Shown: piece after piece, positions 1 to 64,000 of the stretch
Position numbering within the stretch: position 1 is the stretch's first letter
Layout: each line of letters begins with the position of its first letter
DNA from: Candidatus Omnitrophota bacterium
GTDB lineage: Bacteria > Omnitrophota > Gorgyraeia > 2-01-FULL-45-10
Reading direction: 5' to 3'
DNA length: 64,000 nucleotides
NCBI GenBank assembly: GCA_043798375.1
Contig: JAZDOS010000029.1
Coordinates: 62,955 to 126,954 of the forward strand
Notes under the pieces: model-generated
The model's input: only the letters and a program-made list of their open reading frames with translations
Told to the model about the DNA's origin: nothing
The model's database searches: none
Program-made: the position numbers and the translations under genes

Positions 1-1
1 C

Positions 2-370
2 CTGTGCTATGTAACGCCGTCCGAACACCTGAGACTGCCGACATTGGAAGACGTCAGGGAAGGCGTCATCGCAAGCCTGATCGCCGCTCACGCAGGCGAT
101 ATCGCGAAGGGCGTAAAAGGCGCAATCGACTGGGATATCGCTATCTCGAAGGCGAGAAGGGCAAGGGACTGGGAGAAGCAGTTCAAGCTGGCTCTGGATA
201 AGGAGAAGCCGAGGATATATCGCAAGACGTCAAAGCCCGGCGCGAAAGACGTCTGCACCATGTGCGGCAAGTACTGTTCTATCAAGGTTTCAGAGAAGTG
301 CCTTAAGGGACTGTCCCCAACGCCCAGAGCTACTAATCGTAGGGGACTGTCCCATAAGGTCGCTCATTAA
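2..370 (+). CDS. thiC: Phosphomethylpyrimidine synthase ThiC, C-terminal part (5' truncated by window edge)
   Basis: Frame-2 translation reads ...[51 protein letters not shown]. This matches the conserved ThiC C-terminus including the Cys cluster. Stop codon at 368-370. Confidence 0.8.
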
Positions 371-371
371 A

Positions 372-450
372 ATTTTTCGATACAGCAGTAAAATGTGCTG
401 TGTCGAGTGGTTCGCCACATCACATTCCGAAGAGCGATAAATTTCACAGG
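372..450. repeat. Short copy of the 61148-61345 element (opposite orientation)
   Basis: See the paired feature. Lies in the intergenic region immediately 3' of thiC. Confidence 0.6.
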
Positions 451-489
451 AGGCTGTATTAAAATAGGGCGTCTATAAGAGACTCGAGC

Positions 490-1185
490 ATGGAAAAGAA
501 ATGGTATCAAAAAACTGCTATACAAGTAGCCATTATAAGCGGGATTTTTATATTGATAGCTGCGATCGTACCATTATTTCTAACAAGCAATAAGATTGAC
601 ACTAGGAAGGATGCTTCGACTTTCCCGGTAAAAAGTGATAATAATAAAATTGTATCTGCTAAACAGACAGGTAATGGTAACACCATCATTCAAACGAATG
701 ATAATTCTATGGTCAATCTAACTATGCAAAAAACGCAATATGCCAATGTTGAAGTATTAAGAAAGCTTAAACCACTTGAGACCGGTAAAGATGTTAGTGA
801 GCTACCAAGCGGCATTTATGGATTTTCAGTTGCAAGGGCTATTGTTTATGGTGCACGATATCCTGGTGACAAATACCTTACGTTATCTAATAAAAAATAT
901 GGTAGTTTTTTCGAAATTCAAAAAGTAAAGAATGAATGTTTCGTAATAGGCTATATTGGGGATGAAGCCTATGCTAATATTGGTAAAGTTAAGACAGCAA
1001 ATAGCGTAGAGTTAACTCTGTCTCCCAGTCCATGGGGCTCCATAAAAAATGTTGTTTCTATTCCTCTTAAGGCCATATTGAAAATAGAAGATAGAGTCAT
1101 CGATATAGATGAAGATAAAAATACGACAGTTCTGGACATGGTTACGACTACCATACTGACAAATGTTTATGAACATGAAAAATAG
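490..1185 (+). CDS. Hypothetical membrane-anchored protein with one N-terminal TM helix
   Basis: 231-aa ORF with a hydrophobic segment at residues ~8-30. AT-rich (roughly 35% GC against ~50% flanks). No recognisable family. Confidence 0.45.
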   Translation: MEKKWYQKTAIQVAIISGIFILIAAIVPLFLTSNKIDTRKDASTFPVKSDNNKIVSAKQTGNGNTIIQTNDNSMVNLTMQKTQYANVEVLRKLKPLETGKDVSELPSGIYGFSVARAIVYGARYPGDKYLTLSNKKYGSFFEIQKVKNECFVIGYIGDEAYANIGKVKTANSVELTLSPSPWGSIKNVVSIPLKAILKIEDRVIDIDEDKNTTVLDMVTTTILTNVYEHEK

Positions 1186-1441
1186 AATTGATTGAAAAAA
1201 TAGGGGGATTAGGATTAGGGGACGATTTCAAAATTAAGATCAGATGTGTCCCCGATACTCAGGGACGGCGTAATAGGTAGGGAACTTTACGGGTGACGCG
1301 ACCGAGGCTTTTCGCATATGGGCGAGCATGGGATGGGGGTGCCCGCCGTTTAGGATTGCATAACCGTAAGCCCGCGGCCCAGTTTTGCTAGTCCGGTTGT
1401 AGGCAATCCTGGCGGACATTTATAGGATAGAGGGAAGAACA

Positions 1442-1636
1442 ATGGCGGATTGCAGTAATAAGAAGAAAAACTTGGCGATGTGCAATTGCACATATGCAGG
1501 ATGTCCGAGGCATGGCATATGCTGTGAATGTCTTGCCTATCACAGGAAGAATAGTGAGCTGCCGGCATGTTATTTCGATAAAGAGGCGGAAAGAACCTAT
1601 GACCGCTCTTTTAATAATTTCATGAGAAATAGATAG
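1442..1636 (+). CDS. Small cysteine-rich protein, putative metal-binding
   Basis: 64 aa with [22 protein letters not shown], nine Cys. Preceded by GGGAAGAACAATG. Family not recognised. Confidence 0.45.
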
Positions 1637-1648
1637 GGGTATTGAACA

Positions 1649-1978
1649 ATGCTATTAATTATTAAAAAGAAGGTGGACGAAAATATTCTCAAGAAAGTGG
1701 CTGAGGATCTGAACGGCTACGTGAAGGTTGTGGTGGATGTCCGCCGGAAGATTTTATCTGCCGGCGGAACAATGCATGTCGATGGAGAAAGACTGTTGCT
1801 GGAAGACGGCGGTAAGCAATCCGATTTGTGGGGTGGAGGTATAGATCTTGAGACCAATTCAATTGATTTTGACTCATTGATTAATTTAAGGCCAAGACAA
1901 GCCAATACCAGCCGCGAGGTTTTAAATCAGGATATACGCAAGCAGATGGAAACGATAATTCATAGCTTACTGAGGTAG
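1649..1978 (+). CDS. Hypothetical protein
   Basis: 109-aa ORF, tightly spaced after the Cys-rich ORF. No family recognised. Confidence 0.4.
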   Translation: MLLIIKKKVDENILKKVAEDLNGYVKVVVDVRRKILSAGGTMHVDGERLLLEDGGKQSDLWGGGIDLETNSIDFDSLINLRPRQANTSREVLNQDIRKQMETIIHSLLR

Positions 1979-1980
1979 CC

Positions 1981-2265
1981 ATGAACGCACAGGAATTGAC
2001 TTTAAACATTGCCGTTAATTTGGGACGTATCGGAAGGTGGGCTTCCGAGGGCAGGATTAATCGATTGAATCAATTTTTGAAGGAGACCGATGAATATATT
2101 CATCAACTTGAGCAAGCTCCGAAATCGGCACGATTTCAATCAACCTTTGAGATATTTAAAAAAACTTTCGATGAACTAAAAAGTGATATGCAGTTAGATT
2201 CGGCATGGGCGGAAACAATGTTTACATGGGCTAATATATTGACACATCGCGCAAGATTAGCTTAA
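1981..2265 (+). CDS. Hypothetical protein
   Basis: 94-aa ORF starting 3 nt after the previous stop. No family recognised. Confidence 0.4.
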   Translation: MNAQELTLNIAVNLGRIGRWASEGRINRLNQFLKETDEYIHQLEQAPKSARFQSTFEIFKKTFDELKSDMQLDSAWAETMFTWANILTHRARLA

Positions 2266-2273
2266 CGGAAGAA

Positions 2274-2531
2274 ATGAAAACATACACCAGCTACCTCTGG
2301 TTCAACACGAAGAACAGGCAGGAGTTTATCAATATAACGCCTCAGGTGGAGGAAGCTGTCAAGAATAGCAAGGTAAAAGAGGGGTTGTGCCTCGTTAACG
2401 CCATGCACATAACGAGCTCCTGCTTTATCAACGACAAAAACTTGGAAACTTGGAAACTTGGGGACGGTTCTCGTGGTAATCCCGGACCTGTCCCCGGAGA
2501 GCGGGAAATGGCCGGTGGGGTTAAGACGTAA
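2274..2531 (+). pseudogene. Truncated YjbQ/UPF0047-family gene fragment (N-terminal ~58 aa only)
   Basis: The first 58 aa ([54 protein letters not shown]) are ~75% identical to the intact yjbQ-family gene at 3279-3695. After that the sequence diverges into unrelated residues (contains a GGAAACTTGG tandem) and terminates early. Confidence 0.6.
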
Positions 2532-2627
2532 AATTTTTTCTGGTCCCTGTCTACTGGAAACTAAACATGACAGCGATTAAGAAAATAGGGGACATGTCAT
2601 GCGGTCATTGGAGTTACAAAATACCTG

Positions 2628-2656
2628 TTGACAAGTGGATACTATTAGTGTATACT
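2628..2656 (+). promoter_or_regulatory. Sigma70-type promoter for the toxin-antitoxin operon
   Basis: TTGACA, 17-nt spacer, TATACT. GTATAC palindromes overlapping and downstream are plausible operator sites. RBS AGGAGGTG lies before ATG 2685. Confidence 0.5.
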
Positions 2657-2684
2657 TTTAGTAGATAGTAACAGGAGGTGGCAT

Positions 2685-2936
2685 ATGAGAGCACAGCATA
2701 TAAATATCACGATCCCGGCCAATTTGAAGATAAGGATCGATGAGGAATCAAGGCGGGAGCATATCGGGAGAAGCACTATTATCCAGAAAGCCGTCAGTCT
2801 ATATCTGGAACTTATAAAAAAGAAGAGAATCAGGGCGCTTCTTGCGGAAGGCTATAATGAAATGGCGGGGGAATCGCTTAAAATTACGCATGAATTTGAG
2901 TTGTTAGACGATGAGGCGATGAAGTATGCCGATTAA
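2685..2936 (+). CDS. Ribbon-helix-helix antitoxin (CopG/MazE-like)
   Basis: 83 aa. N-terminal INITIPANLKIRIDEESRREHIGRSTIIQKAV is a typical RHH fold. Overlaps the downstream toxin gene by 11 nt. Confidence 0.7.
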   Translation: MRAQHINITIPANLKIRIDEESRREHIGRSTIIQKAVSLYLELIKKKRIRALLAEGYNEMAGESLKITHEFELLDDEAMKYAD

Positions 2937-3270
2937 ACGCGGCGATATCTTCTATGTGGATTTAAATCCCGCAAAAGGTTCTGAGCAGGCAGGCAGGAGG
3001 CCTGTGCTTATCATTCAAAACGATATCGGTAATGCTCATGCCCCTACCGTTATTATCGCGCCGCTCACGACTAAGAAACTATCCAAAGAATATCCGACCA
3101 ACGTACACGTCAAGAAAGGTGTCGCCGGATTAAAAGAAGATTCAGCCGTGTTATTGTCGCAGGTTAGGACAATCGATAAAACAAGGTTGGGGAAAAGAGT
3201 GGGCGGCTTTCCGGCAGACATTATGCTTAAGGTTGATGAGGCGATCAAAATAAGCTTGGGGCTTGTCTAA
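2926..3270 (+). CDS. mazF: MazF/PemK-family type II toxin endoribonuclease
   Basis: 114 aa. [37 protein letters not shown] is the canonical PemK/MazF signature. Confidence 0.85.
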
Positions 3271-3278
3271 AAAAGAGA

Positions 3279-3695
3279 ATGAAAACATATACCCAATATC
3301 TCTGGCTCAACACGAAGAAACGGCATGAATTTGTGAATATAACCTCCGATGTCGAGGCCGCTGTCGGGAAGAGCGGCGTCAAGGAAGGCCTGTGCCTCGT
3401 CAACGCAATGCATATCACAGCCAGCGTATTTATCAACGACAATGAATCGGGGCTGCATCAGGATTTCAGCGAATGGCTGGAAAGGATAGCCCCTTACGGT
3501 AAAGACAAGTATAAACATAATTTGACCGGCGAGGATAACGCCGATGCGCACTTGAAGCGGACGATAATGGGGCGCGGGGTGGTGGTTGCGATTACGGGCG
3601 GTAAGCTCGATTTCGGGCCATGGGAAGCGATCTTCTACGGTGAGTTCGACGGGCAACGCAGGAAGCGCGTGCTTGTTAAAATAATCGGGGAGTGA
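3279..3695 (+). CDS. yjbQ: YjbQ/UPF0047 family protein (secondary thiamine-phosphate synthase enzyme family)
   Basis: 138 aa, full length. Conserved [56 protein letters not shown]. Confidence 0.8.
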
Positions 3696-3714
3696 CAGAG
3701 GAGGAAATGAAACC

Positions 3715-3879
3715 ATGAAGTATCTAAAAGGATCGAGCGTCAGGGCGGTTTATAAGAAATTGTTGATTGCGGCGATTGTTATATACATCATAGGTTCGTG
3801 TATGATACAGGCGGACCTGTGTTACAGGCTTGGCATGATAGAACACAAATTGTGCCATACCTCTTTCGATCGTAGATGA
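3715..3879 (+). CDS. Putative small membrane protein (54 aa)
   Basis: ATG 3715 preceded by GAGGAAATGAAACC. Hydrophobic core LLIAAIVIYIIGSCMI. Below the ORF-track size cutoff. Speculative. Confidence 0.25.
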   Translation: MKYLKGSSVRAVYKKLLIAAIVIYIIGSCMIQADLCYRLGMIEHKLCHTSFDRR

Positions 3880-4023
3880 AGGCGATAATCATATGGCTGA
3901 TGTAAAAGTACAGAAACTGACGAAGGAAGAGCTCGGGAAGGGCGACTTTGTCACTTTCCCCGAAGGGCTGGCATGCACGTGGGATATAAAAATTCCCGTA
4001 AAGAAACATTACAATTTTAAATA

Positions 4024-4923
4024 ATGAGTATATTGGTAGTCGGTTCGGTTGCGATAGATTCGATCAAGACGCCGTTCGGCAGGAGAAATGAGGCGCTCGG
4101 CGGATCCGCGACGTATTTTTCCATGGCGGCGTCTTTCTTCAACAAGGTCAATGTCGTCGCGACAGTGGGTGAGGATTTTCCCGGGAAATATATCACTCTA
4201 TTCAAAAGTAAAAAGATCGGAGTCGACGGGCTGCATGTCGCCCGCGGCAAGACATTCAGGTGGAAGGGCTGGTATGATTATGACCTCAATACGGCGCATA
4301 CGGTCTATACGCACCTTAACGTATTCAAAGATTTCGCCCCGGAAGTACCGCCGGCCCTTCGCAGGTCTCGGTGCGTATTTTTGGCGAATATCGATCCGGA
4401 GCTGCAGTATAACGTATTGAAACAGGTCGACCGCCCTGCGATCGTCGCGGCAGACTCGATGAACTACTGGTTGACACACAAGAAAAAGGCATTCGAACGG
4501 CTTCTCGGCAAGGTCGACGTCCTGCTCTTAAACGACGCTGAGGCGAGGCAGTTCAGCGGCGAGTCGAATCTGGTGAATGCCGCAAAATTCATCATTTCAT
4601 CCGGCCCAAAGGCGGTAATTATAAAAAAGGGCGAGCATGGCGTAATATATTTTTCAAAAAATACCCATTTTATTGCACCGGCGTATCTTCTCGAATCGAT
4701 ATATGATCCTACGGGCGCGGGAGATACGTTCGCCGGCGGCTTGATGGGTTATTTAAGCAGGGCCCCGCGTATCAATGAAGCGAGTATACGAAAGGGCATA
4801 ATATACGGCAGTATCCTGGCATCGTTCGCAGTGGAAGACTTCAGCGTCAACAGGCTTTTGGGCATATCGATGAAAGATATAAATAAAAGATATGAACATT
4901 ACAGGGAGGTAACGAAATTTTGA
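4024..4923 (+). CDS. PfkB-family carbohydrate/nucleoside kinase
   Basis: 299 aa. N-terminal VVGSVAIDSI and C-terminal DPTGAGDTFAGGLMGYL (PfkB signature 2). Confidence 0.8.
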   Translation: MSILVVGSVAIDSIKTPFGRRNEALGGSATYFSMAASFFNKVNVVATVGEDFPGKYITLFKSKKIGVDGLHVARGKTFRWKGWYDYDLNTAHTVYTHLNVFKDFAPEVPPALRRSRCVFLANIDPELQYNVLKQVDRPAIVAADSMNYWLTHKKKAFERLLGKVDVLLLNDAEARQFSGESNLVNAAKFIISSGPKAVIIKKGEHGVIYFSKNTHFIAPAYLLESIYDPTGAGDTFAGGLMGYLSRAPRINEASIRKGIIYGSILASFAVEDFSVNRLLGISMKDINKRYEHYREVTKF

Positions 4924-4929
4924 TGCCGG

Positions 4930-5003
4930 GCGAGCGTAGTTCAATGGTAGAATACCAGCTTCCCAAGCTGGCTACGGGGGTTCGATTCCCCTCGCTCGCT
5001 CCA
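4930..5003 (+). tRNA. tRNA-Gly (anticodon CCC)
   Basis: GCGAGCG..TAGTTCAATGGTAGAA (D arm), anticodon stem-loop CAGCT-TCCCAAG-AGCTG, T arm GGTTCGATTCC, acceptor 3' CGCTCGC, discriminator T and encoded CCA. Confidence 0.85.
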
Positions 5004-5018
5004 GTTCTGTTGCTACTT

Positions 5019-5492
5019 ATGCCGGTATTTATGACTGCGGGCTGCGCGACGGCGCCGGCCGCTACTCCTCCGATAGGGTCGCCCATCGCAACGCATGGAG
5101 CCGTAATTTATCAAAAAGAATATTTTACCTGGCCTGTTAAAGGCTGCATCCTGGCGCCATACGGCTCGAAAGTAGATAACATTATCAATAAAGGCGTAGA
5201 TATAAGGGTACCTGAAGGGTCAAGCGTCAAGGCGGCGAGGTCCGGCAGGGTTGTTTATTGCGATTCTTATTTGAAAGGGTTCGGCAAAACGATTATAATA
5301 GACCACGGCGAAGGATTGCAAACCGTGTATTCATACAACTCGGACATCCTGGTAAGTGTAGGCGCAAACGTGTCTAAGTATGAGACGATAGCAAAGGCGG
5401 GGAGGACCGGCAGGGCAAAAGAGTCGAGCCTGCATTTTGAGGTTCGTAAAAACGGCGAGCCGCAGAATCCGCTGTATTATTTACCCCGTTAG
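5019..5492 (+). CDS. M23-family metallopeptidase lipoprotein (LytM/NlpD-like)
   Basis: Start moved to ATG 5019 because the ORF-track start overlaps the tRNA. Lipobox LLLLMPVFMTAGC. M23 motifs GVDIRVPEGSSV..HFEVRKNGEPQNP. Confidence 0.75.
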   Translation: MPVFMTAGCATAPAATPPIGSPIATHGAVIYQKEYFTWPVKGCILAPYGSKVDNIINKGVDIRVPEGSSVKAARSGRVVYCDSYLKGFGKTIIIDHGEGLQTVYSYNSDILVSVGANVSKYETIAKAGRTGRAKESSLHFEVRKNGEPQNPLYYLPR

Positions 5493-5603
5493 AAAGGAAC
5501 TTTGTAACGGGACGGGGATGATAAAAATAAATAACATTTATTTAGAAAGGGTGGGCTTAAAGCCCCATCCTTTCTAACGGGGTTTACCGCGTTGAGGGAA
5601 ATT

Positions 5604-7238
5604 ATGTTCAGCGAACCGGTAGTGGGAGAAAAGTTTTTCGGAAGAGAAGAGGTGCTCGAGCTTTTAAATAAGCGCGTATCGGCCCTTAAAGAAGGCTACA
5701 GGCAGAACGTCGCCCTGACAGGCCCGAGCCTTGCCGGAAAATCCTCGATAATACTTCACTTCCTGCGCACAGTCAAGGAAGAGGGGTTCATACCTATATA
5801 TGTCGAGGTGGTTAAGGAAGATTTCAGGTCGTTTGCCGATAAGTTCATCGCAACCCTTTTATACAATGCGCTCCACAGGCTGGGCGAGGAATCGGATGTC
5901 GACATGGAGATGCTTATCGACAAGGCCGGTAAGGCGCTTCCCAGGACCGCCCATGCGATAAAGCAGGTAAACACGTCGATGGACCGCGGCGAATTCGACG
6001 AGGCATACATCGGGCTTCTCGCCCTGACGTCGGTCCTGAAAAATGAAGCCGGTTACTCATGCGTGGTGATCCTGGACGAATTCGACAACCTAGAGGCGCT
6101 CGGCATAAAGAACCCGTTCCTGGGCTTCGGCAAAGTGATAATGGTCCAGAAGGATACGATGTATATCGTTTCCAGCTCCAGGAACGAGGCGATAAAGAAG
6201 ATAATATCGGAAAAGCTCTCGCTCCTGTTCGGCAATTTCGAGGTGGTAAAGGTCCGGAACTTCGATCTTGTCACATCGCGCCAATTTCTGGATATACGAT
6301 TTGCCGGCTTCGAGATCAACGATTCCCTGAAGAAATTCTTCATAGCTTTTACCGACGGCAATCCTTTCTACCTCGACAGATTATCGGCCCGGGCCAGGGA
6401 GTTCTCCGCCGAAAAATTGTCGGGTGTCATTGAACCGGATTCTGTCGCGGATGCCATGCTGGAGCTAGTCTATAACGCGAACGGCCTTATCCATCAATAT
6501 CTGTTTAATTATCTATTAAGCCTGCTGGACACAAAAACAAGGGACAGCCACATGTCCATTCTCATATCTATAGCTGACGGCCGGAACAAGCGCACCGATA
6601 TAGCGCGCGCGATAAAGACTAAACAGGCTGAGGTTGCCAAGGGCCTTTTACGCCTTTCGGAGCTGGGGCTCGTATCGAAGAACGGCGTATTCTACGAGAT
6701 CGACGATGTGATGCTGGCGTTCTGGCTTAAACATGTCTACGAGCGAAGAAGGCAGCTTCTTGTTGACGGGACATTCGACAGATTGGCCTTATTCTCCCGG
6801 GAGATAAGGTCTTACATCTCGGCGTTCGAGGAAGAGTCCCGCGAAAAGACTCCCTCGGCAAGGCTCGCCGAGCTTTTCAACGCGTTCTCCAATGAACTCG
6901 TTTCCATCGAGTCAAAGAATATCAGGCTTCCTCACTTCACAAAGGTAGAGGTGAAGAATACGGCCGATTCGAAGGAGATCCTGGCGGCGTCATTCCGCGG
7001 CAATTTTTGGATAGTTCAGGCTTTTGAATCCTACGCGGCCGAAAGCGACGTCATAGGTTATATTAAGAATACAAAGGGGATAGTCGAAAAAATATCCAAT
7101 AAAATCATAGTGCCGTTAAGGGGCATCGATGAAAACGCGAAACTGCTCGCCAAGGAACTCAAGATATCGATCTGGGACGCCTCTACGGTAAACAGGCTGT
7201 TCGGTTACTATAACAAGAAAAGGATGATCACCCTTTAG
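5604..7238 (+). CDS. AAA+ ATPase of the archaeal-ATPase/DUF234 family
   Basis: N-terminal FFGREEVLELL..VALTGPSLAGKSS (Walker A) and DEFD (Walker B), typical of PF01637. The ORF track starts at a TTG. The first ATG (5604) is used here. Confidence 0.6.
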   Translation: MFSEPVVGEKFFGREEVLELLNKRVSALKEGYRQNVALTGPSLAGKSSIILHFLRTVKEEGFIPIYVEVVKEDFRSFADKFIATLLYNALHRLGEESDVDMEMLIDKAGKALPRTAHAIKQVNTSMDRGEFDEAYIGLLALTSVLKNEAGYSCVVILDEFDNLEALGIKNPFLGFGKVIMVQKDTMYIVSSSRNEAIKKIISEKLSLLFGNFEVVKVRNFDLVTSRQFLDIRFAGFEINDSLKKFFIAFTDGNPFYLDRLSARAREFSAEKLSGVIEPDSVADAMLELVYNANGLIHQYLFNYLLSLLDTKTRDSHMSILISIADGRNKRTDIARAIKTKQAEVAKGLLRLSELGLVSKNGVFYEIDDVMLAFWLKHVYERRRQLLVDGTFDRLALFSREIRSYISAFEEESREKTPSARLAELFNAFSNELVSIESKNIRLPHFTKVEVKNTADSKEILAASFRGNFWIVQAFESYAAESDVIGYIKNTKGIVEKISNKIIVPLRGIDENAKLLAKELKISIWDASTVNRLFGYYNKKRMITL

Positions 7239-7721
7239 ATGAAGATCCTGGTCCTGTCAGATACCCATATCCCCAGGTCCTCGCACGACCTCCCTATGGA
7301 GGTCTACGACGCGATCGAGGGCGTCGACATGATTTTACATGCCGGCGATTTTGTGGAAAAAGATGTGCTCGATAAACTGAAAGCCTTAAGGCCCACAACC
7401 GCTGTTTACGGAAATATGGACGCAAACACGCTCCACAACGTCCTCAACCAGAAAGAGGTCGTCGAAGTCGGCAACTTCAAGATCGGCCTCATACACGGCT
7501 ATGGCGCCTCGGCGAACATTATCGATACCGTAAAATCCGAGTTTAAAGACGTGGATGCGATAATCTTCGGCCATTCGCACGCGCCGGTCAACATTAAGAA
7601 AGACGGCATCCTGTTTTTTAACCCGGGCAGCCCGACCGATAAGGTATTCGCCAATGCCAATTCTTACGGTATTTTAGAGGTTACGGACAAAAAGATAGAA
7701 GGGCATATAATAACTATATGA
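7239..7721 (+). CDS. Metallophosphoesterase, YfcE/MJ0936 family
   Basis: MKILVLSDTHIP..HAGDF..GNMD..GHSH is the calcineurin-like phosphoesterase motif set. 160 aa. Confidence 0.8.
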   Translation: MKILVLSDTHIPRSSHDLPMEVYDAIEGVDMILHAGDFVEKDVLDKLKALRPTTAVYGNMDANTLHNVLNQKEVVEVGNFKIGLIHGYGASANIIDTVKSEFKDVDAIIFGHSHAPVNIKKDGILFFNPGSPTDKVFANANSYGILEVTDKKIEGHIITI

Positions 7722-8542
7722 GAGATATACCGGTAATCAAAGTCGAGGGCCTTACGCTCCCTGAAGCATGGGAGAAGGCGGTCCTTGCCGTCTGGAAGGA
7801 CGGACTGGACATAAAAACGGAATACGACAAGAAAGGCGATCCGTTAAGTAAGGATTGCACGATGATCATGGTCGTTAACGAGCCGATGAAAGAGCCGCGC
7901 ATACACAGGGCTTTCCCCGGCGGGCTGGAGGACCTTGAGGTATACCGCCAGGAGGTAGTGCTCGGCATACACGACCATTGGATAAAGCCTGAAGAAGGAA
8001 AATGGACTTATACATATCACCAGAGAATGACAAATTACGATATGGAAGGTGAGTCGATAGACCAGATCGATTATATCATTAAAAAACTTGCCCAAACACC
8101 GTATTCCCGCCGCGCTCAGGGTATAACCTGGAATCCGAAGTCGGACCCTGCTACAGACGACCCTCCGTGCCTGCAGAGGATCTGGGCCAGGCTCGTAAGG
8201 CTGGGTGAAGACAAATACACGCTCGACATAAATACGCACTGGCGTTCGCGCGACGCTTACAAAGCGAGTTTTATGAACATATTCGCGCTTACAGACCTGC
8301 AGAGGGTCATGGCGGAAAAAATTTCAAAGCTTGGCGGCTTCGAGGTTGCGGTAGGCCGTTACGTCGATATCAGCGATAGCTTCCATATATACGGCAGCTA
8401 TCACGAGGAGTTCAAAAATTTCCTGAAGATGGTAAAGGACAGGTCATTCGAGGAGAGGACATGGCCTACGGATTTTGCCAGGCCGTTCTTCGAAGACGCG
8501 ATATTAAAGATACAAAATGAACGAGGCAATAATGTCAAATGA
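7718..8542 (+). CDS. Thymidylate-synthase-family protein (divergent ThyA-like, dUMP-directed)
   Basis: IDQIDYIIKKLAQTPYSRRAQGITWNP aligns to the ThyA DQI..SRR..SAWN motif. DPPCLQRIW aligns to the P-C catalytic Cys. HWRSRDAYKASFMNIFAL aligns to YQRSCD..PFNIASYAL with the Asn retained. DSFHIYGSYH aligns to GDxHxYxNH. Confidence 0.6.
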   Translation: MRDIPVIKVEGLTLPEAWEKAVLAVWKDGLDIKTEYDKKGDPLSKDCTMIMVVNEPMKEPRIHRAFPGGLEDLEVYRQEVVLGIHDHWIKPEEGKWTYTYHQRMTNYDMEGESIDQIDYIIKKLAQTPYSRRAQGITWNPKSDPATDDPPCLQRIWARLVRLGEDKYTLDINTHWRSRDAYKASFMNIFALTDLQRVMAEKISKLGGFEVAVGRYVDISDSFHIYGSYHEEFKNFLKMVKDRSFEERTWPTDFARPFFEDAILKIQNERGNNVK

Positions 8543-8591
8543 CAAAATCCAAATGACAAATAAAATTTATGATTCGTTTGACATTTGAGCT

Positions 8592-9131
8592 TTGACATTT
8601 GTCATTGACCAGGAGGTATACGTGAATAAACTATGGGCGCCGTGGAGGAGCAAATACATTTACATGAGAAAGCGCAAGAGTTGCATATTCTGCGGGAGGC
8701 CTCACGGATCCGCCGGCGACAAGAAAAAACATATAATCTGCCGCGCAAAACACTCGTTCGCCATGCTCAACCTCTATCCTTACAATAACGGCCATGTCAT
8801 GGTGGCGCCCTGCAGGCACGTAAAGAGCCTCGAGCAGCTCTCCGACGTCGAACTGCTCGACGTCTTCAGGCTGCTGAACAGGATAAAATCGCTCATCGAT
8901 AAAAAGTTAAAGCCTCACGGCTACAATATAGGGATAAATCTCGGCAGGGTCGGCGGCGCCGGCGTTGCGGGACATGTCCACATCCACATAGTGCCGAGGT
9001 GGGCGGGCGATACGAATTTCATGCCGATCACCGCGGACACGAAGGTCATCTCGGAATCATTGGCGGCGATGTACAAACTGTTGAAGGTAAACCCCGTTAG
9101 AAAGGACGGGCTTTCTAACGGGGTGAAATAA
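8592..9131 (+). CDS. HIT-family protein (Ap4A phosphorylase/GalT-like branch)
   Basis: Histidine triad GHVHIHIVPR and the LWAPWRSKYI motif. GTG 8622 with upstream AGGAGG is an alternative start. Confidence 0.75.
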   Translation: MTFVIDQEVYVNKLWAPWRSKYIYMRKRKSCIFCGRPHGSAGDKKKHIICRAKHSFAMLNLYPYNNGHVMVAPCRHVKSLEQLSDVELLDVFRLLNRIKSLIDKKLKPHGYNIGINLGRVGGAGVAGHVHIHIVPRWAGDTNFMPITADTKVISESLAAMYKLLKVNPVRKDGLSNGVK

Positions 9132-10282
9132 TGCTGAAACGAAAAGACCTGGAAAAAAAAGAGGAGATCCTGGCGCCTTACGCCCAGAAGTCTAAATTCA
9201 CCAAAGGCCGCTGCCACAAAGAAGAGGAGCATGGCTACAGGTCATGCTACCAGCGCGATAAAGACAGGATCATATATTCGACCGCCTTCCGCCGGCTCGA
9301 ATATAAGACCCAGGTTTTCGTCAACCATGAAGGGGATTACTACCGCACGAGGCTCACCCACACGCTGGAAGTTTCGCAGATAGCGAAGTCGATAGCCAGG
9401 GCTCTCGGGCTCAATGAGGACCTGGTAGAAGCGATAAGCCTCGCTCATGACCTCGGCCATACGCCATTCGGCCATTCGGGCGAGGACGCCCTCCATGAGT
9501 TGATGCGGGAACACGACGGGTTCGATCATAATACGCAAGGCTTAAGGGTCGTCGATTTCCTGGAACAGCGCTATCCCGATTTTCCCGGCTTAAACCTGAC
9601 CTATGAGGTCAGGGAAGGTATAATAAAACATTCGACGCCGTTCGACCGGCCGAGGCCGGCGATCCCGTTCGAGTCAAAAGGCTCACCGCTTCTCGAGATC
9701 CAGGCGGTCGATATTGCCGACGAGATAGCTTACGATAACCACGACCTTGATGACGGGATAACGAGCGGCCTTATCAAAGAGGACGATTTAAGGGAAGTGC
9801 GGCTCTGGTCGGAGAGGGAGAGGGAGATAAGGAAGCTCTATCCGCGCATAAAGGGAGAAGTGAAGAAATACCAGATCATCCGGTCTCTCATCAATTGCCA
9901 GGTCACTAACGTGATCAACAATACCGAAGAGAAACTCAAGAGGCTCAAGATCAAGAATACATCTAGTGTAATAAAGACCCCTGAAAGGATCGTAACGGTT
10001 TCAAAGGATATGCAGCTCTTGAGATCGCCGATGAGGGAATTCCTCACGGAAAACCTATATCAGCATTACAGGGTCGTGCGGATGTCGAATAAGGCTTATC
10101 GGTTCATAACGAGCCTCTTCAACATCTACCTGGATAAGCCGGAGCAGCTGCCGCCGACGACCCTGGGCCGCCTCAAAAAAGAAGAGCCTCATCGCGTCAT
10201 CTGTGATTACATCGCCGGCATGACCGACCGCTACGCGCTCGACGAATACAAGAAGTTCTTCGAACCATATGAGAGGGTGTAG
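9131..10282 (+). CDS. dgt: dGTP triphosphohydrolase-like HD-domain protein
   Basis: YQRDKDRIIYSTAFRRLEYKTQVF..RTRLTHTLEVSQIAKS..HDLGHTPFGHSGE is the Dgt-family signature. Confidence 0.85.
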   Translation: MLKRKDLEKKEEILAPYAQKSKFTKGRCHKEEEHGYRSCYQRDKDRIIYSTAFRRLEYKTQVFVNHEGDYYRTRLTHTLEVSQIAKSIARALGLNEDLVEAISLAHDLGHTPFGHSGEDALHELMREHDGFDHNTQGLRVVDFLEQRYPDFPGLNLTYEVREGIIKHSTPFDRPRPAIPFESKGSPLLEIQAVDIADEIAYDNHDLDDGITSGLIKEDDLREVRLWSEREREIRKLYPRIKGEVKKYQIIRSLINCQVTNVINNTEEKLKRLKIKNTSSVIKTPERIVTVSKDMQLLRSPMREFLTENLYQHYRVVRMSNKAYRFITSLFNIYLDKPEQLPPTTLGRLKKEEPHRVICDYIAGMTDRYALDEYKKFFEPYERV

Positions 10283-10291
10283 AGGACGCTA

Positions 10292-10320
10292 TTGACAGAA
10301 ACGACTATTGGCTTTATAAT
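10292..10320 (+). promoter_or_regulatory. Consensus sigma70 promoter
   Basis: TTGACA, exactly 17 nt, TATAAT. Sits 12 nt upstream of ATG 10332, giving a very short leader. Confidence 0.5.
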
Positions 10321-10331
10321 CATAATAAAGC

Positions 10332-11849
10332 ATGGAAAAGACAAGAAATAATAATATCTACCAGAAGGAACTCTTCGACAGGCTGAAAAAGTCGATAAGC
10401 CTGAGGAAGGAAGAAGAATGTATCGGCTGTATGATACATCCGGCCGCCTGGTGGATAATCGAAAAACCAAATCCGAATATACGGGAACTGGAAAAGGTAA
10501 TCTCCGCAATCTGCCCCTATCACAAGAAACATCCTGCAGGCAAACAGAAGATATGCATCAAAGCGATCTTCGAAGTAATAAAAAGGGCCGCCCAAGCCAA
10601 GGCGCTTGCCGGGTTCGATTGCATTGAAGGCCTACACGGCTTCGCGTATCCTATCGCGCAGGGCGACAGGATCTACGGCTATTTAGGGACGTGTTACAGA
10701 AAAAAGGATATCTCGCCGCAGATGCTGGATGTCTTCTCGGCCTTTACCGATACAATCGTCCGCGAAATTCAGAAAGAGCTTGAGCTGTCCAAGCTGTATG
10801 AAACGATAAGGCCCCGCGCCATAGCCCTGTCGACGGTTCACACCGTCCACAGGCTGATAAGCTCGACCCTTGATCTCGCCGAACTCCTGCCCCGCATAGC
10901 AAGGCTGTCATTGCAGATAATGCGCGCCAACAGATGTTCGATAAAGCTTATGGATTCGAAACGCAGGATCCTTCTGCCGAAGGCGACCGTCGACCTGAGA
11001 ACAAAGAATGTCCGGATGAAGAAGGTCAAGGTCGGTAAATACTCTCCGGGTAAAGCGGTAAAGTATGGAAGGCCTGTAAGGGGCCGCGACTTCCTCGCGG
11101 TTCCGCTGATAGATGAAGACGTCATCGGCGTAATCACTATTTACGACAAGATCGATAAAAAACCGTTCAGCTCGTTCGACCAGGAGATAATGTCCACCAT
11201 GGCGGAACAGGCGGTAATAGCAATCAAGAACGCGCAGCTTTACAAGGAGCAGGAAAAACTGATGATGGGAAGCATCAAGTCACTTGCTAAGGTCCTCGAT
11301 ACCCGCGCTCCGGGCACCTATGTCCCCAGGGCGTCTTTTCTTAAGATAGCCCTCGCGATGGGTACTGAGATGCGGCTGGATACCGAAAGCATAAAGAGCC
11401 TCGAATACGCCGCTATACTCCATGACGCGGGCGAGATAATCGTGCCTTATGAAGTCCTGACCAAGCCTTCGAAATTGACAGGTAAGGAATACGAGAAGAT
11501 AAAAGAGCACCCGATGGCCGGTGTAGAACTCATAAAGCATATGAAGGCCCTAAAAACGGTTAACCCCATAATACTGTATCACCATGAAAACTATGATGGG
11601 TCGGGATATCCCAAAGGGCTTAAGAAGGAGCAGATACCGATCGGCGCCAGAATCATGGCCGTTGTGAGCGCGTTCGAAGCCATGACGACAAAGAGGCCAT
11701 ACCGGTCAATAAAGAATATCGATGAAGCCGTGGAAGAGATTAAGAAGAATTCCGGAACGCAGTTCGACCCCAAGGTCGTGAATGTCTTTCTAAAGGTAAT
11801 TTACAGAAAAGACGTGCGGCAGGCGCTGGAGGGGAAGCTCTATGGATAA
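10332..11849 (+). CDS. GAF domain-containing HD-GYP phosphodiesterase (c-di-GMP)
   Basis: C-terminal HD..ILHDAGEI..HHENYDGSGYP (HD-GYP). Central GAF-like region. N-terminal Cys cluster CIGC..CPYH. Confidence 0.75.
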   Translation: MEKTRNNNIYQKELFDRLKKSISLRKEEECIGCMIHPAAWWIIEKPNPNIRELEKVISAICPYHKKHPAGKQKICIKAIFEVIKRAAQAKALAGFDCIEGLHGFAYPIAQGDRIYGYLGTCYRKKDISPQMLDVFSAFTDTIVREIQKELELSKLYETIRPRAIALSTVHTVHRLISSTLDLAELLPRIARLSLQIMRANRCSIKLMDSKRRILLPKATVDLRTKNVRMKKVKVGKYSPGKAVKYGRPVRGRDFLAVPLIDEDVIGVITIYDKIDKKPFSSFDQEIMSTMAEQAVIAIKNAQLYKEQEKLMMGSIKSLAKVLDTRAPGTYVPRASFLKIALAMGTEMRLDTESIKSLEYAAILHDAGEIIVPYEVLTKPSKLTGKEYEKIKEHPMAGVELIKHMKALKTVNPIILYHHENYDGSGYPKGLKKEQIPIGARIMAVVSAFEAMTTKRPYRSIKNIDEAVEEIKKNSGTQFDPKVVNVFLKVIYRKDVRQALEGKLYG

Positions 11850-12108
11850 GCTGTTTAAGTCCGAGATCCATCTTAAGATAATAAAATTTTTCCATGAAAA
11901 CCAGGCTTCGATCGATACACCGCGGGGAGTAGCGACATGGATCGGTGAGGATAGAACCAAAGCGCAAAATGCCCTCGAGGACCTCGTTAAGGCAAAGATA
12001 CTTATAGCCCACCGCGCCACATCGACGACCGGCTACGGCTATACCAGCGACGAGAAGCTCATATCCAGGATAAAAAAATATCTTAAGAAGAGCGAGCCCG
12101 CCTCTTAA
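11842..12108 (+). CDS. Hypothetical small protein
   Basis: 88 aa. Overlaps the upstream gene by 8 nt (operonic). No family recognised. Confidence 0.4.
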   Translation: MDKLFKSEIHLKIIKFFHENQASIDTPRGVATWIGEDRTKAQNALEDLVKAKILIAHRATSTTGYGYTSDEKLISRIKKYLKKSEPAS

Positions 12109-12205
12109 ACATTCAACCCCTCGGCGCGCTTCGGATTGAAAACAGAAGCTTGCTCGGGGTTGACCCTGAGCGCCGTCGAATGGGTCAAGACCCTTGTAAA
12201 AACAG

Positions 12206-15200
12206 ATGAAAGATTACCTGAAGTTCTACAATGAATTGAACCCCCCTCAGAAAGAGGTCGTTGACCGGACAGAAGGCCCTCTCCTTGTCCTTGCAGGCCC
12301 CGGCACGGGCAAGACGCTTGTCTTATCGGTAAGGGCGGGCTCTATACTGAAGAAGAAGGATATTCGGCCCGACAACATCCTCATACTCACCTATACCAAT
12401 TCCGCCGCCAAGGCGATGAAGGAGAGGCTTTCCGAGGTCATAGGCCTCGAGGGATACGAGGTGGAAGTAGGCACTTTTCATAGTTTCGCGAACTCCATAA
12501 TACAGGAATCCGAAGAGGCGGCCGTATATATCGGGGACAAGGTCCAGATGGACGACGTCGAGAGGATGAGGGTGATCGAATACATTCTCGACAATACCGG
12601 GGGGCTCGACGAAATACGCCCTTTTAGGGCGCCTTACACATACCTTAAAGAGATATTACAGAGGATCGGCGACCTGAAAAAAGATGGACTCTCGCCTCAG
12701 GATTTCGAAAATTATTTAAAGGGCCCGAAGAGCCAATACAGGTCCCTGGAGGATAAATACAAAAACCGCCTTGAGAGGCTCGCGGCCGTATATAAGAGGT
12801 ACGAGGAGCTTAAAGAGGGGAAAAATAAGGATGTCTTCGATGAACGCGGGCGATATGATTTCGACGACATGATCCTGTTCGCCATAGAAGTATTAAGGAA
12901 AGAGGGGGCTGTAAAGAAAGAGTACCGGGACCAATACAGGTACGTGATGGTGGACGAGTTCCAGGACACGAACGGCGCGCAGGCCGAATTACTCTTCGAG
13001 CTTTTGGATTACAAGAATCCCAACCTTCTTTGCGTAGGCGACGACGACCAGTCGATATACCGTTTTCAGGGCGCGAGCGCCGGGAATTTTAAACTTTTCT
13101 CCAAAAAATTTCCCCTGGAAACAATTTACCTTAAACACAACTACCGCTCCGCGAAAGAGCTGATAGACGTCTCTTCCAGGATAATTTGCATGATCCCGGC
13201 AAAAGAGAGGATGCCGGGGAAGACGCTGGAGGCCGCGCGCGACTACCGCGACAAGGAAATAACGTTCAGGGAATTTACGACCGAGGAAGAGGAGCTTATC
13301 TATATCGTCGACAAGGTTAAAGAGCTGAAGGATACGATTGCGCAAGACTTAACCCTGGCCGAAGAGGAGCGTAAACATCCTTACAACAATATTGCCGTAT
13401 TGGTAAGAAAAAGAAACGACATCCTGAAGATAATCGACGCCTTTTTGCAGGCGGGGATCCCGTACGCTACCGACGGCAAAGAAGATATCAGCGGCGAGAA
13501 ACGGGTGAAACAGCTTCTCGACGTCCTGGATCTCGCGCACATAGACCCCGCCGAACACGAGGCGAAGGATCTGGCGCTCTACAAGGTCCTCGCGGCCGAT
13601 TATCTCGAAATACCGCACGTCGACGTTTTGAGGTTCTTAAGCTATGCCAATACTGCCAGGAAGAACGGCGGCCGCTCGACTGTGCTGGAGGAGTTCTTAA
13701 GCTATTTCCAAAAGGCAAAATCGGAAATTAAATTTGAGGCGCCCGAAAAGATGCGGCGCGCCGCGTCTATGATAGGGGGGCTTCTCCAGGACGCAAGGAC
13801 GAGGAGCGTTCATTCTATATTGATGGAATTTATAAAGGACGCGGGCGTATTCAAATTCATAATCAAGTCCTATGACAAAAACGAGATCCTTAAGATAAGG
13901 GAACTCCGCTCACTCACCTCATTTGTAAATATGGTCAAGGCAGGCGATATGGCAAAACCCGGTATGCGCCTTGACGATTTTTCACTCGACCTTAAGACGC
14001 GTAAAGACCACGGCCTTCCGATACAGGGCTCCTTAGTCACTATGACGCAGGAGGGCGTCAGGATCTACACGGCCCACGGCTCCAAGGGCCTCGAATTCCA
14101 AACAGTGCTGATCCCTTTCTGCCTTCACAACAAGAACTGGCCGGCGCGGCCGATTCCAGACAAGATCCGGCTGCCATTCGACCTTTTCAAAACGAGGCAG
14201 GATCACCAGGAGAAAGAGGCGCTAAAAGAGCTTGCCCTCCACGATGAGACGAGGCTTTTCTATGTCGCGGCAACGAGGGCCAAGTCGAACCTCATATTCA
14301 CCTCAAGCCCTACGGAGGGCTCCGTCTCAAGCCTGTACCTGAACGAACTCGACATCCACAAGGATTCGCCGGAATACGCGAGCGAGGAAGAGCTGATTTC
14401 GAAATCGATCGAACTAACAGACTTAAACGATCCGTTTATAGGGACAGAGGAGGTTCTGAAAGATATGGTGGACTCTCTTACCCTGAATCCGACAAGGCTC
14501 AATACCTACATCACATGCAGAAGAAAATTTCTGTATAACGACGCCCTGAAATTGCCTGGCGCTAAAAAGAAGAGCCTCGTATTCGGTAACTCGGTGCATA
14601 AAGCTCTCGAAGAAACGTATAGAGAGTTTATGAAGACGAAAAAATTCCCGATTTTCAAGTTCTTCAAAAACTCTTTTGCGAAAGAGTTGAGGTTTCAGGG
14701 CCCGGACAGGGCAATAGAGAGAGATTGCCTTAACAAGGCCGAGACGCTTAAAGACTGGTTCCGGATGCTTGCCGCGAATCCGGTCATGCCCATAGGCCTT
14801 GAGAGGAAACTGGTCATAACGGTCGGCGATAACATCATCTTCACCGGCAAATACGACAAGGTTGAGTGGGAAAACGAGAAGAAGGGCCTTGTGAGGATAG
14901 TTGATTACAAAACGGGAAAACCCGACGATCACCTGAAGGATATCGACAGAGTGCCCGATATACAAAATCCCGATTGCGACGGATATTTAAGGCAGCTCGT
15001 CTGTTATAAGCTTTTATTCGAAAAAGACAGGAAGGAATCGAAGGCGAGGCGTGTAAGTCAGGGCGTTCTTGTCTTCACCGAACCCGTCAATGCGGATATC
15101 AGAAAACTGGGCTACAAGAAAGGCCAGTATGTAATGAAGTCCGTAAAGATAGAGGATGAGATGGTGGCGGCCCTGGAAGAGCTGATTAAAGAAGTTTGGG

Positions 15201-15292
15201 CGGATATAAAAGCGTTAAGGTTTGAGAAATTACCCGAAAGGGACGTAGTTTTATGCGGAAGATGCGACTTCAACACATTCTGCTGGGAATAA
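12206..15292 (+). CDS. UvrD-family SF1 helicase fused to a C-terminal Cas4/AddB-like PD-(D/E)xK Fe-S nuclease domain
   Basis: N-terminal PQKEVVDRTEGPLLVLAGPGTGKT (Walker A). C-terminal IVDYKTGKPDD and YLRQLVCYKLL (RecB-nuclease motifs II/III). Cys tetrad C..CGRCDFNTFC. Confidence 0.75.
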   Translation: MKDYLKFYNELNPPQKEVVDRTEGPLLVLAGPGTGKTLVLSVRAGSILKKKDIRPDNILILTYTNSAAKAMKERLSEVIGLEGYEVEVGTFHSFANSIIQESEEAAVYIGDKVQMDDVERMRVIEYILDNTGGLDEIRPFRAPYTYLKEILQRIGDLKKDGLSPQDFENYLKGPKSQYRSLEDKYKNRLERLAAVYKRYEELKEGKNKDVFDERGRYDFDDMILFAIEVLRKEGAVKKEYRDQYRYVMVDEFQDTNGAQAELLFELLDYKNPNLLCVGDDDQSIYRFQGASAGNFKLFSKKFPLETIYLKHNYRSAKELIDVSSRIICMIPAKERMPGKTLEAARDYRDKEITFREFTTEEEELIYIVDKVKELKDTIAQDLTLAEEERKHPYNNIAVLVRKRNDILKIIDAFLQAGIPYATDGKEDISGEKRVKQLLDVLDLAHIDPAEHEAKDLALYKVLAADYLEIPHVDVLRFLSYANTARKNGGRSTVLEEFLSYFQKAKSEIKFEAPEKMRRAASMIGGLLQDARTRSVHSILMEFIKDAGVFKFIIKSYDKNEILKIRELRSLTSFVNMVKAGDMAKPGMRLDDFSLDLKTRKDHGLPIQGSLVTMTQEGVRIYTAHGSKGLEFQTVLIPFCLHNKNWPARPIPDKIRLPFDLFKTRQDHQEKEALKELALHDETRLFYVAATRAKSNLIFTSSPTEGSVSSLYLNELDIHKDSPEYASEEELISKSIELTDLNDPFIGTEEVLKDMVDSLTLNPTRLNTYITCRRKFLYNDALKLPGAKKKSLVFGNSVHKALEETYREFMKTKKFPIFKFFKNSFAKELRFQGPDRAIERDCLNKAETLKDWFRMLAANPVMPIGLERKLVITVGDNIIFTGKYDKVEWENEKKGLVRIVDYKTGKPDDHLKDIDRVPDIQNPDCDGYLRQLVCYKLLFEKDRKESKARRVSQGVLVFTEPVNADIRKLGYKKGQYVMKSVKIEDEMVAALEELIKEVWADIKALRFEKLPERDVVLCGRCDFNTFCWE

Positions 15293-15936
15293 TCGCGCTT
15301 ATAGCGATCGCAGGCTTAATCTACATATCTTTCGGCCACGTAGCGGTATATCTATTCGCAAGGGCCAACAACCTCGATATTTCATACGCAAGCCTCGCCA
15401 GGCCCGGGGCGAATTTCGCATTTAAGGATTTCAGGGTTGTGAACAAGGCTTCGGGCCTCGGAATATCCGCCCAAGCGGCCGCGATCAGGCCAAAGCTTAA
15501 AGGCTATGAGTTCAATTTTACGGATGTCCGTTTCCTGCAAAAACACGGCGATGAACTATCCTCATATGAAAATTTGGCCGGGCTTGTGGCGGTCCCGTTC
15601 AAAGGAAGCTGGGTATACAAAGAGATAGCGGGAGAGGCGGCGCCGTCCCGCGACACCCTGGAGGTAAAAAAGCTCGACGCCGTAAGCGATGAGATAAAAT
15701 TACATATCACCGGAAAATTCAACGCCGACAATACCGTGGATACCGATATAAAAATATATTTTGGCCCCGGTATAACAAAGAAGATACCGGAAGAGCTGTC
15801 GAAAGTCATTTTAACAGATGAGGAGGGCAGATGGAAAAGCCTTGCCGTCCATCTATCCGGCAATTACGCCGCGCCCTCCATCCAGGTCTCCGGCAAACTC
15901 TTCCGTCTCAACATCAAATCCATATCAGAAAAATAG
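15253..15936 (+). CDS. Hypothetical membrane-anchored or secreted protein
   Basis: 227 aa with N-terminal TM/signal segment ILLGIIALIAIAGLIYI. Overlaps the helicase 3' end by 40 nt. Confidence 0.45.
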   Translation: MRKMRLQHILLGIIALIAIAGLIYISFGHVAVYLFARANNLDISYASLARPGANFAFKDFRVVNKASGLGISAQAAAIRPKLKGYEFNFTDVRFLQKHGDELSSYENLAGLVAVPFKGSWVYKEIAGEAAPSRDTLEVKKLDAVSDEIKLHITGKFNADNTVDTDIKIYFGPGITKKIPEELSKVILTDEEGRWKSLAVHLSGNYAAPSIQVSGKLFRLNIKSISEK

Positions 15937-15954
15937 TAGTTAAATAAATTTTTC

Positions 15955-16161
15955 GGGTCCTGCCGAAGGAATCTCCGCGAGGGATTGTGCTCAAGCGGGA
16001 CGTTAAAATCGCGAGCGGGCACGGTTTTTTGGCCCTTACCAATACAACCTGCGAGGTTAAACGGTATAAAACTACCGGCAAACCTCGCAGGTTGTATTGG
16101 TGATGCCAAAAAGGGCGAGCAATTTTACCTGGAAAGAAAAGCCGAGGGAGCGGCAGGACCC
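15955..16161. repeat. Nested inverted-repeat element, copy A
   Basis: Shares the core GGGATTGTGCTCAAGCGGGACGTTAAAATCGCGAGCGGGCA..CCAATACAACCTGCGAGGTT-[22 nt]-AACCTCGCAGGTTGTATTGG with 26690-26970. Flanked by GGGTCCTGCCG at 15955-15965 and CGGCAGGACCC at 16151-16161. Confidence 0.6.
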
Positions 16162-16249
16162 GAAAAATTTAATGTGAGTCAATTCGTGATCTTGGAACAA
16201 TAGCACAAAATTGATTTTTGAATCGGCGTATGGTATAATGCCCGATATT

Positions 16250-16756
16250 ATGGAAGAGGAGAAAGGCCAGAAAGAATTATTCGAGTTCGAGAAGCCCAAA
16301 AGGTCGTTCCCGAAGCTCTCAAGCTTTCTTCCGAAGGCTGACTTTGAAAGAAATATCCTTATAACCCTAACGCTTGAGAAGATCATATTCATTTCCATAG
16401 GGTTAATTCTGGCCATGGTCGTCGTTTACGCGCTCGGAGTCGAAGTCGGCAAGGCGAAGACGGCTGTCCAAAAGGCAAGAGGGGCCGGCCAAATCGTTCA
16501 GCAGGCAAGCGTGAATAAAGCGGCGCCTATCACACAGCCGCCGGCGCCTTATATTATCATTGCCGGCGCTTACTCGCGTAAGGAGAACGCCTTATCAGTT
16601 ATGGCGCGTTTAAGGCAGGCGGGTTTTGACGCATATATAGGCAAAAGCGCTCCGCTATTTCAGGTATGGATAGGGGCCAAAACAAGCGCTGACGCGCAAA
16701 GAGAGCTGGCCAGAGTAAAAAAACTATGCAAGGACGCGTATTTAAAAACACGGTAG
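16250..16756 (+). CDS. SPOR-domain protein with one TM helix (peptidoglycan-binding)
   Basis: C-terminal YIIIAGAYSRKENALSVMARLRQAGFDAYIGKS..LFQVWIG is a SPOR domain. TTGATT-17-TATAAT (16211-16239) overlaps the upstream in-frame ATG (16238) and the TTG ORF-track start. ATG 16250 is therefore chosen. Confidence 0.6.
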   Translation: MEEEKGQKELFEFEKPKRSFPKLSSFLPKADFERNILITLTLEKIIFISIGLILAMVVVYALGVEVGKAKTAVQKARGAGQIVQQASVNKAAPITQPPAPYIIIAGAYSRKENALSVMARLRQAGFDAYIGKSAPLFQVWIGAKTSADAQRELARVKKLCKDAYLKTR

Positions 16757-16782
16757 ATGTTTAAACTAAAGGGGGTATTAAG

Positions 16783-17136
16783 ATGTCTCAGCATCCCAGT
16801 CTAAGTTCATCGGATAAGGATAAACAGCATAGATCCGTATTGAAAAGGTATGAAAAGGTTAAGATCTTAAAAGACAAGGAAAAGTGGAAAGACGGCGATT
16901 CCGTATACGGACTACCCAAGGTAAAGATCGTAAGATTCAAGATCAAAAAAGAGAAGGCGGCCGCAGCCGAAGGCGCTGAAAGCCTTGAAGGCGCAGCACC
17001 GGGTACAGAAGCTGCACCGACTCAAGCAGGCGCAGCGAAAACCGCCGGCCCCGCAAAGGGACAGGCCCCGGCAAAGGGAGCCGCGTCGAAGGAAGGCGCT
17101 AAACCCGCCGGTGAAGGAAAGAAAGAAGCGAAATAG
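16783..17136 (+). CDS. Small basic protein (Sbp-like) with Ala/Gly/Lys-rich low-complexity tail
   Basis: MSQHPSLSSS..RSVLKRYEKVKILKDKEKWKDGDSVYGLPKVKIV resembles the small-basic-protein family. The tail is A/G/K/P-rich. Confidence 0.5.
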   Translation: MSQHPSLSSSDKDKQHRSVLKRYEKVKILKDKEKWKDGDSVYGLPKVKIVRFKIKKEKAAAAEGAESLEGAAPGTEAAPTQAGAAKTAGPAKGQAPAKGAASKEGAKPAGEGKKEAK

Positions 17137-18234
17137 TTGAAAACGATCCATGTCCGTCTTAAAGAACGCTCTTACGATATAGTCGTAGGGCTTGATTTAT
17201 TGTCGAAGACAGGCGCTTTATTGCGAAAACTCAAGATAGGTAAAGACGCCGTCGTAATTACGAATAAACCGCTTATGGGCCTCTATAAACGGGACCTGGA
17301 AAGATCCCTCCATAAAAACGGGTTCACCGTCCGATTCGAACTCGTGCCTGATTCCGAAAAGGCGAAATCCTCTAACGTCGCGTTGAAACTGGCCTCCAGG
17401 ATAGCCGCCTACGACAAAAAAAGATCGGTATTTATTATCGCTTTCGGCGGCGGCGTCATCGGAGACCTGGCGGGATTCGTCGCGGCGATATACAAGAGAG
17501 GCGTGCCGTATGTCCAGATCCCTACCACGCTTTTAGCGCAGGTCGATTCCGCGATAGGCGGCAAGACTGCCATAGACCTCAATATAGCGAAGAACCTTGT
17601 CGGCGCCTTTTATCAGCCTCGTATGGTAATATCGGACATATCGCTCTTGGAGACGCTGCCCGCCCGGCAGATAAGAAACGGCCTTGCGGAGGTGATAAAA
17701 TACGGCGTGATCAAAGACAGGCGGCTGTTCGCTTTCCTGGAAAAAAAGTATTCCGACATTTTGAAGTATGACAGGGGCAGCCTGGAGTATGCTGTTTTGA
17801 GATCGAGCCGCATCAAGGCGAAGGTCGTCGAACGCGACGAGCTTGATAGAACCGGATTGAGGGTTATATTGAACTATGGCCATACGGTGGGACACGCTAT
17901 CGAGAGCGCATCCTCATACTCGTCCAGATATAACCACGGCGAGTCAGTGGCGATCGGTATGGCTGTGGCCTGCGACATCGCGTTAAAACTTAAATTGACG
18001 AACCCCGCGGTTTCGGAAAGGATCAAGGCGCTAATCAAAAAAATCGGCCTTCCCGCGAAAATCACGGGCCTTAGCCTCTCGAAGATACGCGGATCTTTAG
18101 CGCATGATAAGAAGTTTATGCGGGGGAAAAACAGGTTTGTTCTGCCCGTCTCGGTCGGAGAGGTAAGGGTCTTCGACGGAGTGCCTGACAAAATAATAAC
18201 CGAAGCCATTAAAAAGAATTTGAAAAACGGCTGA
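17137..18234 (+). CDS. aroB: 3-dehydroquinate synthase
   Basis: FGGGVIGDLAGFVAA..VPYVQIPTTLLAQVDSAIGGKTAIDL..NYGHTVGHAIE. The TTG start is taken from the ORF track. Confidence 0.85.
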   Translation: MKTIHVRLKERSYDIVVGLDLLSKTGALLRKLKIGKDAVVITNKPLMGLYKRDLERSLHKNGFTVRFELVPDSEKAKSSNVALKLASRIAAYDKKRSVFIIAFGGGVIGDLAGFVAAIYKRGVPYVQIPTTLLAQVDSAIGGKTAIDLNIAKNLVGAFYQPRMVISDISLLETLPARQIRNGLAEVIKYGVIKDRRLFAFLEKKYSDILKYDRGSLEYAVLRSSRIKAKVVERDELDRTGLRVILNYGHTVGHAIESASSYSSRYNHGESVAIGMAVACDIALKLKLTNPAVSERIKALIKKIGLPAKITGLSLSKIRGSLAHDKKFMRGKNRFVLPVSVGEVRVFDGVPDKIITEAIKKNLKNG

Positions 18235-18246
18235 ATAGGAGAAAAA

Positions 18247-18708
18247 ATGCGCCACTCTTTACGTAACTTCAGGAATGAGGACGCCTTTGGCGTAAAAGAT
18301 CTGATACTTGGAATTCTCGCGAAAGAGTATCCTTTCGACAAGAGCGCATACTCTGACAGCGACCTTGATAAGATCGTCGAGACCTACGGCGGCGTCAGGG
18401 ATTCCTTCTTCGTTATCGAAGAAGGCGGTGAGGTCGTAGGAACGGTCGGGGTGAAAGAGGAGTCGAGGGACGAGGCGCTGTTAAGGAGGCTCTTCGTGGA
18501 CTTGAAGCACAGGAAGCACGGTTACGGCACCGAGCTTCTCGATAAAGCCGTCGCTTTCTGCGGGGAAATGGGCTATAAAAAAATATACTTCAGGTGCACG
18601 GACAGGATGTCCGACGCGATGAAGCTCTGTCTTAAAAAAGGCTTCAAAGAAACGGAGAAGCTCGAAGTAAGCGGCTTCAAAATACATAAACTCGAGTTGG
18701 GGCTTTGA
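18247..18708 (+). CDS. GNAT-family N-acetyltransferase
   Basis: LRRLFVDLKHRKHGYGTELLDKAV is the acetyl-CoA-binding motif A (R/Q-x-x-G-x-G/A). Confidence 0.75.
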   Translation: MRHSLRNFRNEDAFGVKDLILGILAKEYPFDKSAYSDSDLDKIVETYGGVRDSFFVIEEGGEVVGTVGVKEESRDEALLRRLFVDLKHRKHGYGTELLDKAVAFCGEMGYKKIYFRCTDRMSDAMKLCLKKGFKETEKLEVSGFKIHKLELGL

Positions 18709-19100
18709 TGAAAGTTCACGAAACCGAGATAAGGGTAAGATACCAGGAGACGGACAACATGGGTGTGGTCTATTACGCGAATTACTTAACCTGGTTCGAG
18801 GTGGCAAGGACCGAATATTTCCGGGCAGCGGGGCTGGTCTACCGCAAGCTTGAAGAGAAGGGGATATATCTTATGGTGGCGAGCGCTTCCTGCCAGTACA
18901 GGTCTCCTGCCAGGTATGACGATGTCGTTAAGCTCCATGCGTGGGTGCCGGAACTCAAAAATTCAAGCCTTAAATTCGCGTATAAATTATTTGTCGGCGA
19001 AAAAGTGATCGCGCAGGGAGAGTCTGTTCACGTATTTACCGACGCTCGGGGCAAGCCGACAAGAATACCCGAAGAAGTAAGAAGATTATTCCATCCCTAA
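18705..19100 (+). CDS. Acyl-CoA thioesterase, YbgC/4HBT hot-dog family
   Basis: ETEIRVRYQETDNMGVVYYANYLTWFEVARTEYF is the YbgC signature. Confidence 0.8.
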   Translation: MMKVHETEIRVRYQETDNMGVVYYANYLTWFEVARTEYFRAAGLVYRKLEEKGIYLMVASASCQYRSPARYDDVVKLHAWVPELKNSSLKFAYKLFVGEKVIAQGESVHVFTDARGKPTRIPEEVRRLFHP

Positions 19101-19559
19101 CGTAACTACAGAATCTTTTTTCTGTAAAACAACCTTGTCCTTGTCTATCTTAATCACCTTTGCGCCGCTGATAATATCTCCGGTCGCCACAATAACGTTA
19201 TTGACAATCGCCCTGGGCCCATCCACCAGCTCCATTACGCCGTTCAGGACAAAATCCGGAAACTTCCCCTTTGCCGGTTTCGACCTGGACGCGCCGGTAT
19301 AGGTTTCGGCAACCGGAAAATCATCCGTACCCATATCGATCGTCGATATGGGTTTATAGATGGCTTCGGTGACAGCCGAGCCTGCTTTCGCCCCGCTTTT
19401 GCCTGGCGAAAACGAAACCTGTTTTATTGTAACGCCCAACAGCATAATGAAAATTATCAAAAGCACGACGGGCGCGAAATTCTTTTTATTCGGGCTTTGT
19501 CCCGTCCCGGGCCCTTTGAGTCCTTGAGCTTTCTTCAGCGCTTCCTGCACTATGCTCAT
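19086..19559 (-). CDS. Membrane-anchored protein, possible ExeB/GspB-like partner of ExeA
   Basis: 157 aa with N-terminal TM segment APVVLLIIFIMLLGV. Lies directly downstream of the exeA-like gene on the minus strand. Confidence 0.4.
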   Translation of the reverse strand: MSIVQEALKKAQGLKGPGTGQSPNKKNFAPVVLLIIFIMLLGVTIKQVSFSPGKSGAKAGSAVTEAIYKPISTIDMGTDDFPVAETYTGASRSKPAKGKFPDFVLNGVMELVDGPRAIVNNVIVATGDIISGAKVIKIDKDKVVLQKKDSVVTLGME

Positions 19560-19760
19560 CCCGTTAGACCTCCTATTTAAGTAATCTAAGCCCCGTCAAT
19601 GGGTCTAACGGGACTCATCCCGTTAGAACCTCAATCTTGAAAATAAAAAAATAACACATTTTTTGCAATAAAACCCGTTTATATAATAAATACATATTCT
19701 GTTAACCCCGTTAGAAATGTAATTTCTAACGGGGTTAAAGGTTCTAACGGGACTCATGTT
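19559..19760. repeat. Cluster of CCCGTTAGA(A/C)C-type palindromic units
   Basis: CCCGTTAGACC..GGGTCTAACGGG, CCCGTTAGAACC..GGTTCTAACGGG and CCCCGTTAGAAATGTAATTTCTAACGGGG within a 200-bp intergenic region. Confidence 0.6.
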
Positions 19761-20584
19761 CGTATGCCCTCCAGTTCTTTAATACTCTTTTCAACTATGG
19801 GTAGGCCCACGACCCTCGTCTCCATGACATACGCGGCCAGCAATGACTTATCGCAAATCATATTGATAATGCGCGGAATACCGCCGGAAAATTTGTATAT
19901 CGTCTCTATGGCGTCGTCGGGAAAATTTATCTCGCCGTTAGAACCGGCTACGGACAGCCTGTGATATATATATCTTCCGACTTCATCTTTGTCCAGAGGC
20001 GTTATGTGGAACCTCACCGCGATGCGCTGCTTCAGCTGTTTCAGGTTCGGCGAGTCTATTTTTACTTTAAGTTCAGGTTGTCCCACCAGAACTATCTGGA
20101 ACAGCTTCTCCTTGTCGGTCTCGAGATTGGAGAGCATCCGTATCTCTTCCAGTATGGAAGGCTTCAGGTTCTGGGCCTCATCGATTATCAGTATAACATT
20201 GTTTCCCCTTGACAGCTCCTCAAGAAGAAAACCGTTGAGCTGGCGGAGCATCGACCCCTTGTTCTTCCGCTCCACAGAAAGGCCGTAATCCTCTATTATC
20301 GACTGCAGGAGTTGAAGCTCGGGCAGGTTTGAGTTAAATATAAAAGCGCTTTTTGTCCTGGCATCGAGCTGGTTCAGGATCGCCCTGCAAAGGGTTGTTT
20401 TCCCGGCCCCTATCTCGCCGGTTATCTCTAAAAAACCCTTGCGCTCTTTTATGCCGTATAACAGGTGGGAAAACGCTTCCTTATGGACACGGCTCAGGAA
20501 GAGAAAGTTCGGATCGCTTGTGACATTGAACGGCCTTTCCTTAAGGCCAAAGAATTCTCTATACATACCGATTATAGTATACAC
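19754..20584 (-). CDS. ExeA/GspA-like AAA ATPase
   Basis: FFGLKERPFNVTSDPNFLFLSRVHKEAFSHLLYGI..GEIGAGKTTLCRAIL..LIIDEAQNL is the ExeA-family signature. Confidence 0.8.
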   Translation of the reverse strand: MYTIIGMYREFFGLKERPFNVTSDPNFLFLSRVHKEAFSHLLYGIKERKGFLEITGEIGAGKTTLCRAILNQLDARTKSAFIFNSNLPELQLLQSIIEDYGLSVERKNKGSMLRQLNGFLLEELSRGNNVILIIDEAQNLKPSILEEIRMLSNLETDKEKLFQIVLVGQPELKVKIDSPNLKQLKQRIAVRFHITPLDKDEVGRYIYHRLSVAGSNGEINFPDDAIETIYKFSGGIPRIINMICDKSLLAAYVMETRVVGLPIVEKSIKELEGIRT

Positions 20585-20684
20585 GCCTCACCCTCGAGTT
20601 GCAAATAAAATAAAATTATATTAAACTTGCTTTTTTTGAAATCCTTATGTATAATTAACGCATATCTTTAAAGGAGAGAAGCGT

Positions 20685-21053
20685 ATGTGGGACGGAATAA
20701 ACAGAAGAAAGTTTCCCAGGGCCAACTATAAATGCCTGATAAGCATAAAGAAACGCCTTACGGCGAAGACGATATCGACCGAGACGGAGAATATAGGCGC
20801 GGGCGGCATATGCGTCATCATAAAAGAAGACCTGGGCCTCTTTCAGGGCGTTGATGTTGAGCTGTACCTGGATGAGAACCGTCCTCCGATAAAGTCGGGC
20901 GGCACGGTGGTATGGGTGGTGAAGAAGTCTTTTTCCAAGAAGGGGAGCTATTTATACGATACGGGCATCGAATTCATAGACATAAGGCCGGAAGACAGGG
21001 AAAAGATATCCGAGCGGGTTGAAGAGATCCTTAAAAATCAGAGGCGTAAATAG
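20685..21053 (+). CDS. PilZ domain protein (c-di-GMP receptor), single domain
   Basis: RRKFPRANY..(RxxxR) and ENIGAGGICV (D/NxSxxG). 122 aa. Upstream TTGCTT-17-TATAAT and AAAGGAGAG RBS. Confidence 0.75.
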   Translation: MWDGINRRKFPRANYKCLISIKKRLTAKTISTETENIGAGGICVIIKEDLGLFQGVDVELYLDENRPPIKSGGTVVWVVKKSFSKKGSYLYDTGIEFIDIRPEDREKISERVEEILKNQRRK

Positions 21054-21092
21054 AAGAAACGCCTGGAAGAAACGCCTGGAAGAAACGCCTGG
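21054..21092 (+). repeat. 3 x 13-bp perfect tandem repeat GAAGAAACGCCTG
   Basis: Three exact tandem copies lying immediately 5' of a consensus promoter. Confidence 0.7.
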
Positions 21093-21098
21093 CACGGC

Positions 21099-21127
21099 TT
21101 GACAAATCATAGAAATTGTGTTATACT
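21099..21127 (+). promoter_or_regulatory. Sigma70-type promoter
   Basis: TTGACA, 17 nt, TATACT. GGAAGGGAGGTG RBS upstream of ATG 21167. Confidence 0.5.
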
Positions 21128-21166
21128 TGTGTAAATTAAAATCAGGAAGGGAGGTGAAATTAAAAA

Positions 21167-21505
21167 ATGAAAAACTTGTTAAAGGGTATAATTATATGTG
21201 TTGCTATATTGATGGTACTTAATATAGCCAATGCATGCTATGCTCAAGATATGGGTAAGAAGATCTACAGAGGCCTAGCGAATATTATAACGGGATGGAT
21301 AGAGCTTCCAAAGAATATATACGACACCAGCGTGGAAGATAATCCTCTCTCTGGTTTAACGATCGGTTTGGCGAAAGGCGTTGGGATGACGATAGTGCGC
21401 ACAGGCGCAGGAGTGTACGAAACGGTTACATTCCCGTTCCCGATTCCGGAAGGCTACGCACCGGTTCTGGAGCCAGAATTTGTTTTCAATAAGGCTGCGA
21501 AATAA
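21167..21505 (+). CDS. Exosortase-system-associated secreted protein (TIGR04073-like)
   Basis: Signal peptide followed by RGLANIITGWIELPKNIYDTSVEDNPLSGLTIGLAKGVGMTIVRTGAGVYETVTFPFP, which matches my recollection of that family. Confidence 0.55.
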   Translation: MKNLLKGIIICVAILMVLNIANACYAQDMGKKIYRGLANIITGWIELPKNIYDTSVEDNPLSGLTIGLAKGVGMTIVRTGAGVYETVTFPFPIPEGYAPVLEPEFVFNKAAK

Positions 21506-21515
21506 GCCCAATCCT

Positions 21516-21560
21516 GATTTCATGGATAAAAATAAGGGGATAGAAGAGATTTTATCCCCT
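21516..21560 (+). terminator. Rho-independent-terminator-like hairpin
   Basis: ATAAAAATAAGGGGATAGAAGAGATTTTATCCCCTTATTTTTAT: 15-bp perfect stem ATAAAAATAAGGGGA/TCCCCTTATTTTTAT (loop TAGAAGAGATTTTA) with a T-rich 3' side. Confidence 0.6.
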
Positions 21561-21671
21561 TATTTTTATCCGCCTTCGCAAACAGTAAGCAATAGAGCAG
21601 GTGCTTCGGCGGATTATATATCTTGATTAAACGGAATAATCACTATATAATACCAACAAAAAGAGGATAGC

Positions 21672-22022
21672 GTGACAGAGAGAAGAAAGTTTTTACGATT
21701 TGAAACCGCGTTGAACGCGATCTGTGACATGGTAAGTCATAATCACAGGGCTTCATATAAAGTAAGAAACATCTCCAAGGAGGGCGCCCTTCTTCTTGTA
21801 GATAAGAAACTCAGGGAAGGGGCCGAAATAAAGCTTTCGATGGACGTGCCCGGAGATAACGTTCCGATATTCGCGTCATGCGAAGTCGCATGGCAGAAAG
21901 GCGGCGAGAATTGCAATCTGTATGAAACCGGCGTCAGGTTCAAGAGTATCGACGGCCCGGACAGGGGAAGGCTCCTCGAATATATTTATCTGCAGTGGTT
22001 AAAATTACTGGATAAAAAATAA
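21672..22022 (+). CDS. PilZ domain protein, single domain
   Basis: GTG start. RRKFLRFE.. and RNISKEGALL motifs. 116 aa. Confidence 0.7.
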   Translation: MTERRKFLRFETALNAICDMVSHNHRASYKVRNISKEGALLLVDKKLREGAEIKLSMDVPGDNVPIFASCEVAWQKGGENCNLYETGVRFKSIDGPDRGRLLEYIYLQWLKLLDKK

Positions 22023-22157
22023 TATGAGCCCCGTTAGAAAATTTTCCTAATTCTACGTTATTTAATGCCACCGTATACATGAATTCTTTACTTAAATCAT
22101 GATTTAGAAATTTGTAAATTTTCTAACGGGGTGAGCGAAGAAAAGAGGCAAGATTAA

Positions 22158-22511
22158 ATGGAAAATGAGAAACCACAAAAGCCTGCTGAAACAGCTCCGA
22201 AAACCAAGGCCCCTCAGGCCGAAGCTAAGCCGGCCGAGAAGAAGGCTCGGGTGAAGAAGGAGAAGCCGGCAAACTGCGCGGGCTGTAACAAGTCCATAAG
22301 AAAAAAGCGCTGGTATTACAGGAACGGCAAAACTTACTGCACGAAGAGGTGCTGGCAGACGACTGAGAAAAAGATTAAAGAGGAGCATCTGGCGGCCGAA
22401 AAAGCAGCTGCTGAAAAGGCAGCCGCCGAGAAAGCCGCTCAAGAGAAGGCCGCAGATGAAAAAGCCCAAACAGATAAAGCGGCCGACGACACTCCGAAGC
22501 TTCAGGGGTAA
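22158..22511 (+). CDS. Lys/Ala-rich zinc-ribbon protein
   Basis: CAGCNKS..x15..CTKRC (four Cys) flanked by KP/AK-rich N-terminus and AAEKAAAEKAAAEKAAQEKAADEKA repeats. Possibly nucleic-acid binding. Confidence 0.45.
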   Translation: MENEKPQKPAETAPKTKAPQAEAKPAEKKARVKKEKPANCAGCNKSIRKKRWYYRNGKTYCTKRCWQTTEKKIKEEHLAAEKAAAEKAAAEKAAQEKAADEKAQTDKAADDTPKLQG

Positions 22512-22555
22512 AAGCCTCAAGCATTCAAACCGTATCTTAAGAACCTTCCTTATAT

Positions 22556-23011
22556 ATGGCTTCTCGGATAAATAAACCCATCCTGGTAAGCGCATGCCTT
22601 GCGGGCATAGACTGTACTTACAGGGGCAGGAACAAGCTCGTACCCTCTATTAAAAAAATGGTCGATGACGGCATTGCCATACCCGTGTGCCCTGAGGTCA
22701 TGGGTGGGATGGGAATCCCCCGCGAAAATTCCGAGATTGTTGGCGGCGGCGGTATGGACGTCCTGATGAAGAGGGCTCGCGTTATAACAATCTCAGGCAA
22801 GGATGTTACCAAAATTTATATTAAAGGCGCGAAGGCAGTCCTTGCGATCGCCGGAATTTTCGGCGTCAGGAAGGCCATTTTAAAATCGAAAAGCCCGGCC
22901 TGCGGGGCGGGGCGGATCTACGACGGGTCTTTTACGAAGAAGCTTAAAAACGGATCCGGCGTAACGGCAAGCCTGCTTTGTCAAAAAGGCGTAAAGGTCT
23001 ATAGTGCTTGA
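22556..23011 (+). CDS. DUF523 family protein (TudS-like Fe-S protein)
   Basis: PILVSACLAGIDCTYRG..CPEV..SPACGAG is the conserved DUF523 Cys pattern. Confidence 0.65.
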   Translation: MASRINKPILVSACLAGIDCTYRGRNKLVPSIKKMVDDGIAIPVCPEVMGGMGIPRENSEIVGGGGMDVLMKRARVITISGKDVTKIYIKGAKAVLAIAGIFGVRKAILKSKSPACGAGRIYDGSFTKKLKNGSGVTASLLCQKGVKVYSA

Positions 23012-23044
23012 AAATTTAGGTAAAAAGGTGGTAGAATAGGGGTC

Positions 23045-23395
23045 ATGGACAAAGAATTTTGCCTGTTCTGCGGAATAGCGAAAAAAGAGATCCCTGCGAA
23101 GATCGCCTATGAGGACGACGCGGCATTGGCATTTGAAGACATAAATCCCAAGGCGCCGGTCCATCTTCTCGTCATACCGAAGCTGCATATAGAAAGGGTG
23201 TCGGATATCCGCGAAGACGGCTTTGAGCTGGTGGGCCATCTGATATCGATAGCAAATAGACTTGCCGAATCCAGGAAGATCAAGGAATCGGGATATAGGC
23301 TAATTTTAAACTGCAACAAAGACGCCGGTCAGGAAGTTTTTCACCTGCACCTGCATCTTCTCGGCGGAAGGAAGTTTTCATGGCCGCCGGGGTAA
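23045..23395 (+). CDS. HIT-family nucleotide hydrolase (Hint-like)
   Basis: CLFCGI..DINPKAPVHLLVIPK..HLHLHLLGG histidine triad. Confidence 0.85.
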   Translation: MDKEFCLFCGIAKKEIPAKIAYEDDAALAFEDINPKAPVHLLVIPKLHIERVSDIREDGFELVGHLISIANRLAESRKIKESGYRLILNCNKDAGQEVFHLHLHLLGGRKFSWPPG

Positions 23396-23414
23396 CGATA
23401 GGAGCCTGACATAA

Positions 23415-23780
23415 ATGGCCGCTAATGAAAGAAGGTCTTTTCCCCGTATAAAGGATGAGGGGCTGTCTCTTAAGCTTAATGCGGGTGATTTCGACACCAC
23501 AACCCATACCCTGAATATAAGCGCATCGGGAATATACTGCAAGGTTGACAGGGAAATGCCTCTCATGTCCAGGGTGCGGGTAGCGCTGGAGCTGCCGGAG
23601 TCATCAGGCGAAAACCGGTCCGTAAAAAACCTCGAGGTCGACGGCGTGGTAGTGAGGGGACACCCTGTCATAATCGACGGCGTGATAAAACATTACGATA
23701 TCGCGATATTTTTCGACAGCCTCTCCCCGAAAAACAGGGATATGCTCCAGGATTATATCTCAAGAACAAAAAAGAAATAG
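23415..23780 (+). CDS. PilZ domain protein, single domain
   Basis: RRSFPRIK and LNISASGIYC motifs. 121 aa. Confidence 0.7.
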   Translation: MAANERRSFPRIKDEGLSLKLNAGDFDTTTHTLNISASGIYCKVDREMPLMSRVRVALELPESSGENRSVKNLEVDGVVVRGHPVIIDGVIKHYDIAIFFDSLSPKNRDMLQDYISRTKKK

Positions 23781-23789
23781 GCGGTTCTT

Positions 23790-24272
23790 ATGTTCACGCT
23801 CGTAGGGCTTTTCTTTATACTGCTTCTTTCGATGATACTCTATATGCTTTACAGAACCGAGCTTACCGCAACGAAGAATAACCGCCATCACGCAAAGGTC
23901 GAGGAGTATTGGACGGGAAAAGAGAGAAGAAAATATACCCGTTTCAAAAAAACGCTGGACGTCATATACACAGTCGCGAAGAAGCCGCATCTTTCCAGTC
24001 GCGGCCATACGATAGATATATCCGAAGGCGGCATGAAACTGGTCCTCGACGAAAAGCTTCCGAAGGGCGCAATAATGGACCTCAAAATTTCGATTCCCGG
24101 CTCATCCCAGGACACGGATGTGGAGGGCGAAATCATCTGGAGCGAAGAGGCGAATTACGATAAACTCTCCGGCAAAAGGCAGTTCTATTACGGCATAAAG
24201 TTCCTGTACATCAAAGAACCGTCCGGAAAACATTTAAGCGACTACATCCGCTCTATCTCCGTACAACCTTAA
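23790..24272 (+). CDS. Membrane-anchored PilZ domain protein
   Basis: N-terminal TM LVGLFFILLLSMILYML, then RRKYTRFK and IDISEGGMKL. Confidence 0.7.
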   Translation: MFTLVGLFFILLLSMILYMLYRTELTATKNNRHHAKVEEYWTGKERRKYTRFKKTLDVIYTVAKKPHLSSRGHTIDISEGGMKLVLDEKLPKGAIMDLKISIPGSSQDTDVEGEIIWSEEANYDKLSGKRQFYYGIKFLYIKEPSGKHLSDYIRSISVQP

Positions 24273-24295
24273 CTCATGCGACAGGCCTTCGAAAA

Positions 24296-24826
24296 ATGGG
24301 AACGATTAAACATCCGGACAAAGTAAAGCTTATCGCAGGCCTTCTCTCCGGAGATGCGGCCCTATTCCAGAAGGTTAAGAAAAGGCTGGAAGAAATATGC
24401 GGAGCCGTTGATCTTGAAAGCGGAATACTGGATTTTGGCCATACGGACTATTACCGCAAGGAGATGGGCGGGGATCTAAAAAGAATATTTTACAGCTTCA
24501 AGAGGCCGGCCGGCCTGGCCGATATCTATAAAGTAAAATTGCGCACCAACCTTATCGAGAAACGGTTTCTTGCAAACGGCAAAAGGGCCGTTAATATAGA
24601 TCCCGGATACCTGAACCTCTCAAAGCTTGTCGTCTTTTCCACAAAAGACTACACCCATAGGATATATTTAAACAAAGGTATCTGTGCCGAGGTAACCCTG
24701 TTCTATAAAGACGGCACTTACAATCCGTGGCCGTGGACATACCCGGATTATAAAACAGGCCCTTATATAAAATTTTTTAATTCGGTCCGCGCGATATATA
24801 AAGAAGGGGGCAAGGCAACTTTATGA
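24296..24826 (+). CDS. DUF4416 family protein
   Basis: 176 aa starting KHPDKVKLIAGLL. Assignment is from recollection of the family. Confidence 0.5.
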   Translation: MGTIKHPDKVKLIAGLLSGDAALFQKVKKRLEEICGAVDLESGILDFGHTDYYRKEMGGDLKRIFYSFKRPAGLADIYKVKLRTNLIEKRFLANGKRAVNIDPGYLNLSKLVVFSTKDYTHRIYLNKGICAEVTLFYKDGTYNPWPWTYPDYKTGPYIKFFNSVRAIYKEGGKATL

Positions 24827-24981
24827 TTATAAAAAAGAAGAGCCTGATAGTGGCGCTCGTTTCCGGCTTTATCATATCCCTGGTGCTCATACTTACCTTG
24901 ATAGGGTATGCCGCATACCTGGAACTCAAAAACGAGAACTTTATAAGGTCCTACGAATGCGCTATGGAGAAGCTTAAGTGA
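24823..24981 (+). CDS. Putative small membrane protein (52 aa)
   Basis: ATGA overlap with the upstream stop. Hydrophobic LIVALVSGFIISLVLILTLIGYAAY. Its stop overlaps the next GTG start. Below the ORF-track cutoff. Confidence 0.3.
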   Translation: MIIKKKSLIVALVSGFIISLVLILTLIGYAAYLELKNENFIRSYECAMEKLK

Positions 24982-26660
24982 AAAAAATTTACATAACCGT
25001 TATCTGCCTCTTTGCCGCAAGTATCGTCATATTCATATCATCGTTCGTTTATCTCGACAAAAATAAGCGTAAAACCTATTACTATGTAATAAATTCGTCC
25101 GGCCGCGATATCGGCATTATAAAGGTGGATAAATTCGTAACGGAGGATAAGCTCATATATAAAACGGCCGCCCTGGTGCCTTATGGCGAAATTATCACGG
25201 AAAACAGGTCCAAGATCGTCTATGACCGAAAATACAACCTCGAGAGCTACGCGGCCGAGAGAACGGCGAACGGCGCTGTTGAGACAATATCCGTCGAAAA
25301 AAAAGGCGGCGGCGTGTCGTTCGTATCGAGGCTTAATTCGTGCTTCGCGTTTCTCGAAGATATTCCCACAAGGAAAGAGACTTTCATATTCGAAGAGAAT
25401 TCGCCCGCGACCTATTTGCCGATAATAGAGAACTACGATTTCGCAAGGGGAAGGAGCCAGGGGTTCAGCGCAATATCCTGCTTCATGGACTGGGAATTGC
25501 CGCCGATGAAAAGGTTCGTCACGCTCACCTCGATAAGGGACGAATACTTAAAGATAGGGCGTAAAAAGATAAAAACCGAGAATCTGCTCTTAAAGATAAA
25601 AAATTATCCTCAAGGCAGCGTCTGGGTGGCTAAAATAGACCGGTCGCTTATAAAGATAGAGATGCCGGCTGTTGCCCTTAAAATAACAAGGACATTCTCT
25701 CCATGGGAACTTACGTCAAAAAATTATATCGGCCGGAGCAAAGATTATACGTCCAGGGATATTGCGTTCAAAAATAACGGAGTTAACCTATCCGGCACGC
25801 TGACCTTTCCTCTGAAAGAAGGTAAATACCCGGCCGTCCTTCTCGCCGGCCCTGATGGGCCTGAAGACCGCAATCTCAGGGGCCTCTTCGCTGATTTAGC
25901 CGAGACCCTGTCAAGAAACGGTCTTACGGTATTGAGGTTTGACAAGCGCGGAGTCGGTTCGAGCGACGGAAGCTTGGCGTCTCTTTCGGAAGATGAAGAG
26001 ACGGACGACCTTGCCAGGGCCCTGGATCTTCTGGCTGCCCAAAAAGAGGCTGATCCGCAAAGCCTCTTCATTTTAGGCCATTCGCGCGGATGCTTTCGCG
26101 CCTTGAAACTCGCATCCGAAAAAAATTACATAAAGGGGCTCATCCTGATGGCGCCGGAAATATACTCCAGGTACGGCGCCAAGGAAAATTTTGAAAATTA
26201 TGACAAAATATTTTTTGACAAAAAGTGGGGCCAGGACTATTTAAAATCCGTGAAGAAATCTCTGGAAGAGATAAAGGACAGGGCGTCGCGATCCAAGGGG
26301 AACTGGGCTTTCATCCTGTGGAAAAGGTGTTTCGTAAAGAGGGTCAAGGAAGAGATGAACAGAATTCCATCCCTTTTCATAAAAAATGTAAAAGTTCCGG
26401 TACTCATCCTTCAGGGAAGGCAAGACAGCCCCTCCTCGATGGAATCGTCATTCCTTCTCGACAGGATGCTTGAAGATGGCGGCAATATTAGCCACGCGTT
26501 GACCTATTACGGCTATCTGGGCCGCTACTTTGGCAAGAAGGTAAACGACGGCATATACAAAATACATTATGCGGCCGATAAAGACGTCCTGGACAATATC
26601 ATAAACTGGATTGCCAAAATGGCAGCCGCGCCGCAAGAAACTTCCCCGCAAACAGCGTAA
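24978..26660 (+). CDS. Membrane-anchored alpha/beta-hydrolase (S9/dienelactone-hydrolase-like)
   Basis: N-terminal TM. C-terminal AVLLAGPDGPEDRN..RFDKRGVGSSDG..GHSRG nucleophile elbow. Confidence 0.65.
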   Translation: MKKIYITVICLFAASIVIFISSFVYLDKNKRKTYYYVINSSGRDIGIIKVDKFVTEDKLIYKTAALVPYGEIITENRSKIVYDRKYNLESYAAERTANGAVETISVEKKGGGVSFVSRLNSCFAFLEDIPTRKETFIFEENSPATYLPIIENYDFARGRSQGFSAISCFMDWELPPMKRFVTLTSIRDEYLKIGRKKIKTENLLLKIKNYPQGSVWVAKIDRSLIKIEMPAVALKITRTFSPWELTSKNYIGRSKDYTSRDIAFKNNGVNLSGTLTFPLKEGKYPAVLLAGPDGPEDRNLRGLFADLAETLSRNGLTVLRFDKRGVGSSDGSLASLSEDEETDDLARALDLLAAQKEADPQSLFILGHSRGCFRALKLASEKNYIKGLILMAPEIYSRYGAKENFENYDKIFFDKKWGQDYLKSVKKSLEEIKDRASRSKGNWAFILWKRCFVKRVKEEMNRIPSLFIKNVKVPVLILQGRQDSPSSMESSFLLDRMLEDGGNISHALTYYGYLGRYFGKKVNDGIYKIHYAADKDVLDNIINWIAKMAAAPQETSPQTA

Positions 26661-26689
26661 TAACGCTTCGATTAATTTCGGCGATTTTA

Positions 26690-26970
26690 GGGTCCTGCCG
26701 TCCTTCGATTTAACTCAAGGACATGCCCCGAGCGTAGTCGAGGGGCCGCTCCCTCACGGAATCCCCGTAGGGATTGTGCTCAAGCGGGACGTTAAAATCG
26801 CGAGCGGGCATGGTTTTTTGCCCTTACCAATACAACCTGCGAGGTTTGCTGGCAGCTATCTACCTGTTAACCTCGCAGGTTGTATTGGCTATGCAAAAAG
26901 AGCGAGCGATTTTACCGAGCAAAATTTTCCTCGCTGGGGAAAATTTTGCGATCCCGCGAAGCACAATCCC
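26690..26970. repeat. Nested inverted-repeat element, copy B
   Basis: Same core as 15955-16161, with the 20-bp stem CCAATACAACCTGCGAGGTT/AACCTCGCAGGTTGTATTGG but a different 22-nt loop. Additionally bounded by imperfect TIRs GGGATTGTGCTCAAGCGGGACG (26771) and CGATCCCGCGAAGCACAATCCC (26949). Confidence 0.6.
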
Positions 26971-27075
26971 GAAAGGGGATTCTTTTTAGCAGCGAAAAAA
27001 TTCGATTTCATTTACATTGACGTTGCTTTTTTTGTATGCTATATTTAATCGAAATGCGAAACGAGGTTTTGACCC

Positions 27076-27462
27076 ATGACAAAAAAAGAAGAGTTCATTG
27101 ATAGAAGAGGCTCTATTCGGCTGAGGATCCCCGTAAGCATTGCCTATCAAACATCAGGCAATGGCAGAGTTCATACGGTTACGGCCAAAGACATATCCGC
27201 CGAAGGCGCGAGGTTCGAGGCCCACGACAAGCGCCTCAAAGAATCCGATATTCTGGATATGAAGATAGGCATCCCTGAGATATCCGGAGACGGGGTCCGC
27301 GCAACGGGCGCCGTTATATGGAAAAAACGTTTATCGCTTGAGGATAAGTCGCCGTTCGATATCGGCATCGAATTCGGCGAGATAGCGGAAGACGACAAAA
27401 ACGGTTTTCTTAAATTTTTATGTGATTTTATATATAAACTACCGGAGGAAAAAAAGAGATGA
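27076..27462 (+). CDS. PilZ domain protein, single domain
   Basis: DRRGSIRLRIP and AKDISAEGARF motifs. 128 aa. Confidence 0.7.
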   Translation: MTKKEEFIDRRGSIRLRIPVSIAYQTSGNGRVHTVTAKDISAEGARFEAHDKRLKESDILDMKIGIPEISGDGVRATGAVIWKKRLSLEDKSPFDIGIEFGEIAEDDKNGFLKFLCDFIYKLPEEKKR

Positions 27463-27791
27463 GGAAGATAATGGTTTGTGCGCCAATATTTGCGCTGGCC
27501 TTGATTTGCGGATGTTCCGTGATCCAGGTGCCGAATGCGGAGGACGTCATCAGCCATCCTCTCGGAACCGAATCGATAAAGATAGGGATGTCCAAAGACG
27601 AGGTCGAATCTATTTGGGGTAAGCCCAACGATGTCAGGATGGTTGAGAATAAGGAGAAGTGGCAAGGGGCGGCCCATGAAGTGTGGATCTACCGCGCCCA
27701 GTACGGCTCTATACCTGTCGACGCCGGATACCTCTCTAAAACCAAGAAGCTCTACTTCGACGGCAACAATCTGACCGAAATAGGGGAATAG
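27459..27791 (+). CDS. BamE/SmpA/OmlA-like outer-membrane lipoprotein
   Basis: Lipobox ALALICGCS. IGMSKDEVESIWGKPND resembles the SmpA_OmlA motif. Confidence 0.5.
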   Translation: MRKIMVCAPIFALALICGCSVIQVPNAEDVISHPLGTESIKIGMSKDEVESIWGKPNDVRMVENKEKWQGAAHEVWIYRAQYGSIPVDAGYLSKTKKLYFDGNNLTEIGE

Positions 27792-27800
27792 GCGGCTACA

Positions 27801-28169
27801 ATGATGAGAATGATGTGCAAATCAAAAATACACAGGGCCGTCCTGACAAAGGTCGACCTTCACTACGAAGGCAGCATAGGCATCGATAAAAACCTTCTCG
27901 AAATAGCCGATATCCATCCCGGCGAGATCGTCCAGGTCGTGAACGTAAATAACGGCGCGCGGTTTGAGACATACGCGATAGAAGAAAAGGCCGGCTCAGG
28001 TGAAATCGGCCTGTATGGAGCGGCGGCGCATCTTGGAAAGGCAGGCGATATAGCCATAATCCTGTCCTACGCGCTTGTTGAGGATAAAGAGGCAAAATCG
28101 ATGAAGGTCAGGGTCGTGCGTGTAGGCCAAAACAACAAACCCGTCAAAAGTCAGGCATGTCAGCATTAA
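27801..28169 (+). CDS. panD: Aspartate 1-decarboxylase
   Basis: [34 protein letters not shown] is the PanD signature including the Gly-Ser processing site. Confidence 0.85.
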
Positions 28170-28672
28170 AGATCAGGATATTCCCCGATTCAATTCTTCG
28201 TAAAAAGGCAAAGAAGGTCCCGCATATAGGCGACATCGAAAAAAAAGAGCTCTCCGAAATGGCCAAGGCGATGTATCTTGCCAGGGGCGTCGGGCTTGCG
28301 GCCGTCCAGGTCGGCATAGACAAGCAGCTTGCCGTTATCGATATAGGCGACGGCCTTATCAAGATGGCCAATCCCGCAATAATGAAGAAAGAGGGCAGCC
28401 TTGCCCTGGAAGAAGGGTGCCTCAGCGTACCGGAGGTATACGTGAAGGTGAGGAGGGCTAACTCTATCATTGTCAATTACTTGAATGAATCAGGCGAGGC
28501 TATGCAGCTCCGGGCTACGGGGCTTCTCGCAAGGGCCGTTCAACATGAAATAGACCACCTTTGCGGCACACTTATCATAGATTACACAAACCCCGTAAAA
28601 AAGATGATTATCAAACGAAGGCTTTCCAGGAAGAAGCCGAGCCGGGGACAAAATAACACGGGGACAAAATAA
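28157..28672 (+). CDS. def: Peptide deformylase
   Basis: [10 protein letters not shown] (motif 1), EGCLSVP (motif 2), QHEIDHL (motif 3). Confidence 0.9.
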
Positions 28673-28674
28673 CC

Positions 28675-28703
28675 TTGACAAATCAGGGCTTATATGCTAT
28701 ATT
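28675..28703 (+). promoter_or_regulatory. Sigma70-type promoter for cspA with long 5' UTR
   Basis: TTGACA, 17 nt, TATATT. About 110-nt leader before ATG 28818, as is typical of cold-shock mRNAs. Confidence 0.5.
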
Positions 28704-28817
28704 TTAAGCAATTGTAAGCGAGTATATTTGGTGAAGAAGATTTACATCTAAAATATATGCCATTTGAAGCTTTAAAAAGCTTTGGGTGGCATTTTTTGAT
28801 GGGGGGTGAAAGGATAG

Positions 28818-29021
28818 ATGGCACAGGGAACGGTAAAATGGTTCAATGATAAGAAGGGTTTCGGGTTCATAGTAGCCGATACCGGTAAAGACGTATTTGT
28901 CCACCACTCCGCTATCGAGGGTGAAGGCTATAAAAGCTTGAAAGAAGGGGATAAGGTCCAGTTTGAGATCGTAACTGGCCCAAAGGGTGAGCAGGCGACA
29001 AAGGTCGTAAAGCTATCCTAA
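28818..29021 (+). CDS. cspA: Cold-shock protein, CspA family
   Basis: [15 protein letters not shown] (RNP1) and VFVHHSAI (RNP2). Confidence 0.9.
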
Positions 29022-29166
29022 TATTCTTATGCTTCGACGCATCCCGCCGAAGCATTTACTCTATTGCCGGTTGATTGCGAAGGCGGATGAGGGCTTCTCA
29101 TCGAAAACCGTCGGTTTCAGGGGAAGGACTGTTTCTAATAGGGCTTACCGGGGGATAGATAATTGT

Positions 29167-29613
29167 ATGGAGCTATATCAAAAGATTGAGGAAGATGTCA
29201 GGCTGGCGCTGAAAAAAGGCGAAGCTGTCAAATTGTCGGTCTTAAGGATGCTCTTGTCGGAGGTAAAAATGTTCGAGATCGAGAAGAGCGTCAAGAGGGC
29301 CGGTGAGGCGGATATATTGCAGATTATACAGCGCCAGATAAAGCAGCATAAGGATTCCATAGAGCAGTTCGAGAAGGGTAAACGCGCTGATCTCGCCGGT
29401 AAAGAGCTGGATGAGCTCAAGATCCTCGAGTCTTACATGCCTGAACAGATGGGGGAAGTTGAATTGACGGATATTGTCAGAGAGGCGATAAAGACAAGCG
29501 GCGCGGCGACCAAATCTGAGGTCGGCAAGGTCATGAAAATAGCCATGGAAAAGGCAAAAGGAAAAGCTGATGGCAGGGCCGTAAGGGATATTGCCATGAA
29601 GATGCTGAAATAA
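29167..29613 (+). CDS. yqeY: GatB/YqeY domain protein
   Basis: MELYQKIEEDVRLALKKGEAVKLSVLRMLLSEV..ELDELKILESYMPEQM. The internal ATG 29167 gives the canonical ~148-aa length. The upstream part of the ORF-track call looks like a spurious extension. Confidence 0.75.
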   Translation: MELYQKIEEDVRLALKKGEAVKLSVLRMLLSEVKMFEIEKSVKRAGEADILQIIQRQIKQHKDSIEQFEKGKRADLAGKELDELKILESYMPEQMGEVELTDIVREAIKTSGAATKSEVGKVMKIAMEKAKGKADGRAVRDIAMKMLK

Positions 29614-29689
29614 TGCGAGAGGATATATTTATTCTCTTGCTATAAGAATGGTTTTATAGTAATATAAGTTCATACGAAAGGAGGGAAAG

Positions 29690-30085
29690 ATGAAAAGTAA
29701 ATTATTCACATGCGCGTGTGTCGCATTGGCTTTGTCTTTTATGCTAACAGGCATATCCTATTCCGCGCCGGAAAAAGAGACAGCCGGCGCTAAGGCAAAA
29801 AGTTTCTGGCAAAAGCTTTTCAACTATCCGGCTAATGTGACGAATGAATCAGTCGCAGTCGTTTCGGATACCGCGAAGCGCGGAACGGCCGTAGTGACTA
29901 AAGAGGTTAAGACCGTAGGCCAGGTAACATCCGGAGAAACCGCGAAGACGAAAGAGCTCATTACCGAACCGATAACCGGCACTGCCGAAACTGCGGTAAA
30001 GGCGGTCGAGGAAATGGTTGCCGTTCCTGTAAATGCGGCCAAGGAAGAGCCTCAAGCTGTCCAGCCGCCGGCTGAACAGAAATAA
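29690..30085 (+). CDS. Hypothetical secreted protein
   Basis: Signal peptide MKSKLFTCACVALALSFMLTGISYSA. T/A/V/K/E-rich. Followed by hairpin AAAAAGCCATA..TATGGCTTTTT (30093-30135), terminator-like. Confidence 0.45.
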   Translation: MKSKLFTCACVALALSFMLTGISYSAPEKETAGAKAKSFWQKLFNYPANVTNESVAVVSDTAKRGTAVVTKEVKTVGQVTSGETAKTKELITEPITGTAETAVKAVEEMVAVPVNAAKEEPQAVQPPAEQK

Positions 30086-30177
30086 GACAGAACTTGTCTG
30101 GAAAAAGCCATATTCTTACTTGAAGAGAGGGTATGGCTTTTTCTACGGCAGCACCGGGTAAACATTAACAAACTATC

Positions 30178-30693
30178 ATGAAATTGCGATCGGTTGCTTT
30201 TTTTACAGCGCCGGCTGTCATCGCGACCATAATATTATACCAGCCGGTCCGGGTTGCTTTTTTTAAGCTGGCCGAACCTTACTTTGCCTGTCCCATCAAG
30301 AGCGATCCGAATAATCTTACGATCAGGAACGATTCGCTCGGCGAAGGCGGTTATGGCGCGAAGAGGCGTAACGGCAGGTTCCATGCCGGCGTGGATATAC
30401 TGGCGAACGTCGGAATACCGGTATACGCTTCGAAAACAGGCCTTGCCTACTTCGGAAATGTCCCGACCGGTTACGGAAAATATGTGATGATTCATCACCC
30501 CGACGGCACCCAGACATTTTATGGCCACCTTTCGGACTGGAACGGAAAGGCGCCAAGAAAAGTGCGTAGGGGCGAGTTGATAGGGTTTGTGGGAAAGACC
30601 GGCAATGCCGCAAATAAGCTCATACAGCCGCACCTGCATTTTGAAATCAGAAAAGACGGGGAGCCCGTCGATCCGCGGGGGCTCATGAGATAA
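30178..30693 (+). CDS. M23-family metallopeptidase
   Basis: HAGVDILANVGIPVYA..HLHFEIRKDGEPVDP. Confidence 0.8.
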   Translation: MKLRSVAFFTAPAVIATIILYQPVRVAFFKLAEPYFACPIKSDPNNLTIRNDSLGEGGYGAKRRNGRFHAGVDILANVGIPVYASKTGLAYFGNVPTGYGKYVMIHHPDGTQTFYGHLSDWNGKAPRKVRRGELIGFVGKTGNAANKLIQPHLHFEIRKDGEPVDPRGLMR

Positions 30694-30709
30694 AAGTGGA
30701 GGGTATGAT

Positions 30710-30847
30710 ATGAAAACAGTTGCCATTATCTCGATAATGATATTTTTATGCCTTGGATTAACCGGGTGCGGCGAAACCATTTCCGGCGCAGGAAAGGATG
30801 TCAACAGGATGGGTAAGGGGGTTTCCACCTTCTTCTTCAGGCAGTAA
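30710..30847 (+). CDS. Entericidin EcnA/B-family small lipoprotein (45 aa)
   Basis: MKTVAIISIMIFLCLGLTGCGETISGAGKDVNRMGKGVS. Lipobox followed by the entericidin-like G-x-G-KD..G motif. Below the ORF-track cutoff. RBS GGAGGG upstream. Confidence 0.55.
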   Translation: MKTVAIISIMIFLCLGLTGCGETISGAGKDVNRMGKGVSTFFFRQ

Positions 30848-30860
30848 TAACAGGGTTCAT

Positions 30861-31574
30861 ATGTCAATACGTTTAAGAGAAGTTGACAGCGTAAACATAC
30901 TCGATATCGAAGGCAAAATCGATATCAACTCATCGGATCTCATAGAGATGGTGGGTTGGCTTGTCAATTCCGGCAAGGTGAACATAATCTTCAACCTCGA
31001 AAACACCGACACCGTAGATTATAACGGCCTCTCGATACTGTCCATAGCATACAAAAACGTAACGAACCATAAAGGCAGATTGAAACTGATCAATGTCCCG
31101 CTATCCGTCATCGAACTTCTGAAGGCGGTAAAGCTTGAGGCCGTCTTTGAGATATACGCCGAGGAGGATGCCGCCGTCAGCAGTTTTTTTGACGAGGGGA
31201 TAGACAAGCTCTCCTTAAGAAGGAGATTTCAGCGCCTTGAAATCCATCTGAATGTTTTGTACGGGATAGCCGGCGGCCAAAAGAAGCCGAAGCTATTTGA
31301 CGGGAAAGTACTCAACTTGAGCGCCGCCGGAATCTATATCTACACCCCGTATACTTTCCCCATAAACAGCATGCTCGACCTGGAACTCAATGTGCCGGGC
31401 ATGGGTAAATCTCTCGGGGCCACAGGGAAGGTAAGCTGGCTTGCCGATAAGGAGATACAGCCGCATGCCTATCCCGGGATGGGCGTATCTTTTGTGCACC
31501 TTACCCCGGAAAAAGAGAAGGCGATAGCCGACTTCATAGAAAAAAATGTAACGCACAGGGCCGACTCGTTATGA
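30861..31574 (+). CDS. STAS (anti-sigma-factor-antagonist-like) domain fused to a PilZ domain
   Basis: N-terminal SpoIIAA-like STAS (VNILDIEGKIDINSSDL..KLINVPLSVIELLKAVKL). C-terminal PilZ (RRRFQRLEI..LNLSAAGIYI). Start ATG 30861, chosen to avoid overlap with ecn. Confidence 0.65.
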   Translation: MSIRLREVDSVNILDIEGKIDINSSDLIEMVGWLVNSGKVNIIFNLENTDTVDYNGLSILSIAYKNVTNHKGRLKLINVPLSVIELLKAVKLEAVFEIYAEEDAAVSSFFDEGIDKLSLRRRFQRLEIHLNVLYGIAGGQKKPKLFDGKVLNLSAAGIYIYTPYTFPINSMLDLELNVPGMGKSLGATGKVSWLADKEIQPHAYPGMGVSFVHLTPEKEKAIADFIEKNVTHRADSL

Positions 31575-32473
31575 GCCCCGACGCCAAAATCGAGTCAAAA
31601 AATAACATCCTTGCGGCCGCGCGGACCGAAAAAGGCCTTGCGGGATGCGATTTGAAAAAAGCGGACCTTTCGCAAGCCGATCTGTCGGGAGCGCATATGT
31701 TCGATGCCTGCCTGGAAGGGGCCAGTCTCGTAGGCGTAAATCTAGCCGGCTGCGACCTTACTCACTGCAACATGGCCAACGCGGATCTCACGAAGGCAAA
31801 TCTTACCGGCGCAAGGCTGTGGAACGCGGACCTGTCCGGCGCCAATCTTACGGAGTGCGATCTCACCGGAGCCGACCTGTGGAACGCCAAACTTTTCAAT
31901 GTTAAATTATGGCAGGCGAATTTTGAAAGGGCGAAGTCCATTTCAAGGAGAAGTTTTTCCAGCCAGGCGGGGTTGCTCGACAGTGTAAAAATAAACGAGA
32001 CGGGCTCGGCCCAGGCGGAGGATTCCTACAGAAACCTTAAAGCCTACTTCATGGCCCGGGGGATGTATAATGACGCCGGCTGGGCGTCGTTTAAAGAGAA
32101 GGTCATGGAGAGGTTCTCCTTAAAAAAGAGCGGTAATTTGAAATATTTCCCGAGCCTCGCCATGAGCGCGTTGTGCGGTTACGGTGAGAAGCCCTTCAGG
32201 ATAATATTCGCCTCGCTATTCACCATAATTTTATTCGCCCTGTTCTTCTATTCGCATAACGCGATAGAATATACGGGTATCCGGGAATCGCCGCTTCGGT
32301 GGGGCGATTACCTATATTACAGCACAATAACGTTCACTACCGTCGGTTACGGCGATATCGTCCCAAAACCGCAAACCCTGTTCAGGCTCATGGCCGCCTT
32401 CGAAGCCTTTATGGGGGTATTTTTGACCGGATTATTCATATTTACATTGGCGCGCAAGTACTCCGCCAGGTAG
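31571..32473 (+). CDS. Pentapeptide-repeat protein fused to a 2-TM potassium-channel pore domain
   Basis: N-terminal tandem A(D/N)LxxA(N/D)Lxx pentapeptide repeats. C-terminal TM-P-loop-TM with selectivity filter TTVGYGD. 4-nt overlap with the upstream STAS-PilZ gene. Confidence 0.7.
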   Translation: MSPDAKIESKNNILAAARTEKGLAGCDLKKADLSQADLSGAHMFDACLEGASLVGVNLAGCDLTHCNMANADLTKANLTGARLWNADLSGANLTECDLTGADLWNAKLFNVKLWQANFERAKSISRRSFSSQAGLLDSVKINETGSAQAEDSYRNLKAYFMARGMYNDAGWASFKEKVMERFSLKKSGNLKYFPSLAMSALCGYGEKPFRIIFASLFTIILFALFFYSHNAIEYTGIRESPLRWGDYLYYSTITFTTVGYGDIVPKPQTLFRLMAAFEAFMGVFLTGLFIFTLARKYSAR

Positions 32474-32479
32474 ACAAAG

Positions 32480-33433
32480 ATGTCCCCGCAAAACCGTAAA
32501 CTTCCACTCCTGAAGAAAATAAACAGCGATCTTGAGGGCGCGTTAAAGATTTGCGCGATATGCCCGCGTAAGTGCGGCGTGGACCGGGCAAGGGGCGAAT
32601 TGGGATGGTGCCGCGCGGGCCTGAGGCCTAAAATCTACAGTTATTCGCCGCACCACGGCGAAGAGCCGCCGCTATCCGGGACGAGGGGTTCGGGCACGAT
32701 ATTTTTTTCCGGCTGCAATATGAAATGCGCTTATTGCCAGAATTATTATTTCAGCCAGCTCGACAAAGGCATGGAGGTGACGATCGATAAGCTTGCGGCG
32801 ATGATGCTTGGCCTCCAGAAAAAGGGGTGCCACAATATAAACCTTGTCACTCCGACGCATTACGCCGTACAGATACTTCAGGCGCTGGAGATAGCGATAG
32901 CAAAGGGGCTCGATATTCCAATCGTATATAATACAAGCGGCTATGAGCTTCCGGAGATGATAAAGCGGCTTCGCGGCATCATAGATATATACCTTCCGGA
33001 CATGCGCTATTCCGACGATAGGGCAGCCTGTCGCTATTCCGAAGCCGTAAAATATGTGGAATACAATAGAAACAGCGTCAAAGAGATGCAGGCCCAGGTG
33101 GGCGACCTTGTTTTGGACGACGAGGGAATCGCCAAAAAGGGGCTTATCATAAGGCTTTTGGCTTTGCCGGAAGGCCTCTCGGGAACTATCGAGTCTTTGA
33201 AATTTATAAAGGATAGTATATCCAAAAATGCGCGTTTGAGCATTATGAGCCAATATTACCCCACATTTAAAGCTTATGATTATAAGGAGATTTCAAGAGG
33301 CGTAACTATAGATGAGTACGAGTTTATAGTTGACGAGGCAAGGCAATTGCGGTTAAATAAGGGATGGGTGCAGGAAGCCCCGGGAGGATTCGATCCCCGG
33401 TTTTTAGGCACGAGCATAAACCCCAATATATAA
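32480..33433 (+). CDS. Radical SAM protein (PflA-like activase / AmmeMemoRadiSam-type)
   Basis: N-terminal auxiliary Cys cluster CAICPRKCGVDRARGELGWC and radical-SAM CNMKCAYCQN. Confidence 0.6.
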   Translation: MSPQNRKLPLLKKINSDLEGALKICAICPRKCGVDRARGELGWCRAGLRPKIYSYSPHHGEEPPLSGTRGSGTIFFSGCNMKCAYCQNYYFSQLDKGMEVTIDKLAAMMLGLQKKGCHNINLVTPTHYAVQILQALEIAIAKGLDIPIVYNTSGYELPEMIKRLRGIIDIYLPDMRYSDDRAACRYSEAVKYVEYNRNSVKEMQAQVGDLVLDDEGIAKKGLIIRLLALPEGLSGTIESLKFIKDSISKNARLSIMSQYYPTFKAYDYKEISRGVTIDEYEFIVDEARQLRLNKGWVQEAPGGFDPRFLGTSINPNI

Positions 33434-33486
33434 AATGAACCCCGCCCTTCCTAAAGAGGCGGGGTGCTTAAGAAAGGAAGGGCGGG

Positions 33487-34191
33487 GTGAAGAAAAAAAC
33501 GATATCTCACGCAAAACAGTTCGAGGCCATCTCAAAGGTAAGTAAGACGATAACGTCGAGCTTATACCTGGAGGACATCCTTAAACTCATAGTCACCGTT
33601 ACCGCCGAGATAATGAACTCGAAAGTTTGTTCCCTCATGCTTATAGATGAAAAGACCGGGGAGCTTGTCCTTAAAGCCACCCAGTCGATGAGCGAGGCTT
33701 ACAATAAGAAGCCGCCTCTTAAGATCGGCGAAGGCATCGCGGGAAAGGTCGCCGAGGAAAATAAGCCCAAGGCTGTCTACGATATCTCCAAAGAGCCGGA
33801 GTATAAATCGAAGAATATCGCCAAAGATGAGGGATTGAGAAGCCTCCTCTCCGTCCCGCTCGCGGTAAAGGGAAGGGTTATAGGCGTGCTGAACAATTAC
33901 ACATCCGAGCCCCATAAATTCACCAAGACGGAGATCAACATACTGACGACCGTCTCCAACCAGGCGGCGATAGTCATAGAGAACGCGGGCCTCGTGGTGA
34001 AGACTAAGATGATACAGGATGAACTTGAAACCAGGAAGGTCGTTGAGAGGGCAAAAGGTATTTTGATGCGCGAACAAAGCATCTCCGAGGCCGACGCGTT
34101 CAGGAAGATCCAGAAACAGTCCATGGACATGAGAAAATCGATGCGCGAAATTGCCGAGGCGATAATATTGATGGAGAAGATGAAGAAATGA
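33487..34191 (+). CDS. GAF and ANTAR domain RNA-binding regulator
   Basis: GTG start. GAF in the N-terminal ~150 aa. C-terminal ANTAR helix pair RKVVERAKGILMREQSISEADAFRKIQKQSMDMRKSMREIAEAII. Confidence 0.7.
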   Translation: MKKKTISHAKQFEAISKVSKTITSSLYLEDILKLIVTVTAEIMNSKVCSLMLIDEKTGELVLKATQSMSEAYNKKPPLKIGEGIAGKVAEENKPKAVYDISKEPEYKSKNIAKDEGLRSLLSVPLAVKGRVIGVLNNYTSEPHKFTKTEINILTTVSNQAAIVIENAGLVVKTKMIQDELETRKVVERAKGILMREQSISEADAFRKIQKQSMDMRKSMREIAEAIILMEKMKK

Positions 34192-35873
34192 AAGCCCGCA
34201 AGATTAGCATAAGGCTCGCCATCGCGCAGATCAACGCCACCGTCGGCGACATGGACTCGAACTGTAAATCGATCGCCGAATTTATCCGGAAGGCGGAAGG
34301 CCTCGGCGCGGACATAATATCATTTCCGGAACTTGCGATCACGGGCTACCCGCCGGAAGACCTCCTTTTAAAATCGAAATTTATCGACGACAATCTGGCC
34401 GCCTTAAAAAAGATAGCCGGCAAAGTCGGAGATATTACGGCTGTGGTCGGATTCGTCGATAGGGTCAAGTCCGACATCTATAACGCGGCCGCGGTCATAT
34501 ATAAAGGCGAGGTGAAAGGCGTATATCATAAGATATTCCTTCCGAATTACGGCGTCTTTGATGAGAAAAGATATTTTAAGGCCGGCTCGAGCGCCCCCGT
34601 CTTCAGGCTTGGCAAATTGGCCTTCGGAGTAAATATATGCGAAGATATATGGCATAGAGAGGGGCCCCTCGCCGAACAGGCAAAAATCGGCGCGACATTA
34701 ATCATAAATATCAATGCCTCTCCCTATTATGCGGGTAGAATCAAGGAAAGGGAGGATATCGTTAGAAGCCAAGCAAGAACGAACGGTGTATATATTTCAT
34801 ATACGAATCTCGTCGGCGGCCAGGATGAACTCGTCTTTGACGGGCAGAGCATGGTCGTTGATAAAACCGGCAGGATCATTTGCCGCGCCGGGGTATTTTT
34901 GGAAGGCCTGTTAACCGTAGACCTCGATATCGAGACGAAGCTCCTGCGGGGATCCAAAGATACCATCGTAGTCGCGAAAGAGATTGCTTCGAAAACCAGG
35001 CCATCCATCCAAAAAAAGGAAATCAAGACTCTTGAGCCTGTTCCGGAGATATACCGGGCGCTTACCCTGGGACTGAAGGATTACGTTGCAAAAAACGGTT
35101 TCGAGAAGGTTGCCGTCGGCCTTTCGGGCGGTATCGACTCGGCGCTCACGGCCGCATTGGCAGTCGACGCGCTGGGCAAGAATAATACGATCGCGGTATT
35201 CATGCCGTCACGTTATTCATCTTTAAACTCCGAACAAGACGCTAAAGAGCTTGCTTCCAATCTGGGAATAAAACTCATTACCATATCCATAGAGCAGATA
35301 TTCAAGCTTTACCTCATGGCGCTCGAACCGAAGTTTGAGGGCCGCGGAAGGGGTACGGCCGAGGAGAATCTGCAGGCGCGTATCAGGGGCAGCCTTCTCA
35401 TGGCGCTCTCGAATAAATTCGGATGGATGGTGCTCGCCACCGGCAATAAGTCGGAGATGTCCACCGGTTACGCTACCCTGTATGGGGACATGGCCGGCGG
35501 CTTTGCGGTGATCAAGGATGTTTACAAAACGATGGTATATAAACTCGCTAAATACAGGAATTCGATAAATAAGGCCATACCCGATTCAATAATCGAGAAG
35601 GAGCCGACAGCCGAGTTGAAACCAAATCAAAGGGACACGGATACCCTGCCGCCTTATGATATGCTGGATGATATCCTGAAATTGTACGTCGAAAAGGACA
35701 GGGGATTAAGCGAGATAATTGAAGCGGGTTTCGATAAGGATACCGTCATAAAGGTCCTCGACATGGTAGACAAAAGCGAGTACAAGAGGAGGCAGTCGCC
35801 GCCAGGGATAAAGATCACCCCAAAAGCCTTCGGCAAAGACAGGCGCATGCCGATCACGAATAAATACAAATAG
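34188..35873 (+). CDS. nadE: Glutamine-dependent NAD+ synthetase
   Basis: N-terminal CN-hydrolase domain (ICED..). C-terminal PP-loop GLSGGIDSALTAAL. Confidence 0.85.
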   Translation: MKARKISIRLAIAQINATVGDMDSNCKSIAEFIRKAEGLGADIISFPELAITGYPPEDLLLKSKFIDDNLAALKKIAGKVGDITAVVGFVDRVKSDIYNAAAVIYKGEVKGVYHKIFLPNYGVFDEKRYFKAGSSAPVFRLGKLAFGVNICEDIWHREGPLAEQAKIGATLIININASPYYAGRIKEREDIVRSQARTNGVYISYTNLVGGQDELVFDGQSMVVDKTGRIICRAGVFLEGLLTVDLDIETKLLRGSKDTIVVAKEIASKTRPSIQKKEIKTLEPVPEIYRALTLGLKDYVAKNGFEKVAVGLSGGIDSALTAALAVDALGKNNTIAVFMPSRYSSLNSEQDAKELASNLGIKLITISIEQIFKLYLMALEPKFEGRGRGTAEENLQARIRGSLLMALSNKFGWMVLATGNKSEMSTGYATLYGDMAGGFAVIKDVYKTMVYKLAKYRNSINKAIPDSIIEKEPTAELKPNQRDTDTLPPYDMLDDILKLYVEKDRGLSEIIEAGFDKDTVIKVLDMVDKSEYKRRQSPPGIKITPKAFGKDRRMPITNKYK

Positions 35874-35975
35874 CGCGTCAGATTTTTGTTGCAATTTATT
35901 TTAATACGTATATAATACTTTCCATCATCCCCTGGGGATAGGCTAGGGGATATTTTTTAACGGGTAAGAAATAAG

Positions 35976-37976
35976 ATGAGCGACGTAGCAAAAAAAAGCA
36001 TATTCGGCAAGACCAAGGACATGCTCATAGGTAAGGCGCGAAACCTTTATGAGCCCGGCCTGTTCCAGAACATATCGCTGGTCGCCTTTTTTGCGTGGGT
36101 CGGGCTCGGGGTGGACGGCCTTTCATCCTGCTGTTACGGGCCTGAGGAGGCGTTCCTTGCCCTGAAGAGCCACATGTTTTTGGGGATATTCGTAGCGGCG
36201 ATCACAGCGATCACGATCTTCGTAATAAGCGCGAGTTACTCTCAGATAATAGAGCTCTTTCCGGCCGGCGGCGGAGGGTATCTCGTCGCATCCAAACTTC
36301 TTTCGCCGTCGCTGGGAATGATATCCGGCTGCGCCCTTTTGGTTGATTATGTTCTCACGATAGCCATTTCGATCGCCAGCGGCACCGACGCGCTTTTCAG
36401 CTTCCTGCCCGCCGGTTTTTATAAGTTTAAACTTCTTGTGGCCGCCCTTGGCGTAATAGCGCTCGTTCTTTTAAACCTTCGCGGAGTCAAGGAGTCGGTT
36501 CTTCCGCTCGTTCCCGTGTTTTTAATATTTTTGGCGACACATATTTTCGCGATCATCTATGCCATGGGAACGCATATGGCCGATTTCGGCGCGCTCGCCA
36601 ATACAACCGTAACCGAGGTCAAGTTCGCGAGCGCCGAACTCGGCATGTTCGGGATGTTCATGCTGATCATGCGCGCTTACAGCATGGGCGCCGGAACATA
36701 CACCGGAATAGAGGCCGTTTCAAACGGCCTTCCTATTTTACGGGAACCCAAGGTCGAAACGGCAAAAAAGACTATGAGGTATATGGCCGCCTCGCTGGCT
36801 TTCATGGCATGCGGGCTAATGATCGGATACCTGCTCTACAGGGTCCGGCACATCCCGGGGAAAACCTTAAACGCCGTACTCCTGGAAAATGTCGCCGCCG
36901 GCTGGAGCCCCGGCCTCGGAGAAACTTTTATTATTATAACACTGATCTCGGAGGCAGTGCTCCTCTGTGTAGCGGCGCAAACCGGTTTTCTGGACGGGCC
37001 GCGGGTACTCGCGAACATGGCGCAGGACCGCTGGTTCCCATACCAGTTCGCCCTCCTGAGCGAGCGGTTTGTAAACCAAAACGGCATCCTTTTGATGGGC
37101 GGCGCCGCTCTTACATTGATAGTCTTCAGCCGGGGTTCGGTGAAATTTCTCGTCGTCCTTTACGCGATAAACGTATTTATTACATTTTTACTTTCGCAGC
37201 TCGGCATGGTAAGGCACTGGTGGGAGGCAAGACGCAGGGTAACGGGATGGTTCAGGAAGCTTTCAATAAACGGAGTGGGCCTTGCGCTCACCGCTTTTAT
37301 ATTGGTCTCTGTAACAATAATAAAATTTCACGAGGGCGGCTGGCTCACGATATTCATAACGAGCTCGCTCGTATTGATAGCGGCGCTTATCAAGCGCTAC
37401 TACTTCAGGACACGAAAACAACTTTTGAGGCTCGATAACCTGGTCCATGTGACGGACCTGGAAAAGGCGGATACCCTGCAGCCGGGCCAGGTTCGGCCGG
37501 AGGTTAAATTCGACCCCGAATCAAAAACGGCGGTAATCCTTGTTAGCGGTTTCAACGGGATGGGCCTCCATACGCTCTTTAACGTGATGCGGTTATTCGG
37601 CGATACCTTCAAAAATTTCTTCTTCATTCAGGCGGGAATAGTCGATTCCGGGAATTTCAAGGGAGTTTATGAGATCGATAAGCTGAAAGAACATGTCGAC
37701 CAGGAGCTGGGCCACTATAAGAATTTTATGGAGCGTCAGGGATATCACGCCGAGATTTTCTCCACGATAGGGACCGACATCTCCGAGCAGATCTCGGAGC
37801 TCGCCTATAAAATATTCGAGCAATTCCCTCGGGCGGTATTCTTCGGCGGCCAGATAGTATTCAAGGAAGAGACTATATTCACGAAGATGCTTTACAATTA
37901 CACCACCTTTGCCGTGCAGAGGAGGCTTCACCAGCAGGGGATACCGTTTGTCGTTATGCCGGTCCGCGTGGATTAA
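35976..37976 (+). CDS. APC-superfamily permease with C-terminal cytoplasmic extension
   Basis: About 12 predicted TM helices in the first ~440 aa, then a ~220-aa soluble tail. Confidence 0.55.
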   Translation: MSDVAKKSIFGKTKDMLIGKARNLYEPGLFQNISLVAFFAWVGLGVDGLSSCCYGPEEAFLALKSHMFLGIFVAAITAITIFVISASYSQIIELFPAGGGGYLVASKLLSPSLGMISGCALLVDYVLTIAISIASGTDALFSFLPAGFYKFKLLVAALGVIALVLLNLRGVKESVLPLVPVFLIFLATHIFAIIYAMGTHMADFGALANTTVTEVKFASAELGMFGMFMLIMRAYSMGAGTYTGIEAVSNGLPILREPKVETAKKTMRYMAASLAFMACGLMIGYLLYRVRHIPGKTLNAVLLENVAAGWSPGLGETFIIITLISEAVLLCVAAQTGFLDGPRVLANMAQDRWFPYQFALLSERFVNQNGILLMGGAALTLIVFSRGSVKFLVVLYAINVFITFLLSQLGMVRHWWEARRRVTGWFRKLSINGVGLALTAFILVSVTIIKFHEGGWLTIFITSSLVLIAALIKRYYFRTRKQLLRLDNLVHVTDLEKADTLQPGQVRPEVKFDPESKTAVILVSGFNGMGLHTLFNVMRLFGDTFKNFFFIQAGIVDSGNFKGVYEIDKLKEHVDQELGHYKNFMERQGYHAEIFSTIGTDISEQISELAYKIFEQFPRAVFFGGQIVFKEETIFTKMLYNYTTFAVQRRLHQQGIPFVVMPVRVD

Positions 37977-38014
37977 TTACCAATATCGCAAACATAACTA
38001 ACAGGGAGGGATAA

Positions 38015-40342
38015 GTGCTATCAGGTCTCACTTTTTTTGAGCAGGCGGCTATCTGGTCGGTTTTAGGCGTCGCGCTTCTGGGGCTGGCTTACGCGCTCTT
38101 TCTTCGAAAACAGATTTTGGTCGAGGATAAGGGGGATGCCCGGATGCTGGAAGTCTGGAACGCGATACGCGAAGGCGCGGATACGTATCTACGCAAGCAA
38201 TTATTCTCCATACTTCCTTTAATAGGCGTCCTGACGTTTGCCCTCTTCTTTTCGGTCTTTATCGTTCCTCCTTCAGAAGACGCTATGGCGAGATTCGCAG
38301 GCCTTAGTGAATCTACGGTCCGGCTTATAATAGGTATAGGCAGGGCCCTCGCATTCATAATGGGCGCTTTATTTTCGCTTTTGGTAGGCCAACTCGGCAT
38401 GAGGATGGCTGTTCAGGGCAACGTCCGTGTCGCGGCCGCGTCGAAAAGGTCTTTCGGCGAGGCGCTGCGCATCGCTTACCGCACAGGCACTATCACCGGA
38501 ATGCTGACGGACGGCCTGGGATTATTCGGCGGAACTATAATATTTATTATTTTCGGCATCGCCGCGCCTGACGCGCTATTGGGATTCGGTTTCGGCGGAA
38601 CGTTATTAGCGCTATTCATGAGGGTAGGCGGAGGTATCTATACTAAAGCGGCTGACGTCGGCGCCGACCTCGTAGGCAAGGTGGAGGCGGGAATTCCCGA
38701 AGACGATCCGCGCAATCCGGCTGTAATAGCGGATCTCGTCGGGGATAACGTCGGCGATTGCGCCGGTATGGCGGCCGATATTTTCGAGTCGTATGAAGTA
38801 ACCATAGTATCCGCGCTTATACTGGGCCTTGCGCTATATCATATAACTCACAGGTTGGAATGGATAATATATCCGCTTCTCGTCCGCGGGATCGGAGTCG
38901 TCTGTTCGATAATAGGCACTTACGCCGTAAAGGGCACCTCTAATATCGGCAAGAGCGGAAACGCGATGCGCGCCATATTCCGCGGATTTCTCACTTCGGC
39001 CGTCATCTCGATCGCGTTGTTCGGAGGCCTTGCCTTTCTTTACATGAGCAAGCTGCCCGGCGGGTGGTGGAGGCCGTTTGCGGCAACAACGCTCGGCGTA
39101 CTGCTGGCCATAACGATCGACCGTCTCACCGAATATTTCACGGGAACAGAAGGTAAGCCCGTCCAGGAGGTAAGAAAATCGATGGATACCGGGCCGGCGA
39201 CCACAATACTTTCGGGTTTATCCGTCGGCCTGGAGTCTTCGGTCTGGTCGGTACTTGTGATTGCGGCGACGATATTCGGATCCATCCTTATATTCGGCAC
39301 TATCCCGGGGTTGTCCGGCGCCGAGAAGGTGACATACATACTCTACGGCGTGGCTATGACGGGCATAGGGATGCTCACCCTTACCGGCAACAACGTCGCC
39401 ATGGACTCGTTCGGCCCTATATCGGATAACGCCAACGGCATCGGCGAGATGGCGTGGCACGATAAAAAGGACGGCGCCACCACGAAGGCGCGCAAGATCA
39501 TGGCGGACCTCGACGCAGTAGGAAACACGACAAAGGCTATCACTAAAGGGGTCGCCATAGGCTCTGCCGTAATAGCGGCGGTTGCGCTATTCGGTTCTTA
39601 CATGGTCGACGTAAGCAAGGTCCAGGCGGCGATGGGGATGCCGCTGGGGGATCAGCTTAATTCTGTCGGTATCCGCGTCTCGGTTCCGCAGGTATTCGTC
39701 GGAATGCTCATCGGAGGCGCAATACCGTGGCTATTTTCTTCGTTCTGCATCAAGGCCGTCAGCCGCGCCGCCTCGCTGATAGTAGAGGAGGTCCGCAGGC
39801 AATTCCGCCTCGGCGTGTTGGACGGCAAGATAAAACCTGATTACAGGCAGGCTGTAGCGATATCCACAACGGCCGCGCAAAAAGAACTGGTGGGCCTCGC
39901 TCTCCTCGGAGTTGTATCACCGATATTGGTGGGGCTCGTTCTGCAGGTAGAAGCGCTCGGCGGATTTCTGGCCGGCATAATTTTATCGGGGCAGCTCCTG
40001 GCAGTGTTTATGGCCAACGCCGGCGGCGCGTGGGATAACGCCAAGAAGACGATCGAAGACGAAGAGTGCGATATCGCCAATAACAGGGGAAAGGGATCCG
40101 AGAGGCATAAGGCGGGCGTAGTCGGCGATACCGTCGGCGATCCGCTGAAGGATACCGCGGGCCCGGCGCTCAACCCGATGATAAAGGTCGTCAACCTTGT
40201 GTCGGTAATAATAGCTCCTATCGTTGTCCAATACAATAAACTCGGGCTTGGTACATGGGTGGTCATATCTCTACTCTCGGCAAGCCTCGTCTGGGCTGTG
40301 TGGCAGAGTAAGAGGTCCGCTCCTGATGTGGTATCGGTATAA
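38015..40342 (+). CDS. hppA: Membrane-bound H+/Na+-translocating pyrophosphatase
   Basis: GDNVGDCAGMAADIFESYEV and GDTVGDPLKDTAGPALN are V-PPase signatures. GTG start. Confidence 0.9.
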   Translation: MLSGLTFFEQAAIWSVLGVALLGLAYALFLRKQILVEDKGDARMLEVWNAIREGADTYLRKQLFSILPLIGVLTFALFFSVFIVPPSEDAMARFAGLSESTVRLIIGIGRALAFIMGALFSLLVGQLGMRMAVQGNVRVAAASKRSFGEALRIAYRTGTITGMLTDGLGLFGGTIIFIIFGIAAPDALLGFGFGGTLLALFMRVGGGIYTKAADVGADLVGKVEAGIPEDDPRNPAVIADLVGDNVGDCAGMAADIFESYEVTIVSALILGLALYHITHRLEWIIYPLLVRGIGVVCSIIGTYAVKGTSNIGKSGNAMRAIFRGFLTSAVISIALFGGLAFLYMSKLPGGWWRPFAATTLGVLLAITIDRLTEYFTGTEGKPVQEVRKSMDTGPATTILSGLSVGLESSVWSVLVIAATIFGSILIFGTIPGLSGAEKVTYILYGVAMTGIGMLTLTGNNVAMDSFGPISDNANGIGEMAWHDKKDGATTKARKIMADLDAVGNTTKAITKGVAIGSAVIAAVALFGSYMVDVSKVQAAMGMPLGDQLNSVGIRVSVPQVFVGMLIGGAIPWLFSSFCIKAVSRAASLIVEEVRRQFRLGVLDGKIKPDYRQAVAISTTAAQKELVGLALLGVVSPILVGLVLQVEALGGFLAGIILSGQLLAVFMANAGGAWDNAKKTIEDEECDIANNRGKGSERHKAGVVGDTVGDPLKDTAGPALNPMIKVVNLVSVIIAPIVVQYNKLGLGTWVVISLLSASLVWAVWQSKRSAPDVVSV

Positions 40343-40345
40343 TTT

Positions 40346-41779
40346 ATGCATACAAATTTACTTCTGGCAATCGTGCTTGTGCCGATAACAGGATCTTTCT
40401 TGCTTCCTGTTGCCGGCCGCATATCCGAGAGGATGAGGAACGCTCTGGCGCTTCTATTGGTCATCATACCATTGATAGGCTCGGCCCTGATCGCCCCGAT
40501 CGTCCTGACGGGCCAGAAGATCACTATCCTGTGGGGAGTTCCGCTCGGATTCGATTTTATCCTGACGGCCGATCGCCTCGCCGTCTTCATGGCGCTCGTC
40601 TCATCTCTCATAAGCGCCATAATAATCCTGTATTCGTTCGGATATATAAGCCATTATGACAACCGAAATGAGTACTACTTCATGGTAGTGCTCTTCGTGG
40701 GCGCTATGATGGGTATTGTCTATTCCGGAAACCTGATCTTCCTGTATCTCTTCTGGGAGATCACTGCGATAACAAGCTGGCGTTTAATAGGGTTCTTCCG
40801 CGCAAAAGAACATGTCATAAAGGCGGACAAGGCGTTTCTCGTAACAATCGGAGGAGCGCTCGCGATGTTGATAGGATTTATCTTCATATACCAAAAGACC
40901 GGTTCTTTTGACCTGGTCGTGATAAAAGAAACTCTCAAGGGCATTCCGATCCCCGACATATTCGTGATGCTGATACTTTTCGGGATACTCTCCAAATCCG
41001 CGACGCTTCCGTTCCACACATGGCTTCCGGACGCCGGCGTCGCGCCGTCGCCCGTAACGGCGCTCCTTCACGCGGCGCTTCTCGTCAAGATCGGTGTCTA
41101 TGTATTCGCAAGACTCTTCATCGTGACATTTTCATACACAGCGGTATGGCACACGATTTTACCTGTGATAGCGGCTATAAGCGCTCTCGTCGCGGCCGGC
41201 GCAGCGCTGGTTGAAACAGACATGAAGCGCATAATAGCATACTCGACGGTGAGCCAAATAGCCTTTATATTTCTTGGATTCTCAGTCGGAAATGAAATAG
41301 GGATTGCCGGCGCTCTTCTATTTATACTGATGCACGGGCTTGCCAAGGGGGGGCTATTCCTCTGCGCAGGCATAGTCGAACAGAATACAAAGACCAAGGA
41401 CATAAGGAAGCTGGGGGGCCTTATAAGCACAATGCCGATAACTGCGGTTTCATTTTTCGCCTGCTCGTTATCGGTAATGGGGGTGCCGCCTTTCGGCGGG
41501 TTCTTCTCGAAATACCTCGTATTCTCCGGCGCGGTATCATCGGGCCATATCATGATAGCGCTTACATTCTTATTCGGCTCTCTTTTAACCATAGTCTATC
41601 TATTCAGGATATTTAACATGATATTTTTAGGCGAAGGGTCTATCAAGGCGAGGGAGGGCTCGGCTACGATGGTATTTTCGGTGGCAGCCCTTGCCGTCCT
41701 TTCTATTATCGGAGGCATTTGTATAAGTTATCCTTCCGGATTTGCGGGGGCTTGCGTAAAACAGATGCTGGGTTTATAG
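40346..41779 (+). CDS. Mrp/complex-I antiporter-like subunit (NuoN/MrpD family)
   Basis: 477-aa polytopic membrane protein with the WLPDA motif of the proton-pumping subunit family. Confidence 0.7.
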   Translation: MHTNLLLAIVLVPITGSFLLPVAGRISERMRNALALLLVIIPLIGSALIAPIVLTGQKITILWGVPLGFDFILTADRLAVFMALVSSLISAIIILYSFGYISHYDNRNEYYFMVVLFVGAMMGIVYSGNLIFLYLFWEITAITSWRLIGFFRAKEHVIKADKAFLVTIGGALAMLIGFIFIYQKTGSFDLVVIKETLKGIPIPDIFVMLILFGILSKSATLPFHTWLPDAGVAPSPVTALLHAALLVKIGVYVFARLFIVTFSYTAVWHTILPVIAAISALVAAGAALVETDMKRIIAYSTVSQIAFIFLGFSVGNEIGIAGALLFILMHGLAKGGLFLCAGIVEQNTKTKDIRKLGGLISTMPITAVSFFACSLSVMGVPPFGGFFSKYLVFSGAVSSGHIMIALTFLFGSLLTIVYLFRIFNMIFLGEGSIKAREGSATMVFSVAALAVLSIIGGICISYPSGFAGACVKQMLGL

Positions 41780-43609
41780 ATGAATATATTATTCTTACCT
41801 ATATTGATACCTGTCGCGGCAGGCTTGATTGTCTGGGTCCTGCCTAAAAAAGCGAAACTGCCGAGAGACGCTGTGGTACTGGTCTCGACGCTCGCTAACA
41901 TGGCTATAGCCGTAATGTTATTTAAAAGAGAGGTGGTTTTTTCTTATCCGTGGGTCGGATTCGGTTTCGAGTTCTCTTTAAGGTTGTACAATTTCAGCGC
42001 GTTCATCGTGGGAGCGGCTGCCTGTTTCGGCGTACTCATTGCGTTGTATTCAAGTGTTTTCATAGGCCTTAAAAATTACTCCAGGTCATTTTTCGCCTAT
42101 CTTCTCTTAACGCTCGGTTTTTTGAACGGGGCGGTCCTGTCGAACAATCTGCTTTTGATGCTTTTCTTCTGGGAAGCCCTCCTGATAATGCAGTTCGGAA
42201 TGATCATACTGGGGGGGAGATCTGCTTTCAGGACCGCTACAAAAGCGTTCATAATAATCGGCGCGAGCGACCTATGCCTGATGGTCGGAATAGCGCTTTA
42301 CGGCTCGCTATCGGGTTCGTTCACGTTCTCGAAACTTATGCCGCTCGCCGGCCTGGGGGGAGGCCTGGCGTTCGTATTATTGATGATAGGCGCTATTGCG
42401 AAGGCGGGCTCGATGCCGTTTCACAGCTGGATCCCTGACGCCGCGCTGGACGCGCCGCTTCCCTTTATGGCATTAGTCCCCGCTGCATTAGAGAAACTTT
42501 TAGGGATATATTTCCTGGCGAGAATTTCTTTGGATATGTTTCAACTTAACCCTGATTCCTGGGCAAGTATCATGCTGATGATTATCGGAGCGATAACCAT
42601 ACTCCTTGCCGTAATGATGGCGTTGATACAGAAAGATTATACCAAGCTTTTATCGTATCACGCTATCAGCCAGGTAGGTTATATGATTTTAGGTATCGGC
42701 ACCGCTGTCTCAGCCGGGATTGTCGGCGGATTATTCCATATGATTAACCACGCCATGTATAAGAGCTGCCTGTTTCTTACAAGCGGCTCAGTGGCAAAGC
42801 AGACCGGCACCACAAATCTGGAAAAGTTGGGGGGCTTGGGCAGAAAAATGCCCTGGACTTTTATCTGTTTTATCGTGACCGCGGCTTCCATATCCGGTGT
42901 CCCGCCGTTTAACGGCTTCTTTTCCAAAGAATTGGTTTATGAAGGGGCGCTAGAAAGAGGTTTAATCTTTTATATCGCCGCCGTAGCCGGCTCTTTCTTT
43001 ACTGCGGCTTCATTTTTAAAATTAGGGCACGCGGCATTTTTAGGCAAATTAAATCCGGAGCATAAGGATGTAAAAGAGGCGCGGATATCTATGCTGGCCC
43101 CAATGCTCTTTATTGCTTTTATGTGCATACTTTTCGGAGTGTGTAATTCCTTGCCTCTTAATAATTTGATCCAGCCGATATTAGGAGAAAGGCTCCACGG
43201 CCATAATTATAGCGGCGCCCCCCAAAATTTAAAAATGGTGATTGTTACGATGGCGGTATTGCTCGGCGCGTTTTTAAATCACCTCTTTGGCTTCAAAACC
43301 AAAGGCAGCGGCTTGAAAGCAGTTGACCATATTCACTATGCTCCTGTTTTATCGGGGATTTATGCGCGGGCTGAAAATAGATATTTTGACCCTTACGAGA
43401 TCGGCCTGAAAGTTTCTCAGGCATTCAGTAGATTAAGCTGGCGGGTGGACAGGGGTATTGACGCAATATACAGTAAGGTAGTGACAGGATTAGCCTATTG
43501 GCTTACCGGTATTTTGAGAAGATTGCATAATGGCAGTTTTGCAACATACCTGATCTGGTCTCTCGTCGGGATGTTATTAGTAACGCTGTTTTTGTTGTAT
43601 TCAGCTTAA
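41780..43609 (+). CDS. NuoL/MrpA-like antiporter subunit
   Basis: 609-aa polytopic protein. HSWIPDA motif. Long C-terminal extension as in the NuoL class. Confidence 0.7.
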   Translation: MNILFLPILIPVAAGLIVWVLPKKAKLPRDAVVLVSTLANMAIAVMLFKREVVFSYPWVGFGFEFSLRLYNFSAFIVGAAACFGVLIALYSSVFIGLKNYSRSFFAYLLLTLGFLNGAVLSNNLLLMLFFWEALLIMQFGMIILGGRSAFRTATKAFIIIGASDLCLMVGIALYGSLSGSFTFSKLMPLAGLGGGLAFVLLMIGAIAKAGSMPFHSWIPDAALDAPLPFMALVPAALEKLLGIYFLARISLDMFQLNPDSWASIMLMIIGAITILLAVMMALIQKDYTKLLSYHAISQVGYMILGIGTAVSAGIVGGLFHMINHAMYKSCLFLTSGSVAKQTGTTNLEKLGGLGRKMPWTFICFIVTAASISGVPPFNGFFSKELVYEGALERGLIFYIAAVAGSFFTAASFLKLGHAAFLGKLNPEHKDVKEARISMLAPMLFIAFMCILFGVCNSLPLNNLIQPILGERLHGHNYSGAPQNLKMVIVTMAVLLGAFLNHLFGFKTKGSGLKAVDHIHYAPVLSGIYARAENRYFDPYEIGLKVSQAFSRLSWRVDRGIDAIYSKVVTGLAYWLTGILRRLHNGSFATYLIWSLVGMLLVTLFLLYSA

Positions 43610-43629
43610 TTGCATAGGGGAGAATCTCA

Positions 43630-45039
43630 ATGTCCCAGGCTCTAATTGTCATACCGTTGTTGAGCGTGATTGTTTTGAATCTGCCCTTTAGGGTCCTGAT
43701 GAAAAAGGCGGCTTTTTGGCTGGCCCTGGTTTTGTTTATCAGTCAGATCTGCCTGGTTATTTTTGTTCCTTTTAATCTATGGAGTCGTAACTTAGGCGTA
43801 TTCGGGACTTTCTTGAAGTTTAACCTTATGGTTGACCCCCTCGCTTTGGTCATGCTGCTTTGCATCGGTATAGTTTTGTTTATTTCGCTTCTGGTGGCTA
43901 ATTTTCTGCTTACCGACGCAGAACAAAAGTTCAATTTTACCAATCTTTTATTGATCATTCTCTCCGGGATGAACGGCGTAGTCATGGCCAGCGATATTTT
44001 TTCCCTGTTTGTCTTTATGGAGATCACCTCCGTGGTTTCTTTTATTCTGGTAGCTTTTAAAAGAAACAGCGAGGGGTTTGAGGCGGCTTTCAAGTATCTA
44101 ATTCTTTCGGGTATCGCTACTGTGGCGATGCTTTCCGCGATCGCCTTAATTTTACTGATCTCAGGGGGTACGAGTTTTCAGGAAGTGCGTGCTGCGATGA
44201 GCGCCTCGCCGCATAATTTCCTGATCATCTTTGCCATAGGTATATTTATCTGCGGTCTTTTTGTCAAAGGCGGACTAATGCCTTTTCATGCCTGGCTGCC
44301 GGATGCCCACTCTGCGGCGCATTCAGCGGTGTCTATACTTTTATCCGGTGTACAGATAAAGGTATTGGGTGCCTACGTATTATTACGATTAATCACCGCG
44401 GTTTTTGGCTATACAAACTCGATTACGCAGATACTGATGGTGGTGGGCTTGATTTCAATGATCTTTGGCGCTCTGGGCGCGTTAGGGCAGAACGATTTCA
44501 AAAGAATGCTTGCCTATTCCAGCATCAGTAATATGGGCTATATCGTCTTAGGGTTTGGTTGCGGGACGACGCTGGCAATAGCAGGCGCTCTATTTCATTT
44601 GTTTAATCACGCGGTTTTTAAATCACTTTTGTTCGCTAATGCCGCGGCGGTAGAATTCAGAACCGGCACCCGGGATATGGATAAGATGGGGGGCTTGGCA
44701 GAGTGTATGCCTGTAACCGGCCTGACTTCGGTTTTAGGAAGCCTTTCTGCTGCCGGGGTTCCGCCGCTTGCCGGATTTTGGAGTAAACTTATTATCGTAA
44801 TCGCCTTGTGGGCAGCCGGATATCGCGCCTATGCGGCAATGGCAGTAGTGGGCAGCCTCATTACTCTTGCCTATCTACTTTCTATGCAAAGGAGAGTTTT
44901 TTTTGGTAAGATAACGGAAGAATTTAAAGGGATAAAAGAGGCGGGTTTTGGATTGATATTGCCTGCCATGATACTTGCTGTGATAACCGTTGCGGTAGGC
45001 CTGATCTTTCCCTTTCTATTAAGGCTGGCGCAATTTTAG
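43630..45039 (+). CDS. NuoM/NuoN/MrpD-like antiporter subunit
   Basis: 469 aa. HAWLPDAH motif. Confidence 0.7.
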   Translation: MSQALIVIPLLSVIVLNLPFRVLMKKAAFWLALVLFISQICLVIFVPFNLWSRNLGVFGTFLKFNLMVDPLALVMLLCIGIVLFISLLVANFLLTDAEQKFNFTNLLLIILSGMNGVVMASDIFSLFVFMEITSVVSFILVAFKRNSEGFEAAFKYLILSGIATVAMLSAIALILLISGGTSFQEVRAAMSASPHNFLIIFAIGIFICGLFVKGGLMPFHAWLPDAHSAAHSAVSILLSGVQIKVLGAYVLLRLITAVFGYTNSITQILMVVGLISMIFGALGALGQNDFKRMLAYSSISNMGYIVLGFGCGTTLAIAGALFHLFNHAVFKSLLFANAAAVEFRTGTRDMDKMGGLAECMPVTGLTSVLGSLSAAGVPPLAGFWSKLIIVIALWAAGYRAYAAMAVVGSLITLAYLLSMQRRVFFGKITEEFKGIKEAGFGLILPAMILAVITVAVGLIFPFLLRLAQF

Positions 45040-45048
45040 GAGCAAAAG

Positions 45049-45543
45049 TTGCTGAACACGATCGATTTAATTATTCTGATTTTTATGATTCTTGGGGCAT
45101 TATGGGTAGTGATGACCCGCAGTTTATTGCGTGCGGCAATTGCTTTGGCTTTTACGAGCGCGGTATTATCCATACTGATGTTTCGGCTCAGCGCTCCATT
45201 AGCTGCGGTTTTTGAATTGTCGGTATGCACGGGCCTGGTCTCCGTATTATTTATCAGCGCCATCAGCCTGACCCATCCCTCAACCCGCGAAGAAACCATC
45301 GAGCATATGGCAGAGAGGCTGCGGAAGTTTAAGTATTTACCTTTTATTGTCGTAGCAGTAGGTATCGCACTTAGTTTTGTTGCCGTAAAACTTACTTTAC
45401 AGTTACCGCCGCCGGAACTAGAAGACGATGTGCGCATGATTATGTGGAATTTAAGGCCGCTGGATATGGTGGGGCAGGTAATCATATTATTGAGCGGAGT
45501 CTTTGGAGTGGTGATCTTATTTAAAGAAGCGAATAAAAAATGA
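45049..45543 (+). CDS. MnhB-like small membrane subunit
   Basis: 164 aa, 4-5 TM helices. Sits in the position of an Mrp/Mbh small subunit. Confidence 0.5.
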   Translation: MLNTIDLIILIFMILGALWVVMTRSLLRAAIALAFTSAVLSILMFRLSAPLAAVFELSVCTGLVSVLFISAISLTHPSTREETIEHMAERLRKFKYLPFIVVAVGIALSFVAVKLTLQLPPPELEDDVRMIMWNLRPLDMVGQVIILLSGVFGVVILFKEANKK

Positions 45544-45860
45544 ACTTAGAGCTTTTGCAGACATTCTGGCCTTTAGGTATTTTTATGATCGTGCTTTGTA
45601 TGATCGGCCTTTACTGTTTGCTGGCGACATACAATTTAATCAGGGCATTGCTGGGATTAGAATTGATCATTAAGGCAGTGACGTTATTAATTATTGTTGT
45701 CGGATATATCAGCCGCCATACTGCCCTTGCCCAGGCTATTGTGATCACTTTTATCGTCATTGAAGTAGTGGTGATGACGGTTGCCATCGGTATTGTTTTA
45801 GGTATACGCGGCCATAATGATTCTTTGGATGTGCGAAAGGTCAGGAATTTAAAGGGATAG
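45540..45860 (+). CDS. NuoK/MnhC-like membrane subunit
   Basis: 106 aa, 3 TM helices, typical length and spacing. Confidence 0.55.
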   Translation: MNLELLQTFWPLGIFMIVLCMIGLYCLLATYNLIRALLGLELIIKAVTLLIIVVGYISRHTALAQAIVITFIVIEVVVMTVAIGIVLGIRGHNDSLDVRKVRNLKG

Positions 45861-45873
45861 GTGTAAATAGAAT

Positions 45874-46206
45874 ATGGATAAGCTGCTGCTTTCACCTCCG
45901 GTTGCTTTTATCATAGTGCTGGCAGTATGTTTTTTACTTGCACGCCTTTTTTCTAAGCTTTCCTTTCGCCCTAAAAGCCACACCGGCGGAGAGGGTGAAT
46001 CTTACGCCTGCGGAGAAAAAACTTATGATAATACAGCGCAGCCGGACTATAATACTTTTTTTGCTTTTGCTTTTTTCTTTACCATTGCCCACGTAGCTAC
46101 TTTGATTATGGCTACAGTTCACGCGCAAAATATGCAGGCATTTGTTTTAGCATTCCTGTATATAATAGGTACGGTTACCGGATTATATATTTTATTGAGA
46201 AAGTAG
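45874..46206 (+). CDS. NuoA-like small membrane subunit
   Basis: 110 aa. GESYACGEK resembles the NuoA xYECG motif. Confidence 0.4.
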   Translation: MDKLLLSPPVAFIIVLAVCFLLARLFSKLSFRPKSHTGGEGESYACGEKTYDNTAQPDYNTFFAFAFFFTIAHVATLIMATVHAQNMQAFVLAFLYIIGTVTGLYILLRK

Positions 46207-46216
46207 GGGCCTTGAT

Positions 46217-46645
46217 ATGGAAGTTGTCAAAAAAATCGTAACCTGGGCAAGAATCAAATCGCCCTGGATCATACATTTCAATACCGGGGCATGCAATGCC
46301 TGTGATATTGAAATTATCGCGGCATTGACACCGCGTTATGACCTGGAGAGGTTCGGGGTACTGCTTAAAGGAACGCCCAGGCATGCGGATATCCTGGTTT
46401 GTTCAGGGCCGGTCACTAAACAGGTCCGGGACAGGCTAAAGAGAATCTATGAGCAGACGGTAGAGCCTAAATTTGTCATTGCCGTCGGTACTTGCGCCTG
46501 CACCGGCGGTGTATTCGGCGGTTGTTATAATGTCGGGGGCGGGATAGATACAGCGATACCTGTTTCTGCCTATATACCCGGATGCCCGGCTAGCCCTAAA
46601 GCGATAATCGACGGAGCAGTAAAGCTCCTGGCGAGTTTAAAGTAA
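46217..46645 (+). CDS. Group-4 [NiFe] hydrogenase small subunit (NuoB-like)
   Basis: Cys ligands CNACDIE..GTCACTGG..IPGCPASP for the proximal [4Fe-4S] cluster. Confidence 0.8.
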   Translation: MEVVKKIVTWARIKSPWIIHFNTGACNACDIEIIAALTPRYDLERFGVLLKGTPRHADILVCSGPVTKQVRDRLKRIYEQTVEPKFVIAVGTCACTGGVFGGCYNVGGGIDTAIPVSAYIPGCPASPKAIIDGAVKLLASLK

Positions 46646-46672
46646 GGATAAAGAATATAATTAGGAGGAGAC

Positions 46673-47122
46673 ATGTCTTTAGAAGAGGGCATTGTACAGG
46701 AATTAAGCAAAAAATTTCCGTATCTTGAGGGTAATATTAAAATAACCCGCCCCCGGCGTTTATTTTTAGCGTTAGAACCAGCCCGCCTGGAAGCGGTATT
46801 AGCATATGCTTTGAAAAATTTAGGATTCCTGCATTTGCTTTCGATTACCGGCCTTGATGAGCAGGATAATCTGAGCTTTATTTATCATTTGAGCCAAGAT
46901 AGCGGCGTGGTTTTGAATTTAAAAACATCAGTTTCAAAAAACCACCCCGTAATAAAGACAATCACGAAATATTTTTCCGGTGCTGATATTTATGAGAGGG
47001 AACTGATGGATTTGTTTGGCGCCGAAGTAGAAGGATTACCCGCAGGCAACCGGTATCCTCTCGCCGATGATTGGCCGGCAGGGCAGTTTCCCTTACGTAA
47101 AGACTGGAAGCAGGCAGGTTAG
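46673..47122 (+). CDS. NuoC-like (30 kDa) hydrogenase subunit
   Basis: 149 aa. Conserved position and YERELMDLFG motif. Confidence 0.65.
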   Translation: MSLEEGIVQELSKKFPYLEGNIKITRPRRLFLALEPARLEAVLAYALKNLGFLHLLSITGLDEQDNLSFIYHLSQDSGVVLNLKTSVSKNHPVIKTITKYFSGADIYERELMDLFGAEVEGLPAGNRYPLADDWPAGQFPLRKDWKQAG

Positions 47123-47136
47123 GAGGGGGTAGTATT

Positions 47137-48372
47137 ATGCACGATACAAATAAATTTAAAATACCCGTTGGCCCGCAACATCCGGCATTAAAAGAACCCG
47201 AAAGTTTCAGCATCGCTTTAAAAGGTGAAAAAATTCTGGGGGTAGATATCAGGTTAGGTTATAACCACCGCGGCATAGAAAAAGCCTGCGAGGAAAGAAC
47301 GTTTATCCAGGATGTGTACCTGGTCGAACGTGTTTGCGGTATTTGCTCGCATTCACATTCTACTTGTTTTGTGCAGGCGGTAGAAGAAATAGCCGGGCTG
47401 GCTGTGCCAAAGCGCGCCCTGTATCTTAGGACCTTGATCGGAGAATTAGAGCGCATCCATAGCCATTTACTCTGGCTGGGCGTAGCCGGCCATGAAATAG
47501 GTTTTGATACTCTCCTGATGTATACCTGGAGGGACAGAGAAGTGGTGATGGATATTTTGGCGGATTTGACCGGCAACCGCGTCAATTACGGAATGAATAC
47601 CATCGGCGGGGTGAGGCGCGATATAACTGTCAAGCAAGCGCAAAAGGTGCTGGAAGGAACCGATATTCTGGAGGAGAGGACTAAGTATTATATTGATATT
47701 GCTACTTCAGAAACAACGGTGATTAAAAGATTATCCGGAGTCGGCGTACTATCGCATGAGGATGCAATACTTTTGGACGCGGTGGGGCCGACTGCGCGCG
47801 CCTCAGGGGTCAACCGTGATGTACGGCGCGATGATCCGTATGCGGCGTACGGAGAGGTTGATTTTGAGGTGATCATTGATAATCATAACGATGTTTACGG
47901 ACGGACCGTAGTGCGGGTGAAAGAGCTGATGGAGTCTTACAAAATCGTTCGCCAGATTTTAAAAAATCTGCCTGAAGGGCCGATCAGTATAAAGCAGCCC
48001 CTGCGTAAAATTCCTGCCGGTGAAGCATTGAGCCGTTATGAGGCGCCAAGGGGCGAAGATATGCATTATGTCAAAGCTAATGGCACGGAAAAACCGGAGA
48101 GAGTCAAGCTCAGGGCTCCTACTTTAGCTAACGTACAGGCAGTAAAACATATGCTCAAAGACAGATTCTTAGCAGATATGCCTATTGTCATTGCCGCGAT
48201 AGACCCTTGTTTTTCCTGCACTGACAGACAAATTGCGATAGATGATTTAGGTCATCATGATAATCGGATTATCAGCTGGGAGGCTTTGAATAAATACGGC
48301 ATAGAGTGGCACCGCCAAAAGGGAATAGATTTTACGGAATTAAATAAGAGGTTATCCTTAAAACTAAAATAA
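47137..48372 (+). CDS. Group-4 membrane-bound [NiFe] hydrogenase large subunit
   Basis: Both Ni-Fe ligand motifs are intact: N-terminal RVCGICSHSH (RxCGxCxxxH) and C-terminal DPCFSCTDR (DPCxxCxxR). Confidence 0.85.
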   Translation: MHDTNKFKIPVGPQHPALKEPESFSIALKGEKILGVDIRLGYNHRGIEKACEERTFIQDVYLVERVCGICSHSHSTCFVQAVEEIAGLAVPKRALYLRTLIGELERIHSHLLWLGVAGHEIGFDTLLMYTWRDREVVMDILADLTGNRVNYGMNTIGGVRRDITVKQAQKVLEGTDILEERTKYYIDIATSETTVIKRLSGVGVLSHEDAILLDAVGPTARASGVNRDVRRDDPYAAYGEVDFEVIIDNHNDVYGRTVVRVKELMESYKIVRQILKNLPEGPISIKQPLRKIPAGEALSRYEAPRGEDMHYVKANGTEKPERVKLRAPTLANVQAVKHMLKDRFLADMPIVIAAIDPCFSCTDRQIAIDDLGHHDNRIISWEALNKYGIEWHRQKGIDFTELNKRLSLKLK

Positions 48373-48373
48373 A

Positions 48374-49315
48374 ATGGTAAAAGCATTGTTTTCAATTTTG
48401 ATTTTTCCCGGTTTTCTTTTTGTCTGCTTTTTCGGGTTAGCCGCTGAATTTGTGGATAGAAAACTGCACGCGCGCATGCAAAACAGGATAGGGCCGCCCT
48501 GGTTTCAGCCGCTGGCAGATTTTATCAAGCTATTGGCTAAAGAAGACTTGGTTCCTAAAGATGCCCGCGCCGCCATGTTTAAGGTTACCCCGGTTTTTGC
48601 CCTGGCTGCCGTAGCCACTGCTTTCCTTTATATTCCGCTATGGAATACGGAAGCGTTATTCTCATTTAACGGAGATATTATAGTCGTGTTATATCTATTA
48701 ACTCTCCCCACCATGGCATTTTTTATCGGCGGCTGGTATTCGACTTCTTTATTTGCAAAACTGGGCTCTATGCGCACGCTGATCCAATTATTTGCCTATG
48801 AGGTGCCTCTGTTTATGGGTATACTTTCCTGCGCGCTGCTGGCAGATACCTGGTCATTATACGGGATTACGGTTTTTTACCATCAACACCCGATGCTGCG
48901 TTTTTTTAATATTATAGGTTTTGCGGTATCATTGATCGCGCTTTTAGGCAAACTGGAGAAGGTGCCTTTTGATATTCCTGAGGCAGAGACAGAAATCGTG
49001 GCCGGGATTTTTACCGAGTATAGCGGCCGGCTCCTGGCATTATTCAGGTTGACTCTGGATGTTGAAATGGTGGTGGGCGCAGCTTTATTGGCAACAGTAT
49101 TTTTGCCTATCGGATTGAACCTTAATATATTTTTAAGGTTTATAATTTTTCTGGTTAAGGTTTTCTTTATCATCGGATTGATATCATTACTGCGTTCGGT
49201 ATTTGCGCGTTTGCGCATAGACCAGATGGTCAAATTCTGCTGGAAGTATATGGTGCCGTTGGGCATCACACAGATTTTAATTAATCTTATCGCGAAAGGG
49301 ATATTGGTAAGATGA
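48374..49315 (+). CDS. NuoH-like membrane subunit
   Basis: 313 aa, 8 TM helices. Located immediately downstream of the large subunit as in Mbh and Ech operons. Confidence 0.65.
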   Translation: MVKALFSILIFPGFLFVCFFGLAAEFVDRKLHARMQNRIGPPWFQPLADFIKLLAKEDLVPKDARAAMFKVTPVFALAAVATAFLYIPLWNTEALFSFNGDIIVVLYLLTLPTMAFFIGGWYSTSLFAKLGSMRTLIQLFAYEVPLFMGILSCALLADTWSLYGITVFYHQHPMLRFFNIIGFAVSLIALLGKLEKVPFDIPEAETEIVAGIFTEYSGRLLALFRLTLDVEMVVGAALLATVFLPIGLNLNIFLRFIIFLVKVFFIIGLISLLRSVFARLRIDQMVKFCWKYMVPLGITQILINLIAKGILVR

Positions 49316-49680
49316 GACCCGGTAGAATGATAAGACAGGTTCTGAATTCGCTATTTAAGAAACCCGCGACCAACCTGTATCCCTACGAGAAATTGGAAAT
49401 GGCGGATAAGCTTCGGGGCAAACTTAAATTTATTCCGCAGAATTGTATTGGCTGCAAGCTCTGCATGAAAGATTGTCCCTCTGAAGCAATCACCATCAAT
49501 AAAATTGGAGAAAAACAATTCGAGGCAGTCATAGATTTAGGCAAATGTATATATTGCGCGCAGTGTGTATACACTTGTCCTAAAGCAGCCCTTGAATTTA
49601 CCCAGGAAATAGAATTGGCGGAGTTGGATAAAACAAAACTGAAAGTAACCTTTCATGCCCACCCTGAAGAAGGAACTTAA
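49312..49680 (+). CDS. NuoI-like 2x[4Fe-4S] ferredoxin subunit
   Basis: CIGCKLCMKDCP and CIYCAQCVYTCP. Confidence 0.8.
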   Translation: MRPGRMIRQVLNSLFKKPATNLYPYEKLEMADKLRGKLKFIPQNCIGCKLCMKDCPSEAITINKIGEKQFEAVIDLGKCIYCAQCVYTCPKAALEFTQEIELAELDKTKLKVTFHAHPEEGT

Positions 49681-50158
49681 AGATCGGCTTAAAGGCGCAA
49701 AACGAGTAGCTATATTAGGTATCGGTTCTGAACTAAGAAGCGATGATGCGGTAGGCGTCGTTATTGCCGGAAAGCTTCAAGCATATATTAAAAAGATGAA
49801 AATAAAAGCGCTAAAAGCTTTCTTGGGAGAAACTGTCCCGGAAAATTTAACCGGAGAGATAAAGAAATTTAACCCGACCCATCTGATTATTATCGATGCG
49901 ACAGATTTTCAAAAGAAGGCGGGCACGATCGGTATTGTTGATAGCTGCGGAGAAAAAGGGGTATCTTTTTCCACTCATAGAATGCCGATTAAATTCATCA
50001 AAGATTATCTTTATAAATCTATTGCGTGCCAGACTGTAATCATAGGAATACAGCCGCAATCTCTGGAATTTTGCGGAGGTCTTTCGGCTGCAATACAGGA
50101 GTCTGTGCGAATGGCGTGCAAAGAAATAAGCGAGGTTTTAAAAAAATTGTTTGAATAG
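49655..50158 (+). CDS. hycI: Hydrogenase maturation endopeptidase (HycI/HybD family)
   Basis: VAILGIGSELRSDDAVGVVIAGKL..LIIIDATDF is the family signature. Confidence 0.75.
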   Translation: MPTLKKELKDRLKGAKRVAILGIGSELRSDDAVGVVIAGKLQAYIKKMKIKALKAFLGETVPENLTGEIKKFNPTHLIIIDATDFQKKAGTIGIVDSCGEKGVSFSTHRMPIKFIKDYLYKSIACQTVIIGIQPQSLEFCGGLSAAIQESVRMACKEISEVLKKLFE

Positions 50159-50241
50159 CATGGCTATAACTTGCCCGTCGGAGATGGGCGGAGGCGTGAC
50201 CTTTTCCACGCATACGATGCCGGCACGGAAGGCTTGACAAA

Positions 50242-50472
50242 TTGAGGCAAGAGATATATAAATGGGTTAGACTTGGGGGCCTATTGTCCTTTATACCGTT
50301 CGTCCTGGCGGCGGGCCCGATAGCCGGTTATCTGGCAGGCGAATACCTGATAAAAAAGTTTGGCCTGCCTTCGTATATCTCTTTTATTTTCGCAGCGGTG
50401 GGATTTGCGGCGAGCATCAGAGAGACCATCAGGATTATCAGGATTGCGATAAAAACAGACAAGGAATTTTAA
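50242..50472 (+). CDS. AtpZ/AtpI-like small membrane protein preceding atpB
   Basis: Two hydrophobic helices. The TTG start from the ORF track overlaps a TTGACA-17-TATAAA promoter-like sequence (50234-50262), so the true start may lie further 3'. Confidence 0.35.
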   Translation: MRQEIYKWVRLGGLLSFIPFVLAAGPIAGYLAGEYLIKKFGLPSYISFIFAAVGFAASIRETIRIIRIAIKTDKEF

Positions 50473-51210
50473 ATGCAAAAGGCCGTTCCCGAGCTTCCCA
50501 ATGCCGTAACAATGCTGGAGAAACTCTTTAAGGGCTCGCGTCTAGCCGAATTCCTCAAGACATGGGAAAACCCGATATTTTCGCTTGTCATCATCCTGGC
50601 CATCTCGGCTATAGCATATTCGGCATCCCGCAGGATAAAATTTATCCCCGCAAGGCTCCAGGCCGCTTTTGAAATATTTGTCGCAAGTATCGACGATTTT
50701 GTATGCGGCATCATAGGTCCCGCGGGAAGAAGATATACTCCTTTTATAGGGACGCTCTTCCTGTATATTCTCCTCATGAACCTATCAGGGCTTATCCCGC
50801 TAATGAAGGCCCCGACCACAAGCTGGTCGACGACGCTCGCGCTTGCGATATGCGTCTTCATCTACGTCCAATACGCGGCCTTAAGAGAACGCGGGGTTTT
50901 GGGTTACATAGACCATCTCTCGGGAAGGCCGAGGGGGATAATCGCGTTTTCGGTATTTATACCGATAATGATGCTCATCATGCACATAGTATCGGAGCTT
51001 GTGCGGCCTATCAGCCTGTCGCTTCGTCTAAGATCGAACATCTGGGGGGACGATATGCTGTTGGCGGTCATTGCGGGGTTCGGATTAAAGGGCGTGCCGC
51101 TCTTATTTTTTAATTATTTCATCATAATTCTGGCCTCATTAGTACAGGCTGTTGTTTTTACTTTGTTAACAACGATATATTTCGCTCTTGCGCTGACGCA
51201 TGAGGAATAA
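50473..51210 (+). CDS. atpB: F-type ATP synthase subunit a
   Basis: LSLRLRSNIWGDDML contains the conserved Arg of subunit a. Confidence 0.85.
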   Translation: MQKAVPELPNAVTMLEKLFKGSRLAEFLKTWENPIFSLVIILAISAIAYSASRRIKFIPARLQAAFEIFVASIDDFVCGIIGPAGRRYTPFIGTLFLYILLMNLSGLIPLMKAPTTSWSTTLALAICVFIYVQYAALRERGVLGYIDHLSGRPRGIIAFSVFIPIMMLIMHIVSELVRPISLSLRLRSNIWGDDMLLAVIAGFGLKGVPLLFFNYFIIILASLVQAVVFTLLTTIYFALALTHEE

Positions 51211-51225
51211 AAAAGGAGGTGCTGT

Positions 51226-51456
51226 ATGGATTATAAAGTAGTGCTTGCGTTTGCCCTTCCGTTCGGACTTGGCATAACGGCAGTCGGCTCGGCAATCGCG
51301 CTTGGAAAAGCCGTCGCCGCGGCAATGGAGGCGACCGCCAGGCAGCCGGAGGCCGCGACAAAGATATTGATCAGTATGGCAACGGGATGCGCATTCATAG
51401 AAGCGCTGACGATCTACGCGCTCTTATTCGTCTTCGGCATTGCCGGAAAAATATAG
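51226..51456 (+). CDS. atpE: F-type ATP synthase subunit c
   Basis: 76-aa hairpin proteolipid. GAAMEATARQPEA loop. Carboxylate in FIEALTIYAL. Confidence 0.9.
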   Translation: MDYKVVLAFALPFGLGITAVGSAIALGKAVAAAMEATARQPEAATKILISMATGCAFIEALTIYALLFVFGIAGKI

Positions 51457-51511
51457 AAACCCCTTGACGGGATCAGGGTTTCATCCTGACAATCTAAGTG
51501 ATGGATAACCT

Positions 51512-52006
51512 ATGGATTTACTGAAGCTTTTAAGCGCAAATGAGATAATTGCCCAAGCAGCGTGTTTTCTTCTATTCCTGGCAATCTTGCGTGTCTTTCT
51601 CTGGAACAGGTTCCTCAAGCTCCTTGATGCGCGAAAAGAGCGTATCGCGTCCGAACTGAAAGCGATAGAAGATGCGAAAGCGGATGTCGAGAAGCTGAAG
51701 AATAATTACGATGGCAGGATCGCGAAGATCGAGGAAGAGGCGGGGGAGATGATGCAGGCCGCCATAGCCGAAGGAAAGAGGGACGCTCAAGGAATAAGAG
51801 AGAAGGCGCAGGAAGACGCCGAAGGGCTTTTTGAAAAGACGCGGGAAAGTATCAAGGCGGAGGCCGCCAAGGCCGAGGAGAAGCTCAAGAATAAGATCGT
51901 CGACATCGCCATAGAGGCCGCAGGAAAAGTGCTGGAAGAGCGGCTGTCGGAGGACAGGGACAGAAAGCTGGTTGAAGAATTCATAGATAAGTTAGAGCGC
52001 CAATGA
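51512..52006 (+). CDS. atpF: F-type ATP synthase subunit b
   Basis: N-terminal TM helix followed by a long charged Glu/Lys/Ala-rich helix. Confidence 0.75.
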   Translation: MDLLKLLSANEIIAQAACFLLFLAILRVFLWNRFLKLLDARKERIASELKAIEDAKADVEKLKNNYDGRIAKIEEEAGEMMQAAIAEGKRDAQGIREKAQEDAEGLFEKTRESIKAEAAKAEEKLKNKIVDIAIEAAGKVLEERLSEDRDRKLVEEFIDKLERQ

Positions 52007-52563
52007 TCAAAAACGAGATAGTCGCAAAACGTTACGCGGATGCCTTCTTGGGCTATTGCGCGGAAACGATCGGTCGTGAAAAGGGATTAGATGAGCTTTT
52101 GAGGGCGCGGCGCGTCTTTGAAGATAACCCCGATTTCAAGGAATTCCTGGAATCACTCGACATCACAACGAAAGAGAAATTCGATATCATTGAAAAAGTG
52201 ATGAGTAACAATTTTTCCGAAGAACTTCGGAATTTCCTGAAACTTTTATTGGACAAGGGTCGTATTCGGCTATTTCTCGATATAGCCGAATACGCGAGGA
52301 TCAACTATTCTCACGGCGTCGAGCAGGATGCTTTATTAAAAACAAGCTACCCCCTCGACACCGAAGTGATAGAGGCCATTAAAAATGTGCTCGAGAGTAA
52401 ACTGAAGAAGAAGCTCCATCTTTACATCGAGCTCGACCCGGAGCTGTTGGGGGGCATTTCGGTCCAGGCCGGCAATATGATAATCGATGGATCCGTAAAA
52501 AAACGGCTCGAAGATCTGCGTACGAAGCTTATTCTGTCGAAAGTGGAGCGCCATGGAAATTAG
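52003..52563 (+). CDS. atpH: F-type ATP synthase subunit delta
   Basis: Position in the operon. [10 protein letters not shown]-terminus and [18 protein letters not shown]-terminal motif. Confidence 0.8.
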
Positions 52564-54073
52564 GCCGGAAGAAGTAACTTCTATAATCAAGAAAGAGCTC
52601 GAAAAATACAGGACGAGGCTCAGAGTCGAGTCTGTAGGCACAGTACTGCAGATCGGCGATGGCATTGCCCTGGTCTACGGCCTTGACGACGTCATGGTAG
52701 GTGAACTTGTCCAATTCCCGAATAATATCACCGGCATAGTTTTCAACCTGGAGGAGGACAATGTAGGTATCGTCATATTCGGCGACGAGAAGACTATCAA
52801 AGAAGGCGATACCGTAAAGAGGACCGGAAAGATCGCCCAGATCCCTGTGGGCGAAGCGCTTTTAGGCAGGGTCATAAACCCGTTGGGACGGCCGATCGAT
52901 GGAAAGGGCCCCATCGCTACCAACAAATACCGTCCTGTAGAATTCAAGGCGCCCAACGTCGTGGAGCGCCAGCCTGTCAAGGAGCCGCTTCATACGGGAA
53001 TCAAGGCGATAGATTCCATGATCCCGATCGGCCGCGGACAGCGTGAGCTCATCATAGCCGACAGGCAGACAGGGAAGACGGCCATCGCTATCGATACGAT
53101 AATCAACCAGAAGGGGAAAGACGTCTTGTGTATTTACGTCGCGATCGGCCAGAAGATGTCCAATATAGTATCCGTTTCGGAGGTCCTGCAAAAATACGGC
53201 GCGATGGACTATACGGTAATAGTGAGCGCGTCGTCCCGGGCATCGGCGTCGCTCCAGTTTCTCGTCCCTTATGCCGGATGCGCTATAGCCGAAGAATTTA
53301 TGTATGCAGGCAAGCACGCCCTGGTAATTTATGACGATTTATCAAAACATGCGCAGGCCTACAGGCAGCTGTCGCTCTTACTGCGAAGACCTCCGGGAAG
53401 AGAGGCGTATCCGGGCGATATATTCTACCTTCACTCGAGGTTGCTGGAGCGCGCGGCAAAGTTGTCGGATAAGCTCGGCGGCGGGTCTCTCACAGCCCTT
53501 CCTATAATAGAGACTCAGGCGGGGGATATCACAAGCTATATACCCACAAACGTCATATCCATAACAGACGGGCAAATATACCTGGAGACAGACCTTTTTT
53601 ACGCAGGCGTGCGGCCTGCCGTGAACGTCGGGCTGTCGGTATCGAGGGTGGGAGGGGCTGCGCAGACAAAGGCGATGAAGCAGGTCGCGGGACGCTTGCG
53701 GCTCGACCTGGCGCAGTACCGCGAGCTCCTGACGTTCACGCAATTCGGCGCCGAGCTCGATAAGACCACTCAAGCCCTGATCCACAGGGGTGAACGTATG
53801 GTGGAGATACTCAAGCAAGGGCAATACGAACCCCTTCAGATGTCGAAACAGGTCATGTTGATATATGCCGGCATAAACGGTTTTATGGACGATATTCCGG
53901 TGGAGTCTATTCGAAAACTGGAGCCCGCCTTCTATAAATATATGGACGATAATTACCAGGAGATAGGGTTCGAGATAGAGACAAAAGGCGCGATCAGCAA
54001 CATCCTAAAATCTAAACTCGATAACGCGATCAGGGATTTCAAGGAAGAGATCGGAAAGCGCGGCATTAAATGA
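52553..54073 (+). CDS. atpA: F-type ATP synthase subunit alpha
   Basis: [11 protein letters not shown] Walker A. Confidence 0.95.
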
Positions 54074-54924
54074 TCCAGAACTTACGGCAGATAAAGTCCA
54101 GGATAAAAAGCGTAGAAAACACCAGGAAGATAACACGGGCGATGGAGACGATATCCGCGGCGAAACTGAACCGCGTAAAAAACTCTTTTTACGCCGCGCG
54201 CTCGTATTCCGCAAGCCTCGAAGCGGTATTGAAAAGGTTCTTATCGGACATAACGACGCCTGAAAATCCCTTCATCAAAAAGAGAGAGCGGATCAAAAAT
54301 ATCGCCGTATGCATAATAGCTTCGGACACGGGGCTTTGCGGCGCATATAATAACAACATAATCAAGCAGACCGAGGCATTCCTCGGCGATCGCGATAGGC
54401 AAAGCGTCAGGTTGATCGCCGTGGGTAAGCAGGTCTTCACTCATTTTAAAAATAAGGGATATCCGGTCACAAGGGAGCATATAGGCCTGTTCGGCCGCTA
54501 CTCGTTAAAGATCTCCGAGGAGCTTGTCAGCGAGTTGACATCGATCTACTTATCGGAAGAGGTGGACGAGGTCTATATCGCCTATACGCATTTCAACGCA
54601 AATTTAAGGTATAATCCCGTTGTAGAAAAATTTCTTGGCATCGACTTCGAGAAAGGAAAGAGGGCATATTATATATTCGAACCGGATGCTCAGAAGATCC
54701 TGAATGATATGATACCGCGATATCTGGCCTCAAAAATGAATACGATCATCATGGACGCGTTCACCGCCGAGCATTCGGCAAGGATGCTCGCGATGAAAAT
54801 AGCGACCGATAACGCGGACGAACTTATAGATACGCTGACACTCGCGCGCAACAAGGCAAGGCAGTCGCAGATAACCAGAGAGGTCGTCGAGATCGCGATG
54901 GCTGCCGAAGCAGTCAGGGAGTAA
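54070..54924 (+). CDS. atpG: F-type ATP synthase subunit gamma
   Basis: [14 protein letters not shown]-terminus and ITREVVEI C-terminal helix. Confidence 0.9.
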
Positions 54925-56615
<1,691 letters not shown>

Positions 56616-56626
56616 TCACCTCCCGG

Positions 56627-57277
56627 ATGAAATACAGGCTCATAATCTTCGATATAGACGGCACCATAACAAACCACATAAGCTCGTGGCGGTATATTCA
56701 CGAGAAACTCGGGATTTGGTCCAGGAGGGCTTTTCAATATCAGGACGCGTTTTTCGCCGGCAAAATAGGATATAGGAAATTCTGCTCACTCGACGCGGCA
56801 CACTGGAAGGGGATGCGCGAAAAGAGGATCCGTGAACTATTCAGATCTACTCGATATTCCAGAAACGCGGCCGCCTGCATAAAAAAACTTAAAAATTCCG
56901 GCTTCAAACTTGCCGCCGTATCTACGGGTTTACAGTATATGCCCGATAGGATAATGGCTGAGCTCAAGTTTGATTACGCCATTTCAAACAGGCTGATATC
57001 CAGGAATGGAATCCTCACGGGCGGAGTAAAGATAAACCTTGAGCACGGTGCAAAGCATAAAATCCTCAAGGATATATTCGAAAGGTTTAGGGTAAAACCA
57101 CGCCGGGTGATATCCGTGGGCGATAGTGAAGGCGACATACCTCTCGCAAGAGAGTGCGGTTATTCGATAGCGTTCAACTCGACAAGTAAAGAGCTGTCGG
57201 AAATGTCCAATTACAACTGCGGGACAAGGGATTTCAGAGAAGTTTATAAAAAGATAATATCGGTCGCTTATGAATAA
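56627..57277 (+). CDS. HAD-superfamily hydrolase (HAD-IB/SerB-like)
   Basis: LIIFDIDGTIT (motif I), VSTG (motif II), GDSEGD (motif IV). Confidence 0.75.
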   Translation: MKYRLIIFDIDGTITNHISSWRYIHEKLGIWSRRAFQYQDAFFAGKIGYRKFCSLDAAHWKGMREKRIRELFRSTRYSRNAAACIKKLKNSGFKLAAVSTGLQYMPDRIMAELKFDYAISNRLISRNGILTGGVKINLEHGAKHKILKDIFERFRVKPRRVISVGDSEGDIPLARECGYSIAFNSTSKELSEMSNYNCGTRDFREVYKKIISVAYE

Positions 57278-59048
57278 GGAATTTCTGCCGACATCCCCGG
57301 CCGAGATCAAATCCCGCGGATGGGATGGGCTGGATATCATACTGGTCTCAGGCGACGCCTATGTAGATCACCCCTCATACGGCACCGCTATAATAGGAAG
57401 GGTCCTTGAAAACGCCGGTTTTAAGGTCGGCATAATAGCCCAGCCAAACTGCGCCGGCCTGGCCGACTTTACGAAACTGGGTAGGCCCGGGCTATTCTTC
57501 GGCATAACCGCGGGAAACCTCGATTCGATGGTCGCCAATTATACGGCCAATAAGAAGCCGAGGGGCGATGATGACTATTCGCCCGGAGGTAAGGCCGGCT
57601 TGAGGCCCGACCGGGCGGTGACCTTATATACGAACAAGATCCGTCAGGCATTCCCCAAAGCAACAATAGTGCTGGGCGGAATTGAGGCGAGCTTAAGAAG
57701 GCTCGCGCATTACGACTACTGGTCGGATACAGTGAAGCGCTCGGCCCTCTCTGACTCAAAGGCCGATATCCTCGTTTATGGAATGGGGGAGGCGCAAATT
57801 CTGGAGATTGCCGGCCGCCTGAAAGAGGGCGGCGGGGTGAAATCCCTGGAAGGAATCCCGGGCACCGTCATCGTAAAAAATAATATCGACGGCCTCAAAA
57901 ATTACGTATCGATCCCGTCCTACGAGGAAACAGCCGGGGATTTGGATAAATTTATAAACGCGTTCAGGGCGATTTATGCCGAAAATGACCCTTTTAGAGG
58001 CAGGACGATCGTGCAGCTTCACGGCCAAAGGTACGTCATCCAATTTCCTCCGGCAAAACCGCTTAAGACAGGCGAGCTCGACAGGATCTACGGCTTAAAT
58101 TACGCCAGGCAATGGCATCCGGTATACGATAAGCTTGGCGGCGTCCCGGGGTCCGAAACGGTCAGGTTCTCGGTGATATCCCACCGCGGATGCGCGGGCG
58201 AGTGCAGCTTCTGCAGCCTCTTCATGCATCAGGGCCGTATCGTCCAGAGCCGCAGCCGCGAATCGATACTGAACGAGATAAGAAGTATCTCTCGGGATGA
58301 TTTGTTTAAAGGCACTATCACAGATATAGGCGGACCCACCGCCAATCTATATATGACGCGGTGCGCCGGGTGGGAGGGGCCCGGAACGTGCCGGGCCAAA
58401 TTCTGTCTCGTCCCTGAAAAATGTAAAAGCCTCGAACTCGGCTACGCCGAGACTGTAAAACTCTGGGAAGATGCCCTGAAGATACCCGGGGTAAAACGCA
58501 TATTCGTCGGAAGCGGCGTAAGGTACGACCTTTTGGCGGACAAATATTCGGATGAATATCTTAAGGCCCTGTGTAAATCGCATGTGAGCGGCCGGCTGAA
58601 GGTCGCGCCAGAGCATTGTGAAAGGTCTATTCTGAAACTTATGAATAAGCCCGGCCTTGACATATACGAAAATTTCGTAAAGCGTTACAGGAACATCAAT
58701 GAGCGGCTGCAAAAAAAGCAATATCTTGTAAATTATATAATAAGCGCTCATCCCGGCGCGACGCTCGAGAGCGCGCTTAATCTATCTCTACAGCTTATGA
58801 AGATGAATATATATCCCGAGCAGATCCAGGACTATCTTCCGCTCTCCATGACAGCTTCCGGCTGTATGTACCATACCCAAAAGGATTTCTTTTCCGGAAA
58901 ACCCATCCACGTCGCAAAAGGGGAAAGGGAGAGAAAGCTCCAAAGGGCGCTCGTCCAGTATAAAAATCCCGAAAATAAGAGGTATGTCATCGAGGCATTG
59001 AGAGCGCTCAATAAGATGCCTCTTTCAAAAAAATTCTTCGGTAGATAA
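57270..59048 (+). CDS. ygiQ: YgiQ-family (UPF0313) radical SAM protein
   Basis: N-terminal ILVSGDAYVDHPSYGTAIIGRVLE and radical-SAM HRGCAGECSFCSL. Confidence 0.85.
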   Translation: MNKEFLPTSPAEIKSRGWDGLDIILVSGDAYVDHPSYGTAIIGRVLENAGFKVGIIAQPNCAGLADFTKLGRPGLFFGITAGNLDSMVANYTANKKPRGDDDYSPGGKAGLRPDRAVTLYTNKIRQAFPKATIVLGGIEASLRRLAHYDYWSDTVKRSALSDSKADILVYGMGEAQILEIAGRLKEGGGVKSLEGIPGTVIVKNNIDGLKNYVSIPSYEETAGDLDKFINAFRAIYAENDPFRGRTIVQLHGQRYVIQFPPAKPLKTGELDRIYGLNYARQWHPVYDKLGGVPGSETVRFSVISHRGCAGECSFCSLFMHQGRIVQSRSRESILNEIRSISRDDLFKGTITDIGGPTANLYMTRCAGWEGPGTCRAKFCLVPEKCKSLELGYAETVKLWEDALKIPGVKRIFVGSGVRYDLLADKYSDEYLKALCKSHVSGRLKVAPEHCERSILKLMNKPGLDIYENFVKRYRNINERLQKKQYLVNYIISAHPGATLESALNLSLQLMKMNIYPEQIQDYLPLSMTASGCMYHTQKDFFSGKPIHVAKGERERKLQRALVQYKNPENKRYVIEALRALNKMPLSKKFFGR

Positions 59049-59057
59049 CGGGCGGGA

Positions 59058-60932
59058 TTAACTCTCGCGAAGCTGTTTTTCGGCGTCGATGACATCGCGG
59101 TTTATCAGCCGGATCGCCTTTTTTATCCTCTGGTCGAGGACGGCCGAGATCGGCGCGTCTTCTATTTCGCGCAAGATCTGTATCGCCATCCTGAAGTAGC
59201 GTATGACCTCGCCTTCATCGGTATCGGTAAGTTCAAGGATCCGCGCGAACTTCATCCCATGCATCCATCCTTCCAGCGCCTTGGCGAGATTGAAATGGGG
59301 AATCTTACTGAAAGGGCGTATCACGTGCCTTGTTTCCTTATGGCGTATTCTTTCGCTGAATGTTTCGCAGATCGACTTAAGGTATTGGCTTGACCTTGAA
59401 AGGGACGGCAGGCGCTGATTTTTGCGGGGCTCAAAGACCGCGGCTGCGGCGATAACGCCCATGCTAATCTCGTCGAGATCCTCAAAAATCCCTCCGTCAT
59501 ACAGCTCGGCAAGCAATAGTTCGTATCCGTAGACGGCCTTGGCGAACTCGCCCTTAGCGGTAAGCCTGCCTTCAGCGATATGCCCCATCTCCTTCAATAA
59601 CGCCAGCTTCGACTCCATCAGCTTCAGGGCCTCCTTCTGCTGGTGCGGCCTCGTCTGGAAATAATGCATCGAGAGGGGATAGATATTGAAGAGTTCTTCC
59701 CTGTATTTCTGGTATAGATTGAGCATGGTAGCGTAAGAGGCGTTAAATTGGCTGGAGACGTTCTCGGGCTTCCCGTAGATTATACGTCTTACCTCTTCAA
59801 GGCGTATCCTTCTTGGATTAATCCTGCTGTAGACGAAACCCTCCTTATCGATACCGCGCCTGCCGGCGCGGCCGGCCATCTGATAGAAGTCGCGCGTTTT
59901 GAGCGTCCTTATGTAACTGCCGTAAAACTTCTTCAACTCATCGAATACGACAGAACGGCTCGGCATGTTAATACCAAGCGCGAAGGTCTCCGTAGTGAAT
60001 ATGACTTTCAAAAGACGGCTCGTGAAGAGCCTTTCAACCGCCTCCTTCAGCGTAGGAAGCATCCCGGCGTGATGAAAGGCGATGCCGCGCTCTATCAAAG
60101 ACCGCATCGCTATAGCGCTCTTCTCGTGCATGAGGTCAAATCGCCGGCAAAGGTTTTCATATAATGAAAGGATTTTGGAACGTTCCGCGGAATCCAGAAA
60201 ATCGTGGTTATACAGCTCCGCCGCCAGATATTCCGCCCGTTTTCTGCCGAAGACAAAATATATGCACGGAAGGCCGTCCTTATATTCGATATACTTTATG
60301 AGTGAATTCGTCCTGTTAGGCTTATGCCCGTGGAATTTACGCAATTTATTGATATCGTCGACGACCTGGTTATTCTCCTGATAGAAGAAGTGGAGGGGAA
60401 CGGGCCTCTCGTTTTCGATTACGACCTTGACCGTCTTCTTATGTATCGATTCGATCCATTTGGCGAACTCGCCGATATTCGGTATCGTCGCGGAGAGGCA
60501 AAGGATATTCATGTGGGCCGGCAGGAATATGAGCGACTCTTCCCACACGGTGCCGCGCTCGGGGTTGTCTATATAATGGACTTCGTCGAATATTATCCAG
60601 GAATATTTCTTCAGGCTTTCCGGCTCGTCGAGGACCTTGTTGCGGAATATCTCGGTAGTCATTATAAGAATGGGGGCGTCGGCATTAAGCGAGACATCGC
60701 CGGTCAGTATCCCGATCGAATCTTTGTAATCGACCGTGAAATCGCGGAACTTCTGGTTCGAGAGCGCCTTGATAGGCGCGGTATAGATGACGCAGGTCTT
60801 ATCCCGAAGGGCGGTCTCGATGACGTGCTCGGCTATGGCGGTCTTGCCCGCGCCCGTAGGGGCAGAGACGATGACCGAGTGGCCGTTATTGATATGCCCG
60901 ATCGCCTCCTCTTGAAACCTGTCGTATACCAT
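59058..60932 (-). CDS. DEAD/DEAH-box Ski2-like helicase
   Basis: SAPTGAGKT Walker A, DEVHY (motif II), SAT, QMAGRAGRRG (motif VI). Confidence 0.8.
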   Translation of the reverse strand: MVYDRFQEEAIGHINNGHSVIVSAPTGAGKTAIAEHVIETALRDKTCVIYTAPIKALSNQKFRDFTVDYKDSIGILTGDVSLNADAPILIMTTEIFRNKVLDEPESLKKYSWIIFDEVHYIDNPERGTVWEESLIFLPAHMNILCLSATIPNIGEFAKWIESIHKKTVKVVIENERPVPLHFFYQENNQVVDDINKLRKFHGHKPNRTNSLIKYIEYKDGLPCIYFVFGRKRAEYLAAELYNHDFLDSAERSKILSLYENLCRRFDLMHEKSAIAMRSLIERGIAFHHAGMLPTLKEAVERLFTSRLLKVIFTTETFALGINMPSRSVVFDELKKFYGSYIRTLKTRDFYQMAGRAGRRGIDKEGFVYSRINPRRIRLEEVRRIIYGKPENVSSQFNASYATMLNLYQKYREELFNIYPLSMHYFQTRPHQQKEALKLMESKLALLKEMGHIAEGRLTAKGEFAKAVYGYELLLAELYDGGIFEDLDEISMGVIAAAAVFEPRKNQRLPSLSRSSQYLKSICETFSERIRHKETRHVIRPFSKIPHFNLAKALEGWMHGMKFARILELTDTDEGEVIRYFRMAIQILREIEDAPISAVLDQRIKKAIRLINRDVIDAEKQLRES

Positions 60933-61147
60933 AGAGTTATTATAGCGTATTATCAGGATTAATTAAATAGCAAATAAAAGGGTCACACCCATTTATTTTC
61001 GCGCTATAAGCTAACTAATTTTTTCGTCTCTCATCGAAGGCGGAACTTTTGTGGTCGCCTTATACATGGCGTTAGCTGGGCGGCTACGGAAGAATACGGC
61101 GGCATGTGAAGCTCCACCGCCTCTCGGCGTTGTGCTTCGCGGGATCG

Positions 61148-61345
61148 CGAAATTTTTCGATCTACTGTAATGTGATGTGGCGACGTGGTGAGCAGGGCCT
61201 GTAAATTTTTGTGGATTGGTCCGCTATAGTTAAATAGCGGCGGCACAAAAATTTACCTGGAGCGAGGCCGCCGCTGGAGCGGCCGAGCGTCCCTGCGAAC
61301 CACTCGACACAGCACATTTGACCGGTGGATCGAAAAATTTCGCTA
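61148..61345. repeat. Inverted copy of the 372-450 element, carrying an internal hairpin insertion
   Basis: The reverse complement of 372-450 (AAATTTTTCGATACAGCAGTAAAATGTGCTGTGTCGAGTGGTTCGCCACATCACATTC) matches CGAAATTTTTCGAT..AATGTGATGTGGCGA-[~115-nt insert with 13-bp stem GTAAATTTTTGTG/CACAAAAATTTAC]-GAACCACTCGACACAGCACAT..CGAAAAATTTCG. Confidence 0.6.
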
Positions 61346-61413
61346 TTCCAATTAAAATGTAGTATACTATTTTCCATGAGCTGCCAGCAGGCGCTTAAGA
61401 AAGAAGGTGCAGG

Positions 61414-62517
61414 GTGAAGAAAAGGATAAGAATAGGCATTCTCACAGCCGGCGGAGACTGCCCCGGAATAAACGCCGTGATCAGGGCGGTGGCGAAGAAA
61501 GCCATTCATGAGATGGATGCCGAGATAATAGGCTTCGAGGACGGCTACGAAGGTTTAGTAAATGACCGACATAGAAAACTTGAGTATAATGATCTTTCAG
61601 GCATCCTCACTGTCGGCGGCACGATACTTGGCACATCGAAGAAAGCGAACCCTTACCGCTACGCCTTTAAAAAAGACGGTAAGCTCGAATTCAAAGACAT
61701 GTCAAAACAAGCGATAAGAAATTACGGGGACCTGGACCTGTCGTGCCTTGTCTGTATCGGCGGCGACGGAACACTCTATGTGGCATCCAAATTATTCAAA
61801 GACGGGATCCCTGTCATCGGCGTGCCTAAGACGATCGACAACGACATAATGGGCACCGACATAACTTTCGGGTTCGATTCCGCCGTGTGGGTAGCGACGG
61901 AGGGGATAGACAGGCTGCACTCCACCGCACAGTCCCACCACAGGGCGATGATCATCGAGGTGATGGGTCATCGCGCCGGATGGCTCGCGCTTTATTCCGG
62001 CATCGCCGGCGGCGGCGACGTCATCCTGATACCTGAGATTCCATACGAGATCGACTTCATTATCAAGAAGGTCCTGGAAAGAAGCAGGAAAGGAAAGAGG
62101 TTTAGTATAATAGTCGTCGCGGAAGGGGCAAAGCCCAAGGGCGGCGGCGTCGTCATCCAGCGCATTGTAAAAGAGAGCTCTGACCCGATCCGCCTGGGCG
62201 GTATCGGATTCATCCTGGGCGATCAGATAGAGAAGGCGACAGGTATCGAAACACGCACGGTCGTGATGGGCCATCTGCAGAGGGGTGGTTCACCCACACC
62301 GTTCGACAGGGTGCTAGCCACCCGGCTCGGAACCAAGGCGGTGGACATGATCAGGGAGAGGGGGTTTGGCTGTATGGCCGGGGTCAGAAAAAACGAAATC
62401 GTTAAGGTCCCACTGAAAGATGTCGCAAAAGGCTATAGAACGGTTCCGCTCGACCATCCCTTGATAAAATCGGCTCTGTCTTTATCAACATCGTTCGGAA
62501 CAAAAAAATTTGCCTGA
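61414..62517 (+). CDS. pfkA: 6-phosphofructokinase (ATP/PPi specificity unresolved)
   Basis: IGILTAGGDCPGINAVIRAV, GGDGT and PKTIDNDI motifs. GTG start. Confidence 0.85.
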   Translation: MKKRIRIGILTAGGDCPGINAVIRAVAKKAIHEMDAEIIGFEDGYEGLVNDRHRKLEYNDLSGILTVGGTILGTSKKANPYRYAFKKDGKLEFKDMSKQAIRNYGDLDLSCLVCIGGDGTLYVASKLFKDGIPVIGVPKTIDNDIMGTDITFGFDSAVWVATEGIDRLHSTAQSHHRAMIIEVMGHRAGWLALYSGIAGGGDVILIPEIPYEIDFIIKKVLERSRKGKRFSIIVVAEGAKPKGGGVVIQRIVKESSDPIRLGGIGFILGDQIEKATGIETRTVVMGHLQRGGSPTPFDRVLATRLGTKAVDMIRERGFGCMAGVRKNEIVKVPLKDVAKGYRTVPLDHPLIKSALSLSTSFGTKKFA

Positions 62518-62572
62518 TCTTTATCTTTTTATGGTAAAATTAACGAATAAAAGCCTGTGAGAGGGGCAGCCG

Positions 62573-63055
62573 ATGCAAAATGTATTTAATGCCGCCGAAG
62601 TCATTGATATGGGCATTGAGAAAGAGAAGAAGAGGCGCGATTTTTACGCGCTTGCGGCCGCCGCATTCAAGGATAAAGAAGTGAGGGATCTATTCACAAA
62701 GCTCCGCGATTGGGAAGAGCTCCACATAAAGAAATTCATGGAGATCCGCAATGCCATCGAAGAATCTGAAGTTTCCGAAACATACGAGGGTGAATTCGCA
62801 TCATACGTAAAAGCGACGGTAGACGATATTCTGTATAAGCAGGTATCGGCGGAATGGTTCGCGAAATTTGTAAAATCGGAACTCGCGGCGATACAATACG
62901 GCATAGGTTTCGAGAAGGACGCAATCTTGTTTTTTAATGAGCTGTTGAAATACATGAACCCGTACCACAAGGAAAAAGTCCAGGCGCTTATCGATGAGGA
63001 GAAGAAGCACCTGATTTACCTAAGTGAGTTAAGACAAAGATGTGAAGGGAGGTGA
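62573..63055 (+). CDS. Ferritin-like/rubrerythrin-family di-iron protein
   Basis: Two E..H-type helical motifs: EKKRRDFYALAA..LRDWEELHIKKF and ..EEKKHLIYLSEL. Confidence 0.6.
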   Translation: MQNVFNAAEVIDMGIEKEKKRRDFYALAAAAFKDKEVRDLFTKLRDWEELHIKKFMEIRNAIEESEVSETYEGEFASYVKATVDDILYKQVSAEWFAKFVKSELAAIQYGIGFEKDAILFFNELLKYMNPYHKEKVQALIDEEKKHLIYLSELRQRCEGR

Positions 63056-63252
63056 GGAGAATGGCGAAATTTAATTTTGACAGGCCAATGTCTCAAGGAA
63101 GCGGCTCAAAGGCTTCCGTTAGCTCTAGCCAGATCACGGATATGATCAGAAAAAAGGCTTACGAACTCTACGAGAAGAGAGGCAGGAAGCCCGGCCGCAC
63201 GATGGAAGACTGGTTAGAGGCGGAACGTATAATAAAAAAAAGGGCTCTTTAA
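63052..63252 (+). CDS. DUF2934 family small protein
   Basis: IRKKAYELYEKRGRKPGRTMEDWLEAERII matches the DUF2934 signature. Confidence 0.6.
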   Translation: MRRMAKFNFDRPMSQGSGSKASVSSSQITDMIRKKAYELYEKRGRKPGRTMEDWLEAERIIKKRAL

Positions 63253-63308
63253 CGCTTCTTAATAAACCTGGACTCTAGTTAACCCGAATAACCGACGGAG
63301 TCCAGGTT

Positions 63309-63557
63309 TTGTTGTTGAAACCGGAAAATAGTAAAGTGAAGATATCTGTAAAGGTAAAACCTAATTCAAAAAAACCCGGCGTCGAGATCGCCGCAAACAA
63401 CGAATACATCCTGCGAGTCAGGGAAAAGGCCCTCGACGGCAGGGCGAATGCCGCCGCAATCAAATTACTTAGCGAATATTCAGGGGTACCGAAAGCCGGG
63501 ATATCTATCATTAAAGGCCATACCTGCAGAAATAAAATCATACGGATTGACAAATAA
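63309..63557 (+). CDS. yggU: DUF167 (YggU) family protein
   Basis: KVKPNSKKPGV..LRVREKALDGRANAAAIKLLSEYSGVPKAGISIIKGHTCRNKII. The start is uncertain (TTG 63309 or GTG 63336). Confidence 0.7.
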   Translation: MLLKPENSKVKISVKVKPNSKKPGVEIAANNEYILRVREKALDGRANAAAIKLLSEYSGVPKAGISIIKGHTCRNKIIRIDK

Positions 63558-63614
63558 CTAATCTGTGGTATACTAGATACAGATAAGCGCAGAGTAGCGC
63601 GCAGGGGATAAAGA

Positions 63615-63651
63615 TGTCCCTTTTGGCGAAGTAAGGCCAAAAGGGATTTTT
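63615..63651 (+). terminator. Rho-independent terminator
   Basis: TCCCTTTTGGC-GAAGTAAG-GCCAAAAGGGA followed by TTTTTTATT. Confidence 0.7.
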
Positions 63652-63720
63652 TATTGGGACAAGGGCGTTCTATGCCGAAAAACTAACGGCAGATGAACGC
63701 TCTTTTTATTAAACCGATAC

Positions 63721-63772
63721 GACCTACGCGGTGGGACCTACGCGGTCCCACCGCGTAGGTCAACCAAGGTAA
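63721..63772. repeat. 17-bp-stem perfect palindrome
   Basis: GACCTACGCGGTGGGAC-CTACGC-GGTCCCACCGCGTAGGTC. Confidence 0.6.
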
Positions 63773-63784
63773 TGGTGATGAATT

Positions 63785-64000
63785 ATGGATTTCAGGATAT
63801 TGCTCGAAAAGATAACGCCGGCGCTAAAGTTTATCGCGCGAAAACACCTCCTTACATGTTTTTACGATGAAGGAGACCTTTATCAGGAAATGTGCCTGTA
63901 CTTATGGCGGAATTACGGACACGGGCTTCCGATAGGCATCAATGAGTCTTATGTAATCAAAGGCTGCGAATTCCATATACAGAATTTCCTGAGGAAAGGA
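63785..64000 (+). CDS. Hypothetical protein, 5' fragment (runs off the window); possibly sigma-70 region-2-like
   Basis: Open frame from ATG 63785 to the window edge (MDFRILLEKITPALKFIARKHLL..YQEMCLYLWRNY). Assignment weak. Confidence 0.3.
   Translation, partial: MDFRILLEKITPALKFIARKHLLTCFYDEGDLYQEMCLYLWRNYGHGLPIGINESYVIKGCEFHIQNFLRKG

Follow-up and report, generated by a model that had tools for sequence, protein, structure and literature searches.

Single-domain PilZ proteins are described in the literature as trans-acting adaptors with partner-specific C-termini, and an Arg or Lys ahead of the RxxxR motif has been linked to dimeric c-di-GMP binding (10.1101/2020.02.11.943704). Omnitrophota reportedly carry small pilZ homologues frequently, some of them downstream of giant genes, and GGDEF domains have been reported within the giant proteins (10.1101/2023.11.21.568195). 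The window analysed here, a 64-kb stretch of a contig from the MAG of an uncultivated Candidatus Omnitrophota bacterium, carries six PilZ genes within 20685-31574. The first-pass annotation knew of no described system organised in this way, and our literature search likewise found no published description of this PilZ block. We favour the view that the block belongs to the core genome of a large Candidatus Omnitrophota clade and encodes six anciently diverged PilZ receptors.

20685-21053, + strand: PZ1, stand-alone PilZ, 122 aa; RRKFPR, NIGAGG; PF07238 50.3 bits
21672-22022, + strand: PZ2, stand-alone PilZ, 116 aa; RRKFLR, NISKEG; PF07238 54.6 bits
23415-23780, + strand: PZ3, stand-alone PilZ, 121 aa; RRSFPR, NISASG; PF07238 32.8 bits
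23790-24272, + strand: PZ4tm, N-terminal TM helix plus PilZ, 160 aa; RRKYTR, DISEGG; PF07238 59.5 bits (residues 45-154)
27076-27462, + strand: PZ5, stand-alone PilZ, 128 aa; RRGSIR, DISAEG; PF07238 36.4 bits
30861-31574, + strand: STASPZ6, STAS-PilZ fusion, 237 aa; RRRFQR, NLSAAG; PF01740 41.3 bits, PF07238 42.0 bits

All six ORFs exceeded the PF07238 gathering score of 22.5 bits, each where the first-pass annotation had placed it in its count of six genes in 11 kb. As read from their sequences, the set comprises four soluble stand-alone PilZ proteins, one membrane-anchored protein and one STAS fusion, whose 237-aa form agrees with the NCBI gene call. The statement that all retain both c-di-GMP-binding motifs was a slight overstatement: RRxxxR is present in all six and D/NxSxxG in five, while PZ1 has Gly for the canonical Ser, and NxGxxG recurs in 23/23 of its orthologues. 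Both motifs were found in every orthologue of PZ2 (25/25), PZ3 (28/28) and PZ5 (26/26), and 139 of the 140 orthologues in the six families carried RxxxR together with [DN]x[S/G]xxG; we therefore regard these as ancient paralogues under purifying selection. Each protein would bind c-di-GMP through RRxxxR and D/NxSxxG, putatively so for PZ1. Because Arg or Lys precedes RxxxR in most of the 140 orthologues, the bound ligand is probably an intercalated c-di-GMP dimer. The six might instead be degenerate adaptors that do not sense c-di-GMP, like the Xanthomonas PilZ XAC1133, as the Gly in PZ1 could suggest; moreover, the nearest solved sequence relative of the PilZ half of STASPZ6 is a non-binding Xanthomonas PilZ (3cnr, E = 6e-4). 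We consider this very improbable, since non-binding PilZ proteins lack the motifs retained here and the same PilZ half structurally matches c-di-GMP-bound Alg44 and PA4608.

HMMs built from these PilZ sequences picked out no seventh PilZ when all window ORFs of ≥50 aa were searched. Outside the interval, Pfam scans that took in most ORFs of ≥150 aa in the window, with all gene-like ones among them, likewise yielded none. Outside the block, no PilZ gene occurred in ~297 kb of DNA (53 kb of window and 243 kb of locus flanks, the latter themselves syntenic and hence not independent samples), compared with 6 + 138 inside. By approximate gene counts, PilZ genes made up ~6/22 inside the interval and 0/~40 outside (Fisher p = 0.0012). 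The Poisson probability of at least six PilZ genes in 10.9 kb was 3e-12 to 6e-7 for 10-80 PilZ genes per 3 Mb, a density that is assumed and is not this organism's own PilZ count. The reported abundance of small pilZ homologues in Omnitrophota (10.1101/2023.11.21.568195) would fit a cluster arising by chance in a PilZ-rich genome, without significance. However, the probability stays at ~6e-7 even for the highest density, the flanking DNA is devoid of PilZ genes, and the same six orthogroups recur in a constant order across 34 genomes. Chance co-localisation, to which we give almost no credence, is effectively refuted by this synteny.

The comparison covered 34 species-representative Omnitrophota genomes anchored on the 560-aa hydrolase of the block. 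Synteny in all of them extends over a ~25-kb neighbourhood and takes in its housekeeping genes (AddA, DHQ synthase and GNAT through to NAD synthase); each block holds 4-6 PilZ genes, which are thus not scattered in relatives but keep the same neighbours. Across these genomes hydrolase identity falls from 86% to 28%, and Def has a median identity of 60%. Independent gene calls with precomputed Pfam matches in one relative (L036) gave the same six PilZ genes. Its conservation in no fewer than 34 related species marks the arrangement as an old feature of the lineage that has been under selection, not a chance pile-up.

Pairwise identity among the six window proteins is only 17-27%, so they are not recent duplicates, as the first-pass annotation had argued. 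Their orthologues form six monophyletic orthogroups, with 41-74% identity within groups and 18-23% between them. Judged by these sequences, the six families are older than the divergence of the sampled genomes, and the between-group identity is too low to favour local duplication over separate recruitment.

The other genes of the block and its surroundings are as follows.

10332-11849, + strand: GAF-HD-GYP c-di-GMP phosphodiesterase candidate; HD_5 (PF13487) 144 bits, plus GAF
19086-19559, - strand: 157-aa TM protein, paired with the ExeA-like ATPase
19754-20584, - strand: ExeA-like XrtA/PEP-CTERM-associated ATPase; TIGR03015 324.4 bits, cut-off 324.5
21167-21505, + strand: T4073, small exported TIGR04073-family protein; NCBIfam 102.5 bits, cut-off 50
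22158-22511, + strand: CysKA, Cys4 protein (C-x2-C-x19-C-x3-C) with Lys/Ala/Glu-rich repeats; sub-threshold family matches only
22556-23011, + strand: DUF523/2-thiouracil desulfurase, cytoplasmic housekeeping; PF04463 138.9 bits
23045-23395, + strand: HIT hydrolase, cytoplasmic housekeeping; PF01230 99.2 bits
24296-24826, + strand: DUF4416 protein; PF14385 197.5 bits
24823-24981, + strand: 52-aa remnant, N-terminal TM segment of a ~192-aa membrane protein; matches relatives' ORFs
24978-26660, + strand: membrane-anchored alpha/beta hydrolase, 560 aa; Pfam Hydrolase_4, Abhydrolase_1
27459-27791, + strand: OsmE/BamE-like lipoprotein; sub-threshold, BamE 18.4 bits, OsmE 23.2 bits
27801-28169, + strand: PanD, housekeeping; Pfam match (133-146 bits across PanD, Def and YqeY)
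28157-28672, + strand: Def, peptide deformylase, housekeeping; Pfam match in the same range
28818-29021, + strand: CspA, housekeeping; Csp 98.4 bits
29029-29613, + strand: YqeY, housekeeping; Pfam match in the same range
29690-30085, + strand: exported 131-aa protein with export leader
30178-30693, + strand: M23 peptidase; PF01551 94.2 bits
30710-30847, + strand: entericidin-like lipoprotein (Ecn), 45 aa; entericidin 16.5 bits, below cut-off
31571-32473, + strand: pentapeptide-repeat protein with two-TM K+-channel-type pore; PF00805 95.6 bits, PF07885 58.2 bits

The first-pass annotation had described the PilZ genes as interleaved with envelope and secreted protein genes, and proposed that each receptor gates a different envelope or secretion output. 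Exported and membrane proteins are indeed present, including the TIGR04073-family protein, but cytoplasmic housekeeping functions account for about half of the interleaved genes (HIT, PanD, Def, Csp, YqeY, DUF523), and DUF4416 is not an envelope gene either. The BamE-like and entericidin genes are there with family scores below threshold; one M23 peptidase lies inside the interval and a second at ~5 kb in the window; the SPOR gene (16211-16756) is 4 kb outside. The true start of YqeY is probably near 29167, as the protein has 148 aa in L036.

At the upstream edge, PZ1 shows the highest conservation among the PilZ proteins of the block (median identity 79.5% over 22 orthologues; that of Def in these genomes is 60%), and all of its 559 database relatives with a source organism name are from Omnitrophota. 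It is divergent from the pair formed by the ExeA-like ATPase and the 157-aa TM protein, with which it has a 100-bp intergenic region in common; L032 apart, the pair adjoins PZ1 in all loci with upstream coverage. Unusual conservation is common to PZ1, T4073 (median 85.5%) and the ATPase (median 75.7%). A promoter-like site (21099-21127) precedes T4073, and a second TIGR04073 paralogue, missing in the window, lies immediately upstream of PZ5 in 10 relatives. The GAF-HD-GYP protein, 8.8 kb upstream of PZ1 (the ~9 kb of the first-pass annotation), carries the canonical HD and HHENYDGSGYP (HHExxDGxGYP) motifs; together with the reported GGDEF domains, it is in line with c-di-GMP turnover.

Another promoter-like site (21623-21651) stands ahead of PZ2. 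CysKA occurs in 25 loci, always after PZ2 where PZ2 is present (median gap 21 nt), and persists in genomes without it; PZ2 is missing from the deep clade L030/L031/L033. PZ3, found in every locus with covered flanks, follows HIT at a median gap of 26 nt and precedes PZ4tm at a median of 1 nt; DUF4416 comes a median of 9 nt after PZ4tm or, where PZ4tm is lost, a median of 13.5 nt after PZ3. The 52-aa remnant matches the N-termini of 192-197-aa ORFs in L002, L015, L023 and L033; this membrane protein is intact in most relatives, and L036 has a 55-aa ORF in its position. The conserved N-terminal half of the hydrolase is unannotated, and all of the protein's 198 relatives with a source organism name are from Omnitrophota. 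PZ5, behind a promoter-like TTGACG-17-TATATT (27017-27045), heads the string PZ5-lipoprotein-PanD-Def. At the downstream edge, median gaps are 15.5 nt from M23 to Ecn and 12 nt from Ecn to STAS-PilZ, and the end of STAS-PilZ and the start of the pentapeptide channel gene share 4 nt. This channel is present only in some relatives, and fills the slot of a lost STAS-PilZ directly in L003, L008 and L032.

Several of these arrangements could suggest that each PilZ is a dedicated c-di-GMP switch for the product next door, making the locus an envelope-output switchboard: for example, PZ1/PZ2 with TIGR04073, PZ3/PZ4tm with DUF4416 and the hydrolase, PZ5 with the lipoprotein, and STAS-PilZ with M23/entericidin or the pentapeptide channel. 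The same neighbours turn up in 34 genomes, a TIGR04073 paralogue adjoins PilZ at two places, and the conservation of PZ1, T4073 and the ATPase is in keeping with such pairing. PZ5 runs into the lipoprotein gene, with a stop/start overlap of 4 nt in the window and of 8-28 nt, from alignment-inferred starts, in 20/20 loci with both. Gaps in PZ3-PZ4tm-DUF4416 and M23-Ecn-STAS-PilZ are just 0-15 nt, and these micro-units, the former with the hydrolase, persist even in the deepest genomes (L030, L033) despite other insertions and losses. However, the whole ~25 kb is syntenic, unrelated housekeeping genes included, and therefore conserved adjacency is not specific to PilZ and its neighbours. Furthermore, signal or lipoprotein leaders can be read from the sequences of T4073, the OsmE-like lipoprotein, the 131-aa protein, M23 and the entericidin-like peptide; being exported, these products would lie across the membrane, beyond the reach of a soluble cytoplasmic PilZ, which five of the six are. 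Four genomes (L003, L016, L029 and L032) have PZ5 but no lipoprotein gene, and two (L023 and L026) show the reverse; these genes were lost independently and are not co-inherited. CysKA outlasts PZ2, and most genomes with STAS-PilZ lack the channel. We therefore consider neighbour-by-neighbour gating unlikely and the earlier functional interpretation only partly supported; the PZ5/lipoprotein overlap and micro-unit persistence could still reflect neighbour-specific functions.

A different connection links two of the receptors. PZ4tm and STAS-PilZ are both present in 12 genomes and both absent from 5; STAS-PilZ occurs alone once (L005) and PZ4tm never (Fisher p = 0.0007, uncorrected for phylogeny). 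On a neighbour-joining tree of the hydrolase, PZ4tm was lost at three or more separate places, nearly always along with STAS-PilZ. In the AF2 model of STASPZ6 (pLDDT 80), two folded domains are joined by a disordered linker bearing RRxxxR. The STAS half structurally matches RsbV/SpoIIAA (TMt 0.84-0.87), and no PDB chain in our structure search spans both halves. Residues D53, Y54 and G56 are invariant, giving D-Y-N-G in place of the D-S-S-G of SpoIIAA, whose phosphorylatable serine is absent. PZ4tm and STAS-PilZ might thus form one partner-switching module, with the other four PilZ proteins independent: the serine-less STAS would be controlled by c-di-GMP on the fused PilZ, and PZ4tm would be a membrane docking or competing site. 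The co-occurrence and co-losses, the anti-sigma antagonist fold, the invariant D-Y-N-G and the modelled position of RRxxxR in a flexible linker are consistent with this. Nevertheless, few genomes were sampled and the tree is a single-gene one, L005 has STAS-PilZ without PZ4tm, and Pfam scans found no anti-sigma kinase (HATPase_c) or PP2C phosphatase in the window, leaving such a module doubtful.

On balance, we lean towards a cluster of separate c-di-GMP adaptors that act in trans, are passed on vertically and are spread over at least four inferred transcription units. Delimited solely by intergenic distances and promoter-like sites, these units would be PZ1 alone, divergent from the ATPase; PZ2-CysKA; HIT-PZ3-PZ4tm-DUF4416-hydrolase; PZ5-lipoprotein-PanD-Def; and M23-entericidin-like-STAS-PilZ, and some receptors would therefore be co-expressed with envelope proteins. 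Most likely, the genes cluster because they duplicated locally long ago and were then kept in an unusually stable chromosome stretch, and not because they form a single multi-part machine. The ExeA-like ATPase is the likeliest candidate partner for PZ1, and STAS-PilZ may act as a c-di-GMP-driven partner switch replacing phosphorylation, possibly linked to PZ4tm. By analogy, each ligand-bound PilZ would act in trans on its own partner through a family-specific surface and C-terminal helix, in a manner resembling MapZ and HapZ of Pseudomonas.

All six open reading frames that the first-pass annotation had called as PilZ genes scored above the Pfam PF07238 gathering score of 22.5 bits, which served as the cut-off for membership.

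PilZ genes of the block (20685-31574) and their PF07238 scores
20685-21053, PZ1, soluble stand-alone PilZ, 50.3 bits
21672-22022, PZ2, soluble stand-alone PilZ, 54.6 bits
23415-23780, PZ3, soluble stand-alone PilZ, 32.8 bits
23790-24272, PZ4tm, 59.5 bits over residues 45-154, behind a hydrophobic N-terminal helix
27076-27462, PZ5, soluble stand-alone PilZ, 36.4 bits
30861-31574, STAS-PilZ fusion, 42.0 bits, with a STAS domain in front at 41.3 bits

The annotation had assigned both c-di-GMP-binding motifs to every one of these proteins. Alignment showed that RRxxxR is common to the six domains and that D/NxSxxG occurs in five, the exception being PZ1, whose second motif reads N-I-G-A-G-G, with glycine in place of serine. 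This NxGxxG form was found in 23/23 PZ1 sequences, and the other five proteins and their orthologues matched (D/N)xSxxG exactly; across the whole set, 139 of 140 orthologues matched RxxxR followed by [DN]x[S/G]xxG. The residue before RxxxR was Arg or Lys in most of the 140, a feature tied to dimeric rather than monomeric c-di-GMP binding (10.1101/2020.02.11.943704). In the AF2 model of the STAS-PilZ fusion, residues 128-230 formed six strands and a helix (pLDDT about 80) that superposed on the PilZ structures of Alg44 and PA4608. The fold of the five stand-alone proteins was assigned by HMM match (for PZ1, AF2 reached a pLDDT of 44 from 23 sequences that were ≥79% identical), and a sequence search of the PDB with these five returned nothing significant (E > 0.3). 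Given these motifs, the six are very unlikely to be degenerate PilZ proteins that do not bind c-di-GMP; PZ1, with its glycine, is a putative binder.

Within the window, PilZ genes were detected in the block only. When all window ORFs of ≥50 aa were searched with HMMs built from the six domains, and then from the 140 orthologous domains, no additional PilZ appeared; outside the interval, Pfam scans covered most window ORFs of ≥150 aa and all gene-like ones among them, again without a PilZ match. By approximate gene counts, PilZ proteins are encoded by about 6 of the 22 genes in the interval and by 0 of an estimated ~40 beyond it (Fisher p = 0.0012), the flanks that serve as background being themselves syntenic. 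If a density of 10-80 PilZ genes per 3 Mb is assumed, a 10.9-kb stretch would contain six with a Poisson probability of 3e-12 to 6e-7, and a chance co-localization is hardly credible.

The neighbors listed in the first-pass annotation held up in part. T4073, the exported TIGR04073 protein at 21167-21505, exceeded the NCBIfam cut-off clearly (102.5 bits vs 50), and the SPOR gene, at 16211-16756, proved to be no part of the interval; neither the BamE/OsmE-like nor the entericidin-like call reached its family threshold. The interval also encodes a DUF523/2-thiouracil desulfurase, HIT, DUF4416, PanD, peptide deformylase (Def), CspA, and YqeY by Pfam. The GAF-HD-GYP protein reported upstream was borne out by a 144-bit match to HD_5 (PF13487) and by the motifs ILHDAGE and HHENYDGSGYP read in its sequence; it thus carries both the profile and the HD and GYP motifs of an HD-GYP phosphodiesterase. 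An Rfam scan of the window detected no c-di-GMP riboswitch, its sole match being a tRNA. Two gene starts call for comment. The longest ORF of the second M23 peptidase (4920-5492, plus strand, TTG start at 4920) overlaps a tRNA on the same strand (4930-5000; Rfam, 69 bits), and the true peptidase start must therefore lie 3′ of the tRNA. The YqeY ORF (29029-29613, plus strand) is probably over-extended at its 5′ end, with a likely start near 29167, because Pfam aligns it only from residue 51 onward and the orthologue in a related locus (L036) is 148 aa long.

As a synteny anchor we used the 560-aa membrane-anchored alpha/beta hydrolase at 24978-26660, which has about 200 relatives; all those with a source organism name are Omnitrophota. 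Scanning its alignment against one genome per GTDB species yielded 34 Omnitrophota loci, with hydrolase identities ranging between 28% and 86%, and a single match that was unrelated. Each locus ORF was assigned to its best window gene, and the functions of the optional genes were read from the sequences by eye.

Gene order shared among the loci (parentheses, some genomes only)
AddA, SPOR, DHQ synthase, GNAT, thioesterase, then, on the minus strand, a 157-aa TM protein and the ExeA-like ATPase (19754-20584 in the window)
PZ1, TIGR04073, PZ2, CysKA, (flavin-reductase-like), DUF523, (DUF362-like), HIT
PZ3, PZ4tm, DUF4416, (192-aa TM protein), hydrolase, (second TIGR04073), PZ5, lipoprotein
PanD, Def, Csp, YqeY, 131-aa exported protein, M23, entericidin-like, STAS-PilZ
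(pentapeptide channel), radical SAM, GAF-ANTAR, NAD synthase

A PilZ HMM identified 138 PilZ ORFs in the 34 loci, all on the hydrolase strand and at positions matching the window. On the L036 contig, an independent gene call with precomputed Pfam assignments recovered these six PilZ genes as well, with no PilZ gene in the adjoining 10 kb. The array first noticed in a single genome therefore recurs, with the same PilZ genes beside the same neighbors, in 34 Omnitrophota species genomes, and conservation in 34 or more species strengthens the original observation. A mobile or defense island was ruled out by the even GC content (0.45-0.50), the core-gene neighbors (ATP synthase, H+-PPase, Mrp/complex-I-like, and DHQ synthase genes lie near the block), and the synteny in 34 genomes. 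Across window positions ~12200-36000 and loci L002-L034, the order of at least 30 genes over about 25 kb, comprising several unrelated transcription units, is kept, and it persists even where hydrolase identity has fallen to 28-50%; chromosome organization in the sampled Omnitrophota clade seems unusually stable.

A neighbor-joining tree of 140 PilZ domains resolved six groups, each monophyletic, with median identities of 41-74% within groups and 18-23% between them, and therefore the six families split before the genomes diverged. This agrees with the earlier statement that the genes are not recent duplicates: together with the 17-27% identity among the six window proteins, the monophyletic orthogroups exclude recent tandem duplication. 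The genomes are distant from one another, with median identities to the window of 60% (Def), 70% (PanD), and 44% (hydrolase). The reading we favor, and consider probable, is that the block encodes six distinct c-di-GMP PilZ adaptors, inherited vertically within a stable core region of Omnitrophota chromosomes and brought together by old local duplication. Each adaptor would act in trans on its own partner, and the clustering would reflect the old duplication and subsequent retention, which an identity of ~20% over 100 residues does not separate from independent recruitment.

Gene spacing was taken as the gap from a stop codon to the next alignment-inferred start across the loci. The PZ1-T4073 and T4073-PZ2 gaps were about 85-92 nt and that between PZ2 and CysKA was 21 nt; HIT, PZ3, PZ4tm, and DUF4416 followed one another at 26, 1, and 9 nt. 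The PZ5 and lipoprotein genes overlapped in 20/20 loci having both, the lipoprotein-PanD and PanD-Def gaps were 22 and 3.5 nt, and those from M23 to the entericidin-like gene and on to STAS-PilZ were 15.5 and 12 nt. Strong sigma-70-like matches were found upstream of T4073, PZ2, HIT, PZ5, and Csp. Spacing and promoter-like sequences point to a minimum of four or five transcription units, and in some of these a PilZ gene would be co-expressed with genes for exported proteins.

The first-pass annotation proposed that each receptor controls a separate envelope or secretion function, read here as gating of its neighbor. A functional link is favored by micro-units that survive in the deepest genomes, L030 and L033, despite insertions elsewhere: the ATPase divergent from PZ1-T4073; PZ3-PZ4tm-DUF4416-TM protein-hydrolase; PZ5-(lipoprotein)-PanD-Def; and M23-entericidin-like-STAS-PilZ. 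It is also favored by the TIGR04073 paralogues, which adjoin PilZ genes at two places in the block. However, synteny is region-wide, and adjacency is therefore not specific to PilZ-neighbor pairs. Many neighbors are predicted to be exported, whereas all PilZ proteins but PZ4tm are soluble; read by eye, the N-termini of T4073, the 131-aa protein, and M23 resemble signal sequences, and lipobox-like sequences occur in the OsmE-like and entericidin-like proteins. Moreover, phyletic patterns separate the tightest pair: PZ5 occurs without the lipoprotein in L003, L016, L029, and L032 (PZ5-PanD gap 3-39 nt in three of them), and the lipoprotein occurs without PZ5 in L023 and L026. The array itself was upheld and its first interpretation partly supported; neighbor-specific gating by each PilZ protein appears unlikely.

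Several other features of the interval vary among the relatives. Directly before the hydrolase, a 52-aa ORF (24823-24981, plus strand), whose stop overlaps the hydrolase start, corresponds to the N-terminal TM stub of a membrane protein of ~192 aa, which most relatives (L002, L015, L023, L033) encode in full between DUF4416 and the hydrolase; L036 has a similar 55-aa stub, and the 52-aa form suggests a lineage-specific truncation. Between the hydrolase and PZ5, positions 26661-27075 form a 415-bp non-coding spacer, where relatives have 49-169 bp or the second TIGR04073 gene; no remnant of that paralogue was found in it. The spacer carries a 12-bp perfect inverted repeat (CAACCTGCGAGG ... CCTCGCAGGTTG) without an Rfam match and a strong promoter-like TTGACG-17-TATATT at 27017-27045. 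In L023 (12243-14540), L026, L030, and L033, a ~765-aa polytopic membrane protein with what looks like a spermidine-synthase-like domain is encoded between the hydrolase and the lipoprotein/PanD genes, taking the place of PZ5 in L023 and L026. CysKA (22158-22511, plus strand) is a 117-aa protein with AAEKAAAEKAAAEK-type Lys/Ala/Glu repeats and cysteines spaced C-x2-C-x19-C-x3-C, a pattern that we take to match a TRASH/YHS-type metal-binding motif; family searches with it gave sub-threshold matches only. Its gene always follows PZ2 and is retained where PZ2 has been lost.

Three genes at the start of the block are unusually conserved. Median identity to the window orthologue was 79.5% for PZ1, 85.5% for TIGR04073, and 75.7% for the ExeA-like ATPase; across 19754-21505 in loci L002-L034, these values are far above those of Def and the hydrolase, and neither a small signaling adaptor nor a small exported protein is usually so well conserved. 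That PZ1 is about 80% identical where Def is about 60% points to c-di-GMP signaling as a central and strongly constrained function. PZ1 and the ATPase gene are divergent and share a common 100-bp intergenic region. Against NCBIfam TIGR03015, an XrtA/PEP-CTERM-associated family, the ATPase scored 324.4 bits, 0.1 bit under the cut-off of 324.5.

At the other end of the block, the N-terminal 110 residues of the 237-aa STAS-PilZ fusion matched PF01740 at 41.3 bits against a cut-off of 22.6. The closest analogues of this half are RsbV and SpoIIAA (Foldseek TMt 0.84-0.87 with the AF2 model, pLDDT 80), and the RRxxxR motif sits in a disordered linker between the two domains of the model. Unlike SpoIIAA and RsbV, the protein carries a PilZ domain, and the serine that SpoIIAB/RsbW phosphorylate is replaced by an invariant D-Y-N-G loop. 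This loop, V-D-Y-N-G-L, with D53, Y54, and G56 invariant in 30 sequences, stands where SpoIIAA has the phosphorylated Ser of D-S-S-G, a correspondence made by eye. Pfam scans found no HATPase_c kinase or PP2C phosphatase gene in the 64-kb window, so that both marks of a SpoIIAA/RsbV-type antagonist, the D-S-S-G serine and a cognate kinase/phosphatase, are missing there; the fusion was therefore not assigned to the SpoIIAA-type antagonists, whose defining phospho-serine it lacks. It is reasonable to suppose that c-di-GMP, and not phosphorylation, regulates it. Foldseek matched no PDB chain with both STAS and PilZ domains. The fusion has 215 close relatives, of which all those with a source organism name are Omnitrophota, and the full architecture recurred in roughly 25-30 clusters (50% identity) among the best 150 matches of a profile search of 1.84 billion proteins.

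PZ4tm and STAS-PilZ tend to occur together. Both are present in 12 genomes (the window and 11 other loci) and both absent from five (L003, L006, L008, L016, L032); STAS-PilZ occurs alone once and PZ4tm never (Fisher p = 0.0007, with no correction for phylogeny). On the neighbor-joining tree of the hydrolase, the two genes were lost together in at least three places. This correlated loss would fit a c-di-GMP partner-switch module formed by the two proteins, a reading that we consider unlikely; it is compatible with our preferred one, of adaptors with partners in trans, for the other four PilZ proteins. Next to STAS-PilZ, its start overlapping the STAS-PilZ stop by 4 nt in the window genome, lies an unusual gene (31571-32473, plus strand) in which about 100 residues of pentapeptide repeats are fused to a two-TM K+-channel pore (Ion_trans_2), with a weak, sub-threshold NCBIfam match to the anti-phage Hailong effector HalA. 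The gene directly fills the lost STAS-PilZ slot in L003, L008, and L032 and is also present in L006.

A broader but improbable interpretation is that of a lineage-defining Omnitrophota receptor island in which several receptors are wired to adjoining envelope or secretion functions. As parts of this joint reading, PZ1, the ExeA-like ATPase, and TIGR04073 would form a c-di-GMP-controlled secretin or export-assembly step, and the serine-less STAS domain would be driven by c-di-GMP via its fused PilZ domain, together with PZ4tm. If true, the block would be a compact c-di-GMP control center for the surface of uncultivated, possibly host-dependent bacteria.

PilZ adaptors are the commonest c-di-GMP receptors, and partners are known for only a minority of them; their genes are usually scattered, so that genomic position says nothing about what they do. 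In a wide range of Omnitrophota, to our knowledge a phylum without a cultured representative, six distinct PilZ families share a single conserved block. The block offers a compact candidate set for partner specificity: PZ1/ATPase/TIGR04073, PZ4tm/STAS-PilZ, and a c-di-GMP-switched STAS domain. Should none of these links hold, the block would still be a useful lineage marker and a warning that, where synteny is high throughout, conserved adjacency does not show that neighboring genes are functionally paired.

The nearest parallels in mode of action would be single-domain PilZ adaptors such as MapZ and HapZ. Those of Pseudomonas aeruginosa (MapZ/PA4608, HapZ, PA0012, PA4324) likewise fall into separate sequence clusters, each thought to dock in trans on a different partner. 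As far as is known, their genes are dispersed around the chromosome, whereas the six window genes lie within 11 kb in conserved order. By sequence, none of the five stand-alone window proteins significantly matched a solved or characterized PilZ.

The XrtA/PEP-CTERM system shares with the block a TIGR04073 protein above its family cut-off; the ATPase fell 0.1 bit short of the TIGR03015 cut-off. The hydrolase matched exosortase-associated hydrolase 1 weakly (40.6 bits, cut-off 168), and no exosortase gene or PEP-CTERM protein was seen within the 64-kb window; the link between exosortase-type genes and PilZ genes is one of adjacency only. Literature on TIGR04073, STAS-PilZ, Omnitrophota PilZ/c-di-GMP, and PilZ gene clusters yielded no description of the block, and the searchable literature none of a STAS-PilZ protein.

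Within the phylum, giant genes of Omnitrophota are followed in conserved context by one or several small pilZ homologues (West-Roberts et al., 10.1101/2023.11.21.568195), the order being giant gene, pilZ, then solute-binding proteins, transporters, and glycosyl hydrolases. In contrast, the block lies among core housekeeping genes, and the window holds no giant gene, its largest ORF being 1028 aa. Tandem pilZ duplication has been proposed as a route to YcgR-like and PilZ-PilZ proteins (Galperin and Chou, 10.1101/814665), and PZ3/PZ4tm, which adjoin at a median gap of 1 nt with stop and start often overlapping, look like an unfused pair of this kind. The two are, however, separate in 18/18 loci having both and share only about 19-21% identity, and the motifs are intact in both, whereas one copy usually loses them in fused proteins. 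Every PilZ gene of the block is a new member of a known family; what is unusual is the conserved array and the serine-less STAS-PilZ fusion.
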